In this document: one piece after another, positions 1 through 64,000 of the stretch
Position numbering within the stretch: the first letter of the stretch is position 1
Layout of the letters: each line of letters opens with the position of its first letter
Assembly: GCA_045631885.1 (NCBI GenBank)
Contig: JAZQVN010000035.1
Location: 67,726 to 131,725, forward strand
DNA from: Bacilli bacterium
GTDB taxonomy: Bacteria; Bacillota_I; Bacilli_A; RFN20; CAG-826
Reading direction: 5' to 3'
DNA: 64,000 bases
Position numbers and translations under genes: made by a program
Notes under the pieces: model-generated
The model's input: only the letters and a program-made list of their open reading frames with translations
What the model was told of the DNA's origin: nothing
Databases searched by the model: none

Positions 1-1
1 A

Positions 2-847
2 GCCATTAGTAAGACCGCTTACGTCAAATATCAATACAAATATATCACTCATCATAAACTCAATTTAAAGAACCCAACTAGATATACTGAGAAACTCCAA
101 TACCTCCGTTTATATGTTTATCCAAAAAACCCGCTAGTCATTCAATGTGCTGGTCGAGTGGGAGTAAGAGATTATGTTAAAGAAAAGGGATTTTCTCATA
201 ATTTAATCGAGATTTACGGTGTTTTTGACAGTTTTGATGAAATTAACTTCGATAAATTGCCAAATCAATTCGTCATGAAATGCTCTCACGCTTGTGCGTT
301 TAATTATATCTGTAGAGATAAGTCTCAAATCGATAAAGTTGAGTTAAAAAAGAAGTTTGATAAATGGCTTAAAACTAACTATGGAAAGAAAACCGTGGAG
401 ATGCAATACGCTCCTATCAAACCTCAAATAATCATTGAAAAATTCTTAATTGAAGAAGGACAACCTTTACCAATTGAATATAAGATTCATGTCTTTAACG
501 GTGTTGCTAAATCAATGTATGTAGTGACATCTCGTGGAGTGGATATTCGTTATAACAATTACTATATCGATTGGACTCCTTTTGATGGTTCGCAGTTTAA
601 TGGTTGGAAGAAAACAGATGAACCATTATCTAAACCTAGGAACTGGGATGATATGGTTAAAATGGCGGGAACTCTCGCTAAACCTTTCCCGTTTGTTCGT
701 GTAGATTTATATAACATCAATGGACAAATCTATTTTTCAGAAATGACTTTCACACCGGCAAAAGGCACATTGATATTAGATGATGATCAATGCGACTTTG
801 AGATGGGTGAATGGTTAGATATTAGTAAATATATTAATGCCAAGTAG
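2..847 (+). CDS. TupA-like ATP-grasp family protein, 5' end truncated by window edge
   Basis: The frame is open from nt 2 (AISKTAYVKYQYKYITHHKLNLKNPTRYTEKLQYLRLY...), upstream of the listed GTG at 158. The NLKNP-x-T-x-EKLQ-L, FVMKCSH, KIHVFNG and RVDLY blocks resemble TupA-like ATP-grasp enzymes of surface-polymer synthesis. Confidence 0.6.
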   Translation, partial: AISKTAYVKYQYKYITHHKLNLKNPTRYTEKLQYLRLYVYPKNPLVIQCAGRVGVRDYVKEKGFSHNLIEIYGVFDSFDEINFDKLPNQFVMKCSHACAFNYICRDKSQIDKVELKKKFDKWLKTNYGKKTVEMQYAPIKPQIIIEKFLIEEGQPLPIEYKIHVFNGVAKSMYVVTSRGVDIRYNNYYIDWTPFDGSQFNGWKKTDEPLSKPRNWDDMVKMAGTLAKPFPFVRVDLYNINGQIYFSEMTFTPAKGTLILDDDQCDFEMGEWLDISKYINAK

Positions 848-1682
848 AATTTGGTAAGAATAATTCATATAAGAGCAAGCAGTGTTTCCAATTCATCTCT
901 GGTTGCTCGTTTTTAATTGTGTCATCTAATAAAGTGTATTGGAGAGAAATACCCGCTAAACGAGAAACATCAATGTTGGCTAAATCAAAACCAAAGAAGA
1001 TATATTTTTCTCCCGCGTTTGTCGGAATGTTATCAATTTGATATGAAACAGGAACTCTACGATAAGATTGATTATCGGTCTTACAGTAGAAGTTAATTTG
1101 TAATCTGATGCTAGACATATGTCCTGGGATATTCGTGGATTTACCATCTCTACGATAATCTAAAGAAGCTTTAAAGTTTAAAGCAAAGTAATCATATTCT
1201 TTTATTTCTTTACCGAACTTTGTGCCAAATCCATTTTCATCAATTTGCACTCTCGCTAATTCATATTTGCTGTGACAGAACATTTGTCCATTAAATAATT
1301 TAGATAAATAACCGTATTTGAACGAAGAATCGTTTTTTCCTAAAGCATATGTTTGGCCATAGCTCTTAATATCAGAATCACTTGGATCGTTTAAATCATA
1401 ATCATAAGAATATTTATTCTTGTCTGGTTGAACACGAACAAAATTATCATCGTTAAAAGAAGTGAAGACACTATCATTTTCTTTATCTAAAGAATAAACA
1501 GGTTGATCTTTGTTATCTTCTTCAACTTTAAATAAAGTTTCATCCCATTCAGAATAGAAGTTTTTATTATAGTCAACAGAAACATAGACATCGCCTTGAT
1601 AGATTTCTTTTAAACCATAGCCACATCCAGATAAAAGCATCGCTGGAATTAATAAGAGGAATTTATGCATTTTGAACTTCAT
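834..1682 (-). CDS. Lipoprotein, unknown function
   Basis: 282-aa ORF with signal peptide plus lipobox (LLIPAMLLSGC). Its start overlaps the stop of the upstream membrane gene (ATGCATAA-type overlap if Met5 is used). Confidence 0.6.
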   Translation of the reverse strand: MKFKMHKFLLLIPAMLLSGCGYGLKEIYQGDVYVSVDYNKNFYSEWDETLFKVEEDNKDQPVYSLDKENDSVFTSFNDDNFVRVQPDKNKYSYDYDLNDPSDSDIKSYGQTYALGKNDSSFKYGYLSKLFNGQMFCHSKYELARVQIDENGFGTKFGKEIKEYDYFALNFKASLDYRRDGKSTNIPGHMSSIRLQINFYCKTDNQSYRRVPVSYQIDNIPTNAGEKYIFFGFDLANIDVSRLAGISLQYTLLDDTIKNEQPEMNWKHCLLLYELFLPNSTWH

Positions 1683-3144
1683 TATTAATTACCTCCTCTA
1701 CTTTTTCTTCTTTCTTCTTTTCGCTATTGAAGAAACAATAACCAAATAAGAAGAGAATGATGAAGAATATATTGTTCATATAAAATGGAATAACTGTGTT
1801 AGAGAAAATCATTGGAGTGCAGTCGAAATTAACGAGTGCATACGCTAAAGAGATGATGATAAATCCTAAAATCAAGACTTTGTCTTGTTTAGCGTCATCG
1901 CTATTGTTGTAATACTTAATCATTCTTCTTATACCTATGACTAAAACCGCCACTAAGAAAATGACTCCGAAGAAACCAGATGAGAAGAAGGCATCAAAGA
2001 AGAAACTATTACTATCTTTTAATTGCCAAGTAGTAACACGGAATAAATAGACATAATCTCCATGGATTGGGAAACCAAATAATTTACCCATAATCGAAAC
2101 ACCATCACTGCTAACTGTAGTAAATAAACCATCAAGAATGGAATTATAAGCGCTAACAAATCTATTCGCGTTAAATAAACGATTTAATAAAGAATTACCT
2201 GTTGTTAAGTCTCTTAACCATCCAATACGGAAGGAAGCGATGTTATCACCAACACTATCTTGAGCGTTTAAGAACAAGAACAAGACACCGAAGGCAAATA
2301 AGCCACTCACTACTGCAGTAGCAATCTTTAATGGTTTCTTATTAAATTCAAATTTGGTGAATATAGCAATTAGACCAATGAGGACCGCAACACCAAATAA
2401 CATTAATAAAGTAATTTTACTAATAGTAAGGATGATAGTGATAAGGCCTAAAACACCAAATCCTAAATATGTTAAGAATAATTTCTTGTTCTCTTTATAT
2501 TTCATAAAGCCTAATGGTAAGAAGGCTGTTAATAAAATCATTGGATAGAAAGAGAAATATGATAATGAAACTTCCACCATTGAGAAATTCATTAAGAAAT
2601 AAGCCATTCCACCAATAGATTCAGGTGACCTAGAACCATCGTAATAATAGTAATAGTCAGAATAGCGGATTGTGTAAAAAGGAACAAACTGAATCATCGT
2701 CACAAATAGATTGATAAAGGTTAACAAGGCGATACCACTATAAATGACAATTAATGCATAACGAATTTTAAAGGCTCCAGTTAAATTTACAAAGTAACCA
2801 CTCGCAGCAAAACACGTTAATCCAAGTGGAACAAGAAATAAAAATGGGGAGTGATACATTAAAAAAGTTGGATCTTCTTTAAAATAAGAAAGTATCGAAA
2901 TAAGGCCAAAAAGTAATATTGGGAATAGGAAAAAGCCAAAACTTGCCACTCCATCAAGCTTTATTTGACGGAAAGTCACGACAATCGTTAATCCTAAAAT
3001 AACCACTGCTAAAATAGCGAAAAAGATGAAAGAACTACCGAGTGAAAAAGAGATGATCGCTAGTATCTCAAGTAACAAAAACGACACTGCTTTACCATAA
3101 CTCGATGGTTTTTGTGCTATTTTTTCCTGTTTTTCGTTATCCAT
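1663..3144 (-). CDS. Polytopic membrane protein, possibly O-antigen ligase/polymerase-like
   Basis: 493-aa ORF with more than 10 hydrophobic segments, next to an ATP-grasp surface-polymer gene. The functional guess rests on context only. Confidence 0.45.
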   Translation of the reverse strand: MDNEKQEKIAQKPSSYGKAVSFLLLEILAIISFSLGSSFIFFAILAVVILGLTIVVTFRQIKLDGVASFGFFLFPILLFGLISILSYFKEDPTFLMYHSPFLFLVPLGLTCFAASGYFVNLTGAFKIRYALIVIYSGIALLTFINLFVTMIQFVPFYTIRYSDYYYYYDGSRSPESIGGMAYFLMNFSMVEVSLSYFSFYPMILLTAFLPLGFMKYKENKKLFLTYLGFGVLGLITIILTISKITLLMLFGVAVLIGLIAIFTKFEFNKKPLKIATAVVSGLFAFGVLFLFLNAQDSVGDNIASFRIGWLRDLTTGNSLLNRLFNANRFVSAYNSILDGLFTTVSSDGVSIMGKLFGFPIHGDYVYLFRVTTWQLKDSNSFFFDAFFSSGFFGVIFLVAVLVIGIRRMIKYYNNSDDAKQDKVLILGFIIISLAYALVNFDCTPMIFSNTVIPFYMNNIFFIILFLFGYCFFNSEKKKEEKVEEVINNEVQNA

Positions 3145-3165
3145 AAGTAATATTTATATTACATT

Positions 3166-3196
3166 AAAAAAATAAAAAAGCGAGGAATTTCCTCGC
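3166..3196 (-). terminator. Rho-independent terminator downstream of small ORF 3217..3354
   Basis: GCGAGGA-att-TCCTCGC hairpin. An A-run on the plus strand gives a T-run after the stem on the minus strand. Confidence 0.6.
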
Positions 3197-3216
3197 TATA
3201 TTAACTGTTTAAAGAA

Positions 3217-3354
3217 TTAATCTTCGGTATCGAAATAATAATCGTCAACCATTCCGGTTTCGAGATATTCTTCCGCTTCAGCAAATGCTTCGATGATTTG
3301 TAATTCTTCTGAATCTGTGACTTCTTGGTTTTTGTCTCTTGGTCCAATGTACAT
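3217..3354 (-). CDS. Small acidic protein, 45 aa, unknown function
   Basis: Not in the ORF track because it is under 60 aa. Sequence: MYIGPRDKNQEVTDSEELQIIEAFAEAEEYLETGMVDDYYFDTED. AAGGAGA sits 7 nt before the ATG, with its own promoter upstream and a terminator downstream. Confidence 0.5.
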   Translation of the reverse strand: MYIGPRDKNQEVTDSEELQIIEAFAEAEEYLETGMVDDYYFDTED

Positions 3355-3391
3355 AACTTGTCTCCTTTGCTGGTAGAAAAATTCTGGGTCT

Positions 3392-3419
3392 ACTTTACCA
3401 TAGTGAGCACTATTGTCAA
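3392..3419 (-). promoter_or_regulatory. Sigma-A type promoter for the 45-aa ORF
   Basis: On the minus strand: TTGACA, 16 nt, then TAAAGT preceded by TGg (extended -10). Confidence 0.4.
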
Positions 3420-3518
3420 AGTTATTTTTGACTATTTTTAGACACTGTCCAAATCAGATTTTTTGTAACTTTTTTTCTTCTTAAAAAATGTGGGTTATAA
3501 GGTGGGTAATAAATATAT

Positions 3519-4373
3519 TTATTGAATTGTAACGCCTCCATCATTGAAGAATAAGATGCCTATAGTCTTTGGTCCGCAGTGACTGGTGATTGTCGCGCCA
3601 GCGACTGTCACATAGATATTCCTAAATCCTTTTTCATTTAACCAGTCTTTACAAGTCTCTATCATATCTTCACTTGCGTGTGAATGGGTAATAAAGACAA
3701 TGCTCTTATCTGGGTTAGTGAATTCTTCTAATGTATCGCGACAATATTCTTCAACACAGGCTAAGCTCTTTCCGCGATATTTGCTTCCAACTTCCATGCC
3801 ACCATCTTTAACAACGATTTGAGGTTTTAATCGTAATAACAACGCTCCTAATTTAGCTAAACTAGAACATCTACCACCTTTATGGAGATAGTTCAAAGTG
3901 TTAACCACAAAGCTCGCTTGGATATAAGGGATTCTTTTATCAACTTCACTTACTATCTGAGCAGCATTTAATCCTTTGTCTCTTAATATAGCAGCGTACA
4001 TTGCTAATAAACCAATTCCGGTAGAAAGAGATTTCGAATTTATAACATATAAATTATTAATTGTACGCGTACACATACACGCGTTAGAGTAAACTGAACT
4101 CAAACGATCACTTAATGAGAAATGGATAATCGCGTCATAGTCTTTCTTCAAATGATTGAAATAATCTTCAAATTCAAATTGATTAATCGCGCTTGTCTTT
4201 GGTAATATTCCCGTCTCTTCAACAAATTCAAAGATATCATCAGGAGTGATGTCTCCATCTTTTTCAAACCTCTCCCCTAGTTCAATGGTGAATGGGATAA
4301 CCTTGATATCGTACTTTTTGATTAGTTCTTTATCTAGGTCACTGGCGGTTTCAACGGAAATAGCAATCTTCAT
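3519..4373 (-). CDS. DegV family fatty-acid-binding protein
   Basis: MKIAISVETASDL...KVIPFTI...GILPKTSAINQFEF... matches the DegV fold pattern. Start placed at the internal MKIAIS; the ORF is open to 4430. Confidence 0.75.
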   Translation of the reverse strand: MKIAISVETASDLDKELIKKYDIKVIPFTIELGERFEKDGDITPDDIFEFVEETGILPKTSAINQFEFEDYFNHLKKDYDAIIHFSLSDRLSSVYSNACMCTRTINNLYVINSKSLSTGIGLLAMYAAILRDKGLNAAQIVSEVDKRIPYIQASFVVNTLNYLHKGGRCSSLAKLGALLLRLKPQIVVKDGGMEVGSKYRGKSLACVEEYCRDTLEEFTNPDKSIVFITHSHASEDMIETCKDWLNEKGFRNIYVTVAGATITSHCGPKTIGILFFNDGGVTIQ

Positions 4374-4471
4374 AGGAGGAGTATTATATAACCAATTCAA
4401 AAAAATATAAAATAATTTTTTTCTTCTCACTATAATAGTAAATATAAAGTCTTCAAAGATAGGAGAAACAT

Positions 4472-5665
4472 ATGGATCCAGTACAAAGATTTATTAATTA
4501 CGCAAAAATAGACACTCAAGCGGATGACACAACCGGAACAACACCATCGACTGAAAAGCAGAAAAACCTTGGTAGATTACTTGTTAAAGAATTAAAAGAA
4601 CTCGGTTTAGAAGATGCTTATATGGATGAGTGGGGTATTGTCTATGCTCATCTAAAAGGGGAAGGTGATAGAATCGGTTTAAACGCTCACCAAGATACCG
4701 CTTTAGAAGTGACAGATACTAACTGCAATCCTCAAATTATTAGAAACTATGATGGTAAAGATTATCATTTAAATGATAAATATGTCCTTTCCAGCGAAGA
4801 ATTCCCATCCTTAAAGAAACATATTGGTAAAGACCTAGTGGTCACTGATGGAAATACATTATTAGGTGCAGATGATAAAGCGGGTATCGCCATTATCATG
4901 TCAGTTTTAGAATATCTCCACGACCATCCAAAAGTTAAACATCATAATATCTCTGTCGCTTTTACCGTCGATGAGGAAATCGGTGAAGGTCCATTACATT
5001 TTGATTTAAATAAGATGCAAGCGGATTACGCTTTTACAATTGACGGAGGAGAAATCGACTGCATCGATTATGAAAACTTCAATGCTCAAGGTGTTCATAT
5101 CCATATCGAAGGTGTGTCTGTCCACCCAGGCGAAGGCAAAGGCGCGTTAATTAATGCTTTATTGTTATTAAATGAATTAATCAATACATTCCCTCCAAAA
5201 GAAACTCCATTTGACGCTGGATATGATGATGGCTATTGGCATATCAATTCCGTTAATGGCTCAAGTGACACTTGTGATTTAGATATGATTTTAAGAGATT
5301 TTGATTACGATAATTTACTTAAACGCGGCCAACTCATCAAAGATGAAGCGGCAAAATTACAAAAGAAATATCCGAAAGCTAAAATCGAAGTCACGATTAA
5401 AGATCAATATTACAATATGCTCCCATATGTCTTAAAAGATCCTCGTCCAGTTGATAAAGCTAAAGCCGCTTTAACAAAGAACGGATTAACTCCAAGAAGC
5501 ACCAAAATTAGAGGTGGAACCGATGGAGCGACATTCTCTAAAATGGGTCTACCAACTCCTAACTTAGGAACTGGCTCTTCTAACCATCATGGAAGATATG
5601 AATATCTCGTTATTCAAGACTTCTTAAAGATGATTGATGTCGTATTAGATATCGTCAAACTATAA
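4472..5665 (+). CDS. pepT: Peptidase T (M20 tripeptidase)
   Basis: The N-terminus RFINYAKIDTQADDTTGTTPSTEKQ..LGRLLVKELKELGL is typical of PepT. M20 metal-binding blocks are present (HQDT, GADDKAG, DEEIG). Confidence 0.8.
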   Translation: MDPVQRFINYAKIDTQADDTTGTTPSTEKQKNLGRLLVKELKELGLEDAYMDEWGIVYAHLKGEGDRIGLNAHQDTALEVTDTNCNPQIIRNYDGKDYHLNDKYVLSSEEFPSLKKHIGKDLVVTDGNTLLGADDKAGIAIIMSVLEYLHDHPKVKHHNISVAFTVDEEIGEGPLHFDLNKMQADYAFTIDGGEIDCIDYENFNAQGVHIHIEGVSVHPGEGKGALINALLLLNELINTFPPKETPFDAGYDDGYWHINSVNGSSDTCDLDMILRDFDYDNLLKRGQLIKDEAAKLQKKYPKAKIEVTIKDQYYNMLPYVLKDPRPVDKAKAALTKNGLTPRSTKIRGGTDGATFSKMGLPTPNLGTGSSNHHGRYEYLVIQDFLKMIDVVLDIVKL

Positions 5666-5668
5666 TAG

Positions 5669-5690
5669 CTGCGCTGCGCGCAGTTTTTAT
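5669..5690 (+). terminator. pepT terminator
   Basis: CTGCG-ctgcg-CGCAG hairpin followed by TTTTT. Confidence 0.5.
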
Positions 5691-5705
5691 TTTCTTAAAA
5701 TATTT

Positions 5706-5732
5706 TTGGCACTTTACTTGACTAAGTGCTAA
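5706..5732 (+). promoter_or_regulatory. CIRCE (HrcA operator) copy 1, overlapping the -35 of the htpG promoter
   Basis: TTGGCACTT-N9-AAGTGCTAA against consensus TTAGCACTC-N9-GAGTGCTAA. TTGACT at 5718-5723 lies in the spacer, with TAAAAT 16 nt downstream. Confidence 0.7.
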
Positions 5733-5749
5733 TTTGTTATAAAATATAC

Positions 5750-5776
5750 TTGGCACTCCGAGAATTAGACTGCTAA
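5750..5776 (+). promoter_or_regulatory. CIRCE (HrcA operator) copy 2
   Basis: TTGGCACTC-N9-GACTGCTAA, 18 nt upstream of the htpG ATG region. Confidence 0.65.
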
Positions 5777-5793
5777 AAAGGAGATTATGTGAT

Positions 5794-7713
5794 ATGAAAG
5801 AAACGATGAAATTTGAAACCGAGAGTAAAGAATTACTCAATTTGATGATTAACTCCATTTACTCAAATAATGAAATATTCTTAAGAGAACTTATTTCTAA
5901 CGCATCTGATGCGATTGATAAATATAAATATTTATCTTTGACAAGTAACGGCAAAGTCCCATTATTAGATCACGATATCCATATCGAATTAAATAAGAAA
6001 AATAGAACAATCACTATTTCCGATAATGGTATCGGTATGAATAAAGAAGATTTGATTAACAATCTCGGCACCATCGCGAGAAGTGGATCAAAAGATTTTG
6101 TCAGCAAAATCAAAGAAGCTCAAGCCAAAAAAGATATCGATATCATCGGTCAGTTTGGTGTTGGTTTCTATAGCGCCTTTATGGTGGCTAACAAGATAGA
6201 GGTTTTAACCAAAAAATGCGATTCTGAAGCATACTTATTTACTTCTTCTGGTGAAGATAGTTACACGATTGAAGACGCTCAAAGAGAAAGCGTCGGCACC
6301 ACTATTACTTTATTCTTAAAGAAATCATCTAAAGATGTTGATTATGATAAGTATTTAGAAGAATATCAAATCAAAGATTTGGTTAAACGTTATAGTGACT
6401 ATATCCGTTATCCAATTAAGATGGTTTGCACAGTGAGAAAACCAAAACTAGACGCTGACGGTAAAGAAATTGAAAATGAAACAATGGAAGTTCAAGAAGA
6501 ACAAGTTCTTAACTCCATGGTCCCTCTTTGGAAGAAAAATAAGAAAGATGTCAGCGAAGAAGAATTAAATAAATTCTATCAAGAAAAATTCATGGATTAT
6601 GAAGATCCTCTCATCTCCTTATTCGTCTCTGTTGATGGCAAGGTGACATATAACTCATTATTATTCATTCCAAGTCACGCACCATATAACCTATATAGTG
6701 AGAATTATGAAAAAGGTCTCCAATTATACTCCAAAGGAGTATTTATCAAAGATAAAGCTCCAGAATTAATCCCTGATTATCTTAAATTCGTGAAAGGTCT
6801 CGTTGACTCTCCAGACCTCAACTTAAATATTTCTCGAGAAATTCTCCAACGCTCACCAGTGATGGAAAAAATCGCGGAGAATGTCGAGAAGAAGATTGTT
6901 GATAAATTAAAAGAAGTTCTTAAAGAAGATAAAGAGAAATATCTCAAATTCTGGAACAACTTCGGTGACCACATTAAGTTTGGTATCTACTCCACTTATG
7001 GAAGTAAGAAAGACTTATTACAAGATATCCTCTTATTCCATTCGTTAAATAACAATGATGAATTCATCACACTAAGTGAATATAAAGAGAAAATGGCCAA
7101 AGGCCAAAAGAATATCTATTATGTCTCTGGTGAGAATCTTGATTCTATCAAGTTATTACCTCAAATCGAAAGATATAAGAAACTCGGTTATGATGTCTTA
7201 CTCTTAGATCAAAAGATCGATGAATTCGCGGTTATGATGATGAGAGAATACGACAAAGTCGAATTCAAATCCATCAGCGAAGATTCCGTCGATGAATTAA
7301 CTAAAGAAGAACAAGAGAAGATTGAAGAAGTGACCACTGATTCAAGAAGATTATTAGATAATCTTAAAGAAGCCTTAAAAGAAGAAGTTGATGACGTTGT
7401 TATCTCTTCTAAATTAATTGATTCTCCAGTTTGCTTAAGCACAAAAGATGGTCTATCTCTTGAAATGGAAAAGACATTAAATGAACAGCCAGGTAATGAA
7501 GAAAGAGTGAAAGCCAAGAAAGTTCTCGAACTTAATCCTGAACACGACTTATTCAAAACATTCCTCGCTATTCAAGAAGATGATGAACTCGTTAAAGAAT
7601 ATGCTTCAGTCTTATATGATGAAGCAATGCTACTTGAAGGTAGAGAAATCGCCAACAAAAAAGAGTTTGTTAGAAAGCTCAACGAGCTAATGATTAAAGC
7701 GTTCAAGAAATAA
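5794..7713 (+). CDS. htpG: Molecular chaperone HtpG (Hsp90)
   Basis: ESKELLNLMINSIYSNNEIFLRELISNASDAIDK and GQFGVGFYSAFMVA are Hsp90 signatures. AAGGAGA RBS lies 9 nt upstream. Confidence 0.95.
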   Translation: MKETMKFETESKELLNLMINSIYSNNEIFLRELISNASDAIDKYKYLSLTSNGKVPLLDHDIHIELNKKNRTITISDNGIGMNKEDLINNLGTIARSGSKDFVSKIKEAQAKKDIDIIGQFGVGFYSAFMVANKIEVLTKKCDSEAYLFTSSGEDSYTIEDAQRESVGTTITLFLKKSSKDVDYDKYLEEYQIKDLVKRYSDYIRYPIKMVCTVRKPKLDADGKEIENETMEVQEEQVLNSMVPLWKKNKKDVSEEELNKFYQEKFMDYEDPLISLFVSVDGKVTYNSLLFIPSHAPYNLYSENYEKGLQLYSKGVFIKDKAPELIPDYLKFVKGLVDSPDLNLNISREILQRSPVMEKIAENVEKKIVDKLKEVLKEDKEKYLKFWNNFGDHIKFGIYSTYGSKKDLLQDILLFHSLNNNDEFITLSEYKEKMAKGQKNIYYVSGENLDSIKLLPQIERYKKLGYDVLLLDQKIDEFAVMMMREYDKVEFKSISEDSVDELTKEEQEKIEEVTTDSRRLLDNLKEALKEEVDDVVISSKLIDSPVCLSTKDGLSLEMEKTLNEQPGNEERVKAKKVLELNPEHDLFKTFLAIQEDDELVKEYASVLYDEAMLLEGREIANKKEFVRKLNELMIKAFKK

Positions 7714-7715
7714 TT

Positions 7716-7748
7716 AAAAAGCCTTGATTTATTCAAGGCTTTATTTTT
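7716..7748. terminator. Bidirectional terminator shared by htpG (+) and ssrA (-)
   Basis: GCCTTGA-tttat-TCAAGGC hairpin flanked by an A-run on the left and a T-run on the right. Confidence 0.7.
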
Positions 7749-7752
7749 CACT

Positions 7753-8146
7753 TGGTGGAGCCGAGGAGAGTTGAACTCCTGTCCAGAGAAGGCTCTTCAA
7801 TAACGTCTACAGCTTAGACGGTATGAACTTTAACGTGTTTTGCATATCGACGGACTCTACACGCGAGACAAATTGTAACTTCATTAACGCCGTGTTAGTC
7901 TTCAAGCGTTAACTATCCTTTTGGTATGACACCACTACCAGGCGTGAAAGGCTAAAACCCTGGGTGATGCTGTGCCCGGCGCCTTGCGTCGGTCCCTAAC
8001 GTCGGGTGCTAATTAAGCAGCGCAGAGAACTTGAGCTCTAGGAGCTCTCATATAACTGTTGTCAGTTATTTTTGTTTTGGTTATCACGGTGACCAACCGG
8101 CTGCAGTTAGAGCCTAGCACATCCCTGTCGAAACCAGTACGACCCC
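7753..8146 (-). ncRNA. ssrA: tmRNA (transfer-messenger RNA)
   Basis: Minus-strand 5' end GGGGTCGTACTGGTTTCGACAGGG and 3' end GGACAGGAGTTCAACTCTCCTCGGCTCCACCA (T-arm plus acceptor plus CCA). An internal tag ORF ends ...GCT GCT TAA, with the stop in the loop of a TGCT/AGCA helix. Confidence 0.92.
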
Positions 8147-8280
8147 AATTGTGCTATCGAGCGAGTTATATTCTTACAAAAACAACGGGAAAAAGCAACA
8201 AATATTGCTCCCTTATAATATTTCATTTGTAAAATGATTCGTTATACCATACAATATACGGGCAAAGTGAGGTATCGCAA

Positions 8281-9327
8281 ATGAACCCAAAGGCTAAAAA
8301 ATTCTTATCAAATTTCTTCTTCGGACTATTCTCAAACGAACACGCGATTGAAGGTTCTAAATCCAATCCATGGTGGGTCGCCGCTATTATTGGTGTTTTA
8401 GGTTGTTTTATTCCAGTTATTCCATTAACTGTTAATACCGCTAATGCATATGGCAGTTCTTTCTTATCAAGCTATACATATCGTTATGATCAAAACATCT
8501 CTGATGTGACAACCAAAATGTTATTAGACAACAAGGAATTTAAAGTGAGTGATGAACACTTACTTCAATACTTTGACAATGGTGAAGTCGTTCACCCATC
8601 TGTCACTGAAGATGTCTATCCTGTTGCCTCTCATATTAATGCCTCTACAGGTCAATATGAATTAATGATTTATTTCACCGAAAGAGAAGGCGTTGATTTA
8701 GATGCTTTAAAAACATCCATCAATGACGCTCAATATAAGACTGGCACAACCGAAACCGCTGGTCCAAATGATGGTGCTTATGCTCCTTCATATGTTTTAC
8801 TCTTTAAAAACGGCATTTACACAAAATTGATGAAAGAGAATTCCGTTGAACAAGGTAATGGCACCGCGACAAACTACACAACCGACTGGAAACACTTTGA
8901 AGTCGGTCATGAATTATTAAAGAGCACATTACCAGAAGGCAAAGTCGCTTCTGATATCGACTTAAATAATTCTAACGATGTCAAAAAGATTTTTGAAAAC
9001 TGGAAAGAAGTCTATAACAAAGCTTATATCAGCCAAAAGACTTATAACATCTGGATGACAACATTACTCTTCTATGGAATCTACTTCGGTTTAACAATTC
9101 TCATGGGTTTATTAGTCTTCTTATTAACTCGTGGAAAGAACAATATGTTCAACTACTTGAAGTTCATCGATTGTCTCAAGATTGTCTGGTGGGCATGTTT
9201 ATCCCCAGCTATCCTTGGTATGATCTTCGGATTCATCTTTGCAAACTTCGCTCAAATGATGTTCATTATCTTAATTGGTTTAAGAGTCATGTGGATATCA
9301 ATGAAGCAATTAAGACCTCAATATTAA
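8281..9327 (+). CDS. Membrane protein, unknown function
   Basis: 348-aa ORF with an N-terminal TM segment, a large extracytoplasmic segment, and a C-terminal cluster of TM helices. Confidence 0.55.
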   Translation: MNPKAKKFLSNFFFGLFSNEHAIEGSKSNPWWVAAIIGVLGCFIPVIPLTVNTANAYGSSFLSSYTYRYDQNISDVTTKMLLDNKEFKVSDEHLLQYFDNGEVVHPSVTEDVYPVASHINASTGQYELMIYFTEREGVDLDALKTSINDAQYKTGTTETAGPNDGAYAPSYVLLFKNGIYTKLMKENSVEQGNGTATNYTTDWKHFEVGHELLKSTLPEGKVASDIDLNNSNDVKKIFENWKEVYNKAYISQKTYNIWMTTLLFYGIYFGLTILMGLLVFLLTRGKNNMFNYLKFIDCLKIVWWACLSPAILGMIFGFIFANFAQMMFIILIGLRVMWISMKQLRPQY

Positions 9328-9331
9328 CAAT

Positions 9332-9358
9332 AAAACGCTCGGTTAATTCGAGCGTTTT
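9332..9358. terminator. Bidirectional terminator between convergent genes
   Basis: ACGCTCG-gttaatt-CGAGCGT hairpin with an A-run before and a T-run after. Confidence 0.6.
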
Positions 9359-9359
9359 A

Positions 9360-9698
9360 TTAATCTCCGTAATCTGAACCACGACTCTTATCCTCAACGA
9401 ATATTTTTAGTGGGTCAGTGATGTCAGTTATCTCTAAGAATATATAATCTTCAACATTTGTTAATGGGCAATCATAGTTACCAGTGTAGACCACTCTTTT
9501 TTCTTTTCTCGCACGATTAATAATTTCATCGACGATTGATTGATATAACTCTGGATGATGATCTTTAAACCCTTTTAACATCGTGTAGAAAACTGGTTCA
9601 ATATAAAACCTTGATCCATCATCTAACTCATATAAAGAACAGAATGGATTATCTTTATCTTCAATTAATTTTAAGTCTTTAAATTCTTCGTGTTTCAT
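9360..9698 (-). CDS. Hypothetical cytoplasmic protein
   Basis: 112-aa ORF whose start overlaps the rlmH stop (4-nt overlap), so it is probably co-transcribed. Confidence 0.5.
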   Translation of the reverse strand: MKHEEFKDLKLIEDKDNPFCSLYELDDGSRFYIEPVFYTMLKGFKDHHPELYQSIVDEIINRARKEKRVVYTGNYDCPLTNVEDYIFLEITDITDPLKIFVEDKSRGSDYGD

Positions 9699-10174
9699 TT
9701 GTGGTAAGTCTCGTTTCTTAATATCTTAAATGCGCGGTAAATTTGCTCTAATAATATCAATCTAGTCATCTGATGTAAGAAGGTCATTTTGGATAAAGAG
9801 ATGGAGTCATTGCATCTTCTTTTTAACTCATCACTTAATCCATAAGAACCCCCGATAACGAAGGAGATTAATGAACCCCCTAAAACGAGTTTTTCATTCA
9901 AAAACTCCGCAAATTGGGGACTTTCTAACTCTTTTTTGTTTAAATCTAGTCCAATTAGGTACTCGTTATTTTTGAGTTGTTGAAGGACTTTTTCCCCTTC
10001 TTTATTCTTCGCGATTTCTATCTCTGAATGGTTGGGGTTATTTGGTATTGGTTCATCATTTAATTCCACGATTTCGATTTGGCAATATGGTCTAATTTTC
10101 TTTAAATAATCATCGACACCAATCTTCAAATAGTTCTCTTTAATTTTACCAATCGCATAGATTCTAATTTTCAT
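9695..10174 (-). CDS. rlmH: 23S rRNA (pseudouridine1915-N3)-methyltransferase RlmH
   Basis: 159 aa with SPOUT pattern: MKIRIYAIGKIKE...IGGSYGLSDE...LSKMTFLHQMTRLILLEQIYRAF. Confidence 0.88.
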   Translation of the reverse strand: MKIRIYAIGKIKENYLKIGVDDYLKKIRPYCQIEIVELNDEPIPNNPNHSEIEIAKNKEGEKVLQQLKNNEYLIGLDLNKKELESPQFAEFLNEKLVLGGSLISFVIGGSYGLSDELKRRCNDSISLSKMTFLHQMTRLILLEQIYRAFKILRNETYHK

Positions 10175-10919
10175 TTAAATTACCTCCATGTGTTGATACC
10201 CATTGGTTCGCGCATCTGACATCATACTTTTCAATATTCACGCCAAAGTGCTTGAAGATTTTATGATACGCGGTTAACGCAGTTTCAGGAGTATTAGCCT
10301 CTTCTGATAAATGGGCTAAGATAATTTGTTTAGTTTTATCACCGATTAATTCTAATGTCGTAATCGCGGAATCTTCATTACATAAATGTCCTTGTTCAGA
10401 CATGATTCGATTCTTTAATTCATAAGTTCTATTTGTTAATAAAAGCATCTTGATATCATGATTTGATTCGATGATCAAATAATCTGGATTAGAAGCGATA
10501 TCTTTGCTCTCTTCTAAGAACACTCCTGTGTCAGTGACATAAGTTAATTTCTCATTATCCGCTTCTAAGATAAAGCCGCATGGATTGATCGCATCATGAC
10601 TTGTGGGAAACGGAGTAATTGTAATGTCTTTAATCGTAAAAGGAACAAAGTTTTCCACCACATTGCTTAATGAAGAAGGGAGAGTTCCTCTTAAACCATA
10701 CATAATCTTTGGAGATAAACTCTTTAAATTTGAAATATGGTCAGTGTGATTATGAGTAAATATCGCTGCGTCGATATCTTTAACTGTTAAATCAAATTCT
10801 TGTAATCCTTCATTTAAGCGAGTTAAAGAAATCCCCATATCAATGAGGATGTTCGTATTTTTGTGACTGACAATAGTCGCATTACCTTTAGAACCACTAG
10901 CGATAATGTTGAATTTCAT
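10164..10919 (-). CDS. MBL-fold metallo-hydrolase (YycJ/WalJ-like)
   Basis: GSKGNATIV...HNHTDH motif. Sits between dnaB and rlmH, as in other Bacillota. Confidence 0.8.
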   Translation of the reverse strand: MKFNIIASGSKGNATIVSHKNTNILIDMGISLTRLNEGLQEFDLTVKDIDAAIFTHNHTDHISNLKSLSPKIMYGLRGTLPSSLSNVVENFVPFTIKDITITPFPTSHDAINPCGFILEADNEKLTYVTDTGVFLEESKDIASNPDYLIIESNHDIKMLLLTNRTYELKNRIMSEQGHLCNEDSAITTLELIGDKTKQIILAHLSEEANTPETALTAYHKIFKHFGVNIEKYDVRCANQWVSTHGGNLNEN

Positions 10920-10921
10920 AA

Positions 10922-12436
10922 TTAATCGTTCATGCTTTGGTTTGCGATATTACGCATTTGTTCTTCCCATTCTGGAGAAGGCGAGTCAAATCTACCGAAG
11001 GCTTTGTAGAAGAATAAGCCACAGACACCAGTTTGACCGTTTCTGTTCTTAGCAACGTTAATTTCAATATATGAAGCATCGCCAGGCATTTCTTCACCAC
11101 GTTGTTTCTCTTGAGCGGCTTTCGCTAATTCGAATTTTTCGCTATCACTTAAGCGGCCACCTTTCTTATTTCCTGGATCTTTACGGGTGTTTTTATAATA
11201 GTCTTCACGATATAAGAGCATGACGACGTCAGCGTCTTGTTCGATAGAACCAGAATCTCTTAAGTCGGAAAGCATTGGTCGTTTAGTATCACGTTTTTCC
11301 ACATCACGAGATAATTGTGATAAGACGATAACTGGGACTTTTAAGTCTCTGGCTAAACCTTTTAAGGCAAGAGAAATCTTACGGACTTCTTCTTGACGAG
11401 AATCGTTACCACGACTTGATGTACCGGTTTGAATTAAACCTAAATAGTCAACGACGATTAAACCTAAATCTGGATGTTGAGATTGTAATTGTCTAGATTT
11501 AGCGATGATATCCATTAATTTGATACCTGGAGAATCATCAATATATATTGGAGCGGAGCTAACTTCTTTAATCGCAGAAGCGACTTTCGCTCTTTCTTGT
11601 CCGTTTAAAACACCAGAAGAAATTTTCGTTAATGAAACGTTACTAGCCGCGGCCACTAAACGTCTGACTAATAATTCACTAGCCATTTCTAATGAGAAGA
11701 TAGCGACTGGAACTTGTTTTCTTGTCGCTGCTTTATAAGCAAAGTTAAGGGCTAAAGCAGTTTTACCAACTGATGGACGAGCGGCAATAATTGTTAACTC
11801 TGTCTTTTGGAAGCCTTGAGTTAAGTTATTGAGGTTATCATAACCTGTGGTTAAACCTGTAACGTTATCTTCATCGTATTTTTGTTGAGTGGATAAAGCC
11901 ATTTCAACCGCTTTTGCGACTTCAGATGCAGTCTTAAATGTTGAGACTCTTCTTCTTTCTGTCGCAGATTTAATAATTTCTTCACTACTGGCGATAAACG
12001 CATCGACATCTTCAATTTCCTCTGTGCGATATTGATTATCGATATGTCTAATCGCTAAAAGCATATTTCTTAAAACTGATTGGTCTCTCACAATGTGAAT
12101 GTAAAATTCCAAAGATGATAGAGCGACCATGGAGTCGGAACACTCTTGTAAATAGTTAACTCCACCGATGTTTTCTAATTCCTTGATGTTGATTAATTCT
12201 TCGGTCACGGTTAAAACATCAACCGCGATATTCTTCTTTTGTAAAGCCGCCAAAACACGATAAATGATTTGGTGTTTACCTTCATAAAATTCAACTTCTT
12301 CTAATTCTGCAAGCACTTGATAAAGCGCTTCTTTTGATAATAAAGCCGAACCTAAAACCGCCCTTTCAGCATCACTATTATGAGGAAGGTCGTTTCTTAC
12401 TTTTTTACCAATTTTCTTTGGGGTTTCTCCTGGCAT
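10922..12436 (-). CDS. dnaB: Replicative DNA helicase DnaB, with a C-terminal insertion and extension
   Basis: Contains NSDAERAVLGSALL, Walker A ARPSVGKTALALN, and SQLSR/IEQDADVV blocks. About 39 extra residues are inserted before the final strands. Confidence 0.92.
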   Translation of the reverse strand: MPGETPKKIGKKVRNDLPHNSDAERAVLGSALLSKEALYQVLAELEEVEFYEGKHQIIYRVLAALQKKNIAVDVLTVTEELINIKELENIGGVNYLQECSDSMVALSSLEFYIHIVRDQSVLRNMLLAIRHIDNQYRTEEIEDVDAFIASSEEIIKSATERRRVSTFKTASEVAKAVEMALSTQQKYDEDNVTGLTTGYDNLNNLTQGFQKTELTIIAARPSVGKTALALNFAYKAATRKQVPVAIFSLEMASELLVRRLVAAASNVSLTKISSGVLNGQERAKVASAIKEVSSAPIYIDDSPGIKLMDIIAKSRQLQSQHPDLGLIVVDYLGLIQTGTSSRGNDSRQEEVRKISLALKGLARDLKVPVIVLSQLSRDVEKRDTKRPMLSDLRDSGSIEQDADVVMLLYREDYYKNTRKDPGNKKGGRLSDSEKFELAKAAQEKQRGEEMPGDASYIEINVAKNRNGQTGVCGLFFYKAFGRFDSPSPEWEEQMRNIANQSMND

Positions 12437-12437
12437 A

Positions 12438-12890
12438 TTACTTTCCTTCCTCTACGATGTGAACCTTAATTTGGCCAATCACACCTTTGTGTAGTTCGAT
12501 CTTTAAAAGATAGACTCCAAGACTATTAAGGGCTTCTTTATCAATAATCTTTCTTCTATCGATTTGTATGTTATGTTGTTTGAGCATTTCTTCTTCGATT
12601 TGTTTTGGGGAAATACTACCGAATAACTTGTTGTCTTTACCGACTTTCATTTGGAAAACGATTTCAATACCTTCAAGTCTTTTTGCTAATTCTTGCGCTT
12701 CTTTTTTCGCATTTTCTTCAGCAATTCGGGCATCTTCTTGTTGTTTATCGAGAATTTCTTTACTTTTGTTAGTGACAGGAACCGCTAATTTGTTGGGAAA
12801 TAAATAGTTCGCAGCATAGCCATCGCTGACACTCACAATCGCGTCTTTTTTGCCAAGTTTCTTGACGTCTTTCAATAGGATAACTTTCAT
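12438..12890 (-). CDS. rplI: 50S ribosomal protein L9
   Basis: MKVILLKDVKKLGKKDAIVSVSDGYAANYLFPNKLA. Confidence 0.93.
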   Translation of the reverse strand: MKVILLKDVKKLGKKDAIVSVSDGYAANYLFPNKLAVPVTNKSKEILDKQQEDARIAEENAKKEAQELAKRLEGIEIVFQMKVGKDNKLFGSISPKQIEEEMLKQHNIQIDRRKIIDKEALNSLGVYLLKIELHKGVIGQIKVHIVEEGK

Positions 12891-12892
12891 GA

Positions 12893-14929
12893 CTATTCCT
12901 CCTCTTCACCTTTACGGTTTCTATCATCGTTTGTCGCTTCGGCTAAGTAAGTATCTAAGACGTTAATCAAAGATTCTCTCACTTCGTCGATGCTTAATTT
13001 TTCAAATGTCACCGCGGACATTGAGTAGTGACCACCACCACCTAATTTTTCCGCTAATAATTGGACGTTAACTGTGCCATCACTACGGCAGCTCATCTTG
13101 ATTTCTCTACTGCTTGTATGACCTAAGACGAATGAAGCGTGGATACCTTTAAATTGTAAGCAAGCGTTACTAGCTTTAGAGATAGTCACTTGGTCAAAGA
13201 TTTCCGCTGGGTTAGCGATTGCGATAACAACACCATAGAATGGGTGTTCCATATTTCTGATGATGTTATTGACGGCTTTATATTCTTCTAAGTCATCTTT
13301 TAAGAAGTCATCGGCCAAGGAGTTATCCGCGCCGTATTCTTTAAGAATCGTGGAGGCTTCAAATGTTCTAATACCGGTATTTCTACTCTTGAAGAAGGAA
13401 GAGTCTAAGAAGATACCAGAGAGCATGATTGTCGCGTATGTTGAAGGCATTTCAATTCTTGGGTTGATAGATGAAAATCTAATAAATTCAGCGATAATTT
13501 CACAAGTTGAAGATGCGGCTGGATCGATGTGGTTGAAGACAGGGTTTTCAATATATTCTTCTGCTCTTCTATGATGGTCGATAACGACAATCTTGGAACA
13601 TCTTTCAATTAATCTAGGCGCCATTGTCATCTTTGGAATATGGACATCAACAACAACTAATAATGTATCTGGGTGAATCAGAGATTCAGAATCTTTTGAG
13701 TTAATAACAATCTTTTCTAATTCTTCTCTAGAGAAGGAAGATGTCATCGCTGATCTAGTTTTTAATTCTGTAGCTTTTAAGTCAGCGACAATCATGGATG
13801 GAATTTGTAATCTATTACAAATGGCTTTAATACCTAAACAGGCACCGAAAGCATCCATATCCATGTTGGTGTGACCCATAATCAAAACGTTAGAGGCATT
13901 TCTTAATAAAGAAATAAGGGAGTCTGCAAGAACACGGATTTTAACTCTGTTACGTTTTTCTTGGGCTTCAGTTTTACCACCGAAGAATTCCATTTCACCA
14001 CCGAAAACGCTGACGACGACTTGGTCACCACCACGGCTAACAGCAATATTTAAAGCACTGTTGGCTAATTCGTTTAATTTAATAACATCTGGGAAGTCAT
14101 GGGCTAAACCGATAGAAAGAGTTAATGGGATATCTTCACCAGAGGAGATTTCTCTAACTTTATCGATGATAGAGAATTTATCTGCTTTCATTCTAGAGAA
14201 TGAGTCGTAGTTACAAAGCATAGAATAGTTATCATCTTTAACTCTTCTTAATAAAATGCCATATTCTTTTGCATACGCAAAGATAACGTTTTTAACTTTA
14301 GTAACAACGTCGTTGAAATCATCTTCACCACGGATAACATCAACATAGTTATCAATCGCTAAAATACCAACGACAGGGGCTTGTTCTTTAGAATAAGCAA
14401 AGATTGATTCAAAGTCTGTGATATCTTTGAAGATCCATAATCCAGCATCCGCTAAATATTTAACTTCATAGTTACGGGAGTTAATCACTGTTTTAACAGT
14501 GGCATCTGGGTTATTAGTTTCTTTTAATATCTTTAAGTCACTACACCAATCAAAGATTGGAGTGTCGATAACTTCAATGTGTCTTTCTTTAAATAAGTCA
14601 TTTGTCCAGATAATGATATCGTTATCATCAGTAACCATTAAACCGATCATCGCGAAGTTATAAGCTTCTTGAACATCACCACCGATAACTTCAGCAGCGC
14701 GCAAGTCTGTCTTTTGTCTTAATGATGAAAGGGATAAGGAAACTACCCAAACAAATAAAGAGTCGATAAAAGCGAGAATGGAGGCACCTAAAATGATGTA
14801 CATATTTGGGATGGTATCGACGTAAAGAAGTTTATTGAAATATAAAACACAAAATGCCGCTATTAAAACTAATTGAACGACAATGATTGTAAATGATGCC
14901 GTTTTGATTCTTTTAATCTTATTTCCCAT
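12893..14929 (-). CDS. gdpP: Cyclic-di-AMP phosphodiesterase GdpP (DHH/DHHA1, membrane anchored)
   Basis: Two N-terminal TM helices, a degenerate GGDEF-like middle, then DHH (MDMDAFG, DHH) and DHHA1 (GGGH). Conserved position upstream of rplI-dnaB. Confidence 0.85.
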   Translation of the reverse strand: MGNKIKRIKTASFTIIVVQLVLIAAFCVLYFNKLLYVDTIPNMYIILGASILAFIDSLFVWVVSLSLSSLRQKTDLRAAEVIGGDVQEAYNFAMIGLMVTDDNDIIIWTNDLFKERHIEVIDTPIFDWCSDLKILKETNNPDATVKTVINSRNYEVKYLADAGLWIFKDITDFESIFAYSKEQAPVVGILAIDNYVDVIRGEDDFNDVVTKVKNVIFAYAKEYGILLRRVKDDNYSMLCNYDSFSRMKADKFSIIDKVREISSGEDIPLTLSIGLAHDFPDVIKLNELANSALNIAVSRGGDQVVVSVFGGEMEFFGGKTEAQEKRNRVKIRVLADSLISLLRNASNVLIMGHTNMDMDAFGACLGIKAICNRLQIPSMIVADLKATELKTRSAMTSSFSREELEKIVINSKDSESLIHPDTLLVVVDVHIPKMTMAPRLIERCSKIVVIDHHRRAEEYIENPVFNHIDPAASSTCEIIAEFIRFSSINPRIEMPSTYATIMLSGIFLDSSFFKSRNTGIRTFEASTILKEYGADNSLADDFLKDDLEEYKAVNNIIRNMEHPFYGVVIAIANPAEIFDQVTISKASNACLQFKGIHASFVLGHTSSREIKMSCRSDGTVNVQLLAEKLGGGGHYSMSAVTFEKLSIDEVRESLINVLDTYLAEATNDDRNRKGEEEE

Positions 14930-14978
14930 AATAAGTACCTACTCTCGTAATTTACATTATAGACAAATATTTATAAAT

Positions 14979-15019
14979 AATAAATACAACTTCGCATTTT
15001 GCGAATAATTGTATTTATT
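14979..15019. promoter_or_regulatory. Long composite hairpin/palindrome upstream of the gdpP operon
   Basis: AATAAATACAA-c-TTCGC-atttt-GCGAA-taa-TTGTATTTATT, two nested perfect inverted repeats of 11 and 5 bp. Confidence 0.3.
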
Positions 15020-15165
15020 AAAGTAAAGAAAAATCCCGTTTTCACAGGATAATTCTCTAATGGTTTGTGCTATTAATATATCACTAAATCTAAAGTTAAC
15101 AAAGTTAAAATATCATTTGTGGAAGATTAGACACACTATTAACATCTTCGTAAATCATTATAAAA

Positions 15166-15192
15166 CAAAAAAAGCAGGAATTAAATCCTGCT
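15166..15192 (-). terminator. Terminator of the GPH transporter gene
   Basis: AGCAGGA-attaaa-TCCTGCT hairpin with a T-run on the minus strand. Confidence 0.65.
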
Positions 15193-15208
15193 TAATTTGT
15201 ATTATGTT

Positions 15209-16834
15209 TTATTGAGCTTCAGCTGGTTGAGCTTCGCCAGCTTTTTTGTGTTTTTCTTCAAGTTCTGCGACGATCTTTTGAACTTTGTCTTCATCAAGTG
15301 AATAACAGAATCTTAATAAGATGAAGGAAGCTGCGAAGACTAACATAATGACACCGATAACGATGACGCCAAACCAGATTAAGGATGTGCGGCTGACTTG
15401 GCTTAATTGTTCAGCGATTTCAGTGTTGAATTGTTCTTGGGAGATTGCTCCAGAATTCAATTCGCCTTCTAAGTTAGAGATAGCGTTAATCGCGAATGCT
15501 GTACCAGTAATCGCATAGGTAAGGAACTGTAAACCTCTATTCAAACCAGAGGCAATCTTAACGTCTAATGGTCTCCAAGCAAAGCAGATGGATTCTTTTC
15601 TCTCACCTGTGGTGAGTTCGCCGTAATCAATCGCGTCTTGGAACATAACTAAGACTGCGAGATAGAAGATACCAGAAGCACCAAAGAATAAGAACGCCAA
15701 GACATAAAGTAATGACATTGATCCACCGAAGATCCAGAACATATTGTTGGCATCTGGTGTATTCCAGGCGACTGGTTTATCACCGAAGATTGGGAATGCG
15801 ACAAAGAAGAAACCTAAATAAGAGAGTAAGACAATAATTGTTGATACAGTCAATATTTGTTTTCTCTTAAATTTCTTAGCGAGCATTGGATAGAATGCTT
15901 GTGCGACAACGGTAGCGATGACGTAGAAGGCTGCGATCGCGGTAGCAACCATACCGCCTTTACCACCACCATAGCCATAAACCATGTAGAAGTAGTTTTG
16001 ACCAATACCGGTTAAGATAAAGCTTCCTAAATAATAGAGGAGCATACCAATCGCGGCGAATAATAATTCTTTATTTCTCTTAACGACTCTAAATAAGTCG
16101 AGAATTGATGAGTGTTCACTGATTTCATCTTGCTCAGCGTCACGAGCTTTCTCTTTACAATAAATGTAAATGAGTGTTTGTGAGAGTAAGAATAAGAAGG
16201 CGATACCAATCGCGGTCATCATGTAAACTTGAATTGTTGAGCCTAGTCCTAAACCAGGTAAGACGAACATTGCGATGTTCATGAAGAATGTACCGATAGA
16301 AGCGGCAATCGCGGTGTGAGTTGTTAATTTTGCTCTTTGAGCAGGATCACTTGTTAAAGCTGGTAACATTGACCAATAACCAATATCATTCATGGAGAAG
16401 AAAGCATCCCACATGATGTACATGATAATCATGAAGACGACATATCCCCAGCCTCTAACTCCGCTGAATAAGAATGGCACTAAGAACATCGTGGCAACGA
16501 CTAAAGCATTACCAATAGCACCGATTTCAATCCATGGACGGAATTTTCCGGCTTTGAAATGACATTTCTCTAAAATAAAGCCCATGAGTGGGTCGTTAAT
16601 ACCATCCCAAACTAAGGCAATCATCATCGCGATTGTGATGACACCGTATTGGGCTTGGAATTCACTTGGATCTGTTGATAGCACGCCTGCTGTGATAGCG
16701 TACTGCATAAGGAATGTACCAATTAAAGCGTAACATGCGTCTCTAAAAATACCTGACCAAGGGAAAAGTATCTTAGTGATCTTTGGAACATTGTTACCTT
16801 CAAAGGTGTGATTCCTTGAAGAATTTGTTTCCAT
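15209..16834 (-). CDS. Glycoside-pentoside-hexuronide (GPH) family sugar:cation symporter
   Basis: WDGINDPLMGFILEK..KAGKFRPW motif and 12 TM helices. Start moved to METNSS, where GGAGG lies 7 nt upstream. Long charged C-terminal tail. Confidence 0.75.
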   Translation of the reverse strand: METNSSRNHTFEGNNVPKITKILFPWSGIFRDACYALIGTFLMQYAITAGVLSTDPSEFQAQYGVITIAMMIALVWDGINDPLMGFILEKCHFKAGKFRPWIEIGAIGNALVVATMFLVPFLFSGVRGWGYVVFMIIMYIMWDAFFSMNDIGYWSMLPALTSDPAQRAKLTTHTAIAASIGTFFMNIAMFVLPGLGLGSTIQVYMMTAIGIAFLFLLSQTLIYIYCKEKARDAEQDEISEHSSILDLFRVVKRNKELLFAAIGMLLYYLGSFILTGIGQNYFYMVYGYGGGKGGMVATAIAAFYVIATVVAQAFYPMLAKKFKRKQILTVSTIIVLLSYLGFFFVAFPIFGDKPVAWNTPDANNMFWIFGGSMSLLYVLAFLFFGASGIFYLAVLVMFQDAIDYGELTTGERKESICFAWRPLDVKIASGLNRGLQFLTYAITGTAFAINAISNLEGELNSGAISQEQFNTEIAEQLSQVSRTSLIWFGVIVIGVIMLVFAASFILLRFCYSLDEDKVQKIVAELEEKHKKAGEAQPAEAQ

Positions 16835-17046
16835 TATTTTTCCTCCGAATAGCACATTTATACTAACTTAAAAACACCCTCTAAACAATAAATAATTGAT
16901 TATTTAAGTTCTAAAATGATAGCCTTAACTATCACTATGAAAGTAAAATTATCATTTTCTATCCTTTTTTATATTAATAAAAAATATTAAGCGTTTTTCT
17001 GAATTTTTTGCATAAAATTTTTTTACATTTTTTTCTTCGATTTAGC

Positions 17047-17070
17047 AAAAAGCCGCCCCGAGGGACGGCA
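17047..17070 (-). terminator. pepO terminator
   Basis: Minus strand GCCGTCCC/GGGGCGGC stem followed by TTTTT. Confidence 0.6.
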
Positions 17071-17090
17071 ATGATTAGTAATTGATTAAC

Positions 17091-18989
17091 TTACCAAATG
17101 ACAACTCTCTTATTTGGAGCGATGTACATTTTGTCAGTCTTCTTCACATCGAATGCTTGATACCATTCTTCAAAGTTTCTTGGAGGCATATTGGCTCTTA
17201 AAACATTTGGTCCGTGAACATCGACTGTTAAGAGTAAGGCTTTGTATTGGTCTTTTGCTTTTTGACACCAGACTTTGGCCCAGTTGATGAAGTATTCTTG
17301 ATAATTTGGATCTTTCATCTTCTTCATAACGTGGAGAGTGACGGCCATACCACCATTATCAGCGATATTTTCACTGACGATTAAAGTGCTATTAACTTTA
17401 CCCCATGGTAATTCGATTCCTTCAAATTGATCAATCATCGCTTTTGTTCTCTTATTGAACTTTTTGAAGTCTTCTTTCGTCCACCAGTTATTGAGGTTAC
17501 CATTTTCATCGCACTTCGCACCATTATTGTCGAAAGCGTGAGAGATTTCATGACCGATAACCGCACCAATACCACCTAAGTTTTGTGATCTAGTTTGTTT
17601 TACGGAATAGAATGGGGCTTGAAGAATACCAGCTGGGAATGTGATGTCATTTCTTGATGGGTCATAACAAGCGTTAACCATATGACCTGGCATTAACCAT
17701 TCATTTTTATCAACTGGTTTATTGAATTTCTCGACTGAATCTAAGAAAACAACTTGGAGAATTCCTCTTGTAACCTTATATAAAGGTTCTCTGGTATTAA
17801 CGATGAATTTATCAAACAATTCATCGACTTTATCTGGGTAGCCCATTTTCACTTTCATCGTTGAAAGTTTTAAGATGGCTTTATCTTTTGTCGCATCAGC
17901 GAGGATGTCATTAGCTCTTACTCTTTCTTTGTAAGCTTCGATGATTTCTTGAACCATTTCGATGACATCTTTTTTAGCTTCTTCACCGAAATATTTCACG
18001 CCGTAATATCTACCAACTGGTTCAGCGAAGAAACTGCCCGCTAATTGATAAGCAAATTTAGCTGGGTCTGCTTCTTTAGCAACGCCTCTCATCGCTCTAG
18101 AGAAAGCTCCAGTAAGATTTCTTAAATCTTCAGAGAGATATTGACCGTTTTGCATAATGAAGCCAATGTAGGCCCAGTGCAAATATTTATTAAATGTTTC
18201 AGCGTTAAATAATGTTTTAAATCCTTTTAAGAATCTTGGATCTTGAACAATTGTAATTTCTGGGATGAATCCAAAGATTTTCTTTAAACAGCTCTTGTAA
18301 TTAATTGGTTTTAATAAACCATTAACTCTACCTGTTTTAAATGGATTATATGCTTTGACATAATCACTCCACTCTTCACTTGATTTAACTAATGTGGCGA
18401 TAACCGCATCAAATTCTAATGCATCATTAACATATTGATTTTTTTCTTCTTCAGATAAATCTGTGAAGTTTAAAACTTGTAAGGCAATACCTTTCCACAT
18501 ATTGAGAAGCATTTCCTTGTTTGGGTTTTCAGGAGCATACATCGTGGTGTCTGGTAAGATTGTTCTTGGACCGCAGATTGTTAAACAGCGTTTATTGCTG
18601 TCTTTGAAATCGACATCGATACTCATTCTAAATGGTAATGGGTATCTATTCATCATGAATGTTTTTAATCTTCTATTCAAAGAATAGGTATCACTTGTGG
18701 ATTTAATTAAAGCTAAATCTTTTAAGATTGGTTTAATTCCGTCTCTATTTCTTCTTTTGACATTTTTTGCTAAAGAATATAAAGCGACCGCTTTTCTCAT
18801 ATTTTCATCTTCGATGTTATCGCATTTTTCTAATTCAGCAAATTCGTTCATCATTGTCTTTTCGACTTCGACATGTAATTCACCAAATCCACCGGCGTAA
18901 GGCATATCATCTGGGATAACTAAAGAATCTAATTTTTCTTGATTAACGAATAAATATAAATCGTCTTGAATTCTCACTTTTTCGTCCAT
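17091..18989 (-). CDS. pepO: M13 family zinc metalloendopeptidase (PepO-like)
   Basis: HEISHAFD (HExxH), ENIADNGG, and C-terminal RVVIW, as in neprilysin-family enzymes. Confidence 0.88.
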   Translation of the reverse strand: MDEKVRIQDDLYLFVNQEKLDSLVIPDDMPYAGGFGELHVEVEKTMMNEFAELEKCDNIEDENMRKAVALYSLAKNVKRRNRDGIKPILKDLALIKSTSDTYSLNRRLKTFMMNRYPLPFRMSIDVDFKDSNKRCLTICGPRTILPDTTMYAPENPNKEMLLNMWKGIALQVLNFTDLSEEEKNQYVNDALEFDAVIATLVKSSEEWSDYVKAYNPFKTGRVNGLLKPINYKSCLKKIFGFIPEITIVQDPRFLKGFKTLFNAETFNKYLHWAYIGFIMQNGQYLSEDLRNLTGAFSRAMRGVAKEADPAKFAYQLAGSFFAEPVGRYYGVKYFGEEAKKDVIEMVQEIIEAYKERVRANDILADATKDKAILKLSTMKVKMGYPDKVDELFDKFIVNTREPLYKVTRGILQVVFLDSVEKFNKPVDKNEWLMPGHMVNACYDPSRNDITFPAGILQAPFYSVKQTRSQNLGGIGAVIGHEISHAFDNNGAKCDENGNLNNWWTKEDFKKFNKRTKAMIDQFEGIELPWGKVNSTLIVSENIADNGGMAVTLHVMKKMKDPNYQEYFINWAKVWCQKAKDQYKALLLTVDVHGPNVLRANMPPRNFEEWYQAFDVKKTDKMYIAPNKRVVIW

Positions 18990-19040
18990 AAAAAGACCTC
19001 CGTATTAGAGATATTATATTACAAACAAATATTATTTGTG

Positions 19041-19703
19041 TTAGTCAATCGCGTAAAAAATTGTATTTTTTTCAAAGAAACCGAAAGCAAAACCAAAGTT
19101 AAGGAATAATGGAATGTTTTCATAGGCTTCAAAAGAGGAACGAGAAGTAAACTCATCTAAAGAGATATTTTCAATATATCCATAAGGATTATATATAGTG
19201 ATATTGTTGTGAGAGATATCTAAACCAGTGATTAAAGAGAAATGGAGTGTCCATTCATTTTCATACTTTGCCGCCCATTCAATCGCGACCGGATTATCAT
19301 TAGATAATGATTGATGAATTTCTTTTAATAACTCATCGTTCTTCAAATAGCTCTTTTTGGTGAATGTCTTATCAATTGAGGCATTAACTTCATTTAAAAA
19401 ACCATTCGAGGAAGAAGTGGAAACTCCTCCACCATTCTTCTTTGCTAAATCGTCTTCCGTCACTTTATTTCCGCAATATGAAGACATCATTTCGACTACC
19501 GCATAGCCACAAGAAATGTGTTGAGTGACTAACTCCACGCCTTCCACTTCTACTTTCGCAGAATACGTATTATCTTCTTTTAAATAATTATAGTCATTCT
19601 TCAAAGAAGAAGTTCTCACTCCAAGGATGATGAAAGGGATCGCAATCGTAAGGGCTAATGAGGTTAAAACAAAGGAAACGATAATAACTATTTTTTTCTT
19701 CAT
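19041..19703 (-). CDS. Membrane-anchored C39-like (papain-fold) cysteine peptidase domain protein
   Basis: N-terminal TM helix, then QHISCGYAVVEMM (candidate catalytic Cys) and WTLHFSLITG (candidate His), resembling Peptidase_C39_2. Confidence 0.45.
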   Translation of the reverse strand: MKKKIVIIVSFVLTSLALTIAIPFIILGVRTSSLKNDYNYLKEDNTYSAKVEVEGVELVTQHISCGYAVVEMMSSYCGNKVTEDDLAKKNGGGVSTSSSNGFLNEVNASIDKTFTKKSYLKNDELLKEIHQSLSNDNPVAIEWAAKYENEWTLHFSLITGLDISHNNITIYNPYGYIENISLDEFTSRSSFEAYENIPLFLNFGFAFGFFEKNTIFYAID

Positions 19704-19706
19704 AGA

Positions 19707-20333
19707 CTATTTATTCATATTGGCTTTGTATCCGAGATATCTTTTGATCATCTCAACACAGACAATGACCATTCCAACACCCACTCCTAATGGGAAATAT
19801 CTGCTGATAATACCCATAAATGGGAGGCTCATATATTTTAATAAAACACGATAAAGGAATTCGAATATCATCATTGCATCCGCTAAAGCGGATATGAATG
19901 TGATTTCCTTCATTCCTATCACTAAGATATCGCTCTTTTCTAAAGCGCCTTTTAATTTAATAATTGATAAAACAAACATCACGATGATGAAGAAGATAAA
20001 GATAATACCAATCCATCCTTCGAATCTATTTTGATTTGTAATATCAATGCCGCCTACTTTTAAAACAGAGAACAAAATAAAAACCGCAGAATAGGCAGTC
20101 GCGACAATTGTCATAATTAAATAGGCTTTTCTTTTATCTTCTCGACTTTGTTTTAAATTCTTCGCGAATGTTGCTTTACAAATGAAGACAAATAAAGTTG
20201 GGAAAGCGGCAATAAGCATAACTAAAGAAGTGGCTAAAATACCAAGAGTAAACTTATAGCCAAAGCTGATTAACGTAATAACCGCGGAAAAGATTGCTAT
20301 TCTTTTCGCATTTAATATTTTTTTCTTTGCCAT
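19707..20333 (-). CDS. Membrane protein, unknown function
   Basis: 208-aa ORF with about 6 TM helices, 3 nt upstream of the C39-like gene. Confidence 0.5.
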   Translation of the reverse strand: MAKKKILNAKRIAIFSAVITLISFGYKFTLGILATSLVMLIAAFPTLFVFICKATFAKNLKQSREDKRKAYLIMTIVATAYSAVFILFSVLKVGGIDITNQNRFEGWIGIIFIFFIIVMFVLSIIKLKGALEKSDILVIGMKEITFISALADAMMIFEFLYRVLLKYMSLPFMGIISRYFPLGVGVGMVIVCVEMIKRYLGYKANMNK

Positions 20334-20392
20334 CTTAAATTATTTTAACTTATTAGTTTATTTTTGAAACAAAAACCGCATAATAATGTCAT

Positions 20393-20941
20393 ATGAGAAT
20401 TTCTAAAGAAGAAAAAGCCCGTTTAGAGGCGATATATCAAACATTCCTCCACGATGAAAAGATTCTCAAAATGAAAGAGATTAGTATGCATCGCGGTTCG
20501 AACTGTTTTGAGCATTCTTTTAAAGTGGCTCGTAAAGCGATAAGACATTGTCTTAGATATCATAAAAAGAATCTTAATTTAGATAGAGTGTTAATCGGGA
20601 GTATTCTCCACGACTACTATCTCTATGACTGGAGAAAAGATAAATCAAAAAGAAAAAGACACGGAATTGATCATCCTTATATCGCCGCGAGAAACGCAAA
20701 AAGAGACTTTGATATTTCTGATGCAGTAAGGAAAATTATCGAAAGACATATGTGGCCATTAAACACAACTGATTGGCCAGATACATCTGAAGCGAGAATT
20801 GTTTCCGTCTCTGATAAGGCGGTCACCATAGGTGAAGCTTTAACTTCTGTCGCTTATAAAAGAAGAAAAAGAGAGAAGTTCTTAAAGAATATCTCCACAT
20901 TATTTGGAGACTACAAAGAGATTTTTCGTAAAAACAGATAA
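20393..20941 (+). CDS. HD-domain phosphohydrolase
   Basis: Contains H...HD (ILHDYYLYDW) and HG.DHP...ERHMWPL blocks. Confidence 0.65.
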   Translation: MRISKEEKARLEAIYQTFLHDEKILKMKEISMHRGSNCFEHSFKVARKAIRHCLRYHKKNLNLDRVLIGSILHDYYLYDWRKDKSKRKRHGIDHPYIAARNAKRDFDISDAVRKIIERHMWPLNTTDWPDTSEARIVSVSDKAVTIGEALTSVAYKRRKREKFLKNISTLFGDYKEIFRKNR

Positions 20942-21001
20942 ATTTAAAATGAAAAGATAATGAAAAATCAGTAGAATTAAAAATAGATACCGGAGGAAAT
21001 A

Positions 21002-21265
21002 ATGATGACAAAGTATTATAAAGTTATATTCGTCTATCCTGATGGCCACATCGAAGAAATCGATGACCAATTCAATAATGGTAAAGATGCCTTAAATTAT
21101 GGAAACAATCTTTTTGTCCAAGTGAAAAATACAGAAGATGTCTTCCAAAGAGGCGATTCAAGCGATGATGCTTTTGGTTTCAAAGGCAAAATTGAACCAT
21201 ACTTCATGATCGTTGAAACAAATGGCAAAAAACATCGTTTAGTTTTCGACAGTAGATCTCGTTAA
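21002..21265 (+). CDS. Hypothetical protein
   Basis: 87-aa ORF with GGAGG 6-7 nt upstream and a terminator downstream. Confidence 0.5.
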   Translation: MMTKYYKVIFVYPDGHIEEIDDQFNNGKDALNYGNNLFVQVKNTEDVFQRGDSSDDAFGFKGKIEPYFMIVETNGKKHRLVFDSRSR

Positions 21266-21284
21266 TTATCAAATTTATATAAGG

Positions 21285-21308
21285 ATGGCCTAATGGCCAT
21301 TTTTATTT
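21285..21308 (+). terminator. Terminator
   Basis: ATGGCC-taat-GGCCAT hairpin followed by TTTT. Confidence 0.55.
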
Positions 21309-21311
21309 TGC

Positions 21312-21665
21312 TTAAAAAAGAGTGATTCCTCTTTCGTGAGCTCTAATGACAAATCTCATCGTTAAATACGCGATAAAGCTGACTAAGGCAATGCTAGAAA
21401 ACACGATTCCTAAAATACCCGCTCTTTTTTTCTTATTTTCAATTCTCGCAATTCCTAAAAATAGACCTTCGATCGATAAAATAACACCGATTAAAGCCGT
21501 TCCAAAAAGTAGAGCGATAAATTCTTTTGGATCACTAATCTTTTTAAGATCGACCAAGAAATACGCTAAATAGAGAAATCCAGAAATGGCAAATAAAGTG
21601 GAATTAAGAATAAGCATATCGGTTCCTTTGTAAAGATTATAAAAACTATTCAAGAAAAAAACCAC
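21312..21665 (-). CDS. Small membrane protein
   Basis: 117-aa ORF with 3-4 TM helices. Confidence 0.45.
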   Translation of the reverse strand: MVFFLNSFYNLYKGTDMLILNSTLFAISGFLYLAYFLVDLKKISDPKEFIALLFGTALIGVILSIEGLFLGIARIENKKKRAGILGIVFSSIALVSFIAYLTMRFVIRAHERGITLF

Positions 21666-21680
21666 AATAAGTGGTCTTTA

Positions 21681-22892
21681 TTATTTCATGAATGAACGGA
21701 TGACTTTTTCGCAGTCTTCCTTATTCATAATTTTTGGTACTGGATAACCAGGGTTACCTTCTTTTAGGGCTCTTTCAACTAAAGTGGCCATATCTTCTTC
21801 TTTGATAAAATCAAATTTTTCTGGAATATTCATCGCTTTATTCATTCTTCTAATTTCAGCGATAAAGGCTTTGCCTTTTTCTTCAATAGTCATCTCTTCT
21901 TTAGCGATGCCAATTAAATCAGCAAGTTTTGCTAATTTCTTATATGCTTTATCACCATACCAATCTAAAACATAAGGAAGAATAACCGCGTTAGCCAATC
22001 CATGAGGAGTACCATATAATCCACCTAAATTATGCGCAATCGCGTGAACATATCCAACAAAGGCACGCGTAAATGCTTGGCCCGCGTAGAAAGAGGCTTT
22101 TAACATATTGTCTCTAGCTTCTATATCTTTACCATTTTGATAGGCTTTTTCTAAATTCTCATGGATTAATTTAGTCGCTTCTTCAGCATATCTAATTGTT
22201 GATTTGACATTGCTCTTACCAATATAGGCTTCCACTGCGTGAGTCAAAGCATCCATACCTGTTGTCGCGGTGATAAATGGAGGAAGCCCAATTGTTAAAG
22301 CTGGATCAAGGACAGCGTATTTTGGTCTTAAGCAAGAATCGCATATCGCGTTTTTCTCATGAGTTTCTGGGTCTGTCACTACTGCGGCAAGCGTGGTTTC
22401 TGAACCAGTTCCTGCGGTCGTGGGTACAGCGAAGAAAGGTGGTAACTTTTTATGCACTTTGAGATAGCCTCTCATTTTACGGACTGATTGTTTTGGCTTC
22501 ACAACACGAGCAGCCGCGGCTTTCGCACAATCCATTGGAGAACCACCACCAAAGGCAATGATGCCTTGACAGTCGTTATCTATATACACCTTTCGACATT
22601 CTTCGATATTGGGGATAGTTGGATTTGGTTGAACTCCATCAAATACGACATAACTAACGCCTTCTTTTTTTAATTCTTCAAACATCGGATCAAGCAGTTT
22701 TAACCCCATCAACCCTTTATCAGTAACAACAAGAACTTTATTAATTCCTTTATTTTTGACAAAAGATGCAAGTTTAATAACCGCGCCTTCTCCTTCAAGA
22801 AGAACTGGTTCTGACCAATCCATAAAACACATTCCGAGTTTTAAAACGACTTGTGAAATTCTATACCAACATTTCTTTAATGCCCAGCACAT
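21681..22892 (-). CDS. Iron-containing (group III) alcohol dehydrogenase
   Basis: Contains GGGSPMDCAK, VPTTAGTGSE, and the HA.AH..GG metal-site blocks. Confidence 0.85.
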   Translation of the reverse strand: MCWALKKCWYRISQVVLKLGMCFMDWSEPVLLEGEGAVIKLASFVKNKGINKVLVVTDKGLMGLKLLDPMFEELKKEGVSYVVFDGVQPNPTIPNIEECRKVYIDNDCQGIIAFGGGSPMDCAKAAAARVVKPKQSVRKMRGYLKVHKKLPPFFAVPTTAGTGSETTLAAVVTDPETHEKNAICDSCLRPKYAVLDPALTIGLPPFITATTGMDALTHAVEAYIGKSNVKSTIRYAEEATKLIHENLEKAYQNGKDIEARDNMLKASFYAGQAFTRAFVGYVHAIAHNLGGLYGTPHGLANAVILPYVLDWYGDKAYKKLAKLADLIGIAKEEMTIEEKGKAFIAEIRRMNKAMNIPEKFDFIKEEDMATLVERALKEGNPGYPVPKIMNKEDCEKVIRSFMK

Positions 22893-22986
22893 AACATTTC
22901 TCCTAGTAATCTTTAACTTATTATAACAAATAATAAATCTAATATATAATATTAACTGACAAAAATATGTATTATTGTTTTGATGT

Positions 22987-23011
22987 AAACTTGAAAAACA
23001 AAATCAAGTTT
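22987..23011. promoter_or_regulatory. Perfect 8-bp inverted repeat upstream of the ADH gene (candidate operator)
   Basis: AAACTTGA-N9-TCAAGTTT, about 95-120 nt upstream of the ADH start. Confidence 0.25.
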
Positions 23012-23063
23012 GAAAAATCAAAATTAGTAAAAATCGCCTGGATAATCAGACGATTTTTCTCGT

Positions 23064-23201
23064 TTATTCTTGTTTATCTTCCTCCAATAAAGGAGTGTAC
23101 TTTGCGATGATTTCGAGTTTTTGTTCATTAGTTAATTTATTCGAAAACTCTTCAAATAAATCAGTATCTTCCTCTTTATCATTCGCGGCTTCTTTAACCA
23201 T
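23064..23201 (-). CDS. Possible small acidic protein, 45 aa
   Basis: MVKEAANDKEEDTDLFEEFSNKLTNEQKLEIIAKYTPLLEEDKQE. GGAGA lies 10 nt upstream and a hairpin with T-run follows at about 23028-23060. It could equally be a chance ORF in a rearrangement scar. Confidence 0.25.
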   Translation of the reverse strand: MVKEAANDKEEDTDLFEEFSNKLTNEQKLEIIAKYTPLLEEDKQE

Positions 23202-23214
23202 ATCTTCAAATTCT

Positions 23215-23313
23215 CCAGAAGCAAAACACGTTTATGAAAAAGTCGGCTTTGTTGAAACCGACGTAGTTGATGAACCAGATTGTCACGAAGTGAATATGCT
23301 ACTTAAACTCTAG
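23215..23313 (+). pseudogene. C-terminal remnant of a GNAT N-acetyltransferase
   Basis: SPEAKHVYEKVGFVETDVVDEPDCHEVNMLLKL* matches the last GNAT beta-alpha-beta segment (A..lYeK.GF). No upstream GNAT motifs remain. The last 15 nt overlap the 3' end of the convergent ABC-F gene. Confidence 0.55.
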
Positions 23314-24837
23314 GATTGTATCAAAAACATCGGAGTAGAAATCTACTTCGTGAGACACTCCAATAACTACGCCTGGATATTCTATTATCGCTTCTTTAAG
23401 CGAAGCTTTTGCTACTTTATCTAAATGGTTTGTTGGTTCATCTAACACTAAGACATTAGTTTTTTGCATTGTTAATAGAGTTAATCTAGATTTAGCTTCT
23501 TCTCCACCACTTAATTCTTTTAATGGTTTAACTGCAAGATTAGATTTAATTCCGCATTTGGCTAAAGAGTTTCTAATCTGTAGAGGCGTTAAATCCGGGA
23601 AATGGTTTTTAATATATTGAACAGGTGTTACTGATAAATCATCGAGCTCAGTTTGGGAGAAATAGCCAATCTTCACTTTTTCATTGAATTTAAAACTTCC
23701 CCCTAGAGATGGGATGATATTTAATAATGTTTTGACTAAAGTAGTTTTACCAATACCGTTTTTACCCACGACGCAGATTTTATCGCCTTTTCTCAGAGAG
23801 AAAGTTATCGGTTGAAGTAAAGGTCTATCATAACCAATCACTAGTTCTTCAACATCTAATATTTCTTTTCCGATATCTCCTGAATATGGGAAATGAATAA
23901 ATACTTTATTTGTATCATCTTTAGGCGCTTCCATTCTTTCGACATGGGCTAAACGGGCTCTTCTAGATTTAGCGGCTTTTGCAGAGGTTGCTCTCACAAT
24001 GTGAGCGGCGATGAATTCCTCTTCTTTTTTGATATATCTCTGTTGAGCGGCGTAATCTTTTTTATATTGCTCATTACGGATGACGAATTGTTCTTTGAAA
24101 TATTTATAATCGCCTTTATATCTATCAATAATGCCGTTATGTAGATGAAATACGACATTCGCAATCGCTTCACAAAATGCTTCATCGTGAGAAATGATTA
24201 AAAATGATTTTGGATATTTAATTAAATAATCTTTTAACCAGGAAATATATTTTGCGTCTAAATAGTTCGTGGGTTCGTCTAAAAGAAGAACATCGTTCTT
24301 TTCTAGTAACATCTTCGCTAAATAAACTTTTTCTCTTTGTCCACTGCTGAGGAGAGTGAGTTTTGTGTCTAAATATGATTTAGATATTCCTAATCCCACG
24401 ATTATCTTATCAATCTCTTCTTTAATCGAATAAAAGCCTAGTGTGATTAATTCATCGTTCATCGCTGAAGCTTTTTCAATATATGAAAGATAATCTGGGT
24501 CATCAATATTACTCCCTTTTTCAAATAGTTCATTCATCAAAGCTTCTTTTTTGAATAAATCAGCATATATTTGTTCAAGAAATTCTCTCACAGTAAAATT
24601 ATCAAACTGTTTGTAATGTTGATCTAAATATGAGTAAGTAACTTTTGGAGTCCACTCAATCGTTCCTTTATCAGGAATTAATTTATTAGTTAATAAGTCA
24701 AAAAGCGTGGTTTTGCCACTTCCGTTTTGCCCAACTAAAACGATATGTTCTCCTTGATTAATCTGAAAAGAGAGACCTTTATAAAGATCTTTATCGTAAT
24801 AATTGAATTTTAAGCCTTCGACTTTTAATAAACTCAT
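23299..24837 (-). CDS. ABC-F family ATPase (two ABC domains, no TMD)
   Basis: Two Walker A sites (GQNGSGKTT, GKNGIGKTT), two LSGG signatures, and a charged inter-domain linker. Confidence 0.85.
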   Translation of the reverse strand: MSLLKVEGLKFNYYDKDLYKGLSFQINQGEHIVLVGQNGSGKTTLFDLLTNKLIPDKGTIEWTPKVTYSYLDQHYKQFDNFTVREFLEQIYADLFKKEALMNELFEKGSNIDDPDYLSYIEKASAMNDELITLGFYSIKEEIDKIIVGLGISKSYLDTKLTLLSSGQREKVYLAKMLLEKNDVLLLDEPTNYLDAKYISWLKDYLIKYPKSFLIISHDEAFCEAIANVVFHLHNGIIDRYKGDYKYFKEQFVIRNEQYKKDYAAQQRYIKKEEEFIAAHIVRATSAKAAKSRRARLAHVERMEAPKDDTNKVFIHFPYSGDIGKEILDVEELVIGYDRPLLQPITFSLRKGDKICVVGKNGIGKTTLVKTLLNIIPSLGGSFKFNEKVKIGYFSQTELDDLSVTPVQYIKNHFPDLTPLQIRNSLAKCGIKSNLAVKPLKELSGGEEAKSRLTLLTMQKTNVLVLDEPTNHLDKVAKASLKEAIIEYPGVVIGVSHEVDFYSDVFDTILEFK

Positions 24838-24868
24838 GACTTCTATTTTAATAAAAATCTTTATTAAT

Positions 24869-24892
24869 AAAAAGCCGTCATATTTGACGACT
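24869..24892 (-). terminator. Terminator of the GGDEF gene; member of the AAAAAGCCG...GACGACT hairpin family
   Basis: Minus strand GTCGTCA-aata-TGACGGC followed by TTTTT. One G-U pair makes it strand-specific. Confidence 0.6.
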
Positions 24893-24894
24893 AA

Positions 24895-25986
24895 TTATCT
24901 ACCTACCATATGATATTTTTCTTTAAGCATCTTTTTATTTTGATACATCAAATCATCCGCTTTTTGGAGGACGTCTTTATATTTGAGCCCATCTTCATAT
25001 TTTGCATATCCATGTGCGATTGAAAAGATTAATTCTTGTCCATCAAACTCAACGAGAGAATAAGATAAATCACCACTAAATCTCTTAAATACTTCATCGA
25101 AGTTTTGATAATCTTCACCTAAAACAATCGCGACAAATTCATCTCCACCGACATGGAATAATTTAGAAGTCTTAAAATAATCAGGTAATGTGTGACCACA
25201 CCTCACCACGAGATGGCAACCATAACGATGACCATATTTATCATTCGTGGCTTTTAAGTTATTTAAATCCATTAAGATAACCGCATATTCTTTGATTTTG
25301 CCGCTTTCAATATCTTTATCAAGTTGTTCTATCTCTAAAAGATAGGATCTTTCATTTAATAAGCCAGTCAAATCATCGTAGTATGTGAGTTGTTCTAGTC
25401 TTTTTTCCGCTTTATAGTCGTTAATGGTCATGCCAAAGTGTTCACCACCAACAAGGAGAATGACGACAAAATAAGTGATGAAATAAATGACATTTTCAAT
25501 TTCGGCATAGCCGGTAAAGAATATCGCATTATCTTGATACGCCATTACGAGAACTGTGGTCGCAGAAGATAAAAGGATGACTGTAAAAAATAAAGGTTCT
25601 ACGACAAATAAACCCGCCATCAAGGTGATGATCATTAAGTAGGCAATCGGGGAATAACCAAATCTTAAATCCATCACGCACATCATCGTGTTCCATGACA
25701 TTAATAAAAGGAAATAGACATGAATAATTATGGCTAATGCATTTGTTCTAAATGTATAAAATCTCGCAAAGATTAATAATGCAGTTAACGCTGCGGATAT
25801 CACTAAAAAGAAAACGCTACCAAACAAATAAATCATATCGATTTCGGTATTGATATCGTTTGAATCGTATTCCCAATAAATCGTAAATAAAAGCGCCAAC
25901 AAAGTAATGACAATTGAAGCGATGATCATCAATAAGTTATGACGTTGAAGTCTTCTATTTAAAACCTGAAAATTCTTCGAAAACAT
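24895..25986 (-). CDS. Membrane-bound diguanylate cyclase (GGDEF domain)
   Basis: About 6 N-terminal TM helices, then YYDDLTGLLNERSY...LMDLNNLKATNDKYGH...GGDEFVAIV. Confidence 0.85.
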   Translation of the reverse strand: MFSKNFQVLNRRLQRHNLLMIIASIVITLLALLFTIYWEYDSNDINTEIDMIYLFGSVFFLVISAALTALLIFARFYTFRTNALAIIIHVYFLLLMSWNTMMCVMDLRFGYSPIAYLMIITLMAGLFVVEPLFFTVILLSSATTVLVMAYQDNAIFFTGYAEIENVIYFITYFVVILLVGGEHFGMTINDYKAEKRLEQLTYYDDLTGLLNERSYLLEIEQLDKDIESGKIKEYAVILMDLNNLKATNDKYGHRYGCHLVVRCGHTLPDYFKTSKLFHVGGDEFVAIVLGEDYQNFDEVFKRFSGDLSYSLVEFDGQELIFSIAHGYAKYEDGLKYKDVLQKADDLMYQNKKMLKEKYHMVGR

Positions 25987-26064
25987 AATTTATAAAATGA
26001 TTATAGCAAAAAAGGAAAAATCCGTTATTTGAAAATAATTAGATGTGACATAAAATTGATATTG

Positions 26065-26628
26065 ATGAAACAAGAAAAAAGCACATCACTTCTAGAAAAA
26101 GCAGATGAAAAGGCTAACAAAAAAGGTATTAAGACATTGTGGCAAATTATCAAATTTGTCATTGTTTCTTGTTTGGTCACAATCATCCAATTAGCGTTAG
26201 TCAATCTTCTCTACTTTTTAATGAAAGGTTGGACAGAACCTCTACCGAACTTTTTAAGCGCGATCTTTTCTGAATCGACAATCGGAGAAGGTCATTCAAA
26301 TTGGGGTTATATTCTCCCATTCTTCTTATCCAATTTCATCGCTAATACAGTTGGTTATTTTATAAACAAATCTAAAACATTTAAAAGTGACGCTCCTATT
26401 TGGCATTACGTAATATATATCTTCTTACTACTATTGCTCATTTTATTCACCACATGGTTACAAGGAATAATCGCAAACGCTTTAACTAGCGTTGGCGCGG
26501 AAGGCATCGCTCCAACTGTCGCCGCGATGACCGCAGGAACTGTGCAACTAATTGTTTTGTTCCCACTTCAAAAGTTTGTTCTCTTAAGAGAAAAGAAAAA
26601 TCCACCCGTAGAGAATGTTCAAGAATAA
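26065..26628 (+). CDS. GtrA-like membrane protein
   Basis: IKFVIVSCLVTIIQLALVNLLYFLM and four TM helices. Start set at the first ATG; the 26029 start is a TTG. Confidence 0.55.
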   Translation: MKQEKSTSLLEKADEKANKKGIKTLWQIIKFVIVSCLVTIIQLALVNLLYFLMKGWTEPLPNFLSAIFSESTIGEGHSNWGYILPFFLSNFIANTVGYFINKSKTFKSDAPIWHYVIYIFLLLLLILFTTWLQGIIANALTSVGAEGIAPTVAAMTAGTVQLIVLFPLQKFVLLREKKNPPVENVQE

Positions 26629-26658
26629 AAAAGTCGCCCATTTGTTCGGGCGATTTTT
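26627..26658. terminator. Bidirectional terminator
   Basis: TCGCCC-atttgttc-GGGCGA hairpin flanked by an A-run and a T-run. Confidence 0.6.
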
Positions 26659-26660
26659 AC

Positions 26661-27338
26661 TTATTTTATCTTCAATGTTTTTAAATATGCTTTATGATGT
26701 TCACTCACTCGATAAGATTCGATAGCTTTTTGAATGGCTTTGTTATGAGTGAATGCATCAAAATGATGTTCTTCAATTACTTTGATAAATGAATCGTAAT
26801 TCTTTGCTAAACCAGTCGCGAGATACCAAGCGATCATCATTTTTACATAGCAGTCATCTAATTTAACTTCTTCGACTTTTTGAATATATTCATCTCTATG
26901 ATTTTCGTTAAGATAATAATTCATCAAGCATTTGATTGCATATCTGACGCGATAGATTTCATCGCTCTTTAACCACTTATATATATCCTTAATTAATAAA
27001 TCTTTATATTTATTTAAATATTTATTACAAAGCGTGTCACAGACTGACCAGTTAGTGACGTGAGGCAAGAATTCATTAATATAGTTAATGTATTCATCAT
27101 AATCCTTGATATTAGATAAGATAAAAGCGTGAAGAATATTTTCTTCGTGATATTGATGAGGAAGAGATTTTAAAAATTCTTTTCTGCTCTTTTCATCTAA
27201 ATCTTTCGCATATTTTTTAAGGATTGGTAGTCTCACTCCAATAAAGGTTTTTTCATCGATATTTGGTAATAAAGGCAAAGTGAAATTACGATATCCGATA
27301 TCTTGTTTTGATAATAAATATTCTTTGATTTTATCCAT
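26661..27338 (-). CDS. DNA alkylation repair protein (AlkD/HEAT-repeat family)
   Basis: The pattern MDKIKEYLLSKQD..YRNF...GVRLPILKKYAK...VRYAIKCLMNYY fits the DNA_alkylation family. Confidence 0.7.
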   Translation of the reverse strand: MDKIKEYLLSKQDIGYRNFTLPLLPNIDEKTFIGVRLPILKKYAKDLDEKSRKEFLKSLPHQYHEENILHAFILSNIKDYDEYINYINEFLPHVTNWSVCDTLCNKYLNKYKDLLIKDIYKWLKSDEIYRVRYAIKCLMNYYLNENHRDEYIQKVEEVKLDDCYVKMMIAWYLATGLAKNYDSFIKVIEEHHFDAFTHNKAIQKAIESYRVSEHHKAYLKTLKIK

Positions 27339-27430
27339 ATTTGTTCTTTCAAAATATAACACTATTTTTTAGTAAGCCTATATAGGAGCAAATAAATTAA
27401 AATAAATAAACGTCTCTTTTATGCATTATA

Positions 27431-28054
27431 TTATCTCCACTGACCCGGAAGGACTTTTTTCTCCATGTACGGGAATTGACGGTCAAATTCTTCTAATTCC
27501 GCCATATATTTTTCATCATGAATATCGCAGTCGCAACAATCTGGTTCATAGAACTTCCCGGCGATATCTTTCATCGATCCTTCTTTTAGTTCATAACCCA
27601 TAAATGCATCGAAATTTGATCCATCTGGCATAGTGACACCAAATTCTTTCGCCTCTTTAAAACCAAATTTTGGATAATATGTCGGAACTCCACAAATAAA
27701 TATGGCTGGGTAATCGGTTAACTTAGCTAATTTGATTGATTCTAAAAGCAACGTTTTGCCAATTCCTTTTCTTTGATATTCCGGATCAACACATAAAGGT
27801 CCAAAAGTCAAAACATCAATGTCGCCATTTTTGGTTTCTAATCGGCACTTAGTGTATAAGATAAAACCCACAATTTTATTATCTAGCTTTGCTAGAAGAG
27901 ATAAACTCGGAACATAATTTGCATCATTAAAGAGTCTATGAACCAAATAATGTTCATCGCATCCAGGCATATTTAAATTCCAAAAAGATCTTTTTGCTAA
28001 ATATTTTATTTCGTAATAGTCTTTTTCTAATATGTGTTCAATTTTAATATCCAT
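27431..28054 (-). CDS. GNAT family N-acetyltransferase (YhbS-like)
   Basis: LCVDPEYQRKGIGKTLL (motif A), with a Cys-rich C-terminal extension. Confidence 0.75.
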   Translation of the reverse strand: MDIKIEHILEKDYYEIKYLAKRSFWNLNMPGCDEHYLVHRLFNDANYVPSLSLLAKLDNKIVGFILYTKCRLETKNGDIDVLTFGPLCVDPEYQRKGIGKTLLLESIKLAKLTDYPAIFICGVPTYYPKFGFKEAKEFGVTMPDGSNFDAFMGYELKEGSMKDIAGKFYEPDCCDCDIHDEKYMAELEEFDRQFPYMEKKVLPGQWR

Positions 28055-28059
28055 GATGT

Positions 28060-28377
28060 TTAATCAGCAAAAGTAACAGTTAATTTTGAATTAAAAGCTT
28101 CAAAATGACTAGCATCACCGCATGAATCGGAATTCTCAAATACTTTCGTTTCTCCTCGTTTAAGCGATTGTTCTTTTTTGTTGTCCATCGAAACAATTAT
28201 TTCGTTATCAGAGACAATATTCAAAATCTTAAATGAGCCATAAGAAAAATGGCCTTTTAGTTCAACTTTTTCACCATCTTGAATTAATAATTCATAATTA
28301 TAAATATATAATTGGCTCGAACTATTTTCCCAGCATGTACATCTATCTTCAATTTTTAAGATACCTTTAATCGCCAT
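28060..28377 (-). CDS. Hypothetical protein
   Basis: 105-aa ORF packed tightly between two GNAT genes. Confidence 0.45.
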   Translation of the reverse strand: MAIKGILKIEDRCTCWENSSSQLYIYNYELLIQDGEKVELKGHFSYGSFKILNIVSDNEIIVSMDNKKEQSLKRGETKVFENSDSCGDASHFEAFNSKLTVTFAD

Positions 28378-28378
28378 A

Positions 28379-29239
28379 TTATTCTCCTTGATAAAAAGTG
28401 TAGCGTTTCACTACTTTAAATCCTAATCTTTCATAAAATCCCATGTCAGAAATAACATAGGCTTTTTTCGCCCCTAATTCCCTTACTCGATTAAGCGCTT
28501 CATATATCATCGCTTTAGCGATACCTTTATTTCGATATCCTGGAATTACGCATACTGGTTCAACATAGGCATAGTCTGTTTTATCGCTATACCATATAGA
28601 GCAATGGGCGACATATTTATCATCACATTTTATAGTGACACTTAAACGTGGATTAAAATGAGGTCTAGCCCCACCTTTAATGGTGTTTTCTTTCATGCAT
28701 TCTTCTTTATCACCGCCATGATCGAATCCTTGCCAAAATAACCAACATAATTCATCGTAATCATCTATTGGGTCAAGATAAGCGAATGACATGCCTTCTT
28801 TGAGATTGACCTCAAGAGTTTTATCTAAATCAATGCACATCATTGTTTCAGTTTGATCAATCTTTTGATAACCATCGTCTGTTACTAGTTTAATTTCTAA
28901 TTCATTATCATCTGCGACAGCGACTTTAAAACCATCATCATCTTTGATGTTTTCATAAGCGAAATCCAATACTTCTTTATACAAAGAATAGTGTTCAGGT
29001 AAAACTAAAACAGACCCTTCACCAAGGAACATATCATATATCGCACACGCAACAACTTCATCGTTATCAATCCATAGTCCAATACGTGACATAAGTGTTT
29101 TATCAAACATTGGATGTTCATACATCCATTCAAATCTAGCCCAGTTCCAGTTAATGTGGTCGGTGCTCTTTTCATTGAGTTTGATTAAAAAATCAAAAAC
29201 TTTTTCATAATCACTTGGTTCAAATCTTTTAAATTCCAT
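28379..29239 (-). CDS. GNAT family N-acetyltransferase (C-terminal GNAT domain)
   Basis: VCVIPGYRNKGIAKAMIYEAL...GFYERLGF. Confidence 0.7.
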   Translation of the reverse strand: MEFKRFEPSDYEKVFDFLIKLNEKSTDHINWNWARFEWMYEHPMFDKTLMSRIGLWIDNDEVVACAIYDMFLGEGSVLVLPEHYSLYKEVLDFAYENIKDDDGFKVAVADDNELEIKLVTDDGYQKIDQTETMMCIDLDKTLEVNLKEGMSFAYLDPIDDYDELCWLFWQGFDHGGDKEECMKENTIKGGARPHFNPRLSVTIKCDDKYVAHCSIWYSDKTDYAYVEPVCVIPGYRNKGIAKAMIYEALNRVRELGAKKAYVISDMGFYERLGFKVVKRYTFYQGE

Positions 29240-29254
29240 ATAAATAAGTATAGC

Positions 29255-29280
29255 AAAAAGCCGTCCATGATGGACGACTT
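29255..29280 (-). terminator. Terminator; member of the AAAAAGCCG...GGACGACTT hairpin family
   Basis: Minus strand GTCGTCCAT/ATGGACGGC stem (one G-U pair) followed by TTTTT, just after the stop at 29295. Confidence 0.6.
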
Positions 29281-29294
29281 AATTAATTGAATAA

Positions 29295-30212
29295 TTATTG
29301 TTTGTCTTTTTTACCAATGTTAATTAAATAGTTTTCTAGATAGACATCATAAAGAATATCAACAGGGACTTTTCCAGCGTTATATCTATCTGCGAGTAGT
29401 TGAATAATATCGACAGGGATATAAACGTCATCACCTTCATAATAGAACTTAGACTCTAACTCCGCTAAATGTGCAATCGCATTACTAACTTTTGGGAATT
29501 CAAAATCAGGTGATTCTTTGTAATATCGCTCAATGCTTTTAGTGACATGTTTATTTGTTAGATTATGAACTATTCTTAATAGTTGGCAAATACCAAAACT
29601 AATAGCGATTATTAATAGTAATGATACGGACCATGGAATGTATTTATCAGTGTAATAATGATCATTCCATTCTTTTAAGATAATGACCATGATGAGATAA
29701 ACAATCATATATATGGCAACAGGAATTAATGCAATGAATGAAAAAGAAAACTTGATGCGTGTATCAGAAATAACAAGCACAAATAGCAAGGTAATTAAAA
29801 GGGGATTAATGGTGTGCGTAAATAATTTAGCGTTAGTAAACATCGCTTTTACAAATCCTTGATACGCACTGATGATAGTTATCGCAACAAAGAAAGTTAA
29901 AAACACTCCAACAGCGCCGACATACATCACGATTACAATCCAAGAAGGAAGTTTATATCTATCTCTTCTTAGACCATCAATTTGGAAAGGAAGACACATC
30001 GCAGCAGAAAAAGCAGCGATGATGTTTGAGATGGTTGTAAACATTTTAAAAGTGCCAACACCAGCTTCTGAACTACCGCTATCAAAGAAGTCTGTTAGGC
30101 TTAAAGATAAGGCAACAAAGGTCATCACTATAACTAATGAACAAATAACGATGCCAGAAATAAAACGCATTTTGTTGATTTTTCTAGCGTTAACAATTGG
30201 TTTCTCTTTCAT
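29295..30212 (-). CDS. Membrane protein, unknown function
   Basis: 305-aa ORF with about 7 TM helices and a soluble C-terminal tail. Confidence 0.5.
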   Translation of the reverse strand: MKEKPIVNARKINKMRFISGIVICSLVIVMTFVALSLSLTDFFDSGSSEAGVGTFKMFTTISNIIAAFSAAMCLPFQIDGLRRDRYKLPSWIVIVMYVGAVGVFLTFFVAITIISAYQGFVKAMFTNAKLFTHTINPLLITLLFVLVISDTRIKFSFSFIALIPVAIYMIVYLIMVIILKEWNDHYYTDKYIPWSVSLLLIIAISFGICQLLRIVHNLTNKHVTKSIERYYKESPDFEFPKVSNAIAHLAELESKFYYEGDDVYIPVDIIQLLADRYNAGKVPVDILYDVYLENYLINIGKKDKQ

Positions 30213-30261
30213 AACTCTTATTATTCTATCATAACTAACGCGTGTTATATAATTTACGTAA

Positions 30262-31053
30262 ATGGAAGACTTTATTTATTTTCTTCAAGGTACAATGGAA
30301 GAACCAGAAGTTATTTCTTGGTTCCATTTTATCGCGTTAATTCCAATTATCGCTTTCGCAATATTAATTCCTCTATTCTTTAGAAACAGCGAAGAAAAAA
30401 TATACAAAAAAATCCTCTTTATCTTTTGGGTTGTTCTAATAATATTAGAAATCTTTAAACAATTAGTTAAATCGTTTCACTATGGAGATCTATCTTATTG
30501 GGAATATAGTGTTCGTGATTTTCCATTTAGCATATGCTCAATGCCTTATTATTTCATTCCAATCATTTTATTTGTTAATAAAGAAAAGCATCCAAAGATT
30601 GTCGATGCCGCTACTGGATATTTGTGTTTGATTACTTTAGCCGCAGGAATTGTGGTTTGTATTTACCCGAAAATGGCAACATCAACTTTAATATATATCA
30701 ACATTCAGACTTTCATCCATCATGGTTCTCAAGTGGTCTTAGGCATTTTCATTTTCGTCTGGAATAGAAAGAATATTACTATCAAAACATTTTATAGAAG
30801 TTTGATTGCCTTTCTCATTACCGCGGTGATTGCTATTATTATCAATGTGGCTTTTTATCCAAACTTCATCAACATGTTCTTTATTAACCCAACAAGAATC
30901 ACTAATTTACCTGTGGGCGATATCGTTCAAGAAAAAGTTGGGTATCCAATATATCTAATTGCTTTCTTAGCCACCATTGCTTTAGTAACTTTCTTAACTT
31001 ATTTAGTAGAAACTTCGATTTACAAAGCGATAACAAAAAAGGCAAAATCTTAA
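30262..31053 (+). CDS. Membrane protein (tentatively YwaF/TIGR02206-like)
   Basis: 263-aa ORF with 7-8 TM helices. The family assignment comes from overall look only. Confidence 0.4.
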   Translation: MEDFIYFLQGTMEEPEVISWFHFIALIPIIAFAILIPLFFRNSEEKIYKKILFIFWVVLIILEIFKQLVKSFHYGDLSYWEYSVRDFPFSICSMPYYFIPIILFVNKEKHPKIVDAATGYLCLITLAAGIVVCIYPKMATSTLIYINIQTFIHHGSQVVLGIFIFVWNRKNITIKTFYRSLIAFLITAVIAIIINVAFYPNFINMFFINPTRITNLPVGDIVQEKVGYPIYLIAFLATIALVTFLTYLVETSIYKAITKKAKS

Positions 31054-31056
31054 TAT

Positions 31057-31938
31057 ATGTACGAATACGCATTAATCATTTTATCAACAGTATTATTTGG
31101 TGGTCAGTTTATTGCCTTAAATGCCTACCAAGGGAAAAATGGCAAAAGCTTTCATAGCATTCTTTTCTTTTGTTCGGTGTTTAGTTTAACTGGCGCTTTA
31201 GTTTTCCTCGCGTTAAGTGGATTTCAAGTCTCCTTTTCTTGGTACACATTAATGTATGCCGCTATCGCCGCAGTTATACAAATTAGTTTACAGATTGTTG
31301 GCATCAAAGCTTTATCAATGGGGCGAGTTGAAATATATACATTATTCAATGTCGCAGGTGGTATGAGTGTTGCCTATATATTCGGTATCACTTACTTCCA
31401 AGAAGAGATTAAAGTCGCACATATTATCGGCATAGTCTTAGTTTTAATAGCTTTGCTAGTTCCAGTCATTTTTGATCGAAAATCCCAGCAAAAGTCCCGT
31501 ATTTTATTCTGGATTATGTGCATTTTTGTATTTCTTTCAAATGGATTTTTCGGTTCGATTAACAAAATACATATCGTCTCCGGAGAGGGATTATCCATCA
31601 AAGAATATATGTTTTATATGTATTCGTGCATCTTCATAATGAGTTCGATCTCGTTTGGTGTAATGGCATTATTTAAAAAGGACAGCACTAAGGTGTTATT
31701 CAATCCTTGGGCTCTCTTATTTGCTTTTATATATGGCCTAGTGAATAGCGTTGGTATGTTCTTACAATACTCATATGCGGACAAAGTCCCCGCTTCAATC
31801 TTATTCCCATTATCAAACGGGGGTTCGTTAGTTTTCGGTCTAATCATCGGTTGCATCGCTTACAAAAAGAAACCAACACTACCAGATATAATTCAAATAA
31901 TTATCGCTGTTGCGGGAATGGTTTTATTTATCATTTAA
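31057..31938 (+). CDS. DMT-superfamily (EamA-like) membrane transporter, tentative
   Basis: 293-aa ORF with 10 TM helices in a 5+5 arrangement, 3 nt after the previous gene. Confidence 0.4.
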   Translation: MYEYALIILSTVLFGGQFIALNAYQGKNGKSFHSILFFCSVFSLTGALVFLALSGFQVSFSWYTLMYAAIAAVIQISLQIVGIKALSMGRVEIYTLFNVAGGMSVAYIFGITYFQEEIKVAHIIGIVLVLIALLVPVIFDRKSQQKSRILFWIMCIFVFLSNGFFGSINKIHIVSGEGLSIKEYMFYMYSCIFIMSSISFGVMALFKKDSTKVLFNPWALLFAFIYGLVNSVGMFLQYSYADKVPASILFPLSNGGSLVFGLIIGCIAYKKKPTLPDIIQIIIAVAGMVLFII

Positions 31939-31963
31939 AAAACAGTCCTTAATGGTCATAGTT

Positions 31964-33742
31964 TTATTCAACCGTCACACTTTTGGCTAAGTTTCTTGGT
32001 TTATCAACGTTATATCCTTTTAACAAAGAAACGAAATACGCTAAATAGAAGGCGATTGACGATATGACAACGCTCGATAGATAAAAGGCATAATCATTCA
32101 CCACAATTGTGTCACCGGATTGAGAAAGGCTTTTTGTCACGATGGTATAAACTTTCGCACCTCTAGATTTAACCTCTTCAATGTTGCCTCTCATACTACT
32201 TGCTGTGTCTGGATCAGTAATGAAGACGATAACAGGAAGGTCTTGTTCAATTAATGCGATTGGTCCGTGTTTAAGTTCTCCACCCGGAATTGCTTCACTA
32301 TGGATATAACTAATTTCTTTTAATTTCAAAGAAGCTTCTAAAGAAAGGAAATAATCAAAACCTCGGCCCAAATAGAAGATGTTTTGTTTATCTTTGATAC
32401 CTTCAGCGACACGCATAATCGCTGGTTTATAATGGTCTTGAATATCGTAAATAATATCAATGGATTTATTTAGATCATTAATAAGTTGAGAGTCATTTTT
32501 TAAAGCCGCAGCTAGCATGGATAGCAAAGTAACTTGCGCAACGTATGCTTTTGTAGAAGCCACAGAAACTTCAATTCCACTATAGAGTAATAATGAGTAC
32601 ATTGAGTTCCTATCCAAAGTAGATCCGCCAGTGTTCGTGATAATTAAATTTTTTAAATTATTTTCCTTCACAATTCTTAAACAATGAATCAAGTCAGCGG
32701 TCTCACCGGATTGAGAAATCATGATAATAAATGGCTTTTTGCCAGGAAAAGTCGGATGAAAGGCCCATTCAGACGCAATAAAACGAGAGACAGATTTATC
32801 GTATTTTTCAAAATAACGACCACCAACCAAACCGGCGTGATAAGAAGTTCCACAAGCAATAAAAATAATGTGATCGGATTCTTCTAAATCTCGTATTAGA
32901 CGCGAGTCAAATTGATACTCCCCATTTTGATAATATGTGCTTATCAAACGTTTGACGGTTTGAGGGATCTCTTCAATTTCTTTAATCATATAGTGTGGGT
33001 AACCCTTTAAGTCATGAGAGATTAATTCCACATCTTTAGAAATGGTTTCTTTTTGAATCTCTTCGCCTGCAAGATTATAAAATGTCGCTTTGTCTTTAGT
33101 GATTACACCAAATTCCAAATCATCTAATTCAATGAAAGAATTGGTGTATTCAATCATAGGAGAGGCATCTGACGCAACCAAGTTAAAACCATCACCTAAA
33201 CCAATAACTAAAGGCGATGCATTTTTAATAACAAATAAAGAGTTCGCATCATCACTAGTAAAAAAAGCAAAAGCATAACTACCCTTCACTAACCTCATAA
33301 TCGTTTTAATAGATCCAATAATGTCACCTTTTTCAAGGTAATAGTATTCCAATAAATTTGCGATAATCTCAGTATCCGTTTCACCATAGAAACAATAGCT
33401 CTTTTCCGTGAGGAAATTTCTCAATTCTTTAAAATTCTCAATTACTCCGTTATGAACAAGACAAATCTTTCTATGGAATGATAAATGTGGGTGGGTATTT
33501 AGTTTTGTCGGAGCTCCATGTGTGGCCCATCTTGTATGACCAATCATAATATTGGTGATAATTTCTTTTGGGACTATGGTTAAAAGATGTTCAACACTTC
33601 CGACATCTTTATATATTTGAACACCATTATCAAAAAAAGCCACACCAGCAGAATCATAACCGCGATAATCAAGCATCTTTAATCCTTTAAAAACGTATTT
33701 TTTTGGGCTAATAAAGCCAATAGAGCCAACAATACCACACAT
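31964..33742 (-). CDS. glmS: Glutamine--fructose-6-phosphate aminotransferase
   Basis: MCGIVG N-terminal nucleophile, SIS-domain blocks (GTSYHAG, SQSGETAD), and C-terminal ...SVTVE. Confidence 0.95.
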   Translation of the reverse strand: MCGIVGSIGFISPKKYVFKGLKMLDYRGYDSAGVAFFDNGVQIYKDVGSVEHLLTIVPKEIITNIMIGHTRWATHGAPTKLNTHPHLSFHRKICLVHNGVIENFKELRNFLTEKSYCFYGETDTEIIANLLEYYYLEKGDIIGSIKTIMRLVKGSYAFAFFTSDDANSLFVIKNASPLVIGLGDGFNLVASDASPMIEYTNSFIELDDLEFGVITKDKATFYNLAGEEIQKETISKDVELISHDLKGYPHYMIKEIEEIPQTVKRLISTYYQNGEYQFDSRLIRDLEESDHIIFIACGTSYHAGLVGGRYFEKYDKSVSRFIASEWAFHPTFPGKKPFIIMISQSGETADLIHCLRIVKENNLKNLIITNTGGSTLDRNSMYSLLLYSGIEVSVASTKAYVAQVTLLSMLAAALKNDSQLINDLNKSIDIIYDIQDHYKPAIMRVAEGIKDKQNIFYLGRGFDYFLSLEASLKLKEISYIHSEAIPGGELKHGPIALIEQDLPVIVFITDPDTASSMRGNIEEVKSRGAKVYTIVTKSLSQSGDTIVVNDYAFYLSSVVISSIAFYLAYFVSLLKGYNVDKPRNLAKSVTVE

Positions 33743-33767
33743 TTAACAATGTCCTCCTATATTTATT

Positions 33768-36335
33768 CTAGAAAATTTCTTTTCGTACAATAGTTTGATT
33801 TTTATCTGGGCCAACTGAAACCATAACTACAGGTACACCCACTTCTTTTTCGATGAATTCGACAAATTTTTTCACATTAACTGGAAGTTCATCATATGTT
33901 TTAACATTACTAATATCTTCACTCCATCCATTTAACTCAGAATAAATTGGTTTACATTCTCTTAACACTGCGTCAGAAGCAGGCAAAGTATTAATTAAGT
34001 GGCCTTTATAATTATAATGAGTACAAACCGCCACTTTTTTAAAACCGGTTAAAACATCCATAAGTGTTAAACAAATATAAGAAATGGAATTAATCTGAAC
34101 TGAATATTTCAAAGCGGGTAAATCCAAAAAGCCAATTCTTCTTGGACGGTGAGTAACTGTACCATATTCATGGCCCTTTTCCCTAATTAAATCACCAATA
34201 TCATTAATTTGTTCGGTTGGGAAAGCCCCTTCCCCCACTCTTGTTTCATAAACTTTAACAACACCCAATATGTCATCAACACCATGACAGCCAATACCGG
34301 TTCCATCAACTGTACCTCCAGAAGTAACGTTTGAAGAAGTAACATATGGATAACTACCAAAATCGACATCCAACAAAGCCCCTTGAGCCCCTTCAAATAA
34401 GATGTTCTTTTTGGCCTTTCTCGCTTCGCCTATCATATAAACGGTATCCGCTACCATCGGGCGAATATAATTAGCGAGTTCAATATATTCTTTAACAGTT
34501 TTATCATAGTCAATTGGATTACCACCCATATCGACGATTTGTTTATTTTTTATCATTAACAAATTTTTATAAAGAGCCGGGAAATCTTCGCTAACAAAAT
34601 CTACCATCCTCATACCAACGCGGCTTATTTTATCTGCATAAGCAGGGCCAATTCCACGTTTAGTAGTGCCGATTCTCTTATCTCCAAGAGCGGCTTCGTT
34701 TAGACGATCTAATTCAATATGGTGGTCGAATAAAACATGCGCTCTATCTGAGACATATATGTTTTTCGCGGAAAATCCCATAGATTTGATTTCTTCCACC
34801 TCTTCTTTAAATGCTCTTGGGTTGATAACCATCCCATTAGCGAGTATGCATTTCACATTTTCATTAAATACACCTGAAGGAATTAATCTTAATGCGTATT
34901 TACGGCCACCAAAAACAATCGTGTGACCGGCATTATTACCACCTTGATATCTAATTACAACATCGGCTTTTTCAGAAAGGAAGTTAGTGATTTTGCCCTT
35001 ACCTTCATCACCCCATTGGGAACCTAAAACAAGTAATGATTTTCCAGGTTTCAATCTCTTATAGATATTATCTATATTCTTAAGATAATAATCTTCATCA
35101 AAACATTCAATAATCTCTTCTTTGTTCAACACCTTGTTAATATGTTCATCTTCAAGTAATAAGTTTTTAAACGGTTGTTTTTCATTTAATGTTTTAAAGG
35201 CAATTGATTGAACTAAATCATAAGCTTCTTCTCTAGACATCCCTTTGTTAATGAGTTTATTTAAAACACCACCAGAATAAGTGATTCCATAATTTAGAAG
35301 AATGTTTTCATTCATTTTTTCAGTATTAACCACTAGGTCTTTACAAATTTGTGTAAATCTTTTAAGCATGTAGTCTAGAAGAGTGCAAGCATCAGGGATA
35401 ATAATACGTTCAGCAGAACTATGAGAAATATCTCTTTCATGCCACAAATTGTTATCTTCTAAAGCCACATCGACATAACTTCTCATAATGCGAGCGCAAC
35501 CACAAATATTTTCAGAACCAATAGGATTCTTTTTGTGTGGCATTGCGCTACTACCTTTTTGTCCTTTTAAAAATAGTTCTTGGACTTCACTAATTTCACT
35601 ACGAGATAGGTGCCTAATTTCAGTTGCCATCTTTTCTAAACAAGAAGCGATTTGTGCTAAGGAAAAAATATAGCCAGCATGTCTATCTCGAGAAAGAACT
35701 TGTGTTGATATTCTCGCAAAATTCATACCTAATTTGTTAGCGACATATTCTTCCACTTCCATCGGAATGTTTGCGTAGTTACCAACAGCGCCAGAAAGTT
35801 TAATTACTTCAACGTTATTTCTTTCATTTAAAAATCTTTCTCGACATCTATTTAATTCATCAAACCAAAGAGCCCATTTAAGACCAAATGAGGTGATTTC
35901 TGCATGCATTCCATGGGTTCTCCCTATGATTGGTTGGTGTTTATACTTTTCCGCCATTACTTTGGTGACAGAAATTAAATTATCCAAATCGTCTAAAAGA
36001 AGATTGTTAGCGTATTTCAAAGTTAAAGACTGGGCACTGTCAACAACATCAGTAGATGTAAGTGAATAATGAAACCATTTTTTCTCTTCGCCTAATTGAT
36101 GCGAAATAGAACGAGTAAAAGCAATAACGTCGTGTTTAGTAACCGCTTCTATTTCTTCAATGCTTTTTAAATCAACATGTGCTTTTTTAACGATAGCTTT
36201 GTAATCTTGTTCGGGCACAATGCCTAATTTAAAATACGCTTCAATAACTGTTTCTTCAATTATGAGGTAGTTATTAAATCTATTTTTATCAGAAAAAATC
36301 TCTTCAAATTCTTTATGGGAATACCTTTTAATCAT
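33768..36335 (-). CDS. purB/purA: Fused adenylosuccinate lyase (N-terminal) / adenylosuccinate synthetase (C-terminal)
   Basis: A single 855-aa frame. Residues 1 to about 428 carry PurB features (SLTSTD, GSSAMPHKKNP). From about residue 433, SLLVLGSQWGDEGKGKITNFL, GGNNAGHT and GTTKRGIGP mark PurA. The junction ...IYKRL-KPGK-SLLVLG has no stop and no ATG. Confidence 0.85.
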   Translation of the reverse strand: MIKRYSHKEFEEIFSDKNRFNNYLIIEETVIEAYFKLGIVPEQDYKAIVKKAHVDLKSIEEIEAVTKHDVIAFTRSISHQLGEEKKWFHYSLTSTDVVDSAQSLTLKYANNLLLDDLDNLISVTKVMAEKYKHQPIIGRTHGMHAEITSFGLKWALWFDELNRCRERFLNERNNVEVIKLSGAVGNYANIPMEVEEYVANKLGMNFARISTQVLSRDRHAGYIFSLAQIASCLEKMATEIRHLSRSEISEVQELFLKGQKGSSAMPHKKNPIGSENICGCARIMRSYVDVALEDNNLWHERDISHSSAERIIIPDACTLLDYMLKRFTQICKDLVVNTEKMNENILLNYGITYSGGVLNKLINKGMSREEAYDLVQSIAFKTLNEKQPFKNLLLEDEHINKVLNKEEIIECFDEDYYLKNIDNIYKRLKPGKSLLVLGSQWGDEGKGKITNFLSEKADVVIRYQGGNNAGHTIVFGGRKYALRLIPSGVFNENVKCILANGMVINPRAFKEEVEEIKSMGFSAKNIYVSDRAHVLFDHHIELDRLNEAALGDKRIGTTKRGIGPAYADKISRVGMRMVDFVSEDFPALYKNLLMIKNKQIVDMGGNPIDYDKTVKEYIELANYIRPMVADTVYMIGEARKAKKNILFEGAQGALLDVDFGSYPYVTSSNVTSGGTVDGTGIGCHGVDDILGVVKVYETRVGEGAFPTEQINDIGDLIREKGHEYGTVTHRPRRIGFLDLPALKYSVQINSISYICLTLMDVLTGFKKVAVCTHYNYKGHLINTLPASDAVLRECKPIYSELNGWSEDISNVKTYDELPVNVKKFVEFIEKEVGVPVVMVSVGPDKNQTIVRKEIF

Positions 36336-36354
36336 AAGTCCGATTTACTTCTTA

Positions 36355-38448
36355 TTAATGCTCGCTAAATAATAGTTCTTCGTATGTTGGCATTGGCCAA
36401 TAATGTTTTGGCATCAATGTTTCACATTCATCAACAACTTTTCTTAACTCCGCCATTAATGGTAATAATTTATCTTTGATAAAGAACGCTTGTTTTTCAA
36501 CGTCTTCAATCTTAGTAGCATCTTCGTATTTTGTTTCTAAACTTTCCACATCAACGCTAATTTTGGTCAAGTTTCCAGTGAGTTTATTAAGAATGGAAAT
36601 TTGATAATCAGTTGAAATATCTTTGCCAATAGCTTTGATTTCATTAACATTTTTCGCTAATTTGCCAATATATTTGTTAATTGCTGGCAAGATGTCTCTT
36701 TTCGCCATACGAATCATTGTTCTTGCTTCGATTTCCAAAGTCTTAACATAATTTTCAAAATCTATTTCTTGTCTGGCTTTTAATTCTTCTAGGCCTAAAA
36801 CTTTTTCTTCTGCGAATAATTTGACATTCTTTTCGTCAATGAGATGCACTAGTGCATCTGGAGTGGTTGGATAATTACATAAACCACGTTTCTCCGCTTC
36901 TAAAACCCAAGCATCGTTATAGCCGTTACCAGAGAATAAAATACGTTCATGCTTTTCAACTGTCTCTTTAACTAAATCGTGAATAGCTTTATCTAAATTA
37001 TCAGCGCTTTCTAAAACATCAGCGAACTCTTTTAAAGAATTAGCCACCGCTGTATTAAGGACCATATTTGCATCACTAACCGCTTTATTAGATCCTGGCA
37101 TTCTAAATTCAAATTTATTGCCGGTATAGGCAAAAGGAGATGTTCTATTTCTATCGGTATTGTCTTTATGAATACTTGGTAAGACATCACTGCCTAACAA
37201 AATCTTTTCCTTATGAGATTCATAAGTCATTTCATCATTAACAATAGCTTTTAAAACTTTTGTCAATTCATCGCCTAAGAAAATTGAAATAATAGCTGGT
37301 GGGGCTTCATTCTTGCCTAAACGATGATCGTTAGAAGCTGAAGCAACGCTTATTCTAAGTAAGTCTTGATATTCATCAACCGCTTTAATGACTGCTGCTA
37401 AAAACAGCAAGAATATTCTATTTTCAAACGGAGTATCACCTGGGTGTAATAGGTTGATACCAGTGTCAGTAGAAATAGACCAGTTATTATGCTTACCACT
37501 ACCATTCACACCATCAAATGGTTTTTCGTGGAACAAAACAACAAAGCGATGTTTGTCAGCTATCTTTGTCATAATTTCCATCACGAGTTGGTTTTGGTCG
37601 CATGCCAAATTACATGTTGTATAAATATTAGCTAATTCATGTTGAGAAGGCGCCACTTCATTATGCTCCGTTTTAGCGGCGATTCCTAATTTCCAAAGTT
37701 CTTTATCAAGTTCTTCCATAAAAGCACTGACTCTTGGCTTAATAACACCAAAATAATGGTCGTCCAATTCTTGACCTTTAGGTGATGGGGCTCCATACAA
37801 AGTTCTGCCAGTGAGAATCAAATCTAATCTTTTTTCAAACAATGCTTTATCGACAAGGAAATATTCTTGTTCGGGACCAACATTAGTAACAATATGTTTG
37901 ATGTCATTCATTTTTAAAGCTTTAAATACTCTTAATGCTTGTTTGTTCAAAGCATCAATACTTCTTAGTAAGGGTGTCTTCTTATCAAGAGCGTATCCAC
38001 CATAAGAACAAAATGCTGTTGGAATGCACAAAGTGCGACCTTTGATAAAAGCATAACTTGTCGGATCCCAAGCGGTGTAGCCTCTTGCTTCAAATGTGCT
38101 TCTTAATCCGCCAGAAGGGAAGGAAGAAGCATCAGGTTCTCCTTTAATAAGTTCTTTCCCTGATAATTCTAATACGGGGTTACCGGATTCAACCTCGCTC
38201 AAAAAACTTTCGTGCTTTTCAGCGGTAATACCTGTTAATGGTTGGAACCAGTGAGTATAATGGGTCGCCCCGTTTGCAATAGCCCAATCTTTCATCGCTT
38301 CTGCGATTTTAGTGGCTAAAGATGAGTCAAGCGATTCACCGTTTTTAATTGTCTGTTCTAATTTTTCAAAAACATCTTTGCTCAATGCGTTGCGCATCGC
38401 ATTTTCATTGAACACTAGTTTTCCGAATTCTTCTGGAACTATTTTCAT
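36355..38448 (-). CDS. glnN: Glutamine synthetase, type III
   Basis: 697 aa. N-terminal ...DWAIANGATHYTHWFQPLTG and the central catalytic blocks are typical of GSIII rather than GSI. Confidence 0.85.
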   Translation of the reverse strand: MKIVPEEFGKLVFNENAMRNALSKDVFEKLEQTIKNGESLDSSLATKIAEAMKDWAIANGATHYTHWFQPLTGITAEKHESFLSEVESGNPVLELSGKELIKGEPDASSFPSGGLRSTFEARGYTAWDPTSYAFIKGRTLCIPTAFCSYGGYALDKKTPLLRSIDALNKQALRVFKALKMNDIKHIVTNVGPEQEYFLVDKALFEKRLDLILTGRTLYGAPSPKGQELDDHYFGVIKPRVSAFMEELDKELWKLGIAAKTEHNEVAPSQHELANIYTTCNLACDQNQLVMEIMTKIADKHRFVVLFHEKPFDGVNGSGKHNNWSISTDTGINLLHPGDTPFENRIFLLFLAAVIKAVDEYQDLLRISVASASNDHRLGKNEAPPAIISIFLGDELTKVLKAIVNDEMTYESHKEKILLGSDVLPSIHKDNTDRNRTSPFAYTGNKFEFRMPGSNKAVSDANMVLNTAVANSLKEFADVLESADNLDKAIHDLVKETVEKHERILFSGNGYNDAWVLEAEKRGLCNYPTTPDALVHLIDEKNVKLFAEEKVLGLEELKARQEIDFENYVKTLEIEARTMIRMAKRDILPAINKYIGKLAKNVNEIKAIGKDISTDYQISILNKLTGNLTKISVDVESLETKYEDATKIEDVEKQAFFIKDKLLPLMAELRKVVDECETLMPKHYWPMPTYEELLFSEH

Positions 38449-38485
38449 TTTATTTTTCTCCTATTCAATTCAAATTTTTAAGTGA

Positions 38486-38737
38486 TTATTTCGGTCTTTG
38501 TAATCTAATAAAATGTTGTCGGAACACCAAAACTTCATTTATGTTCAATTCACTCTTTCTGTAAGTGATTTTTGGACCAATAGAGAGAACAATACCTACT
38601 GGATTCTTGCTTCGGATGAAAGTCGTCGGATAGGCCGAAAGCAATACCTCGCAATAGGCATTATTCTCTCTTATTCTCTTAGAAATCATTTCACGAGATA
38701 GAACATCAAAATCAGTAAAAAACATTTGGTTTTGCAT
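38486..38737 (-). CDS. Hypothetical 83-aa protein between pyrG and glnN
   Basis: The ATG lies 2 nt after the pyrG stop, with AGAAGG 9 nt upstream. The sequence is non-repetitive and looks beta-rich. No family recognised. Confidence 0.4.
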   Translation of the reverse strand: MQNQMFFTDFDVLSREMISKRIRENNAYCEVLLSAYPTTFIRSKNPVGIVLSIGPKITYRKSELNINEVLVFRQHFIRLQRPK

Positions 38738-38739
38738 AC

Positions 38740-40341
38740 TTATTTGCCTTCTTTTCTGTTTAACGATGAAACGATTAAACCCGTGAATAAAGGGTGTGGA
38801 TTTGTTGGTCTAGATTTAAATTCTGGGTGAAACTGTGAACCAATATAAAATGTATTAGTGGGACATTCCACTATTTCTACGAGTGATTTGTTCGGAGATA
38901 AACCACTGAGTTTCAAACCGTTATCAATGAAGTCTTGACGATAAATATTGTTAAATTCATATCTATGTCTATGACGTTCGTTAATCATATCTTTTTGATA
39001 TAAACTTTTTGCTAAAGAATTATCTTGTAATGAGCACGGGTAGCTACCGAGTCTCATTGTCGCTCCTTTAGTAACGATATTGACTTGTTCGGGCATCAAA
39101 GCAATCACAGGGTAAGCAGTGTTTTCATCAAATTCGCTACTATTTGCATCTTCAAAACCTAAAACATTCCTCGCGTATTCAATAACCATCACTTGCATAC
39201 CTAAGCAAATGCCTAAACAAGGGACATTATTCTCTCGAGCATATTTTACAGATTCGATCATACCCTCGATTCCACGTGTTCCGAATCCACCTGGAACAAT
39301 TATTCCATCCGCTTCTTTTAATATTTCATCAGCACCATTTTTCGTAATCTTCTCAGAATCAACCCAAAGAATTTCCGCTTTTGCATCTAAGCTTGAAGCG
39401 GCGTGGAAAATAGATTCTTCAACGCTTAAATAAGCATCGTGTAGTTGTGTATATTTTCCCACAAGAGCAATCTTAACTTGTTTATGAGCGCCTTTGATTT
39501 TATCAACCATTGCTGTCCACTTTTCTAAATCCGGTTTAGTAATTGGTAAATGAAGTTTTTCGCAAACTATATCAGTCAAGCCTTCATGTTCTAATAGAAG
39601 TGGCACTTCGTATATGCTCGAAGCGGTTAAATTCTCAATAATTGCTCTTTTATCTATGTCGCAAAGTAAAGCTATTTTATCTTTAATATCCTGTGTAAGT
39701 GCTTGTGTGCTTCGACAAACCAAAACATCTGGCTGAATGCCTAGAGAATTCAGTTCTCTCACACTATGTTGGACAGGTTTGCTTTTAAGTTCGCCACTAC
39801 CAGGTATTTCCACAATAAGCGGAACATGAATGTAAATAACATTTTCTCTTCCCTTATCCTGGCCAACTTGTCGGATGGCTTCTAAAAAAGGTAGAGATTC
39901 AATATCACCAACCGTGCCACCAATTTCACATATTGCGATATCAATGTTTTGTTTTTCGGAGATGTAAATCCATCTTTTGATTTCATCAATAACATCTGGG
40001 ATAATTTGAACTGTCCTTCCTAAATATCCGCCTGTTCTTTCTCTATTGATAACATTCCAATAGACTTTTCCAGAAGATATTGAACACGATGCATCTAAAG
40101 GAACATTAGTAAACCTTTCATAATGTCCTAAATCTAAATCCGTTTCCGCACCATCGTCAGTGACAAAAACTTCACCATGTTGAAAAGGCGACATAGTGCC
40201 TGGATCAACATTTAAATAAGGATCAAATTTTTGATTCTTAACAGAATAACCTCTTTGTTTTAATAAACGAGCTAGAGAAGCGGCGCAAATACCCTTTCCT
40301 AATCCAGATACAACCCCACCAGTAACAAATATATATTTCAT
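38740..40341 (-). CDS. pyrG: CTP synthase
   Basis: [17 protein letters not shown], and a GATase domain with GICLGMQ and HRHRYE. Confidence 0.96.
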
Positions 40342-40470
40342 AATTCATTAACCAATCATGGGGTTATACTATCATAGAGACTAGTCAACAATAAAATACC
40401 TATAATATTATGACTATCATATTTTTTTCATATGTTAAGTTCTCTTTACTATATATCAAAAAGAAAAGCT

Positions 40471-41655
40471 TTATTTTTTATAAAAATCGTATAGTTCTTT
40501 GAATGCTGGAAGGGAGTTTACAATTTGTTTATAACTTACGCAATAAGCAATTCGAACATACCCTTTATAACTAAATGGATTGCTTGGAACAAGTAATAAT
40601 TCAAATTTTTTAGCAACTTCAGAAAATGCTTCAGCATCATCCTCTAATGCTTTCATAAACAAATAGAAGGCACCCGTTGGATAAATAACATCATAGCCAA
40701 TTTCTTTTAAAGCGTTATAGAGAGTATCCCTATTCTTTTTATATTCATTTAAATCAGATGTATAGCCAAGCACATACGGGATTAAATGTTGAAATATCGC
40801 AGGAGCGCATATATAACCAAGCATTGATGCAGCGCCGCAAATAACCGCGTAAACATCTTCGACATCTTTGCATTTTGAATTAACTAAAACGTATCCAATT
40901 CTTTCTCCTGGAATAGATAAACATTTAGAGAATGAATAGCACACTATTGAATCGCTATAATAATTAGTCACAAAAGGATATTTTTCATCGCCATATAAAA
41001 GATCTCTATATGGTTCATCACTCACGAGATAAATGGGGTGTCCATACTCTTTTTCTTTCAAAGAAAGAATATTGGAGAGTTTTTTAATTGTATTTTCATC
41101 ATAAAACGCCCCTGTTGGATTGTTTGGAGAGTCGTATATTATCAGCTTTGTTTTGTTGGTGATTTTACGTTCTAAATCAATAAAGTCTGGTAAGAAATCT
41201 TTATCGGGATTAACAGGCACTAGAATTCCTTCTACCGCTTCCGTGTACGTTCGATATTCTGGAAAATGAGGCGCAAAAACAATTACTTCTTCTTTCGGAG
41301 CCACTAACGCTTTTGTAACTATCGCTAACGATGCGGCTGCACCACAAGTCAAAAAGATATATTTTCCAACTATATCAGTACTATATGTCTTATTCAAATA
41401 GGCGGCGATGCTATCTCTTACTTCTATCTCACCAGGAGAAACTGTATAACCATGAATTTTTACAGAATTCTCTTCTTTTAACAATTTGAAAAGAGTTTCG
41501 TTAACAATAGCTGGAGCAGGGATAGAGGGATTACCAATACTAAAATCATAAACGTTATCTTCCCCTATTATTTTCTTTCTAGCTATACCATAAGTGTATA
41601 AGTCTCTAATTGTTGATTGACTCTTGCCAATATTTAACATTTTCTCATCAAACAT
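40471..41655 (-). CDS. Class I/II PLP-dependent aminotransferase (aspartate/alanine-type)
   Basis: Contains NPSIPAP, SPNNPTG, and YSFSKCLSIPGERIGY (PLP lysine). Confidence 0.8.
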   Translation of the reverse strand: MFDEKMLNIGKSQSTIRDLYTYGIARKKIIGEDNVYDFSIGNPSIPAPAIVNETLFKLLKEENSVKIHGYTVSPGEIEVRDSIAAYLNKTYSTDIVGKYIFLTCGAAASLAIVTKALVAPKEEVIVFAPHFPEYRTYTEAVEGILVPVNPDKDFLPDFIDLERKITNKTKLIIYDSPNNPTGAFYDENTIKKLSNILSLKEKEYGHPIYLVSDEPYRDLLYGDEKYPFVTNYYSDSIVCYSFSKCLSIPGERIGYVLVNSKCKDVEDVYAVICGAASMLGYICAPAIFQHLIPYVLGYTSDLNEYKKNRDTLYNALKEIGYDVIYPTGAFYLFMKALEDDAEAFSEVAKKFELLLVPSNPFSYKGYVRIAYCVSYKQIVNSLPAFKELYDFYKK

Positions 41656-41766
41656 ATGTAAATACCCCTTTGCTTAAAAAATATTACCACATTGAAAAAA
41701 GCATTAATAAATACATATAATGAAATGGTTGTTATACTTTTTTTGTATAATAGGAGACTAATAATC

Positions 41767-42648
41767 ATGGACTTAAAAACATTAAGATACTTCGTCGTTG
41801 TCGCAGAAGAATTAAACATCACTAGAGCAAGTAAGATTTTATCAATTAGTCAACCTCCACTTAGTAATCAAATTAAAAATTTAGAAGAGGAACTAAATAC
41901 CACTTTATTTATAAGAGGAAAAAGACAATTAGAATTAACTGATGAAGGGAAATACTTATATCAAAAAGCCAAAGATATACTTCTTTTAAGCGATAGAACA
42001 GTTAATGAAATGCTATTGATGAACAAAGGCCTAAGCGGAACAATTGGTATTGGTCTAGTCGAAGGAACTGCGCCAGATATTGCCGCAGAATGGATATCTG
42101 AGTTTTTAAAAAAGCATCCGCAAGTGAAGTTTAGGATTTTAGATGGGAACAGCGATGACCTTATCGATAAAATGAGAGCGGGTCTCATCTCTTTAGCGGT
42201 CATTACCTCACCTTATGATCAAATCCTTTTAAATAGTTTTAAAGTTGGGGAAGAAAAGATGGTTGCTTTAATGAGCAAGAATCATGCTTTAGCTAAATCA
42301 AGCAATAGCGTCATCACCATCAATGAGTTAGCAGATGAAAAGATTATTGTCCCTAGTAGAAAAGCACACGTCGACGCTATTAGGAAATGGTTTAGACAAA
42401 TTAATAAAGATTCAAAAATTGTCTGTGAAATGGATAATTACCTTGATGCTGCCGCTATGGCGGGTAGAGGGGTTGGTATTTCTATATTTCCTAAAACAGC
42501 GTATATTTTAAACAATTCATTAGTTTCAAAAGAAATTGAAGGCGACGACAAAAAGGTTGATTATCTTTTCGTTTGGAGAAAAGGCCATCAACTTTCTGTG
42601 TTAGAAGAAAACTTTATTGATTTTATCAAAGATAAATATAGTAAATAG
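41767..42648 (+). CDS. LysR family transcriptional regulator
   Basis: MDLKTLRYFVVVAEELNITRASKILSISQPPLSNQIKNLEEEL. Divergent from the aminotransferase-pyrG string. Start set at the MDLKTL ATG. Confidence 0.85.
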   Translation: MDLKTLRYFVVVAEELNITRASKILSISQPPLSNQIKNLEEELNTTLFIRGKRQLELTDEGKYLYQKAKDILLLSDRTVNEMLLMNKGLSGTIGIGLVEGTAPDIAAEWISEFLKKHPQVKFRILDGNSDDLIDKMRAGLISLAVITSPYDQILLNSFKVGEEKMVALMSKNHALAKSSNSVITINELADEKIIVPSRKAHVDAIRKWFRQINKDSKIVCEMDNYLDAAAMAGRGVGISIFPKTAYILNNSLVSKEIEGDDKKVDYLFVWRKGHQLSVLEENFIDFIKDKYSK

Positions 42649-42675
42649 TTGTACTTCATCACAACAAAACGTAGC

Positions 42676-42703
42676 AAAAAGTCGCCATTAATTTGGCGAC
42701 TTT
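42676..42703. terminator. Terminator between convergent LysR and lipoprotein genes
   Basis: GTCGCCA-ttaatt-TGGCGAC hairpin with AAAAA on the left and TTT on the right. Confidence 0.55.
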
Positions 42704-42726
42704 CATATTATTCTTTATTCTTGTGA

Positions 42727-45459
42727 TTATTTAACAATAGTAGGATTTACTAAGGTAATAATTCCATCTTTAAATTGAATTGTCGCGGTGAAATTAACAA
42801 TTGGAACAATACCATCAGTTTCTCCTTCCATAACATAAGAAGAATAATCCTCTGCTAAATGGCTAAAGCCATAATATGTAGGTTCCCAGTTATGATCCAT
42901 AATGATGACGAAACCTTTACCATTGGTGAATAAAACTGTTTTATAAGAATAGATGCCTGTTTGTGAATCGAATGTCAAATCATTTCCGGTTGAAGCATCC
43001 CAACCATTAAATTCACCAACTAGAGAATAGGTGTGATCTTGAACGTAGCCACCTTCTCCAGAGTCACCACCTCCATGAATAGTAAAATGGAGCATATTTA
43101 CGCCGTTATTATTGATGATGGTAATTCTGAAATCGACATCCTTAACCACTCTAATATTATTGTCGCTAGCTTGAACTAAATATTCGCCACAAACATCTTC
43201 AGGGTTCAATATATCGCTATAGCCAAGTTTGCCAGCTTGTTCTCCGCGATTATATCCAATTACATAGAATAAATCGTTTGCGAATAATCCGTGGTCGATA
43301 TATAAACGACCCTCAGTGTCTGTACCAAATGGGAATTCAGGATTACCCTTGATAAATAGTTCAGCCCCGTCAAAACCTTGAACAGGAATATCCGATGTGA
43401 AATAAACTATTCTTATTGAATACTCTCCAATATTCTCATAATTAATACAGTATCTAACATCTTCTTGATCAAAATAATATTTATATTGATTATCTATGTC
43501 TTCATTTTCTTTCCAACCATTACTCTCTAACTTGGCTTTGAAAGCATCAAAAACTTGACTGCTTACTCCGAAATAATCAAAGAAGTCTGATTGTTCACCT
43601 GGATGATTAAACACCAAGCCTTCTGGAAGCAATATATCTTGATTAAGTACAGAGAATATCGCTTTATCAGCGTTTGAATATGAGCAATAGAAATCTTTAG
43701 TTTCTTGAATCTTTAAATAGCTTCCATCAAAACCGATTTTAAACACCTTATTTCTTGCTGTATCAGTGATCGCATAAGTTGGGTTTTTCTCAATTACTGG
43801 GTAGTCCATTTTTAAAAGTTTTTGTATATAGCTTTGTCTATCTTGTTCTTCAATACCGTTTAAATAGATAGAACAGCTAAGCGGATCAGCACTTTGAGAA
43901 GTTACTTCAACACTAGCGACGAATAGTTTAGAAGAGATAGATGGTACTAATCTTTCTAATCCCATTTCTTTCAAAGTTTCAAATGGCCAACCGATGACTG
44001 AATCGCTATATGGATTACAATTAATTCTTAAAATCTTATAATCTAAGATTTCTCCATCGGCCACCAAATTAACCTGAATTAGTAAAAGTGGTTGATGATA
44101 TGTATTAACGATTTCAACAACTGAATCGGTTGTTTTCACCAATATTGAGGTTCCAGAATCTAATAAAACATTAAGTTGTAAGTCTTCTATAGAAGCTTCT
44201 CCAATTAATTCTTGTTTATTATCTAAAGCAAGAATTTTTGGAATAAATGGGGATTCGTAGTGATATGAATCTTGATTATTAATCAAATTGGAGAAACTAA
44301 CTTTATCTGTTCCTAAATAGCATTCGTCACCTTCAGTCATTTCTCTTTCTCCACGATAATCCACGACTTTTAAGGACGCCGGTTTTCTTTCGTGTCCCCC
44401 TTCATCTTCGTCGCGAGTGACTAAAGAATAAATAACGTCTTTACCAAATATATTCGAGAACTCAGAGTACATTGTTTGGATAACATTGTTTTTGTTTCCT
44501 TGTTTATTAAAGAAAGGAGCCTTATCTATATCGGTAGCGTTAAGACCTAATTCATAAAATAAATGAGCGACTCTTTCTCTTCTATCAGTGTTTCTATTTA
44601 AATCTTTAGCTTTATAAAGTGCACTATTCTTATACCAAGAAAAAGATCCGACTTCATAAGAAACGCCATCATTAATGTAACTAGCAAATGTTTGATGTTC
44701 ATTATCTTTCACCAATGGAATATGAGCTTCTAAATCAAATTTTCTCCATTCCTTAATTTGGTTCTCTTGAACATCTACATAGTCATATTCATAGACGCAA
44801 CGATCATAATAAGGAATACCTGTTTCGTCGTTGTTAGTTAACATAGTTAAAATGTATGTTGGGTTTTCCTTATCCATGTTATAGTCAAGTTCCATAAACA
44901 CATACCAATCCGTTTGATAAGTATCAGTATCTTTACTTAAAGAAATTGAGAAAGAAACATCTGCGGTAATTAAATCGTTTGCGTCAATATTAATCGCTAA
45001 ACCTAAAGTGAAGGAATAGTCATATTCAAATTGAGATTTATGTTCACCTTCAAAACCAGTTTCAGAGTCAATATAAACTTTGCCAGTAACTGTATCGTAA
45101 TATTTAGTATCAAAAGAGTAATTACTACCGATTTTATCGAATGCATATTTGAGACATTGGAATTGAATCATTGGTGGTTGAGTATAACTCAAATCATCAA
45201 TCACATCACCTTGATTATCTTCTGATGAAAAAATAGAAAACAGGGAATCAAGTGTCGAACTAGCCGCTGCGCGAGAGAGTTTCTTATTTAATTGTTTGGC
45301 ATTATTACTTGAAACATTTCTAAAGCTGCTTTCCACTCCAGAAAAAGCGGTTTTGACCTTTTCATATGGCGTTGTAGGCGGTACGTATTTGTTATGTGTT
45401 CCGCACCCTGTTAATAACGATATGGCTAAAAAAGTACCGAATAATCCTAGCTTTTTCAT
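42727..45459 (-). CDS. Large surface lipoprotein with a C-terminal CBM48/E-set-like module
   Basis: MKKLGLFGTFLAISLLTGC lipobox (start at Met9 of the listed ORF). The last ~100 aa contain YSLVGEFNGWD...MDHNW, reminiscent of glycogen/starch-binding E-set domains. Confidence 0.6.
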   Translation of the reverse strand: MKKLGLFGTFLAISLLTGCGTHNKYVPPTTPYEKVKTAFSGVESSFRNVSSNNAKQLNKKLSRAAASSTLDSLFSIFSSEDNQGDVIDDLSYTQPPMIQFQCLKYAFDKIGSNYSFDTKYYDTVTGKVYIDSETGFEGEHKSQFEYDYSFTLGLAINIDANDLITADVSFSISLSKDTDTYQTDWYVFMELDYNMDKENPTYILTMLTNNDETGIPYYDRCVYEYDYVDVQENQIKEWRKFDLEAHIPLVKDNEHQTFASYINDGVSYEVGSFSWYKNSALYKAKDLNRNTDRRERVAHLFYELGLNATDIDKAPFFNKQGNKNNVIQTMYSEFSNIFGKDVIYSLVTRDEDEGGHERKPASLKVVDYRGEREMTEGDECYLGTDKVSFSNLINNQDSYHYESPFIPKILALDNKQELIGEASIEDLQLNVLLDSGTSILVKTTDSVVEIVNTYHQPLLLIQVNLVADGEILDYKILRINCNPYSDSVIGWPFETLKEMGLERLVPSISSKLFVASVEVTSQSADPLSCSIYLNGIEEQDRQSYIQKLLKMDYPVIEKNPTYAITDTARNKVFKIGFDGSYLKIQETKDFYCSYSNADKAIFSVLNQDILLPEGLVFNHPGEQSDFFDYFGVSSQVFDAFKAKLESNGWKENEDIDNQYKYYFDQEDVRYCINYENIGEYSIRIVYFTSDIPVQGFDGAELFIKGNPEFPFGTDTEGRLYIDHGLFANDLFYVIGYNRGEQAGKLGYSDILNPEDVCGEYLVQASDNNIRVVKDVDFRITIINNNGVNMLHFTIHGGGDSGEGGYVQDHTYSLVGEFNGWDASTGNDLTFDSQTGIYSYKTVLFTNGKGFVIIMDHNWEPTYYGFSHLAEDYSSYVMEGETDGIVPIVNFTATIQFKDGIITLVNPTIVK

Positions 45460-45531
45460 AAGTAAATCTCCTTGTATTATCACTATATACTAAAAAGGAT
45501 ATCAAAGCCAATTTATTGTATACTGAAATTA

Positions 45532-45623
45532 TTGTCCCAGGACGATGACTATTCTCAAAATTAGGACAGACCCGATTCTCCGATGACGGTCTCCATTTTT
45601 GAGCCACTCAACTTAGAATCGAC
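45532..45623 (+). repeat. ~92-nt islet repeat, copy 1
   Basis: TTGTCCCAGGACGATGAC...GATTCTCCGATGACGGTCTCCAT...AGAATCGAC. Identical to copy 2 at 75/92 positions by ungapped hand alignment. Confidence 0.8.
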
Positions 45624-45652
45624 CCCGACACAACAAGCTGCCCGAATAGCAC

Positions 45653-45697
45653 AAAAAAGCCGCCCATAATGGACGACTTATTCTGCTTTTTGACGTT
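45653..45697 (-). terminator. Left copy of the duplicated rpsR-type terminator (45-bp direct repeat)
   Basis: AAAAAAGCCGCCCATAATGGACGACTTATTCTGCTTTTTGACGTT matches 49548..49592 at 43/45 positions. The hairpin pairs fully, with 2 G-U pairs, only on the minus strand. Confidence 0.75.
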
Positions 45698-45780
45698 TGT
45701 CCCCGTCTAAACCCAACTTCCCTCAAAAGTTCAAACGTGACTTCCCCGATTTCGACATCATCAGTTGTCTGACTGCGTCC

Positions 45781-46182
45781 TTATTTGCTTAACACTCTTG
45801 CTTGCATTTCATCACACCACTTATTCCATTTAATGTCATATTCTTCTTTTGACACTATTCTTTTTAGGAGGTCGGCAGGCGAGAGTATTCCTTGCTTTTT
45901 ACATTCTTTAACACATTCACGGTACATGTTCCAACTCAAATCATCTTCATCCCAAATTAAAGGCACAGATTCTATTCCTGATAATAATGCGACTACCAAT
46001 CGAGTGTGACCATCGGTGATAACGATTTCACCATCTAGCTGTTTAATTGGTATTGACTCAAAATTTGATAGGTCTTTTGGATCGAACCATTTCTTGACGT
46101 TTTCAATTTTTTCATCAGAAATATAAAATTGTGATGGTTGTAAATCTCTTATTGTAAGTGAATGAATATCTATATTTTTCAT
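45781..46182 (-). CDS. Small ParB/Srx-fold (ParB N-terminal-like) domain protein
   Basis: LQPSQFYISDEKIENVKKW...IVITDGHTRLVVAL resembles the ParB-like nuclease/NTPase core (DGHHR-type box). Start set at MKNIDI, since the longer listed ORF starts at a TTG. Lies 14 nt after the Fic stop. Confidence 0.5.
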   Translation of the reverse strand: MKNIDIHSLTIRDLQPSQFYISDEKIENVKKWFDPKDLSNFESIPIKQLDGEIVITDGHTRLVVALLSGIESVPLIWDEDDLSWNMYRECVKECKKQGILSPADLLKRIVSKEEYDIKWNKWCDEMQARVLSK

Positions 46183-46196
46183 GTAAAAACCAAAAA

Positions 46197-47168
46197 TTAT
46201 ATAATCTCCCAATACCCGAATCTTTTGCCGTTAATTCTTTTAATCTTGTTTTCTTTACTCAAAAGAGCTATGACGCTATCAATAGTTCGTGGCGAAACAC
46301 CAATTCTACTTGCCAATTCATCAATACTGATTCTCGGATTAGCTTTGATTAATTCTAAAACGCGTGTTTCCCTTGGGGTGGTTTCATTATCATTAGAGTC
46401 AATACTTATACGCAAGTCTCTATTTCTTAATATGTTATGTTCATTAAGAAGTAAATTTCTTAAAAACATAATAATGTATTTTTTATCATCATATATGCCT
46501 TTACGGATGAACTTGAAATTAGCCCTCACCAAGGCGTTTCTAAAAAACCAGGCATTTTTAGCAAAAACATCATTTGTTACATCATATCCTAGCGATCTTA
46601 GATATTTGATAAAAAATACCGCAGTGGTACGAGTATTTCCTTCCTGAAACGCGTGAATTTGCCAGAGATTAGAAACAAAAGTTGCTAAATGTTCAATGAC
46701 TTTATCCTCGGACAAATCAGCATATTTAAAATTTCTTTCAGTCTCAAAATCATACTCTAGAGTGTTCCTGAGTTCATGATAATCGCCATAAATGACAGAT
46801 CTACCATCAAGAACCCACTCTTTTTTTATGAAGTTATAATCTCTTAATTTTCCAGCATGGTTGAATACGCCTTCAAATAGTTGCTTATGAATGCTAACCA
46901 GTTGTCCAACTGTAAATGTAAAAGAATCGTCAGAAATAATTTGCGCAATCCTATTTGACACAATGTCTGCCTCTTCTGTTCTTGCATCTTCGTTAGGTTT
47001 ATTTTCATAATAAGAACTAATTATTTTATCTAGCTCATCTAAAGATATTTCTCCTTTGACATATCTATCAGCTTGCGATAAAAAATATGTCGAATTCTTA
47101 AGTCCGTCAACATCTTGAAGGCCAATTCCAGTTTCAATTAAATATTTGTTCGAATACTTATTTTCCAT
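46197..47168 (-). CDS. Fic/DOC family protein with a C-terminal winged-helix domain
   Basis: Fic motif variant HAFQEGNTRTTA (canonical HxFx[DE]GNGRxxR) at residues 172-183. The C-terminus TRVLELIKANPRISIDELASRIGVSPRTIDSVIALL looks like a wHTH. Confidence 0.8.
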   Translation of the reverse strand: MENKYSNKYLIETGIGLQDVDGLKNSTYFLSQADRYVKGEISLDELDKIISSYYENKPNEDARTEEADIVSNRIAQIISDDSFTFTVGQLVSIHKQLFEGVFNHAGKLRDYNFIKKEWVLDGRSVIYGDYHELRNTLEYDFETERNFKYADLSEDKVIEHLATFVSNLWQIHAFQEGNTRTTAVFFIKYLRSLGYDVTNDVFAKNAWFFRNALVRANFKFIRKGIYDDKKYIIMFLRNLLLNEHNILRNRDLRISIDSNDNETTPRETRVLELIKANPRISIDELASRIGVSPRTIDSVIALLSKENKIKRINGKRFGYWEII

Positions 47169-47263
47169 AGGAAAATATTATCACATTCAACTTCAAAACG
47201 CAACTCCAAAACGCAATTTAAGTATTTTTGCGCTTTGAAATTATTCACACAAACTCAAACATC

Positions 47264-47289
47264 AAAAAAGTCGCCGCTATGGACGACTT
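47264..47289 (-). repeat. Degenerate third copy of the rpsR-type terminator hairpin (orphan)
   Basis: AAAAAAGTCGCCGCTATGGACGACTT is close to the 45653 and 49548 copies. No minus-strand gene ends immediately upstream of it. Confidence 0.6.
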
Positions 47290-47404
47290 AATTTTCATTG
47301 ATTTAGCCCGATCTACGAGCCCTTACCATTCGCTTTCGACTAATGCCCTGTTGAGGAAGCTACAATTTGAACAACTTAGGCAAATCGCAACTATCCAACA
47401 ACAG

Positions 47405-47496
47405 TTGTCCCAGGACGACGACCGTTCTCCGTTTTAAGACAGATCCGACTCTCCGACGACGGTCTCCATATTTGTTCCACACGACTCAGAATCGAC
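47405..47496 (+). repeat. ~92-nt islet repeat, copy 2
   Basis: TTGTCCCAGGACGACGAC...GACTCTCCGACGACGGTCTCCAT...AGAATCGAC. Confidence 0.8.
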
Positions 47497-47574
47497 GGCG
47501 GCTGGTATTTCGTTAGCTACGACGACGAACGCGCGACGTGGGTCGACCGGGATAGCCTAAAACGAGTCCGATGA
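47494..47574 (+). pseudogene. G+C-rich coding-looking remnant
   Basis: The open frame reads DGGWYFVSYDDERATWVDRDSLKRVR*. There is no start codon or RBS, and its composition is unlike the host genes. Confidence 0.25.
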
Positions 47575-47703
47575 CGATGGATTTATATTAATATAAATAG
47601 TTCAATAAAAGGCACATTATATTGTTTTTTTTATTCATAAAAATACAAAAACTTTTTCATTTGTGGCATGCTTCATAATAATATATAGGCAGGAGGAGCC
47701 AGT

Positions 47704-48426
47704 GTGACCACGATAAAAGAAATTAATGTTGGTAAAATTGATCCATCCATTAAAGGAGTCTTAGAGAAGTTAGTTACTATCAAAGGCTTAGACTTTTATG
47801 TGATTGGTGGTCTTCTATGTCAGTACTACTTAAAAGACCACGCTAGATATACAAAAGACGTTGATATCATTTTCAACGATGAACAAGAAGTCGTGGAAAG
47901 AGAATTAAAGAAAGCATTCGGCGATATTCATTTGTTCTATGCTGAAGATACAGAGAATTTCTATGGTGGCACTTTTACTTGCTTTACCAGAGTTAATGAG
48001 TTATTAGGGCAAATAGAAGGAAAGAAGATTAAATTCTTAAAAGATGTTAAGGGCAAACAATATTCTTATGAAGGCATTAACTTTAGAGGTGTTGATATTG
48101 AATATTGTATCGCTGAAAAGGTTGTCACTTTGTTAAATGAATTATGTAGACCATACAAACATTTAGTGGACCTCTATTCCTTTACTCAAATCGATCAATC
48201 ATTAATCGATAAGAAAGAAATAAAGAGATACATGCTACTAATAAACGCTCATGAGAATGTATATAGAAAAGCACATAATCTTAAGGAATATGAACTTCCT
48301 AAAGAAATTAAGGAAGATAAAGAGTTAAAACCACCAATAGTGGTCCCAACACTACAAAGTAAATATAACGTTTCTAGAGAAGTAATGAAATCTAGTGTGA
48401 ATGAGTGGTTGAAAACCATTATCTAA
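47704..48426 (+). CDS. AbiEii/AbiGii-like nucleotidyltransferase (DUF1814-type toxin family)
   Basis: GTG start with AGGAGG 7 nt upstream. NTase signature VIGGLLCQYYLKDHARYTKDVDIIF (GG-x15-DxD). The 240-aa size fits the family. Confidence 0.65.
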   Translation: MTTIKEINVGKIDPSIKGVLEKLVTIKGLDFYVIGGLLCQYYLKDHARYTKDVDIIFNDEQEVVERELKKAFGDIHLFYAEDTENFYGGTFTCFTRVNELLGQIEGKKIKFLKDVKGKQYSYEGINFRGVDIEYCIAEKVVTLLNELCRPYKHLVDLYSFTQIDQSLIDKKEIKRYMLLINAHENVYRKAHNLKEYELPKEIKEDKELKPPIVVPTLQSKYNVSREVMKSSVNEWLKTII

Positions 48427-48480
48427 AAGTATAATAAAAATATAAAAATCATAATTTAATAATGAAAGGTAGAACAAAGT

Positions 48481-48771
48481 ATGAGAGAAGAATTATTAAA
48501 AGGTTTAAGCAAACAACAACTTGAAAAAGCAAGCAAATGTAAAAACAAAAATGAATTACTTGCTCTTGCCAAAGAAGAAGGCGTGGAATTAACCAGCGAA
48601 CAACTCGAAGCTGTTTCCGGTGGTGCTTGTAGCCCTCATCAACAATTCCGCACAACAGCGTGCCCACAATGTGGTGAACAAATGCAAGGGGAATTCGTAG
48701 AAACCACCCCAGGTGATGGTAAATATCATTTCGTTTGTAAACATTGCGGTTTCGAATGGTTTGAAAAATAA
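48481..48771 (+). CDS. Nif11-like double-glycine leader fused to a zinc-ribbon-like Cys-rich core (96 aa)
   Basis: Leader: MREELLKGLSKQQLEKASKCKNKNELLALAKEEGVELTSEQLEAVSGG. Core: ACSPHQQFRTTACPQCGEQMQGEFVETTPGDGKYHFVCKHCGFEWFEK (CPQC...CKHC knuckles). Lies 54 nt after the NTase gene, and the two share one terminator. Confidence 0.65.
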   Translation: MREELLKGLSKQQLEKASKCKNKNELLALAKEEGVELTSEQLEAVSGGACSPHQQFRTTACPQCGEQMQGEFVETTPGDGKYHFVCKHCGFEWFEK

Positions 48772-48812
48772 TCATTAAAGACCACTAATATGAATATTAG
48801 AAGGGAATAGTT

Positions 48813-48839
48813 TTTGCTATTCCCTTTTTAACAAAATAT
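48813..48839 (+). terminator. Terminator of the NTase / leader-peptide operon
   Basis: GGGAATAG-tttttg-CTATTCCC hairpin followed by TTTTT. Confidence 0.75.
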
Positions 48840-48920
48840 AGCAATTTCCCCCGTCTTGATACGACTAGGTCATCGCGAAGCCATCAAGATTATATTTTCT
48901 CAAAAAGTGCCCTCCGCCAG

Positions 48921-49011
48921 TTGTCCAATTTTGCCACGACTACTTCGACGACGACCATTCTCCTGAAAAGCACGAAACCGACTCTCCGAAGCGGTACTGA
49001 CTTCAGTAATC
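48921..49011 (+). repeat. ~92-nt islet repeat, copy 3 (diverged, with indels)
   Basis: Shares TTGTCC, GACGACGACCATTCTCC, CCGACTCTCCGA (12/12 with copy 2) and GACTTCAGTAATC blocks. Its right end overlaps the last codons and stop of the 49003..49479 gene. Confidence 0.6.
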
Positions 49012-49479
49012 CGTTTTTTCCTTAACCACGATTCGGGATTCGTCAATGTAGCAATCGTCGCCATTCACGTAGCATTCCAAAACCATGTCGGGCTTAAGAA
49101 GCACAGCGTCTTTGTAACTAATATATAGCGAATGCATGAACTGGTTACCCGAATCCCCGCGAAAAGAAACGATAAGTTGGTATCCGTTTCTAACGCGCAA
49201 AACGTTATGCACTTTGCATTCCGTCTTTCTACCGATTTGCATGATTTTTCGACTTTGTCCGCCTTTAATAAGCATCAACAAACCAACTCCCACTAATAGC
49301 AAAGGGGCAAAACCGCCTGCGATTAAAGGAAACAAATAAAGTGGCATTATAAAGCTCTCCATACGGCTGGAAACATAAACCAGAACAACAGTAACGACTG
49401 CAGAAAACACGCCAGCAACCAAACCAAATATCAGTAATAATAGACCGCCTGTACGATTTCCTTGATTCTTCATTTTCAC
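49003..49479 (-). CDS. Membrane protein with a C-terminal soluble beta-rich domain; compositionally foreign
   Basis: 158-aa ORF with 2-3 N-terminal TM helices. Its codon usage is visibly richer in G/C than its neighbours, and it uses a TGA stop. Confidence 0.55.
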   Translation of the reverse strand: MKMKNQGNRTGGLLLLIFGLVAGVFSAVVTVVLVYVSSRMESFIMPLYLFPLIAGGFAPLLLVGVGLLMLIKGGQSRKIMQIGRKTECKVHNVLRVRNGYQLIVSFRGDSGNQFMHSLYISYKDAVLLKPDMVLECYVNGDDCYIDESRIVVKEKTDY

Positions 49480-49547
49480 ACCTCCAGGATGGTTTGCTAT
49501 CTTCGATAGCTATAAAAAATATACAGCATTCCTTTTCGTGCATCAAG

Positions 49548-49592
49548 AAAAAAGCCGCCCATAATGGACGACTTTTGCTGCTTTTTGACGTT
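49548..49592 (-). terminator. rpsR terminator; right copy of the 45-bp direct repeat
   Basis: Lies 5 nt after the rpsR stop. Minus strand GTCGTCCAT/ATGGGCGGC stem followed by TTTTTT. Confidence 0.8.
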
Positions 49593-49597
49593 ACTAA

Positions 49598-49825
49598 TTA
49601 GTCAGCAACGTATGGGAGAAGAGCCATGAATCTTGCATTTTTGATTGCTTTAGCAACTTCTCTTTGATGTTTCGCACATGTGCCTGTTGCTCTACGGCTG
49701 GAAATTTTGCCGTTAGGAGTAATCATGGATTTTAATGTTTCAACATCTTTGTAATCAATGAATTTTGATTTAGATTTGCAGAACACACAAACTTTCTTGT
49801 GTGGTCTCACTTTTTTGAATGCCAT
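49598..49825 (-). CDS. rpsR: 30S ribosomal protein S18
   Basis: KKVCVFC...IDYKDV..L...I...GKI..RR.TG.CAKHQR. Confidence 0.95.
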
Positions 49826-49845
49826 ATTTCTTTTCCTTTCTAAAA

Positions 49846-50277
49846 TTAGAATGGAAGATCGTCATCTGGTAAATCTAATGTGTCTAGATTTCTGCTATCA
49901 ACGCTTTCTGCTGGTGTGTCATCGAAGACTGGTGTTTCACCTTCTTCAGCACGATCACCTTTTGGTTCTAAGAATTGAACTGAGTCACAAAGAACTTCAA
50001 TAACGCTTCCTTTGGAACCATCTTGGCGTTGGAAGTTACGTTGATTAAGACGACCTTCTACACCTACCAATGAACCTTTTCTTGTGAACTTAACCATATT
50101 GTCAGCGGTTTGTTGGAAACAAACGCAAGAAACGAATGTTGTGCTTCTTGTACCGTCAGGATTTTTTTGACGGTTATCCACTGCAACTGTGAATGTGGCT
50201 AATGAACTACCAGATGTGGTTCTTTTGAGTTCTGGGTCACGAGTAATGCGACCGACTAAAACTACACGATTAATCAT
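49846..50277 (-). CDS. ssb: Single-stranded DNA-binding protein
   Basis: [20 protein letters not shown] fold and acidic tail ending DDDLPF. Confidence 0.95.
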
Positions 50278-50291
50278 AAATGATTTCCTCC

Positions 50292-50582
50292 TTATTCGTG
50301 GTCGACGACAACTAAATGGCGTAACACACTAGGATTGTGACGAACTTTACGATTGAATTGGTACAATGCTTGATCGTCTGCGGACACTTTGATGACGACG
50401 TAGAAGCCTTTAACTTCATCCTTGATTGGATAAGCAAGGTCACGTAAGCCCATGGATTCGTCAACTTTCTTTACTTCAGCACCGTTTTCGGTGAGTAAAG
50501 CGTGTAACTTTTCCATCTCAGCTGCGCGGCCGGCTTCGTCTAAGTCAGCTTTCAAAATGTACATAATTTCGTAATTGCGCAT
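50292..50582 (-). CDS. rpsF: 30S ribosomal protein S6
   Basis: MRNYEIMYILKADLDE... Confidence 0.93.
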   Translation of the reverse strand: MRNYEIMYILKADLDEAGRAAEMEKLHALLTENGAEVKKVDESMGLRDLAYPIKDEVKGFYVVIKVSADDQALYQFNRKVRHNPSVLRHLVVVDHE

Positions 50583-50608
50583 TTTTAATACCTCCCTTTG
50601 GTCTTCTG

Positions 50609-50630
50609 GCTATTTATAGAACTAAATAGC
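50609..50630 (-). promoter_or_regulatory. Hairpin in the rpsF 5' leader (possible S6:S18 autoregulatory element)
   Basis: GCTATTTA-tagaac-TAAATAGC, 27-48 nt upstream of the rpsF ATG. A TATAAT box on the minus strand lies at 50658-50663. Confidence 0.3.
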
Positions 50631-50867
50631 AGAGAGTTTGCTAAGATTAGCACATGTATTATACAGGCACGCATAATAAATGTAAAGTTATCTTTTAACC
50701 ATATATTTGCCGTACATAAATATATAGGTAAAAAAGAGCAATTTTGTTTCACACTTTTTTTCAAAGGAACAATTAAAGTTCCTTTATTTTTTTATGAAAA
50801 ATGAGGTTTTCAAACTTTGATATAATCAAAAATTTTGGGGGCTTTTTTACTTAACAAAACCGCACAA

Positions 50868-50890
50868 AAAAGGCGGGTTTTGCCCGCGAT
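50868..50890 (-). terminator. lysS terminator
   Basis: Minus strand GCGGG-caaaa-CCCGC followed by TTTTTT. Confidence 0.65.
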
Positions 50891-50910
50891 TTTTGTATTT
50901 TTAATTGTTT

Positions 50911-52398
50911 TTATTTGTCTCTCATTGTTGGGAATAAGATGACTTCTCTGACTTGGCTTTGGTTAGTTAATAACATGACGAGTCTATCGATTCCCATGCC
51001 CACTCCACCAGTTGGGGCCATGCCATATTCAAGAGCTTGAACAAAGTCTTCATCAATTTCACAAGCTTCATCATCACCATTAGCTTTGGCTCTAGCTTGA
51101 GCTTCAAATCTTTCTCTTTGATCGATTGGATCATTTAACTCTGTGTACGCATTTGCGAGCTCACGGCCATTAACGAATAGTTCAAATCTTTGAGTGAATC
51201 TTGGATCTTTATCTTTCTTGGTTAATGGAGAAACTTCGATTGGATATTGATAAACGAATGTTGGTTGAATGAGGTCATCTTGGCATAGTTCTTCAAAGAT
51301 TTCGTTCATCACATATCCGATTGTATTTTTGAAATTATCTAAACGGACGCCTAATCTATCAGCGATAGCTTTGGCTTCTTCGAATGAATGGACATCGTTA
51401 ATAAAATCGATTCCGGTTTTTTCTTTCACTAAATCATTCATGGAAATCCATTTGAATGGTGATTTGAAATCAATGACTTTATCTTGATATGTCACCATTG
51501 GTGAACCTGTGACATCTTTCGCAGCTTGTCTAATCATCTTTTCGGTTAACGCACCGATGCCTCTTAAATCTGTATATGCTTGATAAATTTCAATAGAGGT
51601 AAATTCTGGGTTATGGGAAGCATCCATACCTTCATTTCTGAAAAGTCTACCAATCTCATAAACTCTTTCCATGCCACCAACGATTAATCTTTTAAGATTA
51701 AGTTCAGTCGCAATTCTCAAATAGAAGTCTTTATCTAAAGTATTGTGGTGAGTGATGAATGGTCTTGCGGCAGCGCCACCTAAAATTGGATTTAAGATTG
51801 AAGTTTCAACTTCAACGAATCCTTGATTGTCTAAGAATCTTTGAATACTTCTAATTGTCGCAGGTCTAGCGAAAGCAACCTTCTTAGATTCATCATTAAC
51901 GATTAAGTCTAAATATCTTCTACGGCTTCTTTCTTCGATATCAGTTAAGCCATGGAATTTCTCTGGAAGAGGATGTAAACATTTGGTTAAGTGTGTGTAT
52001 TTTTCCGCGCGAATAGTGATTTCACCAGTTCTAGTGAGCATAACTCTACCTTTAACACCGACGATATCTCCAATATCCGCTAAACGGAAAAGGTCATAGG
52101 ATTTCTTTCCTACAACATCAATACCAATATAAGATTGGATGTTGCCTGTTTTATCTTGGATATTGATAAAAGAAGCTTTACCCATTCTACGAATGGCCAT
52201 AATTCTACCAGCAACAGAAACAACTAAGTTCATCTTATCAACGGCTTTGCCTTGTTTCTTGCCAACTAATTTTCTAATTTCTGAAACGTGATGACTTACT
52301 TTATAAGCGTGTCCAAATGGATCAATACCCATTTCTTGGTATTTTGCTAACTTCTCACGTCTAACTTGTTCTTGGTCGTTTAATTCACGGTTATCCAT
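50911..52398 (-). CDS. lysS: Lysine--tRNA ligase (class II)
   Basis: MDNRELNDQEQVRREKL start with GGAGGGG 5-7 nt upstream, and class II motifs (FRNEG, GGVGMGIDRL). Confidence 0.95.
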   Translation of the reverse strand: MDNRELNDQEQVRREKLAKYQEMGIDPFGHAYKVSHHVSEIRKLVGKKQGKAVDKMNLVVSVAGRIMAIRRMGKASFINIQDKTGNIQSYIGIDVVGKKSYDLFRLADIGDIVGVKGRVMLTRTGEITIRAEKYTHLTKCLHPLPEKFHGLTDIEERSRRRYLDLIVNDESKKVAFARPATIRSIQRFLDNQGFVEVETSILNPILGGAAARPFITHHNTLDKDFYLRIATELNLKRLIVGGMERVYEIGRLFRNEGMDASHNPEFTSIEIYQAYTDLRGIGALTEKMIRQAAKDVTGSPMVTYQDKVIDFKSPFKWISMNDLVKEKTGIDFINDVHSFEEAKAIADRLGVRLDNFKNTIGYVMNEIFEELCQDDLIQPTFVYQYPIEVSPLTKKDKDPRFTQRFELFVNGRELANAYTELNDPIDQRERFEAQARAKANGDDEACEIDEDFVQALEYGMAPTGGVGMGIDRLVMLLTNQSQVREVILFPTMRDK

Positions 52399-52460
52399 AA
52401 TTTCCCCTCCAAAATCAATAAATATCTTACTCAATAATTTGACTTTTTCATAGTCATAAA

Positions 52461-53441
52461 TTATTGCATAACAATTTCTTCTTTTATCTCTTCTAGTATT
52501 CGTACAAGAGATTCTCTATTTGTCAATTCCATTGACAGTCTGGCTTTATATTTCTTCACATTTCTAAATCCGTTAAAGAATTTACTAGCGATACCTCGAT
52601 ACATTCTCATCGCGACCGCTTCACCTTTTTCTTTGATGTAGTAGTCGGCTAAAGAGAGGCAATAGTCAATTTGCGTTAACATATCAACGGATTCTAATCT
52701 CTCCCCAGAACGATAATAATGGTCAATTTGTTTGATGAGCCAAGGATTACCAACACCACCTCTAGCCACCATAATAGCATCCGCTCCTGTGATATCTTTT
52801 GCGTTAATTGCATCATCAAGAGTGTAGATATTTCCAGATATGATTAATGGCACATTCATCTTGCTTCTTAAATCTTTTAGTAGGTCAAATCTAGGTTCTC
52901 CAGCATAGAGTTGTTTTCTCGTTCTCGCGTGGATACCAATCGCGTCCACTCCAGCCTTTTCTAACTCCTCAATTACTTCCATAAAATTGATAGTCTGGTT
53001 ATCCCATCCTAACCTGATTTTCGCGGTGATTGGAAGAGAGATTTCTTCCTTTAATCGACGGACTATTTCACCACATAATTTAGGGTCTTTCATTAGGGCG
53101 GAACCAGATCCAGAATTAGTAACTTTTGGAACTGGACAACCCATATTTAAATCGAAAAAATCAATATTTGGATTGAGTTTTAACGCTAATTTTGCGGCTT
53201 TTACTATATTTTCTGGGTCATGACCAAACAGTTGAACACCAGTTGGATGACTCTCTGGATAGATGACATAAACATTGGTTTTATCATTATCGTAAATTAG
53301 CCCCATATCACTGACCATTTCAGTAACAGAAACAGCCACACCAAAAGGCTTCATGAAATCGCGATAACCCCATGAAGTTATTCCTGCCATTGGAGCGAGC
53401 ATCACCACTCCATCAATATTAATATTTCCAATCTTCCACAT
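52461..53441 (-). CDS. dusB: tRNA-dihydrouridine synthase
   Basis: LAPMAGIT..., MGCP, IHARTR blocks. Confidence 0.88.
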   Translation of the reverse strand: MWKIGNINIDGVVMLAPMAGITSWGYRDFMKPFGVAVSVTEMVSDMGLIYDNDKTNVYVIYPESHPTGVQLFGHDPENIVKAAKLALKLNPNIDFFDLNMGCPVPKVTNSGSGSALMKDPKLCGEIVRRLKEEISLPITAKIRLGWDNQTINFMEVIEELEKAGVDAIGIHARTRKQLYAGEPRFDLLKDLRSKMNVPLIISGNIYTLDDAINAKDITGADAIMVARGGVGNPWLIKQIDHYYRSGERLESVDMLTQIDYCLSLADYYIKEKGEAVAMRMYRGIASKFFNGFRNVKKYKARLSMELTNRESLVRILEEIKEEIVMQ

Positions 53442-53465
53442 AAGGAAAAGAGAGGTTATCCCCTC

Positions 53466-55454
53466 TTATTTATCTCCTTTATCATTTGCTGGAGCTTCAT
53501 CTCTTTTAAGATGTCTATTGACTAACAAGTAATCAATTTCTTCAGCAGTGATTTGCTCATGTTCGAGAAGAGTCTTAGCGATGAGGATAACGTCTTCCTT
53601 ATTCTCTTTGATAATCTTTCTCGCTTCTTCATGAGCGGTTTCAATAATCTTTCTCACTTCCGCATCAATCTTAGTCGCGGTTTCAACTGAGAAGTTCTTT
53701 TGAGAGTTGGTATAGTCTCTTCCTAAGAAGACACTTCCTGTATCTCTTTCATATTGAATTGGGCCTAATTCAGACATACCTAATTCGCACACCATAACGC
53801 GGGCGATTTGGGTTGCCATTTCGATATCGTTTTGGGCACCACTAGAGATATCTTCAAAGAAGATTTCTTCACTAGTTCTACCGCCTAAGTATCCAACGAT
53901 ACGAGCCTCTAATTCTTTCTTAGTCAATAAGAAACGATCTTCTTCTGGTGTCATACGGACGTGGCCGCCTGTATTACCACGAGGAATAATTGTAATCTTT
54001 TGAACTTTATCACTATGTGGGTTCTTAATACCAATAATGGCGTGACCAGCTTCGTGATAAGCGATGATTTCTCTTTCGTGTTCGTTAAGAGCGCGTGAAG
54101 TTTTGGCTGGACCAGCGATACGACGATCGATGGATTCATCGATATCATCGATAGTGATTTCTTTTTCACCTTTACGAATCGCTAAGATTGCCGCTTCGTT
54201 CATGATATTTTCAATATCAGCACCGGAGAAGCCAACTGTTCTTCTAGAAATAGCAGCGAAGTCGACATCTGGAGCAAGGGTCTTGCCTCTAGAATGGACT
54301 TTAAAGATTTCTTCTCTGCCTTTTCTATCTGGTAAAGAGACGGTAATTTTTCTATCGAAACGACCCGCTCTTAAAAGGGCTGGATCGAGAACGTCATCAC
54401 GGTTTGTCGCAGCAATGACGATGATACCGGAGTTATCATTGAAGCCATCCATTTCAACGAGTAATTGGTTAAGGGTTTGTTCTCTTTCATCGTTTCCACC
54501 ACCTAAACCAGCGCCTCTTTGTCTGCCAACAGCATCGATTTCATCGATGAAGACTAAACATGGAGCGTTTTGTTTCGCGGTTTTGAACATATCTCTAACA
54601 CGTCCCGCACCGACACCGACGAACATTTCGACGAAGTCAGAACCGGAAATGCTAAAGAACGGAACACCGGCTTCACCAGCAACAGCTTTTGCTAATAAAG
54701 TTTTACCACATCCTGGAGGGCCTACTAATAAAACACCTTTTGGTAATTTGGCACCGAATTCTGTGAATTTGTGTGGATCTTTTAAGTAATCCACTAATTC
54801 TTTCATCTCGGCCTTTTCTTCATCAGCGCCAGCGACATCATCAAATCTGACTTTGCTGTTTTTCTCTCTACGGGCTCTTGATTTATTAAATTCAAGGGCT
54901 TGGCTATTACTTGCGCCAACAGATCTAGATAATCTAGAGAATAAGAAGATAACAACGACAGCACTACCAATCAACATTAACAATGTTGGTCCCCATTGAT
55001 CCCACCAGTTGGTGACATATGGGTCAGTGACATAATTTTCTTCAATAGAAGATTTCTTGTCTAAAACTAATTGATAAATTTTAACGTTATCTAAAGGAAG
55101 TGCTGTTTCTTTAGCGTTATCAGAGTAATAAACATAGTTATTGAATTGGTTGTAATAAACATCATAGTTTAAAACGAGCTCATAACTCTTGGAACGTTTG
55201 TTAGTTTTCGCGGTTTGATCGGCATAATATCTACCGGTAATCTTAACAACTGTTTGTTCTTTTGGGGTTTCATAAATCGTGACGATACGATCGTTTTCAA
55301 GTGCATTAATAAAACTTTGTTGATTCAAAGTGTCTGCTCTATTGAGATTGTTCAATAAAAGAACAACGGTAACAATAATCGAAATAACAAATAAAAAAGA
55401 AAGTAAAAGTCCAAAGGACGAACGTCTACGAACTGGATTAGGTTCTTCTGCCAT
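53466..55454 (-). CDS. ftsH: ATP-dependent zinc metalloprotease FtsH
   Basis: GPPGCGKTLLAKA, DEIDA, HEAGHA. Confidence 0.97.
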   Translation of the reverse strand: MAEEPNPVRRRSSFGLLLSFLFVISIIVTVVLLLNNLNRADTLNQQSFINALENDRIVTIYETPKEQTVVKITGRYYADQTAKTNKRSKSYELVLNYDVYYNQFNNYVYYSDNAKETALPLDNVKIYQLVLDKKSSIEENYVTDPYVTNWWDQWGPTLLMLIGSAVVVIFLFSRLSRSVGASNSQALEFNKSRARREKNSKVRFDDVAGADEEKAEMKELVDYLKDPHKFTEFGAKLPKGVLLVGPPGCGKTLLAKAVAGEAGVPFFSISGSDFVEMFVGVGAGRVRDMFKTAKQNAPCLVFIDEIDAVGRQRGAGLGGGNDEREQTLNQLLVEMDGFNDNSGIIVIAATNRDDVLDPALLRAGRFDRKITVSLPDRKGREEIFKVHSRGKTLAPDVDFAAISRRTVGFSGADIENIMNEAAILAIRKGEKEITIDDIDESIDRRIAGPAKTSRALNEHEREIIAYHEAGHAIIGIKNPHSDKVQKITIIPRGNTGGHVRMTPEEDRFLLTKKELEARIVGYLGGRTSEEIFFEDISSGAQNDIEMATQIARVMVCELGMSELGPIQYERDTGSVFLGRDYTNSQKNFSVETATKIDAEVRKIIETAHEEARKIIKENKEDVILIAKTLLEHEQITAEEIDYLLVNRHLKRDEAPANDKGDK

Positions 55455-55529
55455 AAATTACCTCCATTTCGCACATCAAGCGAATTATTATTATTATATA
55501 TTATTTTGCTTTCAAAGAAAGTAAAACGC

Positions 55530-56732
55530 TCACTTAATATAAAAATTGCAGTTTTTGTCAGGGATAAAATCCCATCTATAACGAGGAATGTAAATGATTA
55601 CACCATCTTTGTTCACAATAATCGGCCATCTCATTCTTAACGATAAAGGCATTTTCCAATCGATAAATAATCTTCTCACAGAAACAACATAGTTCTTGAT
55701 TTGATATTTATCGCCTTTTTGATATGTCCTAATTGTTAAAGGGTAGTCATCTAACTTCACATTGCGGTTTGAAGTATCTCCTAAGAAGTTGAGGTGGAAA
55801 TATTCATTGTCCATTTCACAGGGCTCATTTAGGACAAAATTAAAATGCACTCTTAATGGTTTGACTAATTCAATTTTGTCATAGCTCTTTCTTAAAATAA
55901 TTCCGTATTGTAACGGGATATCGATATTACCGTTTGAGTTATTTAAAACGAGTCTAATCGCATGGATTTGTCTTAAAGAAATATGAAGTCTTCCATCCGC
56001 TTTTTTCGCTAACAAATTAAGGGCATACGCTAGTTCAATATCATCTAATTTTTTAAGAGTTTCAACATCATACAAATCGAGGTTTTCTAACTTCTTAAAC
56101 ATCGCATCTAGTTGAGAGTTTTTATCATTAATTTCTTTAACGATTTTTGCTCTTTCTTCTTTGCTCATTTTGCTCACTTGTTGATGGCGAATTCTGTTTC
56201 TTAAATAACGGTCTTCAAGGTTAGATGAATCAATCGCGAAAGGCACCTTGTTTTGTTCACAATATTTCAATAATTCTTGCTTCGAATAGTTGAACAAAGG
56301 ACGAATGATTAAAGTGTTATTAATAATTGTTTTTGGGCTAATTCCGTAAAAAACAGGGAGGTTTTGCCGCTTTTTTTGCATAATATACGTTTCAATCACA
56401 TCATCTTGGTTATGTGCGACAAGGACTGCATCGTATTTAAATTGTCTAGTTAATTCGGCGAAGAATTCATATCTAATTCGACGACATTCCGCTTCGACAT
56501 TTACCGCTGGAATTCCATAAATCAGATCCTTAATATGATAAGAAATATTTTGCTCTTGGCAGTATCTAATAAAGCCATTCATTTCATCGGTTGATTCTTC
56601 TCTTAAATGGTAATTAACTAGCGCAGCGGAAAACTGGATTTTTTCCTTTTTGAGCATAGCAAATAAGGCCATGGAATCAGGGCCAAATGAACAGGCTAAT
56701 AAATAGTTTTTCTTCTTATCTAGATTAATCAT
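55530..56732 (-). CDS. tilS: tRNA(Ile)-lysidine synthase
   Basis: PP-loop variant SFGPDSMAL and its position upstream of ftsH. No hpt gene lies between them here. Confidence 0.85.
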   Translation of the reverse strand: MINLDKKKNYLLACSFGPDSMALFAMLKKEKIQFSAALVNYHLREESTDEMNGFIRYCQEQNISYHIKDLIYGIPAVNVEAECRRIRYEFFAELTRQFKYDAVLVAHNQDDVIETYIMQKKRQNLPVFYGISPKTIINNTLIIRPLFNYSKQELLKYCEQNKVPFAIDSSNLEDRYLRNRIRHQQVSKMSKEERAKIVKEINDKNSQLDAMFKKLENLDLYDVETLKKLDDIELAYALNLLAKKADGRLHISLRQIHAIRLVLNNSNGNIDIPLQYGIILRKSYDKIELVKPLRVHFNFVLNEPCEMDNEYFHLNFLGDTSNRNVKLDDYPLTIRTYQKGDKYQIKNYVVSVRRLFIDWKMPLSLRMRWPIIVNKDGVIIYIPRYRWDFIPDKNCNFYIK

Positions 56733-56979
56733 TTTTATTTGTTGTTTTTGATAATTGAATGAAGGTAGGGACTTCTCTTTTTCCTTTTAATTCATAATGG
56801 ATTTCTACTTCAATAACATGCATTCCAAGGTTGAGTAAAAGGATATCGCCTTCTTTAACTTCACTACTTGGTTTAGCAACTTTTCCATTTATTGAAATCT
56901 TGCCATTTTCTGCGAGTGCTTTAGCGACAGTTCTTCTTTTGATAATTCCACTTTGTTTTAACAATAGGTCTAATCTCAT
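56725..56979 (-). CDS. S4-domain RNA-binding protein (YabO/Hsp15-like)
   Basis: MRLDLLLKQSGIIKRRTVAKALAENGKISINGK. Confidence 0.75.
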   Translation of the reverse strand: MRLDLLLKQSGIIKRRTVAKALAENGKISINGKVAKPSSEVKEGDILLLNLGMHVIEVEIHYELKGKREVPTFIQLSKTTNKND

Positions 56980-59900
56980 ACAACCTCCACCGCTCGATGT
57001 TGAACAATAATATTGGTTAAACTCATCAATATCGCTTCAAGGGTATCGAGCCATCCTTTGTTCTTGAAGATAAATATCTTGAACTCATTTTTAATATAAC
57101 TAACTTTAATAGTTTTAAGATAAGGAATCATTGATTCAAACAAGATATTTCCTATACCTCTAATATTTATATAATCTTTTGCTAAAACTAGTTCAATATT
57201 ATTCGGGTTTTCAATCATCTTCGCCACTTTGGCGTCTTCTTTTAATAAATCGATATTTCTTTTTACGAATAATTTATTAACTTCGTCTGGTAATTTACCA
57301 AATATATCTCTTGTTCTCGCTTTGATTCTCGCTAAAGCTTCTAATGATGGAGCGGTCAATATTTCTTGATAAATTTCGATCTTATCTGAATCATTAGCGA
57401 AGCTAGTTGGAATATAGGCATCTATTGATAAGGATATATTTGCTTCAATTGGTTGTTCAATTTCTCCAGTTAATTTCTCTTGAACAGCTTCATTCAACAG
57501 TTTGATATACATATCCAAACCAATAGAGTCGATGAAGCCAGCTTGCTCAGGACCTAAAATATCTCCAGCACCCCTAATCATCAAATCTCTTCTGGCGATC
57601 TTATATCCAGAACCTAATTCTGTGAATTCTTGAAGGGCTTGTAATCTCTTCTGAGCCTTTTCATTCATTTCTTTATATGGTGAATAGAATAAATAGGCGT
57701 AAGCAATACGGTTAGAACGACCCACTCTACCTTTTATTTGATAAAGTTGAGACAAACCATATCTTTCACCATCTTCAACAATAATCATATTTGCATTAGG
57801 AACATCAATTCCGTTTTCAACAATCGATGTGCAAACTAAAACATCGATTTCACCAGAATAGAATTTTGACATGACATCTTCAATTTCATCTCTTGTCATT
57901 TTGCCGTGTCCCACAGCAATCCTGGCGAACGGCAACATCTTTTGCAATCTAGATGCGCATTGATAAATTGTGGAGATGTTATTTCTCATATAGAAGACTT
58001 GTCCGTTTCGACCAAGTTCTCTTTCAATTAATTCTTTAACAACCTTATCATTAAACGGGGCGACATATGTTTGAACAGGCATTCTTTCTTGAGGGGCTGT
58101 ATCAATCTTGCTCATTGATCTGACACCTAATAAAGAGATTTGTAATGTCCTTGGAATAGGAGTGGCACTGAGGGTTAAAACATCAACATTAGTTTTTAAT
58201 TCTTTAATCTTTTCTTTTTGAGCAACACCAAATCTTTGTTCTTCATCGATAACTAATAATCCTAAATCTTTAAAAGCAATATCTTTGGATAATAAACGAT
58301 GGGTGCCAATCGCTAAATGGTATTCTCCACTTATCAAACCTTTAATATATGTATTTTCGTCTTTATCAGAAATTAAGCGAGAAAACACTGCAACTTTAAC
58401 TCCAAATTCAGAAAAACGCTTAATCGCTAATTCATAATGCTGTCTAGCTAATAATGTTGTTGGACAAAGAATCGCGGCTTGCTTTCCTGAGTTAATTGCC
58501 TTAAATATCGCCCTAAAAGCTACCTCTGTTTTACCAAAGCCAACATCGCCACATAACAAACGATCCATCGGAGAATCTTTCTCCATATCCGCTTTTATTT
58601 CGTTTATAGCTATTTGTTGGTCAGAGGTTAATTCATATTCGAAAGAATTTTCAAACATTTCAGAGAATTCATCATCTTTTTTAAAGGCAAATCCTTTGAT
58701 TTTGCTTCTTTCAATATAAAGGCTCATTAAGCGATTTGCTAAATCGTTAACTCTCTCTTTAATCTTCTTTTTCTGGTTCTCCCAGTCATTAGAATGTAGT
58801 CTGGATAATCTTGGTCTAGCGCCTTCTTTACCAATATATTTTCTGACTAGTTGGAACTGCGTTAATGGGACATATAAAAGTTCTCCGCCGGCGTAAGCAA
58901 TCTTGAGATAATCTCGGTGGACTCCTTCAACTTCTAGTGTTTGTAATTCGATAAATTGACCAATACCTTGATATTCATGAACGACAAAGTCTCCAGGTTC
59001 TAAATCTTCAAATGATTTTAAGATTGTTGCTTCTTTAAATCTATTATCGAATCTATTTGTTTTAACTTTTTCGTTAAATAATTCCGCGGCGGTTAAGTAA
59101 ACGATCTTTTCTTCAGGGAGATAAAAACCCATTGATAAATTTAATGTCGAGATACCAACATTGCAGTTTTCTGGTATACCAAATTCTTTAATCGCCTTAT
59201 ATGGGATATTTAATGCAGACAATCCTTCTTCAATGACATTAATCTGTTCTTTTTTACCTAAATTAAGGATGACTTTATCTCCTTCATTTAAATATATTTG
59301 AATGATGTTTAAGGCGTCCCCTCTTTTGCTAGCGACATAAGGAACGTTTTTAACATTAAATGTTAAATCATCACTTCCTTCAATAAATTTAGAAGTGGAG
59401 ATAGTTTTATATGAATGAGGATTGATTAATCTATCAAAGTCTTTGCATAACTCTAAATGAGATATATTGATTCCCTTTTCATGTAATTCATTTAAGTATT
59501 CCATCGATTCGTTAAGCATCAACGAGTTAGCTTGTTCAATCGCATCAGTGTCAACAAGGATTCTCGTATAGTTTTTACAATAATCAAAGATAGAAAAATG
59601 ATTCTTTGTTATTAAGGAATAATATTTATATAACTTTTGACTTGGTTGACCTTCTAATATCTCCATTAAGTCACTTTCAGTCATATTTCTTAGATTCTCA
59701 AAGAGAGTTAAAGACATATGAGATTGATCTTTTTCTAAAATCGAGAAGATCTTTTCTCCTGCTTCTTTTAATTCTTCATCAGATAATAAAATATCGTTAC
59801 CTGGTAAGATAGATATCTTATCAATTTCTTTAATGGAAACTTGTGTTGCTAAATCAAAATAACGGATTGATTCGATCTCATTATCAAAGAATTCAATACG

Positions 59901-60455
59901 GACTGGATTGTCATTATTAACTGAATAGATATCTAAGATATCTCCACGATTAGCAAACTGCAAAGATTGGTCAACTTTACTGACCTTAAGATAACCATTC
60001 TTGATTAAATTCAACTTGATTTCTCCTAGGTCATAGGATTGACCTTTTACAAAGTCGATACTCTTCTCAGAAAAGAGAGTTGGATCTGGTAAATATCTAC
60101 AAGCGGACGCTAAGTTAGCAATAACAATTTTTGCTCTTCCTCTAATGATTTCGTTTAGGACATATAAACGCTGAGCCACCATTTCTTTAGATTGCGCTAA
60201 AGTTTGAGCTCTGATTAATTCATCAGTTGGGAACAATAAAACACTATCTTTCCCTAAAAGGGAAACTAGGATTTGATATATCTTTTGAGCTTTATATAAA
60301 TTAGATGTAATTAATAAATATTGTTCGTTATCTTCTTTAAAAGAAAGCGCAGTTAATAAGCTAATTCCAATCGTGTCATCCACGACAAAATGCCCCTTCT
60401 TCTTCAAGAAGGAGGGTATCACCTTATTGTTTTTCAACTTCGTAAATAGGTCCAA
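56976..60455 (-). CDS. mfd: Transcription-repair coupling factor
   Basis: 1159 aa. Contains the CarD-like segment FVVHEYQGIGQF, helicase motifs GDVGFGKTEV, DEEQRFG and the TRG region. Confidence 0.95.
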   Translation of the reverse strand: MDLFTKLKNNKVIPSFLKKKGHFVVDDTIGISLLTALSFKEDNEQYLLITSNLYKAQKIYQILVSLLGKDSVLLFPTDELIRAQTLAQSKEMVAQRLYVLNEIIRGRAKIVIANLASACRYLPDPTLFSEKSIDFVKGQSYDLGEIKLNLIKNGYLKVSKVDQSLQFANRGDILDIYSVNNDNPVRIEFFDNEIESIRYFDLATQVSIKEIDKISILPGNDILLSDEELKEAGEKIFSILEKDQSHMSLTLFENLRNMTESDLMEILEGQPSQKLYKYYSLITKNHFSIFDYCKNYTRILVDTDAIEQANSLMLNESMEYLNELHEKGINISHLELCKDFDRLINPHSYKTISTSKFIEGSDDLTFNVKNVPYVASKRGDALNIIQIYLNEGDKVILNLGKKEQINVIEEGLSALNIPYKAIKEFGIPENCNVGISTLNLSMGFYLPEEKIVYLTAAELFNEKVKTNRFDNRFKEATILKSFEDLEPGDFVVHEYQGIGQFIELQTLEVEGVHRDYLKIAYAGGELLYVPLTQFQLVRKYIGKEGARPRLSRLHSNDWENQKKKIKERVNDLANRLMSLYIERSKIKGFAFKKDDEFSEMFENSFEYELTSDQQIAINEIKADMEKDSPMDRLLCGDVGFGKTEVAFRAIFKAINSGKQAAILCPTTLLARQHYELAIKRFSEFGVKVAVFSRLISDKDENTYIKGLISGEYHLAIGTHRLLSKDIAFKDLGLLVIDEEQRFGVAQKEKIKELKTNVDVLTLSATPIPRTLQISLLGVRSMSKIDTAPQERMPVQTYVAPFNDKVVKELIERELGRNGQVFYMRNNISTIYQCASRLQKMLPFARIAVGHGKMTRDEIEDVMSKFYSGEIDVLVCTSIVENGIDVPNANMIIVEDGERYGLSQLYQIKGRVGRSNRIAYAYLFYSPYKEMNEKAQKRLQALQEFTELGSGYKIARRDLMIRGAGDILGPEQAGFIDSIGLDMYIKLLNEAVQEKLTGEIEQPIEANISLSIDAYIPTSFANDSDKIEIYQEILTAPSLEALARIKARTRDIFGKLPDEVNKLFVKRNIDLLKEDAKVAKMIENPNNIELVLAKDYINIRGIGNILFESMIPYLKTIKVSYIKNEFKIFIFKNKGWLDTLEAILMSLTNIIVQHRAVEVV

Positions 60456-60465
60456 AATGTCCTCC

Positions 60466-61017
60466 TTAGTTGAATTTGCTCATGGCTCGATCAAAGCCGA
60501 ATCTAATTGCCTCCTTAATCGCTTCCACTGCATCATGAATGGCTTCATTAATTACTACTCTTTCATCTTTGGATGGTTTACTTAGAACATAATCAATCGC
60601 ATCATCTTCAGGTTCACCAATACCGACACGAATTCTTTTGAATTCTTCTGTGCCGAGGTTCTCAATGATGTTTTGTAAACCTTTTTGTCCACCAGAAGAA
60701 CCTTTTTGTCTTAATCTAATCGTTCCAACTGGTAAAGCCATATCATCACAAACAACAATAATGTTAGAAAGGTCAATTTTAAAATAGTTCACCACTTGTC
60801 TAACCGCGGTGCCACTTAAATTCATATAAGTGGTTGGTTTAAATAGCATGACATCTTCATCGAAGATTTGGCCTCTACCAAGGAGACCACAGAAAACTTC
60901 CTTATCAACATCAATTTTTGATAAGTCGCTTAATAAGTCAATAACATCAAAACCCATATTATGACGGGTTCCAGCATATTTCTTACCAGGATTTCCTAAA
61001 CCAACGATTAATAACAT
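60466..61017 (-). CDS. pth: Peptidyl-tRNA hydrolase
   Basis: LIVGLGNPGKKYAGTRHNMGF. Confidence 0.95.
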   Translation of the reverse strand: MLLIVGLGNPGKKYAGTRHNMGFDVIDLLSDLSKIDVDKEVFCGLLGRGQIFDEDVMLFKPTTYMNLSGTAVRQVVNYFKIDLSNIIVVCDDMALPVGTIRLRQKGSSGGQKGLQNIIENLGTEEFKRIRVGIGEPEDDAIDYVLSKPSKDERVVINEAIHDAVEAIKEAIRFGFDRAMSKFN

Positions 61018-61095
61018 AACTAACCTTTCTGACCGACATTATACAAAAAAATATGCTTTTATGAAAGCATTGATTATTGCTATACTTACTAAGGT

Positions 61096-62058
61096 ATGAA
61101 ACAGTTCTTTAAAAGACTCGTAGCGGGTTTAGGTATTGGAGCAGGCGCGGCAATACCAGGAGTATCAGGCGCGGCAATCGCCTTAATCCTTCATGTCTAC
61201 GAAGATATTATCACCGCGGTTAATAATTTTAGAAAAAGATTTGGTTGGGCTATTAAGGTGTTGATCCCAATCCTTATCGGTATCATGATTGCGGTTGTTA
61301 CTTGCGTCATCGTTTTCCATCTCGCTTTCGAATATTGTATGTTCGTTTTAATCTGCGTTTTTGCTGGTTTTTTAATCGGTTCATTCCCAGGTATTACAGA
61401 TAACGTAAAAGGTGTGAAAATTTCCAAAAAACATATCATATCCGCCATTATTGGTGCGATTTTCGTAATTACACTTGGCGTTTTAAGCGTTATTTTAGGA
61501 TCAAAAGGAAGCGCTGTTTCTAATGCATTTTTAGAGATGCCAATTTGGTTATATTTTGTTCTTATTCCGGTCGGGGCAGTTGCTGCGGTGGCATTAACAG
61601 TTCCTGGTTTATCTGGATCATTAATACTCCTCATCATCGGCTTCTATCGTCCACTTATGGACACTACTGTTGCTTTTGGAAAAGAAATCTTCAGCGGAGA
61701 TTGGTCTCACTTTGGACAACTCATCGGAATGCTCGGTTGTTTCGCTATCGGTTGTTTAATCGGTGTGGTTCTCATTTCTAAATTAATGACTTTATTACTT
61801 GCTAAGTTCCATGATGTCACATATTTCGCCATCATCGGTTTTGTCTTAGGTAGTATCTTTGTCTTATTCTTTAACTTTGATATTTTCAATTATTATCAAT
61901 ATTGGGCTGGTAACCCAGTTCCAGGAGTGGCTATTAACCCAATCATGCCTATCTACATTGAAATCCCGGTTGGCTTAGTCGTCCTTTGTGGCGCGGCTTT
62001 CTTATCATATTTACTCGTTAAACATAATCGTAATAATCCTGTTTCACAAGAAGAATAA
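61096..62058 (+). CDS. DUF368 family membrane protein (candidate undecaprenyl-phosphate translocase, PopT-like)
   Basis: Duplicated IPGVSGAA / VPGLSGS motifs in a polytopic membrane protein. Confidence 0.75.
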   Translation: MKQFFKRLVAGLGIGAGAAIPGVSGAAIALILHVYEDIITAVNNFRKRFGWAIKVLIPILIGIMIAVVTCVIVFHLAFEYCMFVLICVFAGFLIGSFPGITDNVKGVKISKKHIISAIIGAIFVITLGVLSVILGSKGSAVSNAFLEMPIWLYFVLIPVGAVAAVALTVPGLSGSLILLIIGFYRPLMDTTVAFGKEIFSGDWSHFGQLIGMLGCFAIGCLIGVVLISKLMTLLLAKFHDVTYFAIIGFVLGSIFVLFFNFDIFNYYQYWAGNPVPGVAINPIMPIYIEIPVGLVVLCGAAFLSYLLVKHNRNNPVSQEE

Positions 62059-62070
62059 TAAAATTATATA

Positions 62071-62100
62071 TTGACAAGTTCGCATACGAACAACCATAAT
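62071..62100 (+). promoter_or_regulatory. marR promoter with an embedded palindromic operator
   Basis: TTGACA, 18 nt, then CATAAT. The spacer contains GTTCG-cata-CGAAC. Confidence 0.45.
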
Positions 62101-62118
62101 ATTTTATGCATTTTTATT

Positions 62119-62562
62119 ATGGAAAAGTTTGATTGCAGGAACGACATAATTTATTTAATTAGACACTTATCAAAACTTTTACAAGCCGACTTTGATAGGA
62201 GAGTCGCTGAAGCTGGTTTAACATGCGCGCAAGCTCGTGTTCTTTTATTTATCGGAAGAAAAACTAATTTAGACAAGGTTGAGGTCCATCAAAACGATGT
62301 TCAAAAGGAATTCGCTTTAGCGAAATCAACAGTAAACGGGTTGATATCAAGGTTAGAGAAAAACGACTTCGTTAAAAGAGAAAATGTCAAAAACCATGTG
62401 AATCTGACATTAACGGAGAAAGGTAATAACACCATTTCTCAAATCAGAGAAGGTCGAGTGGCTACGATCAATAAGCTATTTGAAAACCACGATGAAGAAC
62501 AAAAACAAAAATTATTAAATGAATTAAATCAATTGATAAACAACTTGGAAGGAGGAAATTAA
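62119..62562 (+). CDS. MarR family transcriptional regulator
   Basis: LTCAQARVLLFIGRK...QKEFALAKSTVNGLISRLEKNDFVKR wHTH. Start set at MEKFD, since the listed 62071 start is the TTG of the -35 box. Confidence 0.8.
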   Translation: MEKFDCRNDIIYLIRHLSKLLQADFDRRVAEAGLTCAQARVLLFIGRKTNLDKVEVHQNDVQKEFALAKSTVNGLISRLEKNDFVKRENVKNHVNLTLTEKGNNTISQIREGRVATINKLFENHDEEQKQKLLNELNQLINNLEGGN

Positions 62563-62563
62563 G

Positions 62564-64000
62564 ATGATAGAAAAAATTAAGCTCATATTAAAAAGTGTCA
62601 GACAATATAAGAAGTTTGCCATTATCACTCCTATATTTATGGTTTTAGAAACAGCTTTAGAGTGTTTCCTTCCATTTATCATGTCTGTTTTAATCGATAA
62701 CATCGCTTATATTGATGAAGCTTCAGATATTGCAAACCTCACCATTCTTCAAATGAGAGAGGCTGTTGGTATCACCAATAATGCTAATCCACTATTTAAT
62801 CTTTCTATCTTAGGAATCATTTTAGTTTTAGTCGGATTCTCAATGGCGTCTTTAGCGTGTGGTATCCTCGGTGGAAGATTTGCTGCCAAAGCCTCTATCG
62901 GTATGGGTGCTAACTTAAGACAAGACTTATATAGAAAAATGCAAGATTTCAGTTTCAAGAATATTGATAAATTCCATGCATCTAGCTTAATCACAAGAAT
63001 GACCACGGATGTTAATAACGTCCAAATGGCTTTCCAAATGTGTATCCGTATCGTTATTAGAGCTCCTTTAATGATGATATTCTCAGCGATTATGGCGTTC
63101 GTTGCCGGTGGAACAATGGCGTTTATTTTCATCGCCCTCATTCCGTTAGTAGCGTTATGTTTATTCTTCATCGTCAAAGCCGCGATGAAAGTCTTCACAA
63201 GAGTCTTTAAACGTTACGATAAACTTAACGAATCCATTCAAGAAAACGTCTCTGGTGTTAGAGTGGTTAAATCATTTGTTAGAGAAGACTACGAGAAAGA
63301 AAAATTCTCCAAAGCCTCAACTGATATGACTAAAGACTTTATTAAAGCAGAGAAGATTGTCGCTTTAAATAACCCAGTCATGAACACCACTATTCACTTA
63401 AGTAATATCCTAGTCGTTGGCTTTGGTTCATATATCATTTGCACAACTGTTTTAGGTTTAGATGGAGACGACATTTTATTCGGTCAATTATCCATCGGTC
63501 AAATGTCTTCTTTATTAACCTATGGTATCCAAATCTTAACATCGATTATGATGATTTCTTTAATCATGGTTATGCTTACCATGTCATTAGAATCAATTAG
63601 ACGTATTGGAGAGGTCTTACAAGAAGAGCCAACCATTAAGAATCCAGATAACCCAATTATGGAAATTCCCGATGGTTCCGTTGACTTCGATGATGTCAAT
63701 TTCAAGTATGTCGATTCCGCAGAAAAAAACACATTAGAAAACCTAAATTTGCATATAAAATCCGGACAATTTATCGGAATTTTAGGTTCAACTGGTTCAG
63801 GTAAAACCAGCTTAGTAAACCTTATTTCTCGTCTTTATGACATCAATGAAGGAAGCCTTAAAGTTGGTGGTTATGATGTGAGGGAATATGACCTAGTTAA
63901 ATTAAGAGATGCAGTCTCTGTTGTTTTACAGAAAAATGTCTTATTCTCAGGCACTATTGAGTCTAACCTTCACTGGGGTAATAAAGAAGCGACCGAAGAA
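62564..64000 (+). CDS. ABC exporter, fused permease/ATPase (type 1 exporter), 3' end truncated by window edge
   Basis: The ATG lies 1 nt after the marR stop with GGAGGA upstream. The frame is open to nt 64000. Six-TM exporter domain, then Walker A GSTGSGKTS. Confidence 0.85.
   Translation, partial: MIEKIKLILKSVRQYKKFAIITPIFMVLETALECFLPFIMSVLIDNIAYIDEASDIANLTILQMREAVGITNNANPLFNLSILGIILVLVGFSMASLACGILGGRFAAKASIGMGANLRQDLYRKMQDFSFKNIDKFHASSLITRMTTDVNNVQMAFQMCIRIVIRAPLMMIFSAIMAFVAGGTMAFIFIALIPLVALCLFFIVKAAMKVFTRVFKRYDKLNESIQENVSGVRVVKSFVREDYEKEKFSKASTDMTKDFIKAEKIVALNNPVMNTTIHLSNILVVGFGSYIICTTVLGLDGDDILFGQLSIGQMSSLLTYGIQILTSIMMISLIMVMLTMSLESIRRIGEVLQEEPTIKNPDNPIMEIPDGSVDFDDVNFKYVDSAEKNTLENLNLHIKSGQFIGILGSTGSGKTSLVNLISRLYDINEGSLKVGGYDVREYDLVKLRDAVSVVLQKNVLFSGTIESNLHWGNKEATEE

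Follow-up and report, generated by a model that had tools for sequence, protein, structure and literature searches.

In an uncultured rumen bacterium, the two enzymes that take IMP to AMP are encoded as one 855-residue protein with almost no linker between them. The fused purB-purA reading frame lies at 33768..36335 on the minus strand of the window, i.e., the whole 64-kb stretch of DNA analysed. It begins with ATG, preceded by a weak Shine-Dalgarno sequence only, ends with a TAG stop at 33768..33770, and specifies a protein of an estimated 96 kDa or so. An open frame of 855 codons in DNA of about 33–37% G+C is far beyond chance. There was no call for a Mollicutes-like code, with TGA read as Trp, since translation table 11 leaves the ORF unbroken and TGA is a stop in the relative L012. 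Upstream, across a 19-nt spacer, is a type III glutamine synthetase gene (GS-III, 36355..38448, minus strand; Pfam GSIII_N, Gln-synt_C and Gln-synt_C-ter), followed further upstream by the CTP synthase gene pyrG (38740..40341) and a class I/II aminotransferase gene (40471..41655), both also on the minus strand. Downstream is glmS, for glutamine-fructose-6-phosphate aminotransferase (31964..33742, minus strand), with an AGGAGG Shine-Dalgarno in the 25-nt spacer. RNA contigs bridge the spacer between the GS-III gene and purBA. The synteny of the GS-III gene is kept in relatives L001–L005, L007 and L036, and the aminotransferase and pyrG arrangement in L001–L005. A gathering-threshold Rfam scan of the whole window matched only a tmRNA (7753..8146), with no riboswitch or other RNA leader for the operon. 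A promoter and terminator scan of 31500..39200 gave 15 promoter-like sites, against a mean of 30 in shuffled sequence, and nothing convincing at the PurB-PurA junction. No de novo purine pur genes were present in the 64-kb window.

An earlier note on this DNA, made from the letters, had described a single 855-aa frame carrying a complete PurB followed by a complete PurA, and had quoted the motifs GSSAMPHKKNP and QWGDEGKGK. The ORF list, Pfam and NCBIfam agree with that description, the ORF list places the frame on the minus strand, and both motifs are found in the protein. Pfam matches were Lyase_1 (residues 10–281), ADSL_C (350–427) and Adenylsucc_synt (436–849), the last spanning model positions 2–416 of 416. 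The NCBIfam purB model TIGR00928 matched residues 1–428 at 476.3 bits (cutoff 326.2; model positions 1–435 of 436), and the purA model NF002223 matched residues 432–854 at 554.9 bits (cutoff 402; positions 2–427 of 430). A second purA model, TIGR00184, scored 525.9 bits against a cutoff of 395.6. By these matches, PurB and PurA are both full length. The adenylosuccinate lyase (PurB) module, residues 1–428, is encoded at 35052..36335 and is supported by the TIGR00928 match, alignment to 1F1O and Foldseek; the adenylosuccinate synthetase (PurA) module, residues 431–855, is encoded at 33771..35045 and is supported by the NF002223 match, alignment to 1ADE and Foldseek. Between them, the codons AAA CCT (K429-P430, 35046..35051) are the sole sequence without homology to either stand-alone enzyme. 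An AF2 monomer model of the 855-aa protein had a mean pLDDT of 89.9 and a pTM of 0.77.

PurB enzymes are homotetramers in which three subunits contribute to each active site, and they act as lyases on both adenylosuccinate and SAICAR. The PurB module aligns without gaps to residues 1–428 of B. subtilis PurB (1F1O), and conserved positions include H68, H89, H141, S262/S263, K268, N270 and E275, whose roles in catalysis (Ser, His) and substrate binding we take to be those described in B. subtilis and T. maritima work. The fumarate-lyase signature loop, G-S-x2-M-x2-K-x-N, is present as GSSAMPHKKN at residues 261–270. The module is like the Bacillus/Thermotoga-type PurB (TIGR00928; 1F1O, 2X75, 2PFM, 1C3C) end to end, with Foldseek target-normalised TM scores of 0.95–0.97 (0.97 for T. 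maritima 1c3c). With a score above the equivalog cutoff, and with the signature and catalytic residues in place, the module belongs to adenylosuccinate lyase (EC 4.3.2.2) of the fumarase/aspartase superfamily. It differs from the stand-alone enzyme (431 aa in 1F1O) in that the last three or so residues and the stop are absent, and the chain runs straight into PurA.

PurA is active as a homodimer, in which R143 is contributed by the partner subunit, and makes adenylosuccinate in a GTP-dependent reaction. Residues 431–855 match the whole mature E. coli enzyme among the stand-alone PurA proteins (TIGR00184/NF002223; 1ADE, 4M0G/4M9D), with G431 aligned to G1 of mature 1ADE; unlike those proteins, the fused module has no initiator Met of its own. 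In E. coli numbering, D13, K16, N38, H41, T129, K140, R143, Q224, R303, R305 and D333 are conserved, and the alignment to 1ADE shows the P-loop QWGDEGKGK and the motif GIGPxYxDKxxR, which includes R143. Foldseek matched this half to 4m9d with a target-normalised TM of 0.93. Here too the score exceeds the equivalog cutoff and the motif residues are present, as in adenylosuccinate synthetase (EC 6.3.4.4). There are slight deviations in the aspartate loop (GTVTHRPRR, as against GATTGRRRR in E. coli), and the position of E. coli K331 is Leu. These deviations might suggest that one module is non-catalytic, with a regulatory or scaffolding role, so that the protein would be effectively monofunctional. 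We consider this highly improbable, given that B. anthracis PurA likewise lacks K331, that all key residues are kept in PurB (H68, H89, H141, S262/S263, K268, E275) and in PurA (D13, K16, H41, R143, Q224, R303, R305, D333), that both halves are well over their equivalog cutoffs with equally low dN/dS, and that the 64-kb window showed no further purA or purB. The predicted reactions are those of the two families: the N-terminal module would cleave adenylosuccinate to AMP and fumarate, and would cleave SAICAR as well in an organism that makes purines de novo. The C-terminal module would form adenylosuccinate from IMP, aspartate and GTP.

The minus-strand DNA across the junction reads aat atc tat aag aga ttg AAA CCT gga aaa tca tta ctt gtt tta ggt, translated as ...NIYKRL-KP-GKSLLVLGSQWGDEGKGK, and the peptide stretch that spans the junction contains YKRLKPGKSLLVLGSQWGD. 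The linker between the end of PurB (residue 428) and the start of PurA (residue 431) is thus two residues, K429-P430, whose codons fall within the interval of about 35041..35060 to which the junction had been assigned. Inspection of the junction DNA revealed neither a stop codon nor an ATG, and nothing resembling a GGAGG Shine-Dalgarno, in line with the earlier claim. In the AF2 model, residues 421–427 are helix, 428–432 coil and 433–438 strand, at pLDDT 86–88, such that the first β-strand of PurA begins five residues past the last helix of PurB. The sole start-type codon at the junction is the in-frame TTG of Leu428, and it could be argued that translation yields the fused chain but that some or most of the PurA arises as a separate protein, through internal initiation near the junction or through proteolysis, with the usual PurB tetramer and PurA dimer at work. 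The ancestral ATG is indeed retained in frame in L036, and NCBI records P0121 and P0122, from a clade 56% identical to the window protein, begin PurA at an internal Met or Val. However, the TTG has no Shine-Dalgarno-like sequence ahead of it; a start codon is not conserved at this place among the fused alleles (ATG in L001, TTA CTT in L003, GTA TTT in L037, and GTT in the window for GTG in L003); the few residues at the junction form an ordered turn in the AF2 model; and we know of no protease site at the PurB-PurA junction. A separately made PurA is accordingly judged improbable.

Equally close relatives have separate purB and purA genes just 2 nt apart (L004, L005 and L006), so a small error could mimic a fusion, and a lost stop codon is what the earlier note wished to see ruled out. 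Contigs from four independent metagenome DNA runs span the junction, with no indels and no substitutions within 35021–35172; examples are X1 record 1 (33701–36400), X3 record 18 (33994–35104) and X5 record 26 (34300–35106). Contigs from four RNA runs were also aligned to the region, and one from a rumen metatranscriptome (X26 record 12) covers 34846–35128, across the junction, without indels and with one mismatch. The PurB-PurA junction is transcribed. The same fusion was found in about 45 protein clusters (clustered at 90% identity) that are 54–88% identical to the window protein, 36 of them at 79–88% and 9 at 54–58%; all are 855–863 aa long with all three Pfam domains, and dozens of these diverged homologues are joined at the same point as the window protein. 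dN/dS was 0.05–0.10 in each half, with dS of 1–2 and synonymous sites near saturation, and both halves are under strong purifying selection. The fusion thus has the marks of a natural one, i.e., the same junction in independent assemblies and samples, and diverged orthologues under purifying selection.

A false join of separate genes through a lost stop or an indel, whether from faulty assembly or sequencing or from a recent lesion of the pseudogene kind, would gain some colour from the close spacing in the split relatives, and from database proteins of PurA-then-PurB order (P0054, P0058, P0079) that look like the products of frameshift errors, their PurA domains being cut short and their linkers junk. 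Against this, the window differs from the unfused junction by a net loss of 8 nt plus substitutions, which is no homopolymer slip; the junction recurs in contigs from four independent runs and in RNA; about 45 diverged clusters have the fusion in common; and each half shows a dN/dS of about 0.07 even though synonymous sites are almost saturated. The lost-stop artefact was rejected by the DNA and RNA contigs together with the homologue survey, and we assign the artefact a negligible probability. The independent DNA contigs, the RNA contig, the homologues and the purifying selection support the earlier note's true in-frame PurB-PurA fusion.

The note had also called for a survey of relatives, and both states were found among close ones. 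GTDB species representatives L001, L002 and L003 have the fusion in a single ORF. In L004 (ruminal_MAG_191), L005 (RUG14382) and L006, sister rumen Bacilli whose split PurB and PurA proteins are 81–87% identical to the window's, the genes sit in the same neighbourhood (aminotransferase, pyrG, guaA, GS-III, purB, purA, glmS) and are separated as ...RLGI* TAA nn ATG GGN AAA TCA, i.e., a TAA stop, a 2-nt spacer and ATG. At the junction position, the unfused relatives read GGT ATT TAA tt ATG. In the window this stretch has 8 nt fewer and carries neither the stop nor the start codon. L009, L010 and L012 have separate genes in the order purB then purA, and the more distant Izemoplasma- and Acholeplasma-like genomes have separate genes in the order purA then purB. 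As judged from these comparisons, separate purB and purA genes are the ancestral arrangement. A small net deletion in a tightly packed purB-purA pair (TAA, 2 nt, ATG) would have removed stop and start and joined the frames. The net loss is 8 nt in the lineage of the window and 5 nt in variants of 856 aa, and only some 2–5 flexible residues now connect the final helix of PurB to the opening strand of PurA. We regard it as highly likely that the locus is a true gene that is expressed, that its product is a bifunctional enzyme of the AMP branch, and that it was born in this way.

In the gene tree, fused and unfused alleles interleave within one genus-level clade, and the unfused L004 and L005 are nested inside the fused clade. 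A single origin of the fusion in the window's clade was rejected, with the fused sequences monophyletic in 0 of 200 bootstrap replicates. Given the interleaving, fusion or fission has occurred more than once in the clade. The interleaving may have come from repeated fusion, a reversion, or a short gene-conversion tract. Only over about 180 nt around the junction does L004 resemble the basal unfused L006 more closely than it does its sister L003. Because fused and unfused alleles alternate among close relatives, any selective advantage is probably small; the nested position of L004 and L005 shows that the fusion can be dispensed with, and speaks against any large or essential benefit from channelling.

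PurB-then-PurA fusions were also found in at least four other, distant lineages (P0050/51/53, P0086, P0151/157 and P0198/202), with linkers of 16 to about 85 residues; some of them, the last four, have an E. coli-type PurB (ASL_C, PF08328). These and the public metagenome fusions P0039–P0047 are 30–58% identical to the window protein and have the same order, with both domains complete; P0198 has an additional C-terminal HAD domain. No clean PurA-then-PurB fusion was seen among the surveyed homologues. A link between the fusion and loss of de novo purine synthesis was considered and is not general, the P0053 fusion adjoining purE, guaA and guaB.

Both activities would reside in one polypeptide, which would presumably assemble through a PurB tetramer core with the PurA modules paired as dimers. 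The near-zero linker must suit both the PurB tetramer, with its three-subunit sites, and the PurA dimer, with its partner R143. Fusion could be of benefit by keeping the two enzymes close together at a set 1:1 ratio, and adenylosuccinate might perhaps be passed on locally; substrate channelling is purely conjectural. A stronger proposal is that a junction with almost no linker locks PurB tetramer and PurA dimers together in a single super-assembly of fixed form. This would be a closed (PurBA)4 particle capped at both ends by a PurA dimer, or else an open polymer in which PurA dimers link neighbouring tetramers, and in it adenylosuccinate would move straight from the active site of PurA to that of PurB. 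The independently recurring PurB-then-PurA order, with no clean example of the reverse seen, would then be a structural rule, only the PurB C-terminus and PurA N-terminus being geometrically compatible. We think this proposal rather unlikely.

Textbooks treat PurA and PurB as stand-alone enzymes, and both are drug targets. Literature searches for a published PurB-PurA or ADSL-ADSS fusion, for COG pairs and for channelling found nothing relevant. These searches, and a 2024 review that lists PurA/ADSS as monofunctional (PMC10912719), agree with the earlier statement that no characterised PurB-PurA fusion is known; the domain architecture is uncharacterised, but genuine and probably bifunctional. 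The eukaryotic GART, PAICS and ATIC/PurH proteins follow a like principle, with consecutive or related steps on one polypeptide (PMC10912719), but join other steps than those of PurB and PurA. A natural, near-linkerless single chain would be a ready system in which to ask if the IMP-to-AMP branch gains from proximity or channelling, with the split-gene sister species, 86–87% identical, as a natural matched control. It would also illustrate how readily genes that lie close together and are translationally coupled can fuse and split, and would allow one to ask if the order of fusion is set by oligomer symmetry (tetramer plus dimer).

Public annotation appears to hide the fusion. None of P0039–P0047, P0050/51/53, P0086, P0151/157 or P0198/202 bears a descriptive name for it, and the NCBI entries of the 56%-identity clade (P0121, P0122) name only the PurA product, from an internal Met or Val. 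There the annotators did not adopt a fused product, which is an annotation choice and not data. With PurA as the sole named product, purB may be overlooked when the metabolism of these rumen Bacilli is reconstructed. The fused sequence itself is already in public MAG data, unnamed.

The earlier note had proposed an in-frame fusion of adenylosuccinate lyase (PurB) and adenylosuccinate synthetase (PurA), and its description of one 855-aa frame proved accurate. The purBA ORF occupies 33768..36335 on the minus strand, a strand that the note did not mention, and runs from an ATG start to a TAG stop at 33768..33770. The Pfam matches are Lyase_1 (residues 10-281), ADSL_C (350-427) and Adenylsucc_synt (436-849; model 2-416 of 416). 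Both NCBIfam equivalog models were matched end to end, the purB model TIGR00928 over residues 1-428 (476 bits vs a cutoff of 326) and the purA model NF002223 over residues 432-854 (555 bits vs a cutoff of 402). The coding strand at the junction reads aag aga ttg AAA CCT gga aaa tca tta ctt gtt tta ggt, or ...YKRL-KP-GKSLLVLG, with the K429-P430 codons AAA CCT at 35046..35051 on the minus strand. As had been claimed, a stop codon, an ATG and a Shine-Dalgarno-like sequence are all absent from the junction DNA; the one start-type codon there is the TTG of Leu428, which is in frame.

The purBA stretch is present in bovine-gut and rumen metagenomes of many studies, and contigs from four independent metagenome runs were aligned on positions 33700..36400. 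One 4.8-kb contig spans the entire gene, ungapped and differing by 27 substitutions, and contigs of the remaining runs cross the junction too. No contig of the four DNA runs has an indel over 33700..36400 or a substitution within 35021-35172, which answers the concern, raised with the original proposal, that a stop codon might have been lost in assembly. A rumen metatranscriptome contig (34846-35128) bridges the junction with one mismatch, and further such contigs join purBA to the upstream glutamine synthetase gene over a 19-nt spacer; DNA carry-over in the libraries is possible for both. Among 5.8 billion proteins searched, fused homologues occurred in 36 clusters at 79-88% identity, every one 855 or 856 aa (the window clade), and in nine clusters at 54-58% identity, of 856-863 aa (the 56%, or 57%, clade), all with the three Pfam domains, which are also found in the more distant fused proteins P0050, P0051, P0053 and P0086. 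Among fused orthologues, Nei-Gojobori dN/dS is 0.05-0.10, alike in the PurB and PurA halves, at dS of 1-2. Given the contigs free of indels, the diverged fused homologues and the low dN/dS, the PurB-PurA fusion is a real, long-maintained gene.

The PurB half gives a gap-free alignment to B. subtilis PurB (1F1O), residues 1-428, and retains H68, H89, H141 and E275, as well as the signature loop GSSAMPHKKNP with S262/S263, K268 and N270. The first residue of the PurA half, G431, corresponds in the alignment to G1 of the mature E. coli enzyme (1ADE), and D13, K16, N38, H41, T129, K140, R143, Q224, R303, R305 and D333 are retained. These positions are taken as functional from the enzymology literature on the two enzymes. 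An AlphaFold2 model of purBA (78 sequences; mean pLDDT 89.9, pTM 0.77) places a five-residue coil (428-432) between the final PurB helix (421-427) and the first PurA strand (433-438), with a junction pLDDT of 86-88. With Foldseek, the target-normalised TM was 0.93 for the PurA half against 4m9d and 0.97 for the PurB half against 1c3c. No PDB chain spans both halves, since the query-normalised TM never exceeds 0.49, and a sequence search of the PDB likewise found no fused chain.

The product is most likely a single polypeptide with both steps of the IMP-to-AMP branch, its modules, PurB N-terminal and PurA C-terminal, standing in the reverse of pathway order. PurB requires a tetramer, and PurA requires a dimer because R143 comes from the partner subunit, so a fused chain must satisfy both symmetries. 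The simplest assembly would have a tetrameric PurB core, with pairs of PurA modules at its two ends. The likely benefit would be obligatory 1:1 expression and proximity, and channelling between the modules is possible.

A survey of fused versus separate genes in relatives had also been suggested. A scan of GTDB species representatives gave 31 loci; the two halves were mapped by tblastn and the junctions read, and both states were found among close relatives. The genes form a single ORF in L001 (a yak omasum MAG), L002 and L003 (ruminal_MAG_378), and are separate in the equally close (81-87% identity) L004 (ruminal_MAG_191), L005 (RUG14382) and L006. The split junction reads ...AGA CTA GGT ATT TAA tt ATG GGT AAA TCA, so that PurB ends in ...KRLGI and a stop, and PurA starts MGKSLLVLG. 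Compared with it, the window junction lacks 8 nt and that of the 856-aa variants 5 nt; either shortening brings the two frames, offset by 2, exactly into register. In representatives of the 57% clade (L009, L010 and L012) separate purB and then purA overlap or almost touch, and in more distant genomes, which are Izemoplasma-, Mariniplasma- and Acholeplasma-like, the separate adjacent genes stand in the opposite order, purA then purB. In a reindeer MAG (L007, 6001..7076) purB is broken near codon 52 into two frames, through either a frameshift or misassembly.

A neighbour-joining tree (200 bootstraps) was built from concatenated PurB and PurA with the junction columns removed. Unfused L006 was basal to the window clade in 198/200 replicates, unfused L010 was the sister of the fused 56% clade, and unfused L004 and L005 were nested within the fused clade with path support of 95-98%. 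A single origin of the fused sequences was rejected, their monophyly appearing in 0/200 replicates. The junction variants are RL-KP, RM-RP, RLLKP, RVFKK and RLFSM, the last keeping the ancestral ATG. Over ~180 nt around the junction, and nowhere else, L004 resembles basal L006 more than its sister L003 (0.85 vs 0.73 identity). Taken together, the tree, the junction variants and the L004 pattern indicate two or more fusion events, with one in the window clade and another in the 56% clade. The history of the window clade would also include either repeated fusion, a fission or a short gene conversion. The unfused alleles inside the fused clade argue that any advantage of fusion would be modest.

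Among the 150 top-scoring matches of the protein to 1.84 billion representatives at 50% identity, just five were fused (P0020, P0151, P0157, P0198 and P0202), the others being stand-alone PurA or PurB. P0151, P0157, P0198 and P0202 have the E. coli-type PurB C-terminal domain ASL_C (PF08328), not ADSL_C; P0086 is a third, distant fusion whose divergent, longer PurB half has ADSL_C. Pairwise identities between the distant fused lineages are 28-49%. From one Pfam domain end to the next, their linkers measure 16 to about 85 residues, whereas the window clade has practically nothing between the modules. PurB then PurA is the order in every clean fusion seen. The three proteins with PurA then PurB (P0054, P0058 and P0079) look like frameshift artefacts: their PurA domains are truncated and the sequence that joins the two parts is junk. 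Metagenome proteins P0061, P0077, P0082, P0088, P0108 and P0110 are putative PurB fusions with PurK/ATP-grasp, PurS, GMP synthase or SAICAR synthetase, and P0205 is a putative fusion of a HisZ-like tRNA-synt_His domain and PurA.

Full-text literature searches found no description of a PurB-PurA fusion, in line with the earlier note, which knew of no characterised one, and a comprehensive 2024 review agrees, placing PurA/ADSS among the monofunctional pathway enzymes (PMC10912719). Fused sequences are already in public MAG and metagenome data, unnamed or called simply 'adenylosuccinate lyase'. In NCBI nr the 56% clade is represented only by PurA products with an internal Met or Val start (MCI6508145.1 and MDY4052719.1; P0121/P0122). 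Both bear the name 'adenylosuccinate synthase' and are identical to C-terminal portions of the fused 856-aa P0042; they begin either at an internal Met, which lies 20 residues within PurB, or at a Val of the first PurA strand. The fusion seems to be masked by public annotation; we rate it as an uncharacterised, naturally recurrent architecture that puts two textbook enzymes on one chain.

In the window, purBA belongs to a co-oriented minus-strand run of nitrogen- and nucleotide-metabolism genes (31964..41655): class I/II aminotransferase, pyrG (CTP synthase), a guaA (GMP synthase) remnant, type III glutamine synthetase (GS-III), purBA and glmS. The aminotransferase-to-glmS arrangement is kept in both fused and unfused relatives, and glutamate dehydrogenase follows the cluster in one. 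In L001, L003 and L004, pyrG and the GS-III gene flank a complete guaA of about 515 aa. By comparison with them, the window remnant (38449..38739) consists only of ~180 nt from the 5' end (73% identity, 38574-38754) plus 33 nt from the interior (38510-38542), leftovers indicating that guaA was deleted here. The distant fusion P0053 lies inside a purE-glnA-guaA-guaB-purBA cluster, upstream of which is a group II intron reverse-transcriptase/maturase fragment (L032, 1..350), and P0086 has a GS-III gene 3.6 kb away. Like purBA of the window, independent fusions elsewhere are near glutamine synthetase genes (glnA in L032/L033, GS-III in L034). P0045, from the 56% clade, is on its own in spore-former-like surroundings.

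The remaining window is ordinary Firmicute chromosome, with pth-mfd-tilS-ftsH-dus-lysS, dnaB, gdpP, htpG and a tmRNA gene (7753..8146, minus; Rfam RF00023, 119.9 bits). The large ORFs 42727..45483 (minus, 918 aa), 1663..3144 (minus, 493 aa), 834..1682 (minus, 282 aa) and 8281..9327 (plus, 348 aa) had no Pfam matches at E <= 1e-3 to 1e-5. At 46197..48426, a small defence or toxin-antitoxin islet may be made up of a Fic/DOC-HTH protein (minus strand, 46197..47168) together with an AbiEii-like nucleotidyltransferase toxin (plus strand, 47704..48426).

Follow-up and report, generated by a model that had tools for sequence, protein, structure and literature searches.

A variable interval downstream of rpsR in uncultured rumen Erysipelotrichaceae, read as a cassette array with conserved noncoding punctuation

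Minimal mobile elements are variable cassettes that lie between conserved genes, lack mobility genes and are exchanged by recombination in their flanks. The concept is cited in PMC1538595, and flank-mediated transfer has been proposed for cDHS1 of P. aeruginosa (PMC10250203). Like the neisserial elements and core (defence) hotspots, the rpsR-linked locus described here holds variable cassettes between conserved genes, with one empty site. Mobility genes are likewise missing, defence and toxin-antitoxin genes abound, and recombination is evidently the driver. It differs in forming an ordered array of multiple cassettes, where those loci offer a single replaceable slot, and in containing two conserved internal repeats, U5T and R-long, which occur across species and are themselves recombination substrates.

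Chromosomal integrons and CALINs (Vibrio superintegrons, VCR) share with this locus long arrays of small cassettes separated by a conserved structured repeat, many toxin-antitoxin cassettes, and a variable end beside a fixed anchor. In contrast to integrons, the locus has neither IntI nor attC cores, its repeats measure 145 and 220 nt, and its cassettes carry their own promoters and terminators, lie in either orientation and vary in junction position. No complete integron was found among genomes of Firmicutes or Tenericutes (PMC4889954). Phage-inducible chromosomal islands of the SaPI4 family, at the 3′ end of staphylococcal rpsR, are also inserted DNA flanked by direct repeats, but this locus lacks what they carry: tyrosine integrase, 15-bp att core and PICI core genes. 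The vsp, vlp and vsa loci of Mollicutes have a highly conserved noncoding block upstream of each of their different large lipoprotein genes. R-long similarly forms a conserved block before large lipoprotein genes, although a site-specific invertase or vrs-type sites are not evident here and toxin-antitoxin and defence genes are also present. The best reading of the interval is as a new version of known hotspot and cassette-array biology.

Extent and gene content of the interval

We compared the window, the whole stretch of 64,000 nucleotides that was analysed, with relatives (L-numbered contigs), all of them metagenome assemblies. The comparison places the variable interval at 42649-49597, from rpsR to a convergent LysR-family gene. 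The original prediction had framed an islet at 45484-49597; the interval is larger and includes the gene of a 918-aa lipoprotein, as judged from an empty site in L008, where rpsR is joined to the 3′ end of the LysR gene over ~87 nt, with a terminator and then LysR. The two anchors and the cargo genes are:

49598..49825, minus strand: rpsR (ribosomal protein S18), conserved anchor on the proximal side; Pfam Ribosomal_S18, 1.7e-25
49003..49479, minus strand: 158-aa membrane ORF, compositionally atypical cargo
48481..48771, plus strand: 96-aa ORF, Nif11-like leader (GG motif) and four-Cys Zn ribbon; sub-threshold matches only
47704..48426, plus strand: AbiEii-like nucleotidyltransferase; Pfam AbiEii 6.6e-07, 29.9 bits (cut-off 22.5); PADLOC AbiEii 1.5e-05
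46197..47168, minus strand: Fic/Doc-family protein with C-terminal winged HTH, candidate defence gene; Pfam 2.4e-12; PADLOC PDC-S72 1.5e-122
45781..46182, minus strand: 133-aa ParB/Srx-fold protein, Fic partner; AlphaFold model and Foldseek, 252 homologues
42727..45483, minus strand: 918-aa lipoprotein (signal LLTGCG), last cargo gene, missing from the empty site
41692..42648, plus strand: LysR-family regulator, conserved distal boundary; NCBIfam LysR-type matches down to 3.4e-51

All of the genes named earlier (Fic, ParB/Srx-like, AbiEii-like, leader/Zn-ribbon and membrane ORF) are present, in at least four modules rather than two terminator-delimited ones. The true start of the LysR-family gene is likely 41767, and the ORF list starts the ParB/Srx-fold gene at a TTG at 46212. 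Its product has no match in Pfam, NCBIfam or PADLOC; the homologues are all unannotated with an invariant TDGHTR motif, the AF2 model (pLDDT 94) matches only the ParB/Noc/Srx/SerK superfamily in Foldseek, and the gene also lies behind Fic in L037-L040. The AbiEii-like gene is without an AbiEi partner, and its module (47657-48847) is 78% identical to L024:2932..1741. The neighbouring 96-aa ORF, inverted relative to the array, has sub-threshold matches to Nif11, Zn-ribbon and RiPP-leader models; a homologue with 82% amino acid identity adjoins AbiEii in L024, which, like L025, also has paralogues.

The 158-aa membrane ORF has no family in Pfam, NCBIfam or PADLOC and is indeed atypical (GC 0.419, GC3 0.434; z 2.3 and 2.7 against 42 window genes), while the other cargo genes are host-like in GC and GC3. 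The G+C-rich patches noted earlier are real without marking foreign cargo: besides this ORF, they are noncoding punctuation repeats common to ~30 related contigs, with a GC of 0.40-0.47 against an intergenic median of 0.31.

An identical RpsR protein is encoded on 10 related metagenome contigs, with 86-91% identity in DNA, and none of the 10 has the window's arrangement. After the rpsR stop, L001, L003-5, L007 and L010 have U5T followed by Fic, and L002, L006 and L009 have unrelated AT-rich DNA; with the empty site, relatives hold different content or none. Judged by sequence comparison, the locus downstream of rpsR is, as predicted, a genuine variable hotspot, and its content was assembled in several steps.

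Terminator copies and punctuation elements

The noncoding features of the interval are:

49548..49592, minus strand: T1, short-U tail AACGTCAAAAAGCAGCAA and T hairpin terminator, 5 nt after the rpsR stop; 43/45 to T3
48896..49002, minus strand: R-c, R-long punctuation fragment (alignment); 48947-48989 matches R-b
47405..47600, minus strand: R-b, window-type R-long copy abutting the U5T start; 92-nt repeat, 82% to R-a
47261..47406, minus strand: U5T, containing T2; covariance-model match of 117.6 bits and structure tests
45698..45780, minus strand: preT3, remnant of the R-long 3′ end, ending ...GGGGACAA (sequence comparison)
45653..45697, minus strand: T3, second copy of the short-U and T terminator module; repeat, hairpin and terminator scoring
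45525..45652, minus strand: R-a, short R-long form between T3 and the lipoprotein promoter; repeat family D1
42678..42703, no strand: T-like palindromic terminator AAAGTCGCCATTAATTTGGCGACTTT, 10-pair stem, between the lipoprotein and convergent LysR genes

The 45-bp direct repeat (45653-45697 and 49548-49592) is real, with 43 of 45 positions identical. Intrinsic-terminator-like sites lie on the minus (rpsR) strand at T1 (49576..49550; 12-pair stem and U tract), T2 (47289..47268) and T3 (45679..45657), and the T1 hairpin is specific to that strand because of its G·U pairs. The third terminator (47264-47289), correctly placed and scored terminator-like on the minus strand, had been called degenerate; instead many relatives share it as a common allele of this hairpin, with loop ATAGC or ATAGT, and it is the terminator of a full U5T. 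Nor is the 45-bp pair a target duplicated by an insertion: T1 and T3 are two copies of a short variant of a recurrent terminator module, and a similar variant lies at L013:5448-5473. The hairpin is found behind many unrelated cargo genes in relatives, and the 18-nt tail is the only part specific to T1 and T3.

A reading in which nothing is mobile, the three hairpins having independently evolved alike amid ancestral gene content, could draw on a further T-like terminator elsewhere in the window (29254-29280), on the hairpin (42678-42703) at the distal end of the interval and on the host-like composition of most cargo. We regard it as the most improbable account, and comparative data already contradict it: the 43/45 identity runs 18 nt past the hairpin, relatives with an identical RpsR protein hold different or no content, and identity across genomes is much higher for cargo than for core genes. 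The chance expectation of the 27-nt hairpin core in the window is 0.00.

U5T is a ~145-nt element with the terminator at its end, and it folds on the rpsR-sense strand only (z = -2.9). The window's U5T sequence is joined directly to the rpsR stop in relatives, and ancestrally the element would have served rpsR as 3′ UTR and terminator. R-long is a G+C-rich DNA element of ~220 nt that shows no excess of folding, whichever strand is taken. Its usual place is after T and ahead of the next lipoprotein gene, and it precedes lipoprotein genes in L020, L026, L034, L035 and the window. A 92-nt repeat (45532-45623 and 47405-47496, 82% identical), unmentioned earlier, belongs to it and has a partial third copy at 48947-48989. 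Region 47258-47600 has a GC of 0.47, and the R-b type of junction between R-long end and U5′ recurs at 20 other internal junctions. Part of R-c (48895-48955) is 86-95% identical to R-long in ~15 loci (L018, L020, L025-L037, L041); preT3 is 86.8% identical to L037:4625-4700, there also before a U5T copy; and the R-a start, GTGCTATTCGGGCAGCTTGT, matches the start and middle of R-long, as in the deleted form L033:12822-12952. Between cargo, the order R-long 3′ part, U5T, R-long 5′ part recurs in ~30 contigs from rumen MAGs and metagenomes, with seven U5T copies within ~10 kb of L037. The repeats were not found in IMG/VR, GenBank phages or PLSDB plasmids.

In ~29 junctions, of the form ...ACA - 3-6 nt - TGT..., U5′ has a sharp left edge (TGT...) and R-long a sharp right edge (...ACA), and pure homologous recombination leaves such edges unexplained. 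The junction of one subtype (L016, L032b) consists of a 13-bp inverted repeat with a spacer of 6-7 nt at its centre. Cargo varies in its position relative to the repeats, being found inside R-long, after T or inside U5′.

Two of the alternative explanations draw on these boundaries. Vibrio superintegron cargo is rich in toxin-antitoxin genes, and the interval could be a dedicated capture platform, a Gram-positive functional analogue of the chromosomal integron, in which an unlinked recombinase recognises U5T or the R-end/U5′ junction and inserts circular cassettes beside rpsR. The conserved, sharply bounded repeats at every cassette boundary, the inverted repeat of the one subtype, the similar cargo and the rpsR-proximal position of the window's indel are all consistent with this. 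We nevertheless find it improbable: attC-type cores are missing from the cassette boundaries and intI from the window, cassettes come with their own promoters and terminators and in both orientations, cargo positions vary, the inverted-repeat similarity is marginally above shuffles (p 0.01-0.08), and U5T mosaics point to general recombination.

Still less probable, in our view, is that U5T...R-long is a non-autonomous transposon with TGT...ACA termini, inserted in a Tn7-like manner a few bases past the rpsR stop, its units stacked head to tail and some carrying cargo. Such an element would account for those termini, for a short stretch of inverted similarity at the termini, which the U5′ start shares with the window-type R end (TTGTCSCAGGAC), for the orientation-specific placement 7-13 nt after the rpsR stop, and for a cargo-free tandem unit (L033:12765-13090). 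It fits poorly with the lack of a transposase gene in any array and of a consistent target-site duplication; between the common R-long end and the U5′ start only TACA is shared, the window's proximal block is without a left end (T1 without U5′), and U5T behaves as a one-strand RNA element.

Exchange and remodelling of the array

Cargo similarity exceeds that of the core. Between the window and L037, rpsF-rpsR is 71.7% identical, the 918-aa lipoprotein gene 87.6% (L037:14464-17260), Fic and its partner 81%, a Fic relic 95-98% and the R-long core 92%; Fic itself is 95.5%, 93.9% and 89% identical to L021, L026 and L003. Such cargo identities of 81-98% between genomes with ~72% identical core genes point to horizontal exchange. 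L025, L036 and L037 share a Phd/YoeB cassette with 96-97% identity, the homology of which stops just beyond its own promoter and terminator with no common end site.

Only one recombination event was caught directly, the block being either gained or lost. L037 and L038, strains with 99.6-99.8% identity, differ by a 3,727-bp cassette block, flanked in L037 by 324-bp U5T+R-long repeats whose mutual identity is 91%. L038 has a single copy, a chimera that follows copy 1 as far as column 125 and copy 2 from column 169 onwards, which places the crossover inside a 43-nt identical U5T stretch. Because the contig name (k141_...) implies k = 141, longer than this stretch, the difference is unlikely to be an artefact of a collapsed repeat. 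Blocks of cassettes are gained or lost when two punctuation copies recombine. The crossover lies in the most conserved part of U5T, also the expected target of a site-specific enzyme. Other U5T copies are mosaics with differing breakpoints: in L018 a 5′ half of type A is joined to a 3′ half of type B, and the window and L025 have a common 5′ half and differing 3′ halves.

As noted earlier for the window, no integrase or transposase gene is visible: Pfam/NCBIfam scans covering its cargo plus 20 ambiguous ORFs found none (the remaining window ORFs being judged housekeeping by eye). They were likewise absent by eye from the cargo ORFs of L013-L036 and from the precomputed Pfam labels of L037-L040; the sole IS605 OrfB gene was found in L041, a different locus. 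The rpsR 3′ end is a documented hub of tyrosine-integrase islands in staphylococci (PMC8407400), and the interval might consist of decayed site-specific integrative elements (SaPI4-like, or integrase-less and cis-mobilisable) inserted serially there, with the repeats as attL/attR scars and the integrase lost or acting in trans. Cargo framed by direct repeats would fit, as would the duplicated rpsR 3′ fragments adjoining a second U5T in L020 and L037, which resemble attL/attR products of integrases targeting gene 3′ ends. We consider this unlikely, though it is the strongest of the alternatives. No integrase was seen in ~30 arrays, the SaPI4 core AAAGAAGAACAATAA is missing near rpsR, and cassette boundaries vary from case to case. 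The observed event used 324-bp, 91% identical repeats with mosaic U5T types, and the HipA/rpsR′ junction is a microhomology join within a coding region: in L020 a 64-nt foreign rpsR 3′ fragment has been joined to the HipA stop codon through 9 nt of microhomology (AGAATTAGC), with a homologous junction (50-nt fragment) in L037 and L039.

On balance we lean towards an integrase-less chromosomal cassette array, remodelled by repeat- and flank-mediated homologous recombination plus illegitimate joins. The array would lie between rpsR and the convergent LysR gene, the window's segment being part of it, and its modules would be self-contained units, including toxin-antitoxin or defence genes: Fic with the ParB-fold protein, the AbiEii-like enzyme with the Zn-ribbon peptide, HipBA, Phd/YoeB and MNT/HEPN, besides XRE-fusion proteins and large surface lipoproteins. 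U5T, as structured RNA, and R-long would separate them. Since this punctuation recurs behind every module and is highly similar across species, it offers portable homology; strains and species could exchange modules after DNA uptake by recombining in rpsR or the punctuation, new junctions would arise by illegitimate (microhomology) joining, and no element-encoded recombinase would be involved.

Relative to the closest relatives, the window's indel is 47408-49596, at the rpsR-proximal end of the array; its edges are the rpsR stop and the R-b/U5T junction, rather than the 45-bp repeats that had been taken to bound the insert. This block, T1 to R-b, may have been added rpsR-proximally to an rpsR-U5T-Fic array. 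Recombination between T1 and T3 could remove 3.9 kb and restore rpsR-T-R-long-lipoprotein. The order rpsR-U5T-R-long-lipoprotein is found directly behind rpsR in L013 and, after an internal rpsR′ fragment, in L020, a match to that deletion product which speaks for the earlier proposal.

Terminator repeats and the variable interval downstream of rpsR

The 45-bp direct duplication from which the original prediction drew its islet is real: 45653-45697 and 49548-49592 are identical at 43 of 45 positions, and the 27-nt hairpin core of the repeat has a chance expectation of 0.00 in the window. T1, T2 and T3, as we call the three copies, all score as Rho-independent terminators, the transcribed strand carrying a G+C-rich hairpin with a U tract behind it. 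Their stems are minus-strand RNA signals, because the G·U pairs become C·A mismatches on the opposite strand. T2 is the terminator of a full copy of U5T, a ~145-nt element (47261-47406, minus; 117.6 bits), while T1 and T3 are a short variant with 18 nt in place of the U5T 5′ part; a comparable short variant is found in a related locus (L013:5448-5473). T1 lies after rpsR and T3 after an end remnant of R-long, a second, G+C-rich element, and in relatives both of these contexts are held by full U5T copies. T1 and T3 are thus not a target duplication but two copies of the module with which an array unit normally closes.

Repeat elements of the window
T1, 49576..49550, minus (rpsR strand), hairpin and U-tract terminator call
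T2, 47289..47268, minus, hairpin and U-tract terminator call
T3, 45679..45657, minus, hairpin and U-tract terminator call
R-a, 45525-45652, lineage-specific form of R-long
R-b, 47405-47600, lineage-specific form of R-long
R-c, 48896-49002, fragment of the common R-long form, 86-95% identical to ~15 loci
R-long 3′ end remnant, 45698-45780, 86.8% identical to L037:4625-4700 (a related array)

A second repeat family, missed by the original prediction, pairs 45532-45623 with 47405-47496 (82% over 92 nt) and has a partial copy at 48947-48989. T-like hairpins also occur 3′ of an unrelated membrane-protein gene outside the predicted frame (29254-29280, minus) and at the distal end of the variable interval, where the lipoprotein gene and LysR converge (42678-42703). 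This hairpin type is therefore a house terminator of the lineage.

All relatives compared are metagenome assemblies, by their contig titles from uncultured rumen Erysipelotrichaceae or ‘Bacilli’ MAGs. The RpsR protein of ten short metagenome contigs is identical to that of the window, and their DNA is 86-91% identical. In six relatives (L001, L003, L004, L005, L007 and L010) the sequence of window position 47407 downward begins 7-10 nt past the rpsR stop, and Fic comes next wherever the contig is long enough. Relative to these six, the window differs by an indel of 2.19 kb (47408-49596) comprising T1, the membrane ORF, R-c, the AbiEii/Zn-ribbon genes and R-b. On the contig L008, rpsR and a terminator are followed by the LysR 3′ end, leaving a gap of ~87 nt versus 6.95 kb in the window, and three further contigs (L002, L006, L009) carry unrelated AT-rich DNA at the locus. 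Given this empty site and the differing contents elsewhere, the variable interval is 42649-49597, lipoprotein gene included, and thus larger than the frame first proposed (45484-49597). That frame was nevertheless predictive. Recombination between T1 and T3 would delete 3,895 bp and give the order rpsR-T-R-long-lipoprotein, and this matches what is found right after rpsR in L013 and after an internal rpsR fragment in the array L020. Overall, the original observation was confirmed and its interpretation, serial insertion of mobile cargo at one hotspot, was supported in part.

The locus has conserved flanks (rpsR and LysR), alternative contents, an empty site in L008 and no mobility genes that we could find, much like the core hotspots and ‘minimal mobile elements’ in which conserved flanks enclose alternative contents without mobility genes (PMC10250203; PMC1538595). 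In most of the family rpsR is joined to U5T, so the window block from T1 to R-b is most simply read as having been added to an rpsR-U5T-Fic array on its rpsR-proximal side. The outcome would be no different if the block had replaced older DNA, coming from a donor array by crossovers in rpsR and U5T.

U5T and R-long as punctuation between cassettes

Searches with the hairpin pattern in species-representative genomes and with a conserved 27-mer of R-c in JGI metagenomes added 24 loci, and protein-based look-ups added five. U5T consists of a G+C-rich 5′ part followed by AAATCAATGTAAATT-AAGTCGTCYATNATGGGCGGC-U tract; it sits after the rpsR stop in most genomes and recurs between cargo genes. There were 55 U5T matches by nhmmer, ~35 of them full length; besides the window copy, U5T is found at L020:4680-4826, L037:4703-4847 and ~30 further places.

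U5T folds well in the rpsR sense alone: the L020 copy (4676-4826) folds with a minimum free energy of -43.3 kcal/mol (z = -2.9; 2 of 200 shuffles equally stable), and its antisense strand gives z = +0.4. When three hairpins and the terminator are modelled, 87-88% of cells pair versus 27-50% with partners slid, and compensatory changes fall at 14-18 of 35 pairs versus 6-10 in the slid controls, figures for a structure derived from the same sequences on which it was scored, with the second alignment fitted to that structure. RNAalifold on a MAFFT alignment predicted the terminator alone; the other helices derive from averaged single-sequence pair probabilities, which biases the later counts. U5T, which lies in the 3′ UTR of the rpsF-ssb-rpsR operon and is reused after cargo genes, is put forward as a candidate structured RNA motif of a new kind. 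A known RNA family was rejected as the identity of U5T or R-long, Rfam 15 giving no match with E < 1 in the window region and seven related loci. We also rejected a single long hairpin enclosing T, with the U5T 5′ part and R as its two arms, there being no long inverted repeats.

R-long (~220 nt) runs from GTGCTGTCTGGGCGG to TTTGGACGATTACA, begins immediately past the T U tract, and what comes next is usually a lipoprotein gene or a further U5T. It is 85-95% identical across genomes that match the window at only ~66-78% in the rpsR-lysS region. This noncoding element (seen at L020:6494-6722, L026:5975-6197, L034:4225-4449 and window 48896-48955) has three direct TTGGAC(A/G)A motifs and is frequently located 5′ of large lipoprotein genes. 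As a structured RNA it was rejected by its folding z-score, no better than shuffles on both strands (z ~ +1), and as a decayed rpsR pseudogene by nhmmer with an rpsR profile, which found nothing (E = 1.1). Neither U5T nor R-long was found in IMG/VR, GenBank phages or PLSDB plasmids; the R pattern in viral contigs gave just two chance matches, on contigs of 57-64% GC with no other homology.

The two elements together, which we term punctuation, lie between cargo genes in the window and at ~30 other loci. The order [R-long 3′ part]-[U5T]-[R-long 5′ part] divides cargo in seven arrays (L021, L025, L027, L030, L032, L033 and L037), and L033:12765-13090 is a tandem unit without cargo. The cargo includes HipBA, Phd/YoeB and MNT/HEPN-like pairs, Fic with a ParB-fold gene, AbiEii with a Zn-ribbon peptide, XRE-NUDIX and XRE-hydrolase fusions, GNAT, a small kinase-like protein and many large lipoproteins. 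Variable loci with defence, toxin-antitoxin and surface-antigen genes and without mobility genes are common, and their assembly is poorly understood. Here the building principle is legible in the sequence, with a structured element that bears the terminator and a spacer rich in G+C both recurring behind every cassette and kept similar across species.

Cargo genes and their composition

The gene content first listed for the islet (Fic, AbiEii-like, leader/Zn-ribbon, membrane and ParB/Srx-like) is present. Fic carries a winged HTH (Pfam 2.4e-12) and matches the PADLOC candidate defence family PDC-S72 (1.5e-122), and the AbiEii-like nucleotidyltransferase scores 29.9 bits against a cut-off of 22.5. 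The 96-aa ORF has sub-threshold Nif11-leader and Zn-ribbon matches only, and for the 158-aa membrane ORF no family was found. The nucleotidyltransferase has no AbiEi partner and is paired with the 96-aa protein, which has a Nif11-like leader with a GG motif and a four-Cys zinc ribbon (window 47704-48771, plus; L024:1817-2885). Solitary paralogues of the latter occur in the arrays L024 (1197-1490) and L025 (226-519, 7293-7586).

The 133-aa ORF (45781-46182, minus) has no sequence-level family match. Its AlphaFold (AF2) model has a pLDDT of 94, and the best 50 PDB matches listed by Foldseek are almost all of the ParB/Noc/KorB/SerK/Srx type, with probabilities up to 1.0 and TMq of 0.40-0.45 over ~85-120 residues. 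Taking a ParB N-terminal/sulfiredoxin fold with a conserved nucleotide-binding motif of the Gly-x-x-Arg type as the mark of the ParB/Srx superfamily, this predicted fold, with a TDGHTR motif invariant in 48 homologues, identifies the ORF as a putative member. The ~130-aa family has 252 homologues and no Pfam or NCBIfam model. Its gene lies directly downstream of Fic-HTH in the window and in L037-L040 (L037:10001-10324), and the two window genes overlap, given a TTG start at 46212; this arrangement suggests that Fic-HTH and the ParB-fold protein form a two-gene module. Exact-protein look-ups of the membrane ORF, the ParB-fold ORF and AbiEii, alternative start residues included, returned no record.

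The G+C-rich patches of the original prediction are real, but they are noncoding repeats and not foreign cargo, because they are intergenic and the cargo is host-like save for the membrane ORF. The four intergenic stretches of the islet have a GC of 0.39-0.43 (0.47 at 47258-47600) versus a window intergenic median of 0.31, and the tmRNA region is the sole noncoding stretch of the window with comparable GC. Fic, its partner, AbiEii, the lipoprotein and the Zn-ribbon ORF lie within ~1.5 sd of 42 window genes in GC and GC3. The 158-aa membrane ORF is the sole compositional outlier among the cargo (GC3 0.434, z 2.7), and composition was rejected as a sign of foreign cargo. The tmRNA gene itself (7753-8146, minus; Rfam 119.9 bits), with predicted tag peptide DNSYMRAPRAQVLCAA, is among the G+C-richest noncoding regions of the window.

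Recombination between repeats and comparison with known mobile systems

Two arrays from different samples, L037 and L038, are 99.6-99.8% identical and differ by 3,727 bp present in L037 (DUF4177, a 111-aa ORF, GNAT, and HipBA with an rpsR 3′ fragment). On either side of this block lies a 324-bp direct repeat (U5T plus R-long 1-178), the two copies sharing 91% identity. L038 has one copy, identical on its left to copy 1 of L037 and on its right to copy 2, switching within a 43-nt identical stretch of U5T (AGGCCCTGAATTTAGGCTAAATCAATGTAAATTAAGTCGTCCA). An assembly jump is unlikely, since the contig name implies k = 141, far more than the length of this stretch. Recombination between two punctuation copies yields just this difference; the chimeric repeat places the crossover inside U5T and points to exchange by homologous recombination. 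It is the only event seen directly, caught at nucleotide resolution, and its pattern is equal for gain or loss.

U5T copies are mosaics with differing breakpoints: L018 joins a type-A 5′ half to a type-B 3′ half, the window and L025 have a common 5′ half and different 3′ halves, and L022 and L035 hold other combinations. Such mosaics are easier to reconcile with general recombination or gene conversion than with one invariable crossover point. Between the window and L037, cargo is more similar than the core genes, and the window Fic is 95.5% identical to that of L021 and 93.9% to that of L026, but only 89% to that of L003, whose RpsR protein is identical.

Nucleotide identity between the window and L037
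rpsF-rpsR, 71.7%
Fic and partner, 81%
Lipoprotein gene, 87.6%
Fic 3′ relic, 95-98%

Among the array junctions, some are illegitimate joins. In L020, the HipA stop codon is joined to a 64-nt diverged rpsR 3′ fragment at a 9-nt microhomology, AGAATTAGC, followed by a second U5T, and a homologous junction with a 50-nt fragment occurs in L037 and L039. An inverted rpsR 3′ fragment in L033 (6383-6418) is 97% identical to window rpsR over 36 nt. Orphan rpsR 3′ fragments within arrays also include L020:6270-6345 and L037:7776-7825. The Phd/YoeB cassette is 96-97% identical in L025, L036 and L037 with differing neighbours, and its homology stops just past its own promoter and terminator, with no common site.

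The best model is probably that of an integrase-less cassette array at the rpsR hotspot, which would be reshaped as its conserved punctuation repeats recombine with one another. The sharp edges of the U5T 5′ part and R-long at ~29 junctions are not accounted for by homologous recombination alone, and neither are the high G+C and cross-species conservation of R-long, which may stem from recent transfer together with cargo or from GC-biased gene conversion at a hot spot of recombination. If the model holds, it offers a testable account of defence and surface gene swapping in uncultured rumen Erysipelotrichaceae, and makes U5T and R-long simple sequence probes for such arrays in metagenomes.

The initial remark that the window shows no integrase or transposase held for the cargo and 20 ambiguous ORFs, the other ORFs being housekeeping by eye. 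Domain tests for intI or another recombinase found none in these two sets or in the L037 flanks, and no integrase or transposase was seen in the arrays. In integrons, intI adjoins the array, and CALIN elements are arrays lacking intI. The likeness to an integron array lies in conserved structured repeats between many toxin-antitoxin-rich cassettes; the differences are that IntI and attC cores were not found here, that the cassettes are self-expressed and in both orientations, and that junction positions vary. Cores of the pattern RYYYAAC...GTTRRRY were rejected, with none at cassette 3′ ends (core-pattern scan, 42657-49600); the scan gave 2 matches versus 1.6 expected by shuffling, with one palindromic pair, inside the Fic gene. 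Complete integrons were not found in Firmicutes or Tenericutes (PMC4889954). A bolder reading, which we consider improbable, is that U5T and R-long are more than passive homology and jointly make up the site at which an undescribed system, dedicated to cassette capture and anchored at the rpsR 3′ end in Erysipelotrichaceae, recombines DNA with the help of an unlinked recombinase; it would be a Gram-positive counterpart of chromosomal integrons, with U5T as a new structured RNA/DNA motif marking each cassette.

The same anchor gene, rpsR, is the integration hub of SaPI4-family islands (PMC8407400). Their hallmarks are a tyrosine integrase and, at the 3′ end of rpsR, direct repeats of a 15-bp att core (AAAGAAGAACAATAA), neither of which was found here: the core is absent near rpsR, and three 2-mismatch matches elsewhere are within chance. 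A Tn7-like transposon, with TGT...ACA ends and insertion just after a conserved gene, would explain the TGT...ACA junctions and the placement just past rpsR. Such elements also carry tnsABC/tniQ-type genes, repeated transposase sites at their termini and a 5-bp target duplication, whereas the arrays have no transposase genes and show no consistent target duplication. Terminal inverted repeats were rejected, the inverted similarity of the ends being marginal (p 0.01-0.08) and lacking in the common R-long type; we regard a Tn7-like origin as very improbable.

The sole IS605 OrfB gene met in the survey is in L041, a different locus, where a ParB-fold homologue, an R-long remnant and a fragment (231-1361, 2935-4098) lie beside EamA, IS605 OrfB/TnpB and rpmH-rnpA. 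Array pieces may have been relocated to this context, which is unlike that of the window. The GNAT acetyltransferase that is cargo in L037 (5695-6303) is 78.7% identical to a gene at another locus of the window (27447-28055), outside the array.

Follow-up and report, generated by a model that had tools for sequence, protein, structure and literature searches.

The question raised by this locus is what three short direct repeats are, and where they came from, that divide an islet of accessory genes beside rpsR into modules. The window, a 64-kb stretch of DNA, carries three copies of a sequence of ~92 nt, here designated E1, E2, and E3. These repeats are most likely the leftover ends of small Tn7-style elements without a transposase gene. 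We put the probability that a site-specific, Tn7-like element family of the cut-and-paste type was the source of the copies at roughly two in three. The features of the window are collected in Table 1, and L numbers designate related loci.

Table 1. Features of the window around rpsR and the three repeats
Feature	Position	Strand	Remarks
E1	45533..45623	+	E-class transposon-end-like; TGT terminus at 45533; 8-bp terminal segment TGTCCCAG
T_c	45653..45697	-	Duplicated rpsR-proximal flank with intrinsic terminator (AACGTCAAAAAGCAG..GTCGTCCATTATGGGCGGC-T6)
Fic element	45698..47403	-	Complete non-autonomous element, 1,706 bp; carries Fic/ParB-like pair
F-end	45698..45749	+	Terminal inverted repeat at the distal side of the Fic element (TGTCCCCGTCTAAACCCAACTTCCCTCAAAAGTTCAAACGTGACTTCCCC)
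R end	47259..47403	-	End of the Fic element nearest rpsR; TGT at 47403; holds terminator T_b (47270-47299)
E2 and G+C-rich inner flank	47406..47575	+	E-class end, head-to-head with the R end
AbiEii-like nucleotidyltransferase gene	47704-48426	+	Pfam; inner side of E2
96-aa peptide	48481-48771	+	Nif11-like leader and Cys-rich core; inner side of E2
E3	48922..49011	+	Degenerate E-class end; ~20-nt insertion after TGTCC, two sub-repeats kept, remainder lost
ORF158	49003..49479	-	Predicted membrane protein; inner side of E3
Insertion-site position 3' of the rpsR stop (TTAGT AACGT ...) and terminator T_a	49548..49597	-	No element end detected
rpsR (ribosomal protein S18)	49598..49825	-	Last gene of rpsF-ssb-rpsR; Pfam; tblastn mapping in 70 loci

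E1 (45532-45623) and E2 (47405-47496) are identical at 75 of 92 positions without gaps (blastn E value 5e-18), as an earlier note on this DNA had described. All three copies lie on the plus strand and, a point which that note missed, are inverted relative to rpsR. The 17 differences between E1 and E2 are distributed 6/4/7 over the codon phases and thus show no periodicity, in agreement with that note; its statement that they are mostly transitions is only just true (10 of 17). Indels in E3 (48921-49011) were likewise found, with ~20 extra nt 3' of TTGTCC and a truncated right side, and only a 43-nt core (48947-48989) is shared with E1 and E2 at 74-77% identity. The core pattern GACGAYGACNNTTCTC-N15-CCGAYTCTCCGA has three matches in the window, which are the three copies, even when up to three mismatches are allowed, and it matched in 0 of 100 dinucleotide shuffles. 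Each copy is laid out as a 5'-TGT, 5 nt, and then two or three direct sub-repeats (..TTCTCC), which in E1 read ..TATTCTC, ..GATTCTCC, and ..GGTCTCC. The homology of E2 extends to about 47551, which the earlier note missed, and the E2 region is 71% identical to L011 over about 290 nt. The head of E3 is also present, without the core, in L017 (13560-13605).

An HMM built solely from the E-class ends of L088, L091, and L017 found E1 (E value 3.2e-6, full length), E2 (1.3e-4), and E3 (0.03, model positions 9-49) and nothing else in the window. The copies in the window have homologues in other genomes. In L088 and L091, which are more distant relatives, the E-class sequence lies on the rpsR strand 7 and 13 nt past the rpsR stop; in L017 it is located internally (13674), at a distance of about 1 kb downstream from rpsR. 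Two further classes of ends, R (with F) and S, are colinear with E from the TGT onward. Identity between E and R in register is 49%. Column shuffles gave 28.5 ± 3.5% and reached the observed value in 0 of 2000 cases, and the similarity is confined to shift 0. Two sub-repeats co-vary by class, being TTCTCC in E, TTCCCTC in R/F, and ATTC(A/T)CA in S. An HMM built without E sequences did not detect the E copies, and the link of E to R and S therefore consists solely of their similarity in register, their position, and their abutment. Complete E-class elements flanked by a target duplication were not encountered; we infer that the E class works like R and S.

In relatives, R and S form the terminal inverted repeats of elements that are flanked by perfect 5-bp target duplications. 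TGT is the start of every end, and the ends align in register, with two blocks conserved around positions 19-27 and 45-51. When the two ends of a single element, proximal and distal, are compared in register, they are 0.47-0.57 identical, against a null value of 0.265 ± 0.068. Perfect duplications flank elements of 2,585 bp in L027 and 531 bp in L052 (both CTTCA), 1,151 bp in L084 (CAAAA), and 1,709 bp in L125 (AATTT). This is 4 of about 14 candidates, counted as independent elements, where an estimated 0.02 or so would be expected by chance. The right flank of L027 continues exactly as do L032 and L033, where the site is empty, and the 5-mer is present only once in the empty site. The elements of L027 and L052, although of different classes, have both inserted at CTTCA and are oriented alike. 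In 20 of the 69 related loci, an element end begins 7-13 nt past the rpsR stop and invariably on the strand of that gene, and a combined end HMM run over 1.4 Mb found ends downstream of rpsR only. The spacers between abutting ends of neighboring elements measure 5, 5, 5, 5, 5, 6, 6, 4, 2, and 8 nt; the pairs include E2 and the R end in the window as well as a contig with an E-class end, CATTA, and an F-end.

One complete element of this kind is present in the window itself, in the order R end, terminator T_b, Fic-HTH gene (47168-46197; Pfam Fic plus HTH), ParB/Srx-like ORF143 (46212-45781), and F-end. The earlier note had taken copies 1 and 2 as the bounds of the Fic/ParB-like pair, but the real borders are the element's own ends at 45698 and 47403, whose sequences (45698-45749, plus strand, and 47403-47353, minus strand) had gone unnoticed. 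Their in-register inverted-repeat identity is 0.47 versus a null of 0.265. The R end is matched by the R HMM with an E value of 2.5e-38, and R-end sequence begins 7-12 nt past the rpsR stop in L001/3/4/5/7/10/14/15/17/27/34. An HMM built without window or E sequences matched the F-end at 9e-6; in L125 this end carries the duplication AATTT. The 1,709-bp version of the Fic element in L125/126/127/131 is flanked by a perfect 5-bp duplication, and the window's element is flanked by ACAAC and AACGT with no matching duplication. Between the termini of E2 and the R end there are 2 nt (47404-47405), not 5. E1 is parted from the Fic element by the duplicated terminator T_c, which abuts the outer side of the distal end and is identical to the T_a region at 43 of 45 positions (49548-49592). 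No element end was detected at the site directly 3' of the window's rpsR.

The three E copies are direct repeats without inverted partners; the interior of E1, for instance, faces rpsR, and its partner end is absent. Because partner ends are absent, the copies look like orphan ends, most likely of decayed elements, and they are probably without present function. In rumen metagenomes, the match between contigs and the window ends precisely at the TGT termini of E1, E2, R, and F, outside of which several different partners follow. Matches begin at 45532/45533 for E1, with two different sequences outside, and at 47405/47406 for E2, and they break at 47403 for the R end (at least three partners) and at 45698 for the F-end (several partners). 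The locus is a hotspot, at which relatives and rumen contigs have other modules or none, with breakpoints at these sequences. The proposal that the copies lie at the module borders of a serially accreted islet is supported. The nucleotidyltransferase and peptide genes (47704..48771) are transcribed in rumen metatranscriptomes and have several other flanks in metagenomes. ORF158, which gave no family match, is nearly missing from the examined metagenomes (depth at most 0.8).

No transposase, integrase, or other recombinase domain was found in window ORFs of at least 100 aa. The rve, TnsA, AAA+ TnsC, and TniQ domains were absent from these ORFs, from the L015 modules, and from the genes called on L122-L134. 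Among the top 25 Pfam families listed for the 62 downstream ORFs of relatives, there was no recombinase; the sole exception among the relatives' modules was one IS200-type Y1 transposase. tnsA/B/C/D were absent from all of about 25 occupied sites, and every element seen is non-autonomous. The enzyme, supplied in trans, would presumably be a DDE transposase of the Tn7/Tn5053 type, aided by a targeting protein similar to TnsD/TniQ. A conserved gene, here rpsR, would mark the target, and elements would enter in a single orientation about 10 bp past its stop, duplicating 5 bp of target, with the sub-repeats as putative transposase-binding sites. Repeated insertion at one spot would push older elements outward. 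The outcome would be an array of cargo modules separated by ends, comprising Fic, nucleotidyltransferase, bacteriocin-like peptide, lipoprotein, and toxin-antitoxin genes; the repeats would divide the islet into modules because elements stack at one spot after rpsR.

Tn7 and its relatives are characterized by a 5-bp duplication, by binding-site arrays at each of their ends, and by control over where and in which orientation they insert (PMC11406308). Like Tn7 and Tn7-like elements, which use attTn7 downstream of glmS or other TnsD/TniQ-defined sites, the rpsR elements share one orientation and follow the stop codon of an essential, conserved gene after a short interval of fixed length. The 5-bp target duplication is common to both, here in R, S, and related classes, as are 5'-TGT...ACA-3' termini, an 8-bp terminal segment, tandem repeats of about 22-27 bp (for which binding is putative here), and accumulation into islands of cargo and defense genes. 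Many of the repeats begin with GAC(A/G), as in Tn7 (TGTGGGCG-GACAA...). Unlike Tn7, the present elements use rpsR as attachment gene, lack tnsA/B/C/D, are non-autonomous down to 0.5-kb non-coding minis, and have only two to three sub-repeats per end. No report of rpsR as a Tn7-like attachment site turned up in full-text literature searches, and the canonical glmS site in the window is empty. Tn5053/Tn402 and Mu-like DDE elements share with the rpsR elements TGT termini, several sub-terminal transposase sites, and the 5-bp duplication. They target res or near-random sites and are not known to home in on the DNA just 3' of a gene for a ribosomal protein; the tniA/B/Q genes of Tn5053/Tn402 are absent from the rpsR elements. 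MITEs and solo ends likewise comprise non-autonomous derivatives and orphan ends persisting as intergenic repeats, and the 0.5-kb S-class units are MITE-like; however, MITEs are scattered over genomes, whereas the ends described here were found at one attachment site only, many of them with cargo genes. Integron cassette arrays also have short variable repeats between single-gene modules in one orientation. Unlike attC sites, the copies lack hairpin potential (DNA fold z-scores -0.8 to +2.2, both strands), and no integron integrase is present in the window; unlike cassettes, the modules have their own promoters and terminators, and target duplications are present. The 5-bp duplications also argue against Xer-dependent dif modules (28-bp XerC/XerD sites, 11-6-11), and inspection of the copies by eye gave no convincing match to the Firmicutes dif sequence.

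It is unlikely that the copies are attL/attR-type remnants of tyrosine- or serine-recombinase islands that entered the rpsR 3' end in the manner of SaPI4 and have since lost their integrase genes. Integration at this 3' end, with direct repeats of 15 bp, is well documented as occurring at a hub, and the SaPI4 family resembles the present elements in using the same host gene in Bacilli and in carrying toxin-antitoxin cargo (PMC8407400). The modules are bounded by direct repeats, and the heads have a short dyad symmetry (GTCC-CA-GGAC). In L015, moreover, a displaced rpsR fragment of foreign origin, comprising the final 75 nt of the gene, precedes the second, internal R end, which looks more like the product of homologous or integrase-type recombination. 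However, SaPIs have a tyrosine integrase and a constant 15-bp direct repeat overlapping rpsR (PMC8407400), whereas the rpsR elements start 7-13 nt past the stop, with inverted ends, variable 5-bp duplications, and no integrase. The flanking 5-mers of the sister-class elements vary by site (CTTCA, AATTT, CAAAA) and are present once in the empty site, while an integrase needs a constant shared core. Inverted repeats with 5-bp duplications are a transposon signature and not an att core duplication, so the reading of the copies as att-type scars in the integrase sense is not supported. No integrase was found in the window, the L015 modules, or the relatives' genes examined, and in viral contigs the R and S patterns were absent and the 17-nt E head had only chance-level matches.

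A further explanation is passive shuffling, in which the repeats would be conserved intergenic terminator and promoter DNA and the modules would be exchanged by homologous recombination after DNA uptake, with no dedicated enzyme. The heavy mosaic of heads, cores, and flanks, the joints between terminator copies (45680/47297 and 45682/49597), the 96% identity of T_a and T_c, and the foreign rpsR fragment of L015 all fit this explanation. Homologous recombination makes no 5-bp target duplications, however, and it leaves unexplained both the exact TGT...ACA termini and the difference of precisely one element between filled and empty sites. We regard it as improbable as the origin of the repeats; more probably, it reshapes the arrays secondarily.

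A structured RNA or regulatory element, suggested earlier as an alternative, is very improbable, be it an sRNA, an element of a 5' or 3' UTR, or an antitoxin RNA paired with the toxin-like genes nearby. The copies are G+C-rich islands within A+T-rich DNA, adjoin terminators, and contain the short possible stems pointed out in the earlier note. Yet there was no Rfam 15 match even at E values up to 5, and RNAalifold gave energies of about 0 (0 to -6) with neither covariation nor a consensus structure on either strand. A 326-nt unit had a fold z-score of -1.6, the copies had scores between -0.8 and +2.2, and copy 2 folded worse than 198 and 200 of 200 shuffles on its two strands. Metatranscriptome contigs cover the nucleotidyltransferase gene, the peptide gene, and rpsR but the copies at trace depth only. 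Remnants of a small protein-coding gene, e.g. of an Asp-rich or SH3-like C terminus, are hardly credible, since, despite an L011 region that is open in all three frames checked by hand and an ~80-nt indel between some variants that may be in-frame, both best frames of copies 1 and 2 and of the L012 copy contain stops, the substitutions lack codon periodicity, and the joined open frames match none of 5.8 billion proteins at E ≤ 0.01, all in accord with the copies being non-coding.

On the transposon-end reading, the three repeats are most likely inert relics, neither a new RNA nor a new recombination system, and the breaking of assemblies right after rpsR is accounted for. Tentatively, the elements may belong to an undescribed Tn7-style lineage of uncultured rumen Bacilli that lands at the rpsR 3' flank, is almost entirely non-autonomous, has at least three end classes (E, R/F, and S), and ranges from 0.5-kb non-coding minis to 4-kb cargo carriers. 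Their mobilization in trans might depend on a transposase whose gene lies elsewhere, or on machinery beyond current profiles, and together such elements would build a defense/toxin/bacteriocin islet. The signature of TGT, 5 nt, and class-specific sub-repeats 7-13 nt past rpsR, with a 5-bp duplication, makes similar islets searchable in metagenome-assembled genomes. If the reading is true, rpsR would join glmS, tRNA genes, and a few others as a safe-harbor site for homing transposons, and within an uncultured rumen lineage, accessory genes (Fic, nucleotidyltransferase, HipBA, bacteriocin-like peptides, and lipoproteins) would be exchanged in the form of small units that lack a transposase.

The three repeats of the window, here E1, E2 and E3 for copies 1, 2 and 3, were compared again with each other and with the rest of the stretch. 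As the earlier note had claimed, copies 1 and 2 are the same at 75/92 positions without gaps (blastn E 5e-18), and their 17 differences have no codon phase; transitions make up 10/17 of these, a smaller majority than "mostly transitions" suggests. The indels described for copy 3 were confirmed as ~20 additional nt past TTGTCC plus a truncation, and its common ground with the other copies is the 43-nt core only. The core pattern gave three matches, at these copies only, and 0 in shuffles. The interior of all three copies faces rpsR, relative to which they are inverted, and none has an inverted partner. In some rumen strains, E1- and E3-type heads lack the inner ~81 nt with all sub-repeats and are joined straight to the flank, a loss that may have arisen between GAC repeats.

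The source organism is an uncultured member of the Bacilli from the rumen, with related MAGs labelled Bacilli or Erysipelotrichaceae, and the runs containing window sequence are bovine gut metagenomes. On the minus strand, lysS, rpsF, ssb and rpsR (stop at 49598) are followed by the intrinsic terminator T_a, ORF158 (a predicted membrane protein) and copy 3, then by two plus-strand genes (for an AbiEii-like nucleotidyltransferase and for a peptide of 96 aa with a Nif11 leader) and copy 2. After copy 2 come ~105 nt, then terminator T_b, the Fic-HTH gene, the ParB/Srx-like ORF143, terminator T_c, copy 1, the gene for a 918-aa lipoprotein and a convergent LysR-type gene. The whole stretch from rpsR to the LysR gene is a variable zone. 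In contigs with an identical S18 protein, rpsR was joined directly to 47396, to 42656 or to unrelated DNA, and rumen contigs had joints at 47403-47407/49596-7, 45682/49597 and 45680/47297. Many MAG contigs end 1-3 kb past rpsR (L013, L017-L019, L023, L024 and others), and these assembly breaks were probably caused by strain-level heterogeneity of the islet. The AbiEi partner gene of the nucleotidyltransferase is absent. Its identity to the common rumen allele begins only at 47731, and its first 9 codons and promoter are therefore recombinant. The 96-aa ORF, of bacteriocin/RiPP-type precursor type, has a leader of Nif11-like type, a cleavage motif (GG) and a core that is Cys-rich and zinc-ribbon-like; it has the deepest metagenome coverage in the region, is transcribed, and occurs also in L011, L012 and L015, the last with three tandem paralogues. 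A C39-like peptidase ORF (19041-19703) was noted along with it. No record was returned for the exact protein sequences of ORF158, Fic or the 96-aa peptide.

For comparison, the lysS-rpsR region was fetched from 80 species. In many of these relatives, conserved sequence on the rpsR strand begins 7-13 nt past the rpsR stop. Three classes were distinguished: R, which adjoins Fic among other genes, the A+T-rich S, and E. E-like sequence follows rpsR in L088 and L091. When an HMM was trained on L088, L091 and L017 alone, its only matches in the 64 kb were the three copies, aligned in register and at full length; with an HMM built without E sequences, the E copies of the window were not detected. 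E, R and S align ungapped when anchored at the common 5'-TGT, with an E-R identity of 49% vs 28.5 ± 3.5% for column shuffles and at shift 0 only. Ends of each class have TGT, 5 nt and then two sub-repeats, whose conserved 3' halves are alike within a class and unlike between classes (TTCTCC, TTCCCTC, ATTC(A/T)CA). One metagenome scan yielded two further loci with related copies. L012 has the lipoprotein gene beside a shortened copy 1, and L011 has a full copy that combines the spacer of copy 3 with the inner flank of copy 2 and stands head-to-head with an R-like sequence, as in the window.

The sister classes R and S are transposon ends. With an HMM of all ends, applied to the window and to 1.4 Mb of loci, ends were located only downstream of rpsR, usually as a minus-strand end with a plus-strand end a few nt on. 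When each proximal head was paired with the inverted end that follows it, elements of 0.5-4 kb resulted, and the two ends of one element are in-register inverted repeats (identity 0.47-0.57 vs a null of 0.265 ± 0.068). Four independent elements among ~14 candidates have perfect 5-bp duplications, where by our estimate ~0.02 such cases would be expected by chance. The empty site in L032 and L033 reads TAA-TTACGGT-CTTCA-AAAAAGTAAG, and the filled site in L027 reads TAA-TTACGGT-CTTCA-[TGT...ACA]-CTTCA-AAAAAGTAAG. One 5-mer was used by two classes in identical orientation. The spacers between abutted ends measure 5, 5, 5, 5, 5, 6, 6, 4, 2 and 8 nt, as expected from serial insertion into one target. 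Several S-class elements are ORF-less minis of ~0.5 kb, whose terminator and distal end are separated by ~350 nt of highly C-rich sequence containing conserved blocks; the idea of a guide or other structured RNA in this core found no support, with no Rfam match and no fold signal. The ~700-aa ORFs after R ends were rejected as transposases, the one in L027 being a lipoprotein (signal peptide, lipobox) with no Pfam match.

Features of the window and of related loci (window coordinates unless a locus is named)
Feature	Position	TGT at	Strand	Remarks
E1 (copy 1)	45532-45623	45533	+	
F-end (distal end of Fic element)		45698	+	
R (rpsR-proximal end of Fic element)		47403	-	
E2 (copy 2)	47405-47496	47406	+	
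E3 (copy 3)	48921-49011	48922	+	
E1/E3-type heads without inner part	45550-45652 and 48956 onward			from runs X1, X4 and X6
Intrinsic terminator	29252-29284		-	
T_c	45653-45697		-	
T_b	47270-47299		-	
T_a	49548-49592		-	
Nucleotidyltransferase	47704-48426		+	AbiEii-like
96-aa ORF	48481-48771		+	
96-aa ORF paralogues	L015 17151-17960			
glmS	31964-33742		-	
855-aa ORF	33768-36335		-	
tmRNA	7753-8146		-	
L027 element				2,585 bp; lipoprotein cargo; perfect 5-bp duplication CTTCA
L052 element				531 bp; non-coding; perfect 5-bp duplication CTTCA
L084 element				1,151 bp; perfect 5-bp duplication CAAAA
L125 element				1,709 bp; Fic plus ORF133; perfect 5-bp duplication AATTT
S-class minis	L029 5335-5840 and 5846-6400			ORF-less
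S-class minis	L052 2437-2967 and 2973-3580			ORF-less
S-class mini	L125 1796-2306			ORF-less
S-class mini	L124 2425-2900			ORF-less
Foreign rpsR 3' fragment	L015 14266-14343			

Five ends in total were read in the window. R and F-end bound a complete 1,706-bp Fic element, whose L125 counterpart carries the AATTT duplications. The Fic/ParB-like module had been taken to be bounded by copies 1 and 2; R and F-end, as the ends of one complete element, are its true borders. Between E2 and the R terminus there are 2 nt, in the L011 pair 6 nt, and in one rumen contig an E-class end is followed by 5 nt (CATTA) and then F-end. In several runs, contig matching ends exactly at 45532/3, 45698, 47403 and 47405/6, with differing sequences outside. 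The four minus-strand terminators have a near-identical stem, GTCGTCCAT..ATGGGCGGC, and a T run. T_c matches T_a at 43/45 positions, a stretch that takes in 15 nt before the hairpin, and elements of the family seem to have a terminator of this kind a short way inside their rpsR-proximal end. Outside F-end, AACGT plus T_c repeats the rpsR-adjacent TTAGT-AACGT plus T_a; AACGT is thus the probable insertion site of the Fic element. The block of ORF158 and the nucleotidyltransferase would have come to lie between this element and rpsR afterwards, through steps that probably included homologous recombination between copies of the terminator. E1, E2 and E3 are read as orphan ends of decayed E-class elements; a complete E-class element with a duplication was not seen.

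The main rival is integrase-type integration at the rpsR 3' end, which we kept because integrases are known to target this site in staphylococci (PMC8407400). It is, however, ill-suited to variable 5-bp duplications and inverted ends. No transposase, integrase or other recombinase was found in window ORFs of ≥100 aa or, apart from one IS200-type Y1 transposase, in the modules of the relatives. In L015 the 3'-terminal 75 nt of rpsR, with stop and spacer, occur a second time in a foreign version (72% identical), immediately past a HipBA module and ahead of an internal R end; besides transposition, the arrays are therefore also shaped by recombination of a homologous or integrase type. The alternative of the earlier note, a structured RNA, did not hold up. 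At gathering and permissive thresholds, Rfam matched the tmRNA alone in the window and loci, and RNAalifold found no shared structure in R, S, E or pooled alignments on either strand. Neither a 326-nt unit surrounding copy 2 nor the homologous L011 unit folded better than shuffles (z = -1.6); the 92-nt copies as DNA had fold z values of -0.8 to +2.2, with copy 2 folding worse than almost all of its own shuffles. A long hairpin between reverse-complemented E and R was absent from predicted folds. In metatranscriptome contigs the nucleotidyltransferase, the peptide gene and rpsR were covered, and the copies were at trace depth only. The tmRNA has an unusual predicted tag, DNSYMRAPRAQVLCAA, and is adjoined by neither an integrase nor an island. 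The copies were rejected as coding sequence: in six-frame reading stops break the best frames of copies 1, 2 and the L012 copy, codon phase is lacking, and no protein matched a query in which X spacers linked all the open frames.

In their manner of working, the rpsR elements resemble Tn7 at attTn7. Tn7 and all its relatives make a 5-bp duplication and have binding-site arrays at both ends, and a TnsD/TniQ protein controls site and orientation (reviewed in PMC11406308). The defining genes of the Tn7 family were sought here and not found, and the rpsR elements were therefore not filed as members. The full-text literature searched on Tn7 and Tn7-like attachment sites yielded no description of rpsR as an attachment site. 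The canonical Tn7 position after glmS is unoccupied, since only ~25 nt of intergenic DNA (31939-31963) lie there, adjoining a convergent gene. An unusual PurB-PurA fusion lies elsewhere in the window, with domains of adenylosuccinate lyase (Lyase_1, ADSL_C) and of adenylosuccinate synthetase in a single 855-aa ORF. The ends were not found in the plasmid, phage and viral collections searched: blastn gave no match in plasmids with 45526-45760 (E1, T_c, F-end) or in phages with 47255-47580 (R end and E2), and core, R and S pattern scans gave 0 matches in viral contigs. The 17-nt E head had 29 matches in viral contigs, which were dismissed as chance (62% G+C, no extension past ~20 nt). The 43-nt core pattern gave 0 matches in genome contigs. 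The three repeats are most likely inert relics, and the end family deserves a targeted transposase search.

Follow-up and report, generated by a model that had tools for sequence, protein, structure and literature searches.

The gene at 48481-48771 of the 64-kb stretch of DNA analysed here (64,000 nucleotides, hereafter the window) is probably the precursor of a ribosomally made, exported, Cys-rich peptide. It was read as an orphan copy that would be processed in trans and that is partnered with a nucleotidyltransferase gene, and the probability of this reading was put at about 0.68. The gene belongs to a large family with a conserved double-glycine leader and a hypervariable core, and in related genomes some of its paralogues adjoin export and radical-SAM genes.

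The precursor ORF has an ATG start and an SD sequence, and its 96-aa product reads MREELLKGLSKQQLEKASKCKNKNELLALAKEEGVELTSEQLEAVSGG followed by ACSPHQQFRTTACPQCGEQMQGEFVETTPGDGKYHFVCKHCGFEWFEK. The initial annotation had described a 48-residue part ending in GG and five Cys after it, four of which form CPQC, 21 residues, and CKHC. This description was confirmed in full, as GG occupies residues 47-48, C50, C61, C64, C86, and C89 all lie in the 48-residue remainder, and C61-P-Q-C64 is followed by C86-K-H-C89. The precursor begins 54 nt downstream of a 240-aa ORF and is followed by a strong hairpin with a U-run; thus, the two genes were assigned to one two-gene unit. The hairpin has a 13-bp stem with a folding energy of −18.6 kcal/mol (z-score −4.5), and 0 of 200 shuffled sequences folded as well. 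The number of sigma-70-like sites around the two-gene unit was not above that in shuffled sequence, and the single candidate given in Table 1 is a consensus match only. The leader Cys (C20), the conserved partner gene, and the terminator had been absent from the initial annotation.

Table 1. Features of the two-gene unit (positions in the window)
Feature	Position	Strand	Details
Candidate promoter, sigma-70-like, weak	47654..47682	+	TTTTCA-17-AATAAT; consensus match only, upstream of the two-gene unit
AbiEii/DUF1814-type nucleotidyltransferase gene	47704..48426	+	240 aa; GTG start behind AGGAGG
Precursor ORF	48481..48771	+	96 aa; ATG start, SD sequence
Leader region, residues 1-48	48481..48624	+	divergent short double-glycine leader, placed as Nif11-type; Cys20, GG47-48
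Approximate recombination breakpoint inside the leader-coding region	48540..48560	+	identity switch from L001 to L017
GG codons, residues 47-48 (predicted C39 peptidase cleavage site)	48619..48624	+	GG in 225/225 intact precursors
Core, residues 49-96, and stop codon	48625..48771	+	Cys50, two knuckles, Trp93
Knuckle 1, CPQCG	48661-48675	+	inside the core region
Knuckle 2, CKHCG	48736-48750	+	inside the core region
Intrinsic terminator, hairpin and U-run	48799..48829	+	end of the AbiEii-precursor unit; folding compared with shuffles

A word-indexed search retrieved 375 full-length homologues of the 96-aa protein (approximately 90-100 aa, E values down to 1e-55), and the ORF is therefore not a chance one. 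In an exhaustive profile search over 1.84 billion representatives, 2,940 representative clusters (50% identity) were found at E ≤ 1e-3 and 438 at E ≤ 1e-10. Among GTDB species representatives, the family was present in 367 stretches. The hosts are uncultured rumen and gut Bacilli, with MAGs labelled Bacilli, Bacillales, Erysipelotrichaceae, and, in a few cases, Lachnospiraceae. Across 94 loci, 273 precursor-like ORFs were counted, with up to 13 in one locus and many loci per genome. No covering model in Pfam, NCBIfam, or PADLOC and no solved structure were found for the family, and no description of it was found in the literature searched.

RiPP and bacteriocin precursors are marked by a conserved leader joined to a hypervariable core. 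Column conservation was computed on 225 unique intact members from the fetched loci. The leader was strongly conserved, with low column entropy and many columns above 95% identity, and its Cys at −29 (C20) was present in 223 of the 225 members. GG, C61, C64, C86, and C89 were essentially invariant, and C50 was present in 97%. The core was hypervariable except for a Cys located 1-3 residues past GG, the motifs C-P-x-C-G and [FY]-x-C-x-x-C-G, and one Trp. The near-GG Cys was found in 221/229 cores, even in short ones that have no knuckles, and both knuckles were found in 222/229, spaced by 13-30 residues. Five Cys per core were counted in 130 members and six in 88. Frameshifted or truncated family members exist at other loci. 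Matches restricted to the leader were considered as proof of other core classes, and this was rejected because most of them were frameshifted- or truncated-looking genes; the sole real-looking type among them was short and acidic (GGxC...HRKIxx).

The initial annotation had proposed a Nif11-type leader and had regarded the lack of a significant Nif11 model match as counting against this. On that point, the window protein taken alone is borderline, scoring 18.9 bits against PF07862 (cut-off 23.8) and 16.2 bits against TIGR03798 (cut-off 32.3), so that neither curated threshold was reached. The claim fared better at the family level. When 117 aligned members were scanned one by one at E ≤ 1e-3, Nif11 was matched in 35/117 and TIGR03798 in 45/117; these two models were the commonest matches (best E approximately 1e-5), and the rest were assorted zinc-ribbon models. 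Moreover, the leader end ELTSEQLEAVSGG is identical at 9 of 13 positions, or 10 if a conservative S/T exchange is counted, to ELSDEELEAVAGG, the C-terminal leader motif published for N11P (Haft et al. 2010, PMC2887384). C39 peptidase domains need hydrophobic residues at −4, −7, and −12 of the GG/GA/GS site (PMC10885120), and the window leader fits this rule with V45, L42, and L37, respectively. Three low-confidence helices were predicted for the leader in an AlphaFold2 model. Because of the family-wide matches, the N11P motif, and the V−4/L−7/L−12 pattern, residues 1-48 are still placed as a putative short, divergent Nif11-type leader. From what is known of PCATs, cleavage would be expected after GG47-48.

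The initial annotation had also called the core a zinc ribbon, and the structural comparisons support this call. The AlphaFold2 model of the precursor drew on 117 sequences and reached only moderate overall confidence (mean pLDDT 63); it contains four strands at pLDDT 76-83 within residues 55-96. A zinc ribbon is recognised by two CxxC knuckles on beta-hairpins, and the core shows this with CPQCG, CKHCG, and the four modelled strands. The best Foldseek matches of the core were the zinc ribbons of RPA12, ZPR1, Rpb9, and C11 (probability 0.96-1.0, E ≥ 0.05), with no fold match of the precursor model at E ≤ 1e-3. In addition, the family profile matched the ribbons of Rpc10, Rpb9, and TFIIS among PDB sequences (E 4e-4 to 0.05). 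Thus, a model of moderate confidence and weak matches to the Rpb9, TFIIS, and C11 ribbons, by fold and by profile, support the call, and a zinc-ribbon fold, which may bind metal, is the best structural reading of the core.

Any maturation and export genes would lie outside the window. The initial annotation had seen no PCAT, LanM/LanB, or radical-SAM gene in the 64 kb, and this held in Pfam scans and tblastn searches. Among all window ORFs of at least 300 aa, the Pfam scan found housekeeping functions and one ABC-F ATPase only; the large ORFs include DnaB, GdpP, HtpG, GlmS, GS-III, CTP synthase, LysS, FtsH, TilS, and Mfd. When the cluster proteins of relatives were searched against the window with tblastn, only the AbiEii-like gene and a weak ABC match were returned.

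In MAGs of related rumen Bacilli, the paralogues are arrayed in up to 13 copies, and some arrays adjoin maturation and export genes. Most of the 94 loci have no maturation genes, and a recurrent gene set was found in a minority only. This set comprises precursors, a 390-aa HipA_C-like protein, a radical-SAM/SPASM enzyme of approximately 465 aa, a membrane protein of 129 aa that is similar to the N-terminal part of the NHLP-system HlyD protein, a C39 PCAT, and a second ABC transporter; STAS, SpoIIE-type PP2C, and HATPase_c_2 partner-switching genes are often added. At locus L001, an AbiEii-precursor unit lies amid eight paralogous precursors, together with SpoIIE, HipA_C-like, radical-SAM/SPASM, 129-aa HlyD-N-like, PCAT, and ABC transporter genes. 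The core gene set of L001 was also found at L010, L013-16, L038, L056, L072, and L090. The PCAT of the relatives scored 834.6 bits against TIGR03796 (NHLM_micro_ABC1; cut-off 853.3). A radical-SAM/SPASM gene is always part of these clusters, in many cases immediately next to precursor genes. Its product fits no curated maturase family (best score ≤97 bits against cut-offs of 340-725), and the closest relative with a solved structure is SkfB, a sactipeptide enzyme that matches weakly (E 1e-9). PDB sequence searches with both AbiEii-like proteins and the HipA_C-like protein returned no match. A lanthipeptide reading was rejected, as no LanM, LanB, or LanKC was found in the window or in any cluster of the relatives.

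The orphan arrangement has parallels in other genomes. In the closest available genome, the goat-rumen MAG RGIG3485, the corresponding module (L017, with a precursor 82% identical to that of the window) and a full cluster (L056) lie on different contigs. The same separation was observed in RUG14810 (L026 and L038) and SRR11861928_bin.55 (L053 and L090), and at least 13 species retain the orphan arrangement. Scattered precursors served by one machinery are a layout described for N11P and prochlorosins (PMC2887384). The initial annotation had left three options, namely an orphan precursor matured in trans, a secreted zinc-binding protein, and an intracellular protein with a leader-like N-terminus. 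The first is now favoured, as paralogues in relatives adjoin an NHLP-type C39 PCAT and a radical-SAM/SPASM gene. Because the window is without the machinery and the closest genome carries module and cluster on different contigs, the best reading of the window precursor is an orphan copy, presumably processed in trans. Accordingly, we infer a maturation cluster in the genome from which the window comes.

The gene upstream of the precursor encodes an AbiEii/DUF1814-type nucleotidyltransferase, which passes Pfam PF08843 (AbiEii) with 29.9 bits against a cut-off of 22.5. Its GG...DxD and K/RPYKHLVD motifs were invariant across 18 homologues. Its AlphaFold2 model (pLDDT 89.8) matched best, among PDB folds, the DUF1814 protein JHP933 (4o8s/4ok0), followed by CCA-adding enzymes, Pol X, and LnuA. 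Pairing of the precursor with such an enzyme was found in every case examined, as all 38 AbiEii-like occurrences in the fetched loci (38/38) had a precursor on the same strand at 0-122 bp. The precursor lies downstream of the 237-240-aa nucleotidyltransferase type, down to 34% identity, and upstream of, or overlapping, a 298-aa AbiEii-like type. The latter lies within radical-SAM/PCAT clusters at L010 and L056 and at the cluster edge at L072. Look-ups started from the nucleotidyltransferase carry no bias towards precursors, and both of them, with unrelated genes around the unit, showed a 95-aa precursor 58 nt downstream. Moreover, each nucleotidyltransferase clade is paired with its own conserved core type. 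The core type of the window's clade is ...VETTPGDGKYHFVC..., and that of another clade is ...CSESTVAVTCPKCG...YRDSS.KNLG.FTC....

The enzyme was read as dedicated to the precursor, and most likely it either serves self-protection as a cognate immunity enzyme or tailors this particular core type. An immunity role was considered by analogy with LnuA and other pol-beta nucleotidyltransferases that inactivate antibiotics. A more far-reaching version would have the AbiEii/DUF1814 enzyme act on the peptide and not on tRNA, either by nucleotidylylating the core, as a new RiPP modification, or by inactivating re-imported peptide, as a new form of bacteriocin immunity. The peptides would then form a new class of exported, radical-SAM-tailored zinc-ribbon mini-proteins in which certain core types each have their own enzyme. 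We regard this version as unlikely.

The two-gene unit is of mosaic origin. Window positions 47714-48552, covering the nucleotidyltransferase and the first 24 leader codons, are 88-100% (mostly 95-100%) identical to L001 and 62-88% identical to L017. Conversely, positions 48553-48793, covering the leader end, the core, and the 3' end, are 85-100% identical to L017 and 63-80% identical to L001. The promoter-proximal stretch 47658-47717 is again L017-like (93% identical). Because the closest relative switches within the conserved leader, the unit is a recombinant, and the conserved leaders evidently serve as handles for exchanging cores. The flanks of the unit match neither L001 nor L017. A shared insertion site with L010/L011 was considered, as the window unit and that place both adjoin rpsF-ssb-rpsR; none can be claimed because the 158-aa membrane protein at 49003-49479 has no homologue in any fetched locus. 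GC-rich direct repeats flank the module. They were rejected as a structured RNA or mobile-element ends, as they had no Rfam match, folded worse than shuffled sequence, and were absent from the L001 copy of the module.

The following mechanism is proposed. The precursor would be co-transcribed and made together with the nucleotidyltransferase, and its leader would dock it to a radical-SAM/SPASM maturase encoded elsewhere. An NHLP-type PCAT would cleave the precursor behind Gly48 and export the resulting 48-residue core, which would fold as a small Zn(Cys)4 ribbon with the metal held by the four knuckle Cys. Against this, radical-SAM enzymes that form thioethers would find an unusual substrate in a CPxCG...CxxCG zinc ribbon. 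Cys that bind metal are not crosslink donors, and vice versa. Cys50, two residues past the cut site, would be the likeliest donor for a crosslink installed by the radical-SAM enzyme; this assignment is a best guess and the weakest step of the mechanism.

The proposed modification was weighed against an unmodified secreted product, that is, a zinc-binding mini-protein acting as a class-II-bacteriocin-like toxin or as a signal. The PCAT would then serve for cleavage and export only, and the radical-SAM enzyme would have other substrates or would leave this core type untouched. A CPxCG...CxxCG pattern inclined to form beta-strands is typical of structural zinc sites, AbiEii-linked copies mostly have no radical-SAM gene near them, and PCATs export unmodified GG-leader peptides in many Bacillota. 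However, the near-GG Cys is conserved even where the knuckles are missing, which points to a conserved modification site, and the constancy of the radical-SAM/SPASM gene in the clusters, often abutting precursors, also argues against an unmodified product. An unmodified mini-protein was thus judged quite unlikely. A decaying relic of a lost gene cluster, with no functional product, is highly improbable. Such a relic would agree with the absence of maturation and export genes from the window and with the frameshifted or truncated members elsewhere. However, the ORF is intact and has its SD sequence and terminator, and the orphan arrangement is maintained across species. Moreover, the precursor gene is under purifying selection in the leader and the C-terminal half of the core: over 15 species-level copies of the window's clade, pN/pS was 0.23-0.28 in these regions (0.23 for the C-terminal half of the core), despite synonymous change near saturation.

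The nucleotidyltransferase partner brings in a toxin-antitoxin-like pair. Here the AbiEii/MenT-type enzyme would be a tRNA-modifying, growth-arresting toxin and the Nif11 and zinc-ribbon protein an intracellular antitoxin or regulator, with a "leader" merely inherited from exported paralogues. The two genes do form a stand-alone unit that recombines as a module and has a different context in every genome, the AbiEii-linked clades have conserved cores with one core type per nucleotidyltransferase clade, and the enzyme retains intact catalytic motifs and a DUF1814-like fold. The neighbours of the unit are a gene for a 143-aa protein without family match and a divergent Fic-wHTH gene (PDC-S72), the latter from a candidate defence family. 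The known antitoxins of DUF1814 toxins, in addition, differ widely in structure (PMC11375011), which leaves room for one of this kind. However, the leader, the GG, and the −4/−7/−12 pattern are equally conserved in AbiEii-linked and cluster-linked copies, which argues for processing by the same machinery and against a purely intracellular role. The AbiEii-like genes found with radical-SAM and PCAT genes at L010 and L056, and at the cluster edge at L072, also speak against it. No AbiEi/COG5340 winged-helix antitoxin ORF was found in the 535 bp upstream, nor by Pfam or PADLOC, and the nucleotidyltransferase-first order reverses that of AbiE and MenAT. The PADLOC AbiEii models matched the enzyme weakly (22 bits, N-terminal motif only), and no relatives of the precursor family were found in IMG/VR, GenBank phages, or PLSDB, that is, on phages, plasmids, or viral contigs. 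On balance, a toxin-antitoxin-like pair was rated slightly less probable again than an unmodified mini-protein, and the exported, trans-processed precursor is the preferred reading.

The nearest known systems are N11P and the prochlorosin precursors ProcA (PMC2887384). They share with the window family a helical leader ending in EL(S/T)xE(E/Q)LEAV(A/S)GG, a hypervariable core, large paralogous families, many copies far from modification and export genes, and an NHLP-type PCAT with a second ABC system. However, the N11P leader is approximately 70 aa long, whereas that of the window family has 48 aa and an invariant Cys; the N11P hosts are cyanobacteria and nitrogen fixers and not rumen Bacilli; and the N11P maturase is LanM or a cyclodehydratase, in contrast to the radical-SAM/SPASM enzyme in the window's relatives. 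The core of the window family is, moreover, a zinc-ribbon-like mini-domain, and the window protein scores under both curated cut-offs.

Sactipeptides (the SkfB product and ruminococcin C) and ranthipeptides/SCIFF resemble the family in their Cys-rich cores, in radical-SAM/SPASM genes beside the precursors, and in their gut and rumen Firmicutes hosts. The radical-SAM/SPASM maturase gene is absent from the window and located beside paralogues in relatives, where it matches no curated maturase equivalog. Unlike these peptides, the window family has a Nif11-type leader and a core of approximately 48 aa with CPxCG/CxxCG knuckles, which are unseen in known cores. With AbiE and MenAT systems, the partner enzyme shares the Pfam AbiEii threshold passed, the DxD and Lys motifs, and the DUF1814-like fold, but in place of an AbiEi/COG5340 or MenA-type partner it has a GG-leader precursor downstream, and some copies lie inside RiPP-type clusters. 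The CPxCG micro-proteins (Haloferax HVO_2753 and HVO_0649) and the C-terminal ribbons of Rpb9 and TFIIS share the two-knuckle pattern and a predicted ribbon of three to four strands. However, these proteins are intracellular and leaderless, and the likeness is that of a generic ribbon signature, with all matches under the curated cut-off. Accordingly, the Nif11/NHLP-type GG-leader precursor, the PCAT export, and the radical-SAM maturase are already known, while the new elements are a core resembling a zinc ribbon, an invariant Cys in the leader, and an AbiEii-type partner that is obligate.

Taken alone, the window is a modest result, as it holds one intact orphan copy with the processing genes out of view. 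The wider family amounts to a large, uncurated group of precursors, with at least 438 clusters of 50% identity at E ≤ 1e-10. Through it, the Nif11/NHLP logic of a long leader and scattered precursors reaches beyond cyanobacteria to rumen Bacilli that are uncultured, and to a core that is folded and probably binds metal. The recombination within leaders bears on how bacteriocin repertoires diversify in gut communities. To our knowledge, the only role described for AbiEii/DUF1814 enzymes is that of tRNA-modifying toxins in abortive-infection and MenAT systems. If the nucleotidyltransferase acted on a peptide, this would be new biology for this very widespread family, outside toxin-antitoxin systems and phage defence.

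Among 225 members of the precursor family, leader position -29 was occupied by cysteine in 223, corresponding to Cys20 of the precursor in the window. Conserved cysteines are unusual in Nif11-type leaders. This residue may pair with Cys50 of the core or make contact with a maturase.

The surroundings of the unit formed by the AbiEii nucleotidyltransferase and precursor genes were also analyzed, and the corresponding features are summarized in the table. The divergent neighbour of this unit encodes a Fic-winged-helix protein, which was matched by PADLOC to the candidate phage-defence family PDC-S72 (E 1.5e-122), and Fic genes were also located close to the AbiEii-precursor unit in two related loci (L001 and L007). 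The neighbouring 143-aa, 158-aa, and 918-aa proteins had no matches in Pfam, NCBIfam, or PADLOC, and no homologue of the 158-aa predicted membrane protein was found in any of the fetched loci.

Features located in the window and in one related locus (L014)
Feature	Position	Strand	Basis
Cys20 codon of precursor leader (position -29)	48538-48540		family alignment
Fic-domain protein gene with C-terminal winged-helix HTH	46197-47168	-	Pfam and PADLOC
143-aa protein ORF	45781-46212	-	unmatched
158-aa predicted membrane protein ORF	49003-49479	-	unmatched
918-aa lipoprotein-like protein ORF	42727-45483	-	unmatched
GC-rich direct repeats	45532-45623, 47405-47496, 48947-48989		
45-nt terminator-like repeat	45653-45697 and 49548-49592		
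PurB-PurA fusion ORF, 855 aa	33768-36335	-	domain scan
tmRNA gene	7753-8146	-	Rfam RF00023, 119.9 bits
Example STAS/SpoIIE-type PP2C/HATPase_c_2 locus	L014 134-427, 8004-9949		

In the region that extends from the 918-aa lipoprotein gene to rpsR, the gene modules were set apart by GC-rich direct repeats (approximately 49% GC vs approximately 33%) and by a 45-nt terminator-like repeat. These repeats had no matches in Rfam and folded more poorly than shuffled sequence; they may be decayed coding remnants. Elsewhere in the window, a PurB-PurA fusion joins two steps of AMP synthesis, with adenylosuccinate lyase (Lyase_1 and ADSL_C) at residues 10-427 and adenylosuccinate synthetase at residues 436-849.

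In the clusters of the relatives, the radical-SAM gene was adjoined by a gene for a HipA_C-like protein of 390 aa. The clusters of L013-L016, L040, L056, and L094 also carried a partner-switching module, which consists of genes for an anti-sigma-type HATPase_c_2 kinase, a STAS protein, and a membrane phosphatase of the SpoIIE-type PP2C class. In L094, the AbiEii-precursor pair was followed directly by a STAS gene.

In four proteins from the representative library (P0268, P0294, P0301, and P0261), the precursor-family leader and a GGxC motif were followed by a short acidic core without zinc knuckles, and several of these cores ended in HRKIxx or ERKIDS. Such cores may represent a second core class that uses the same machinery as the zinc-ribbon-like cores.
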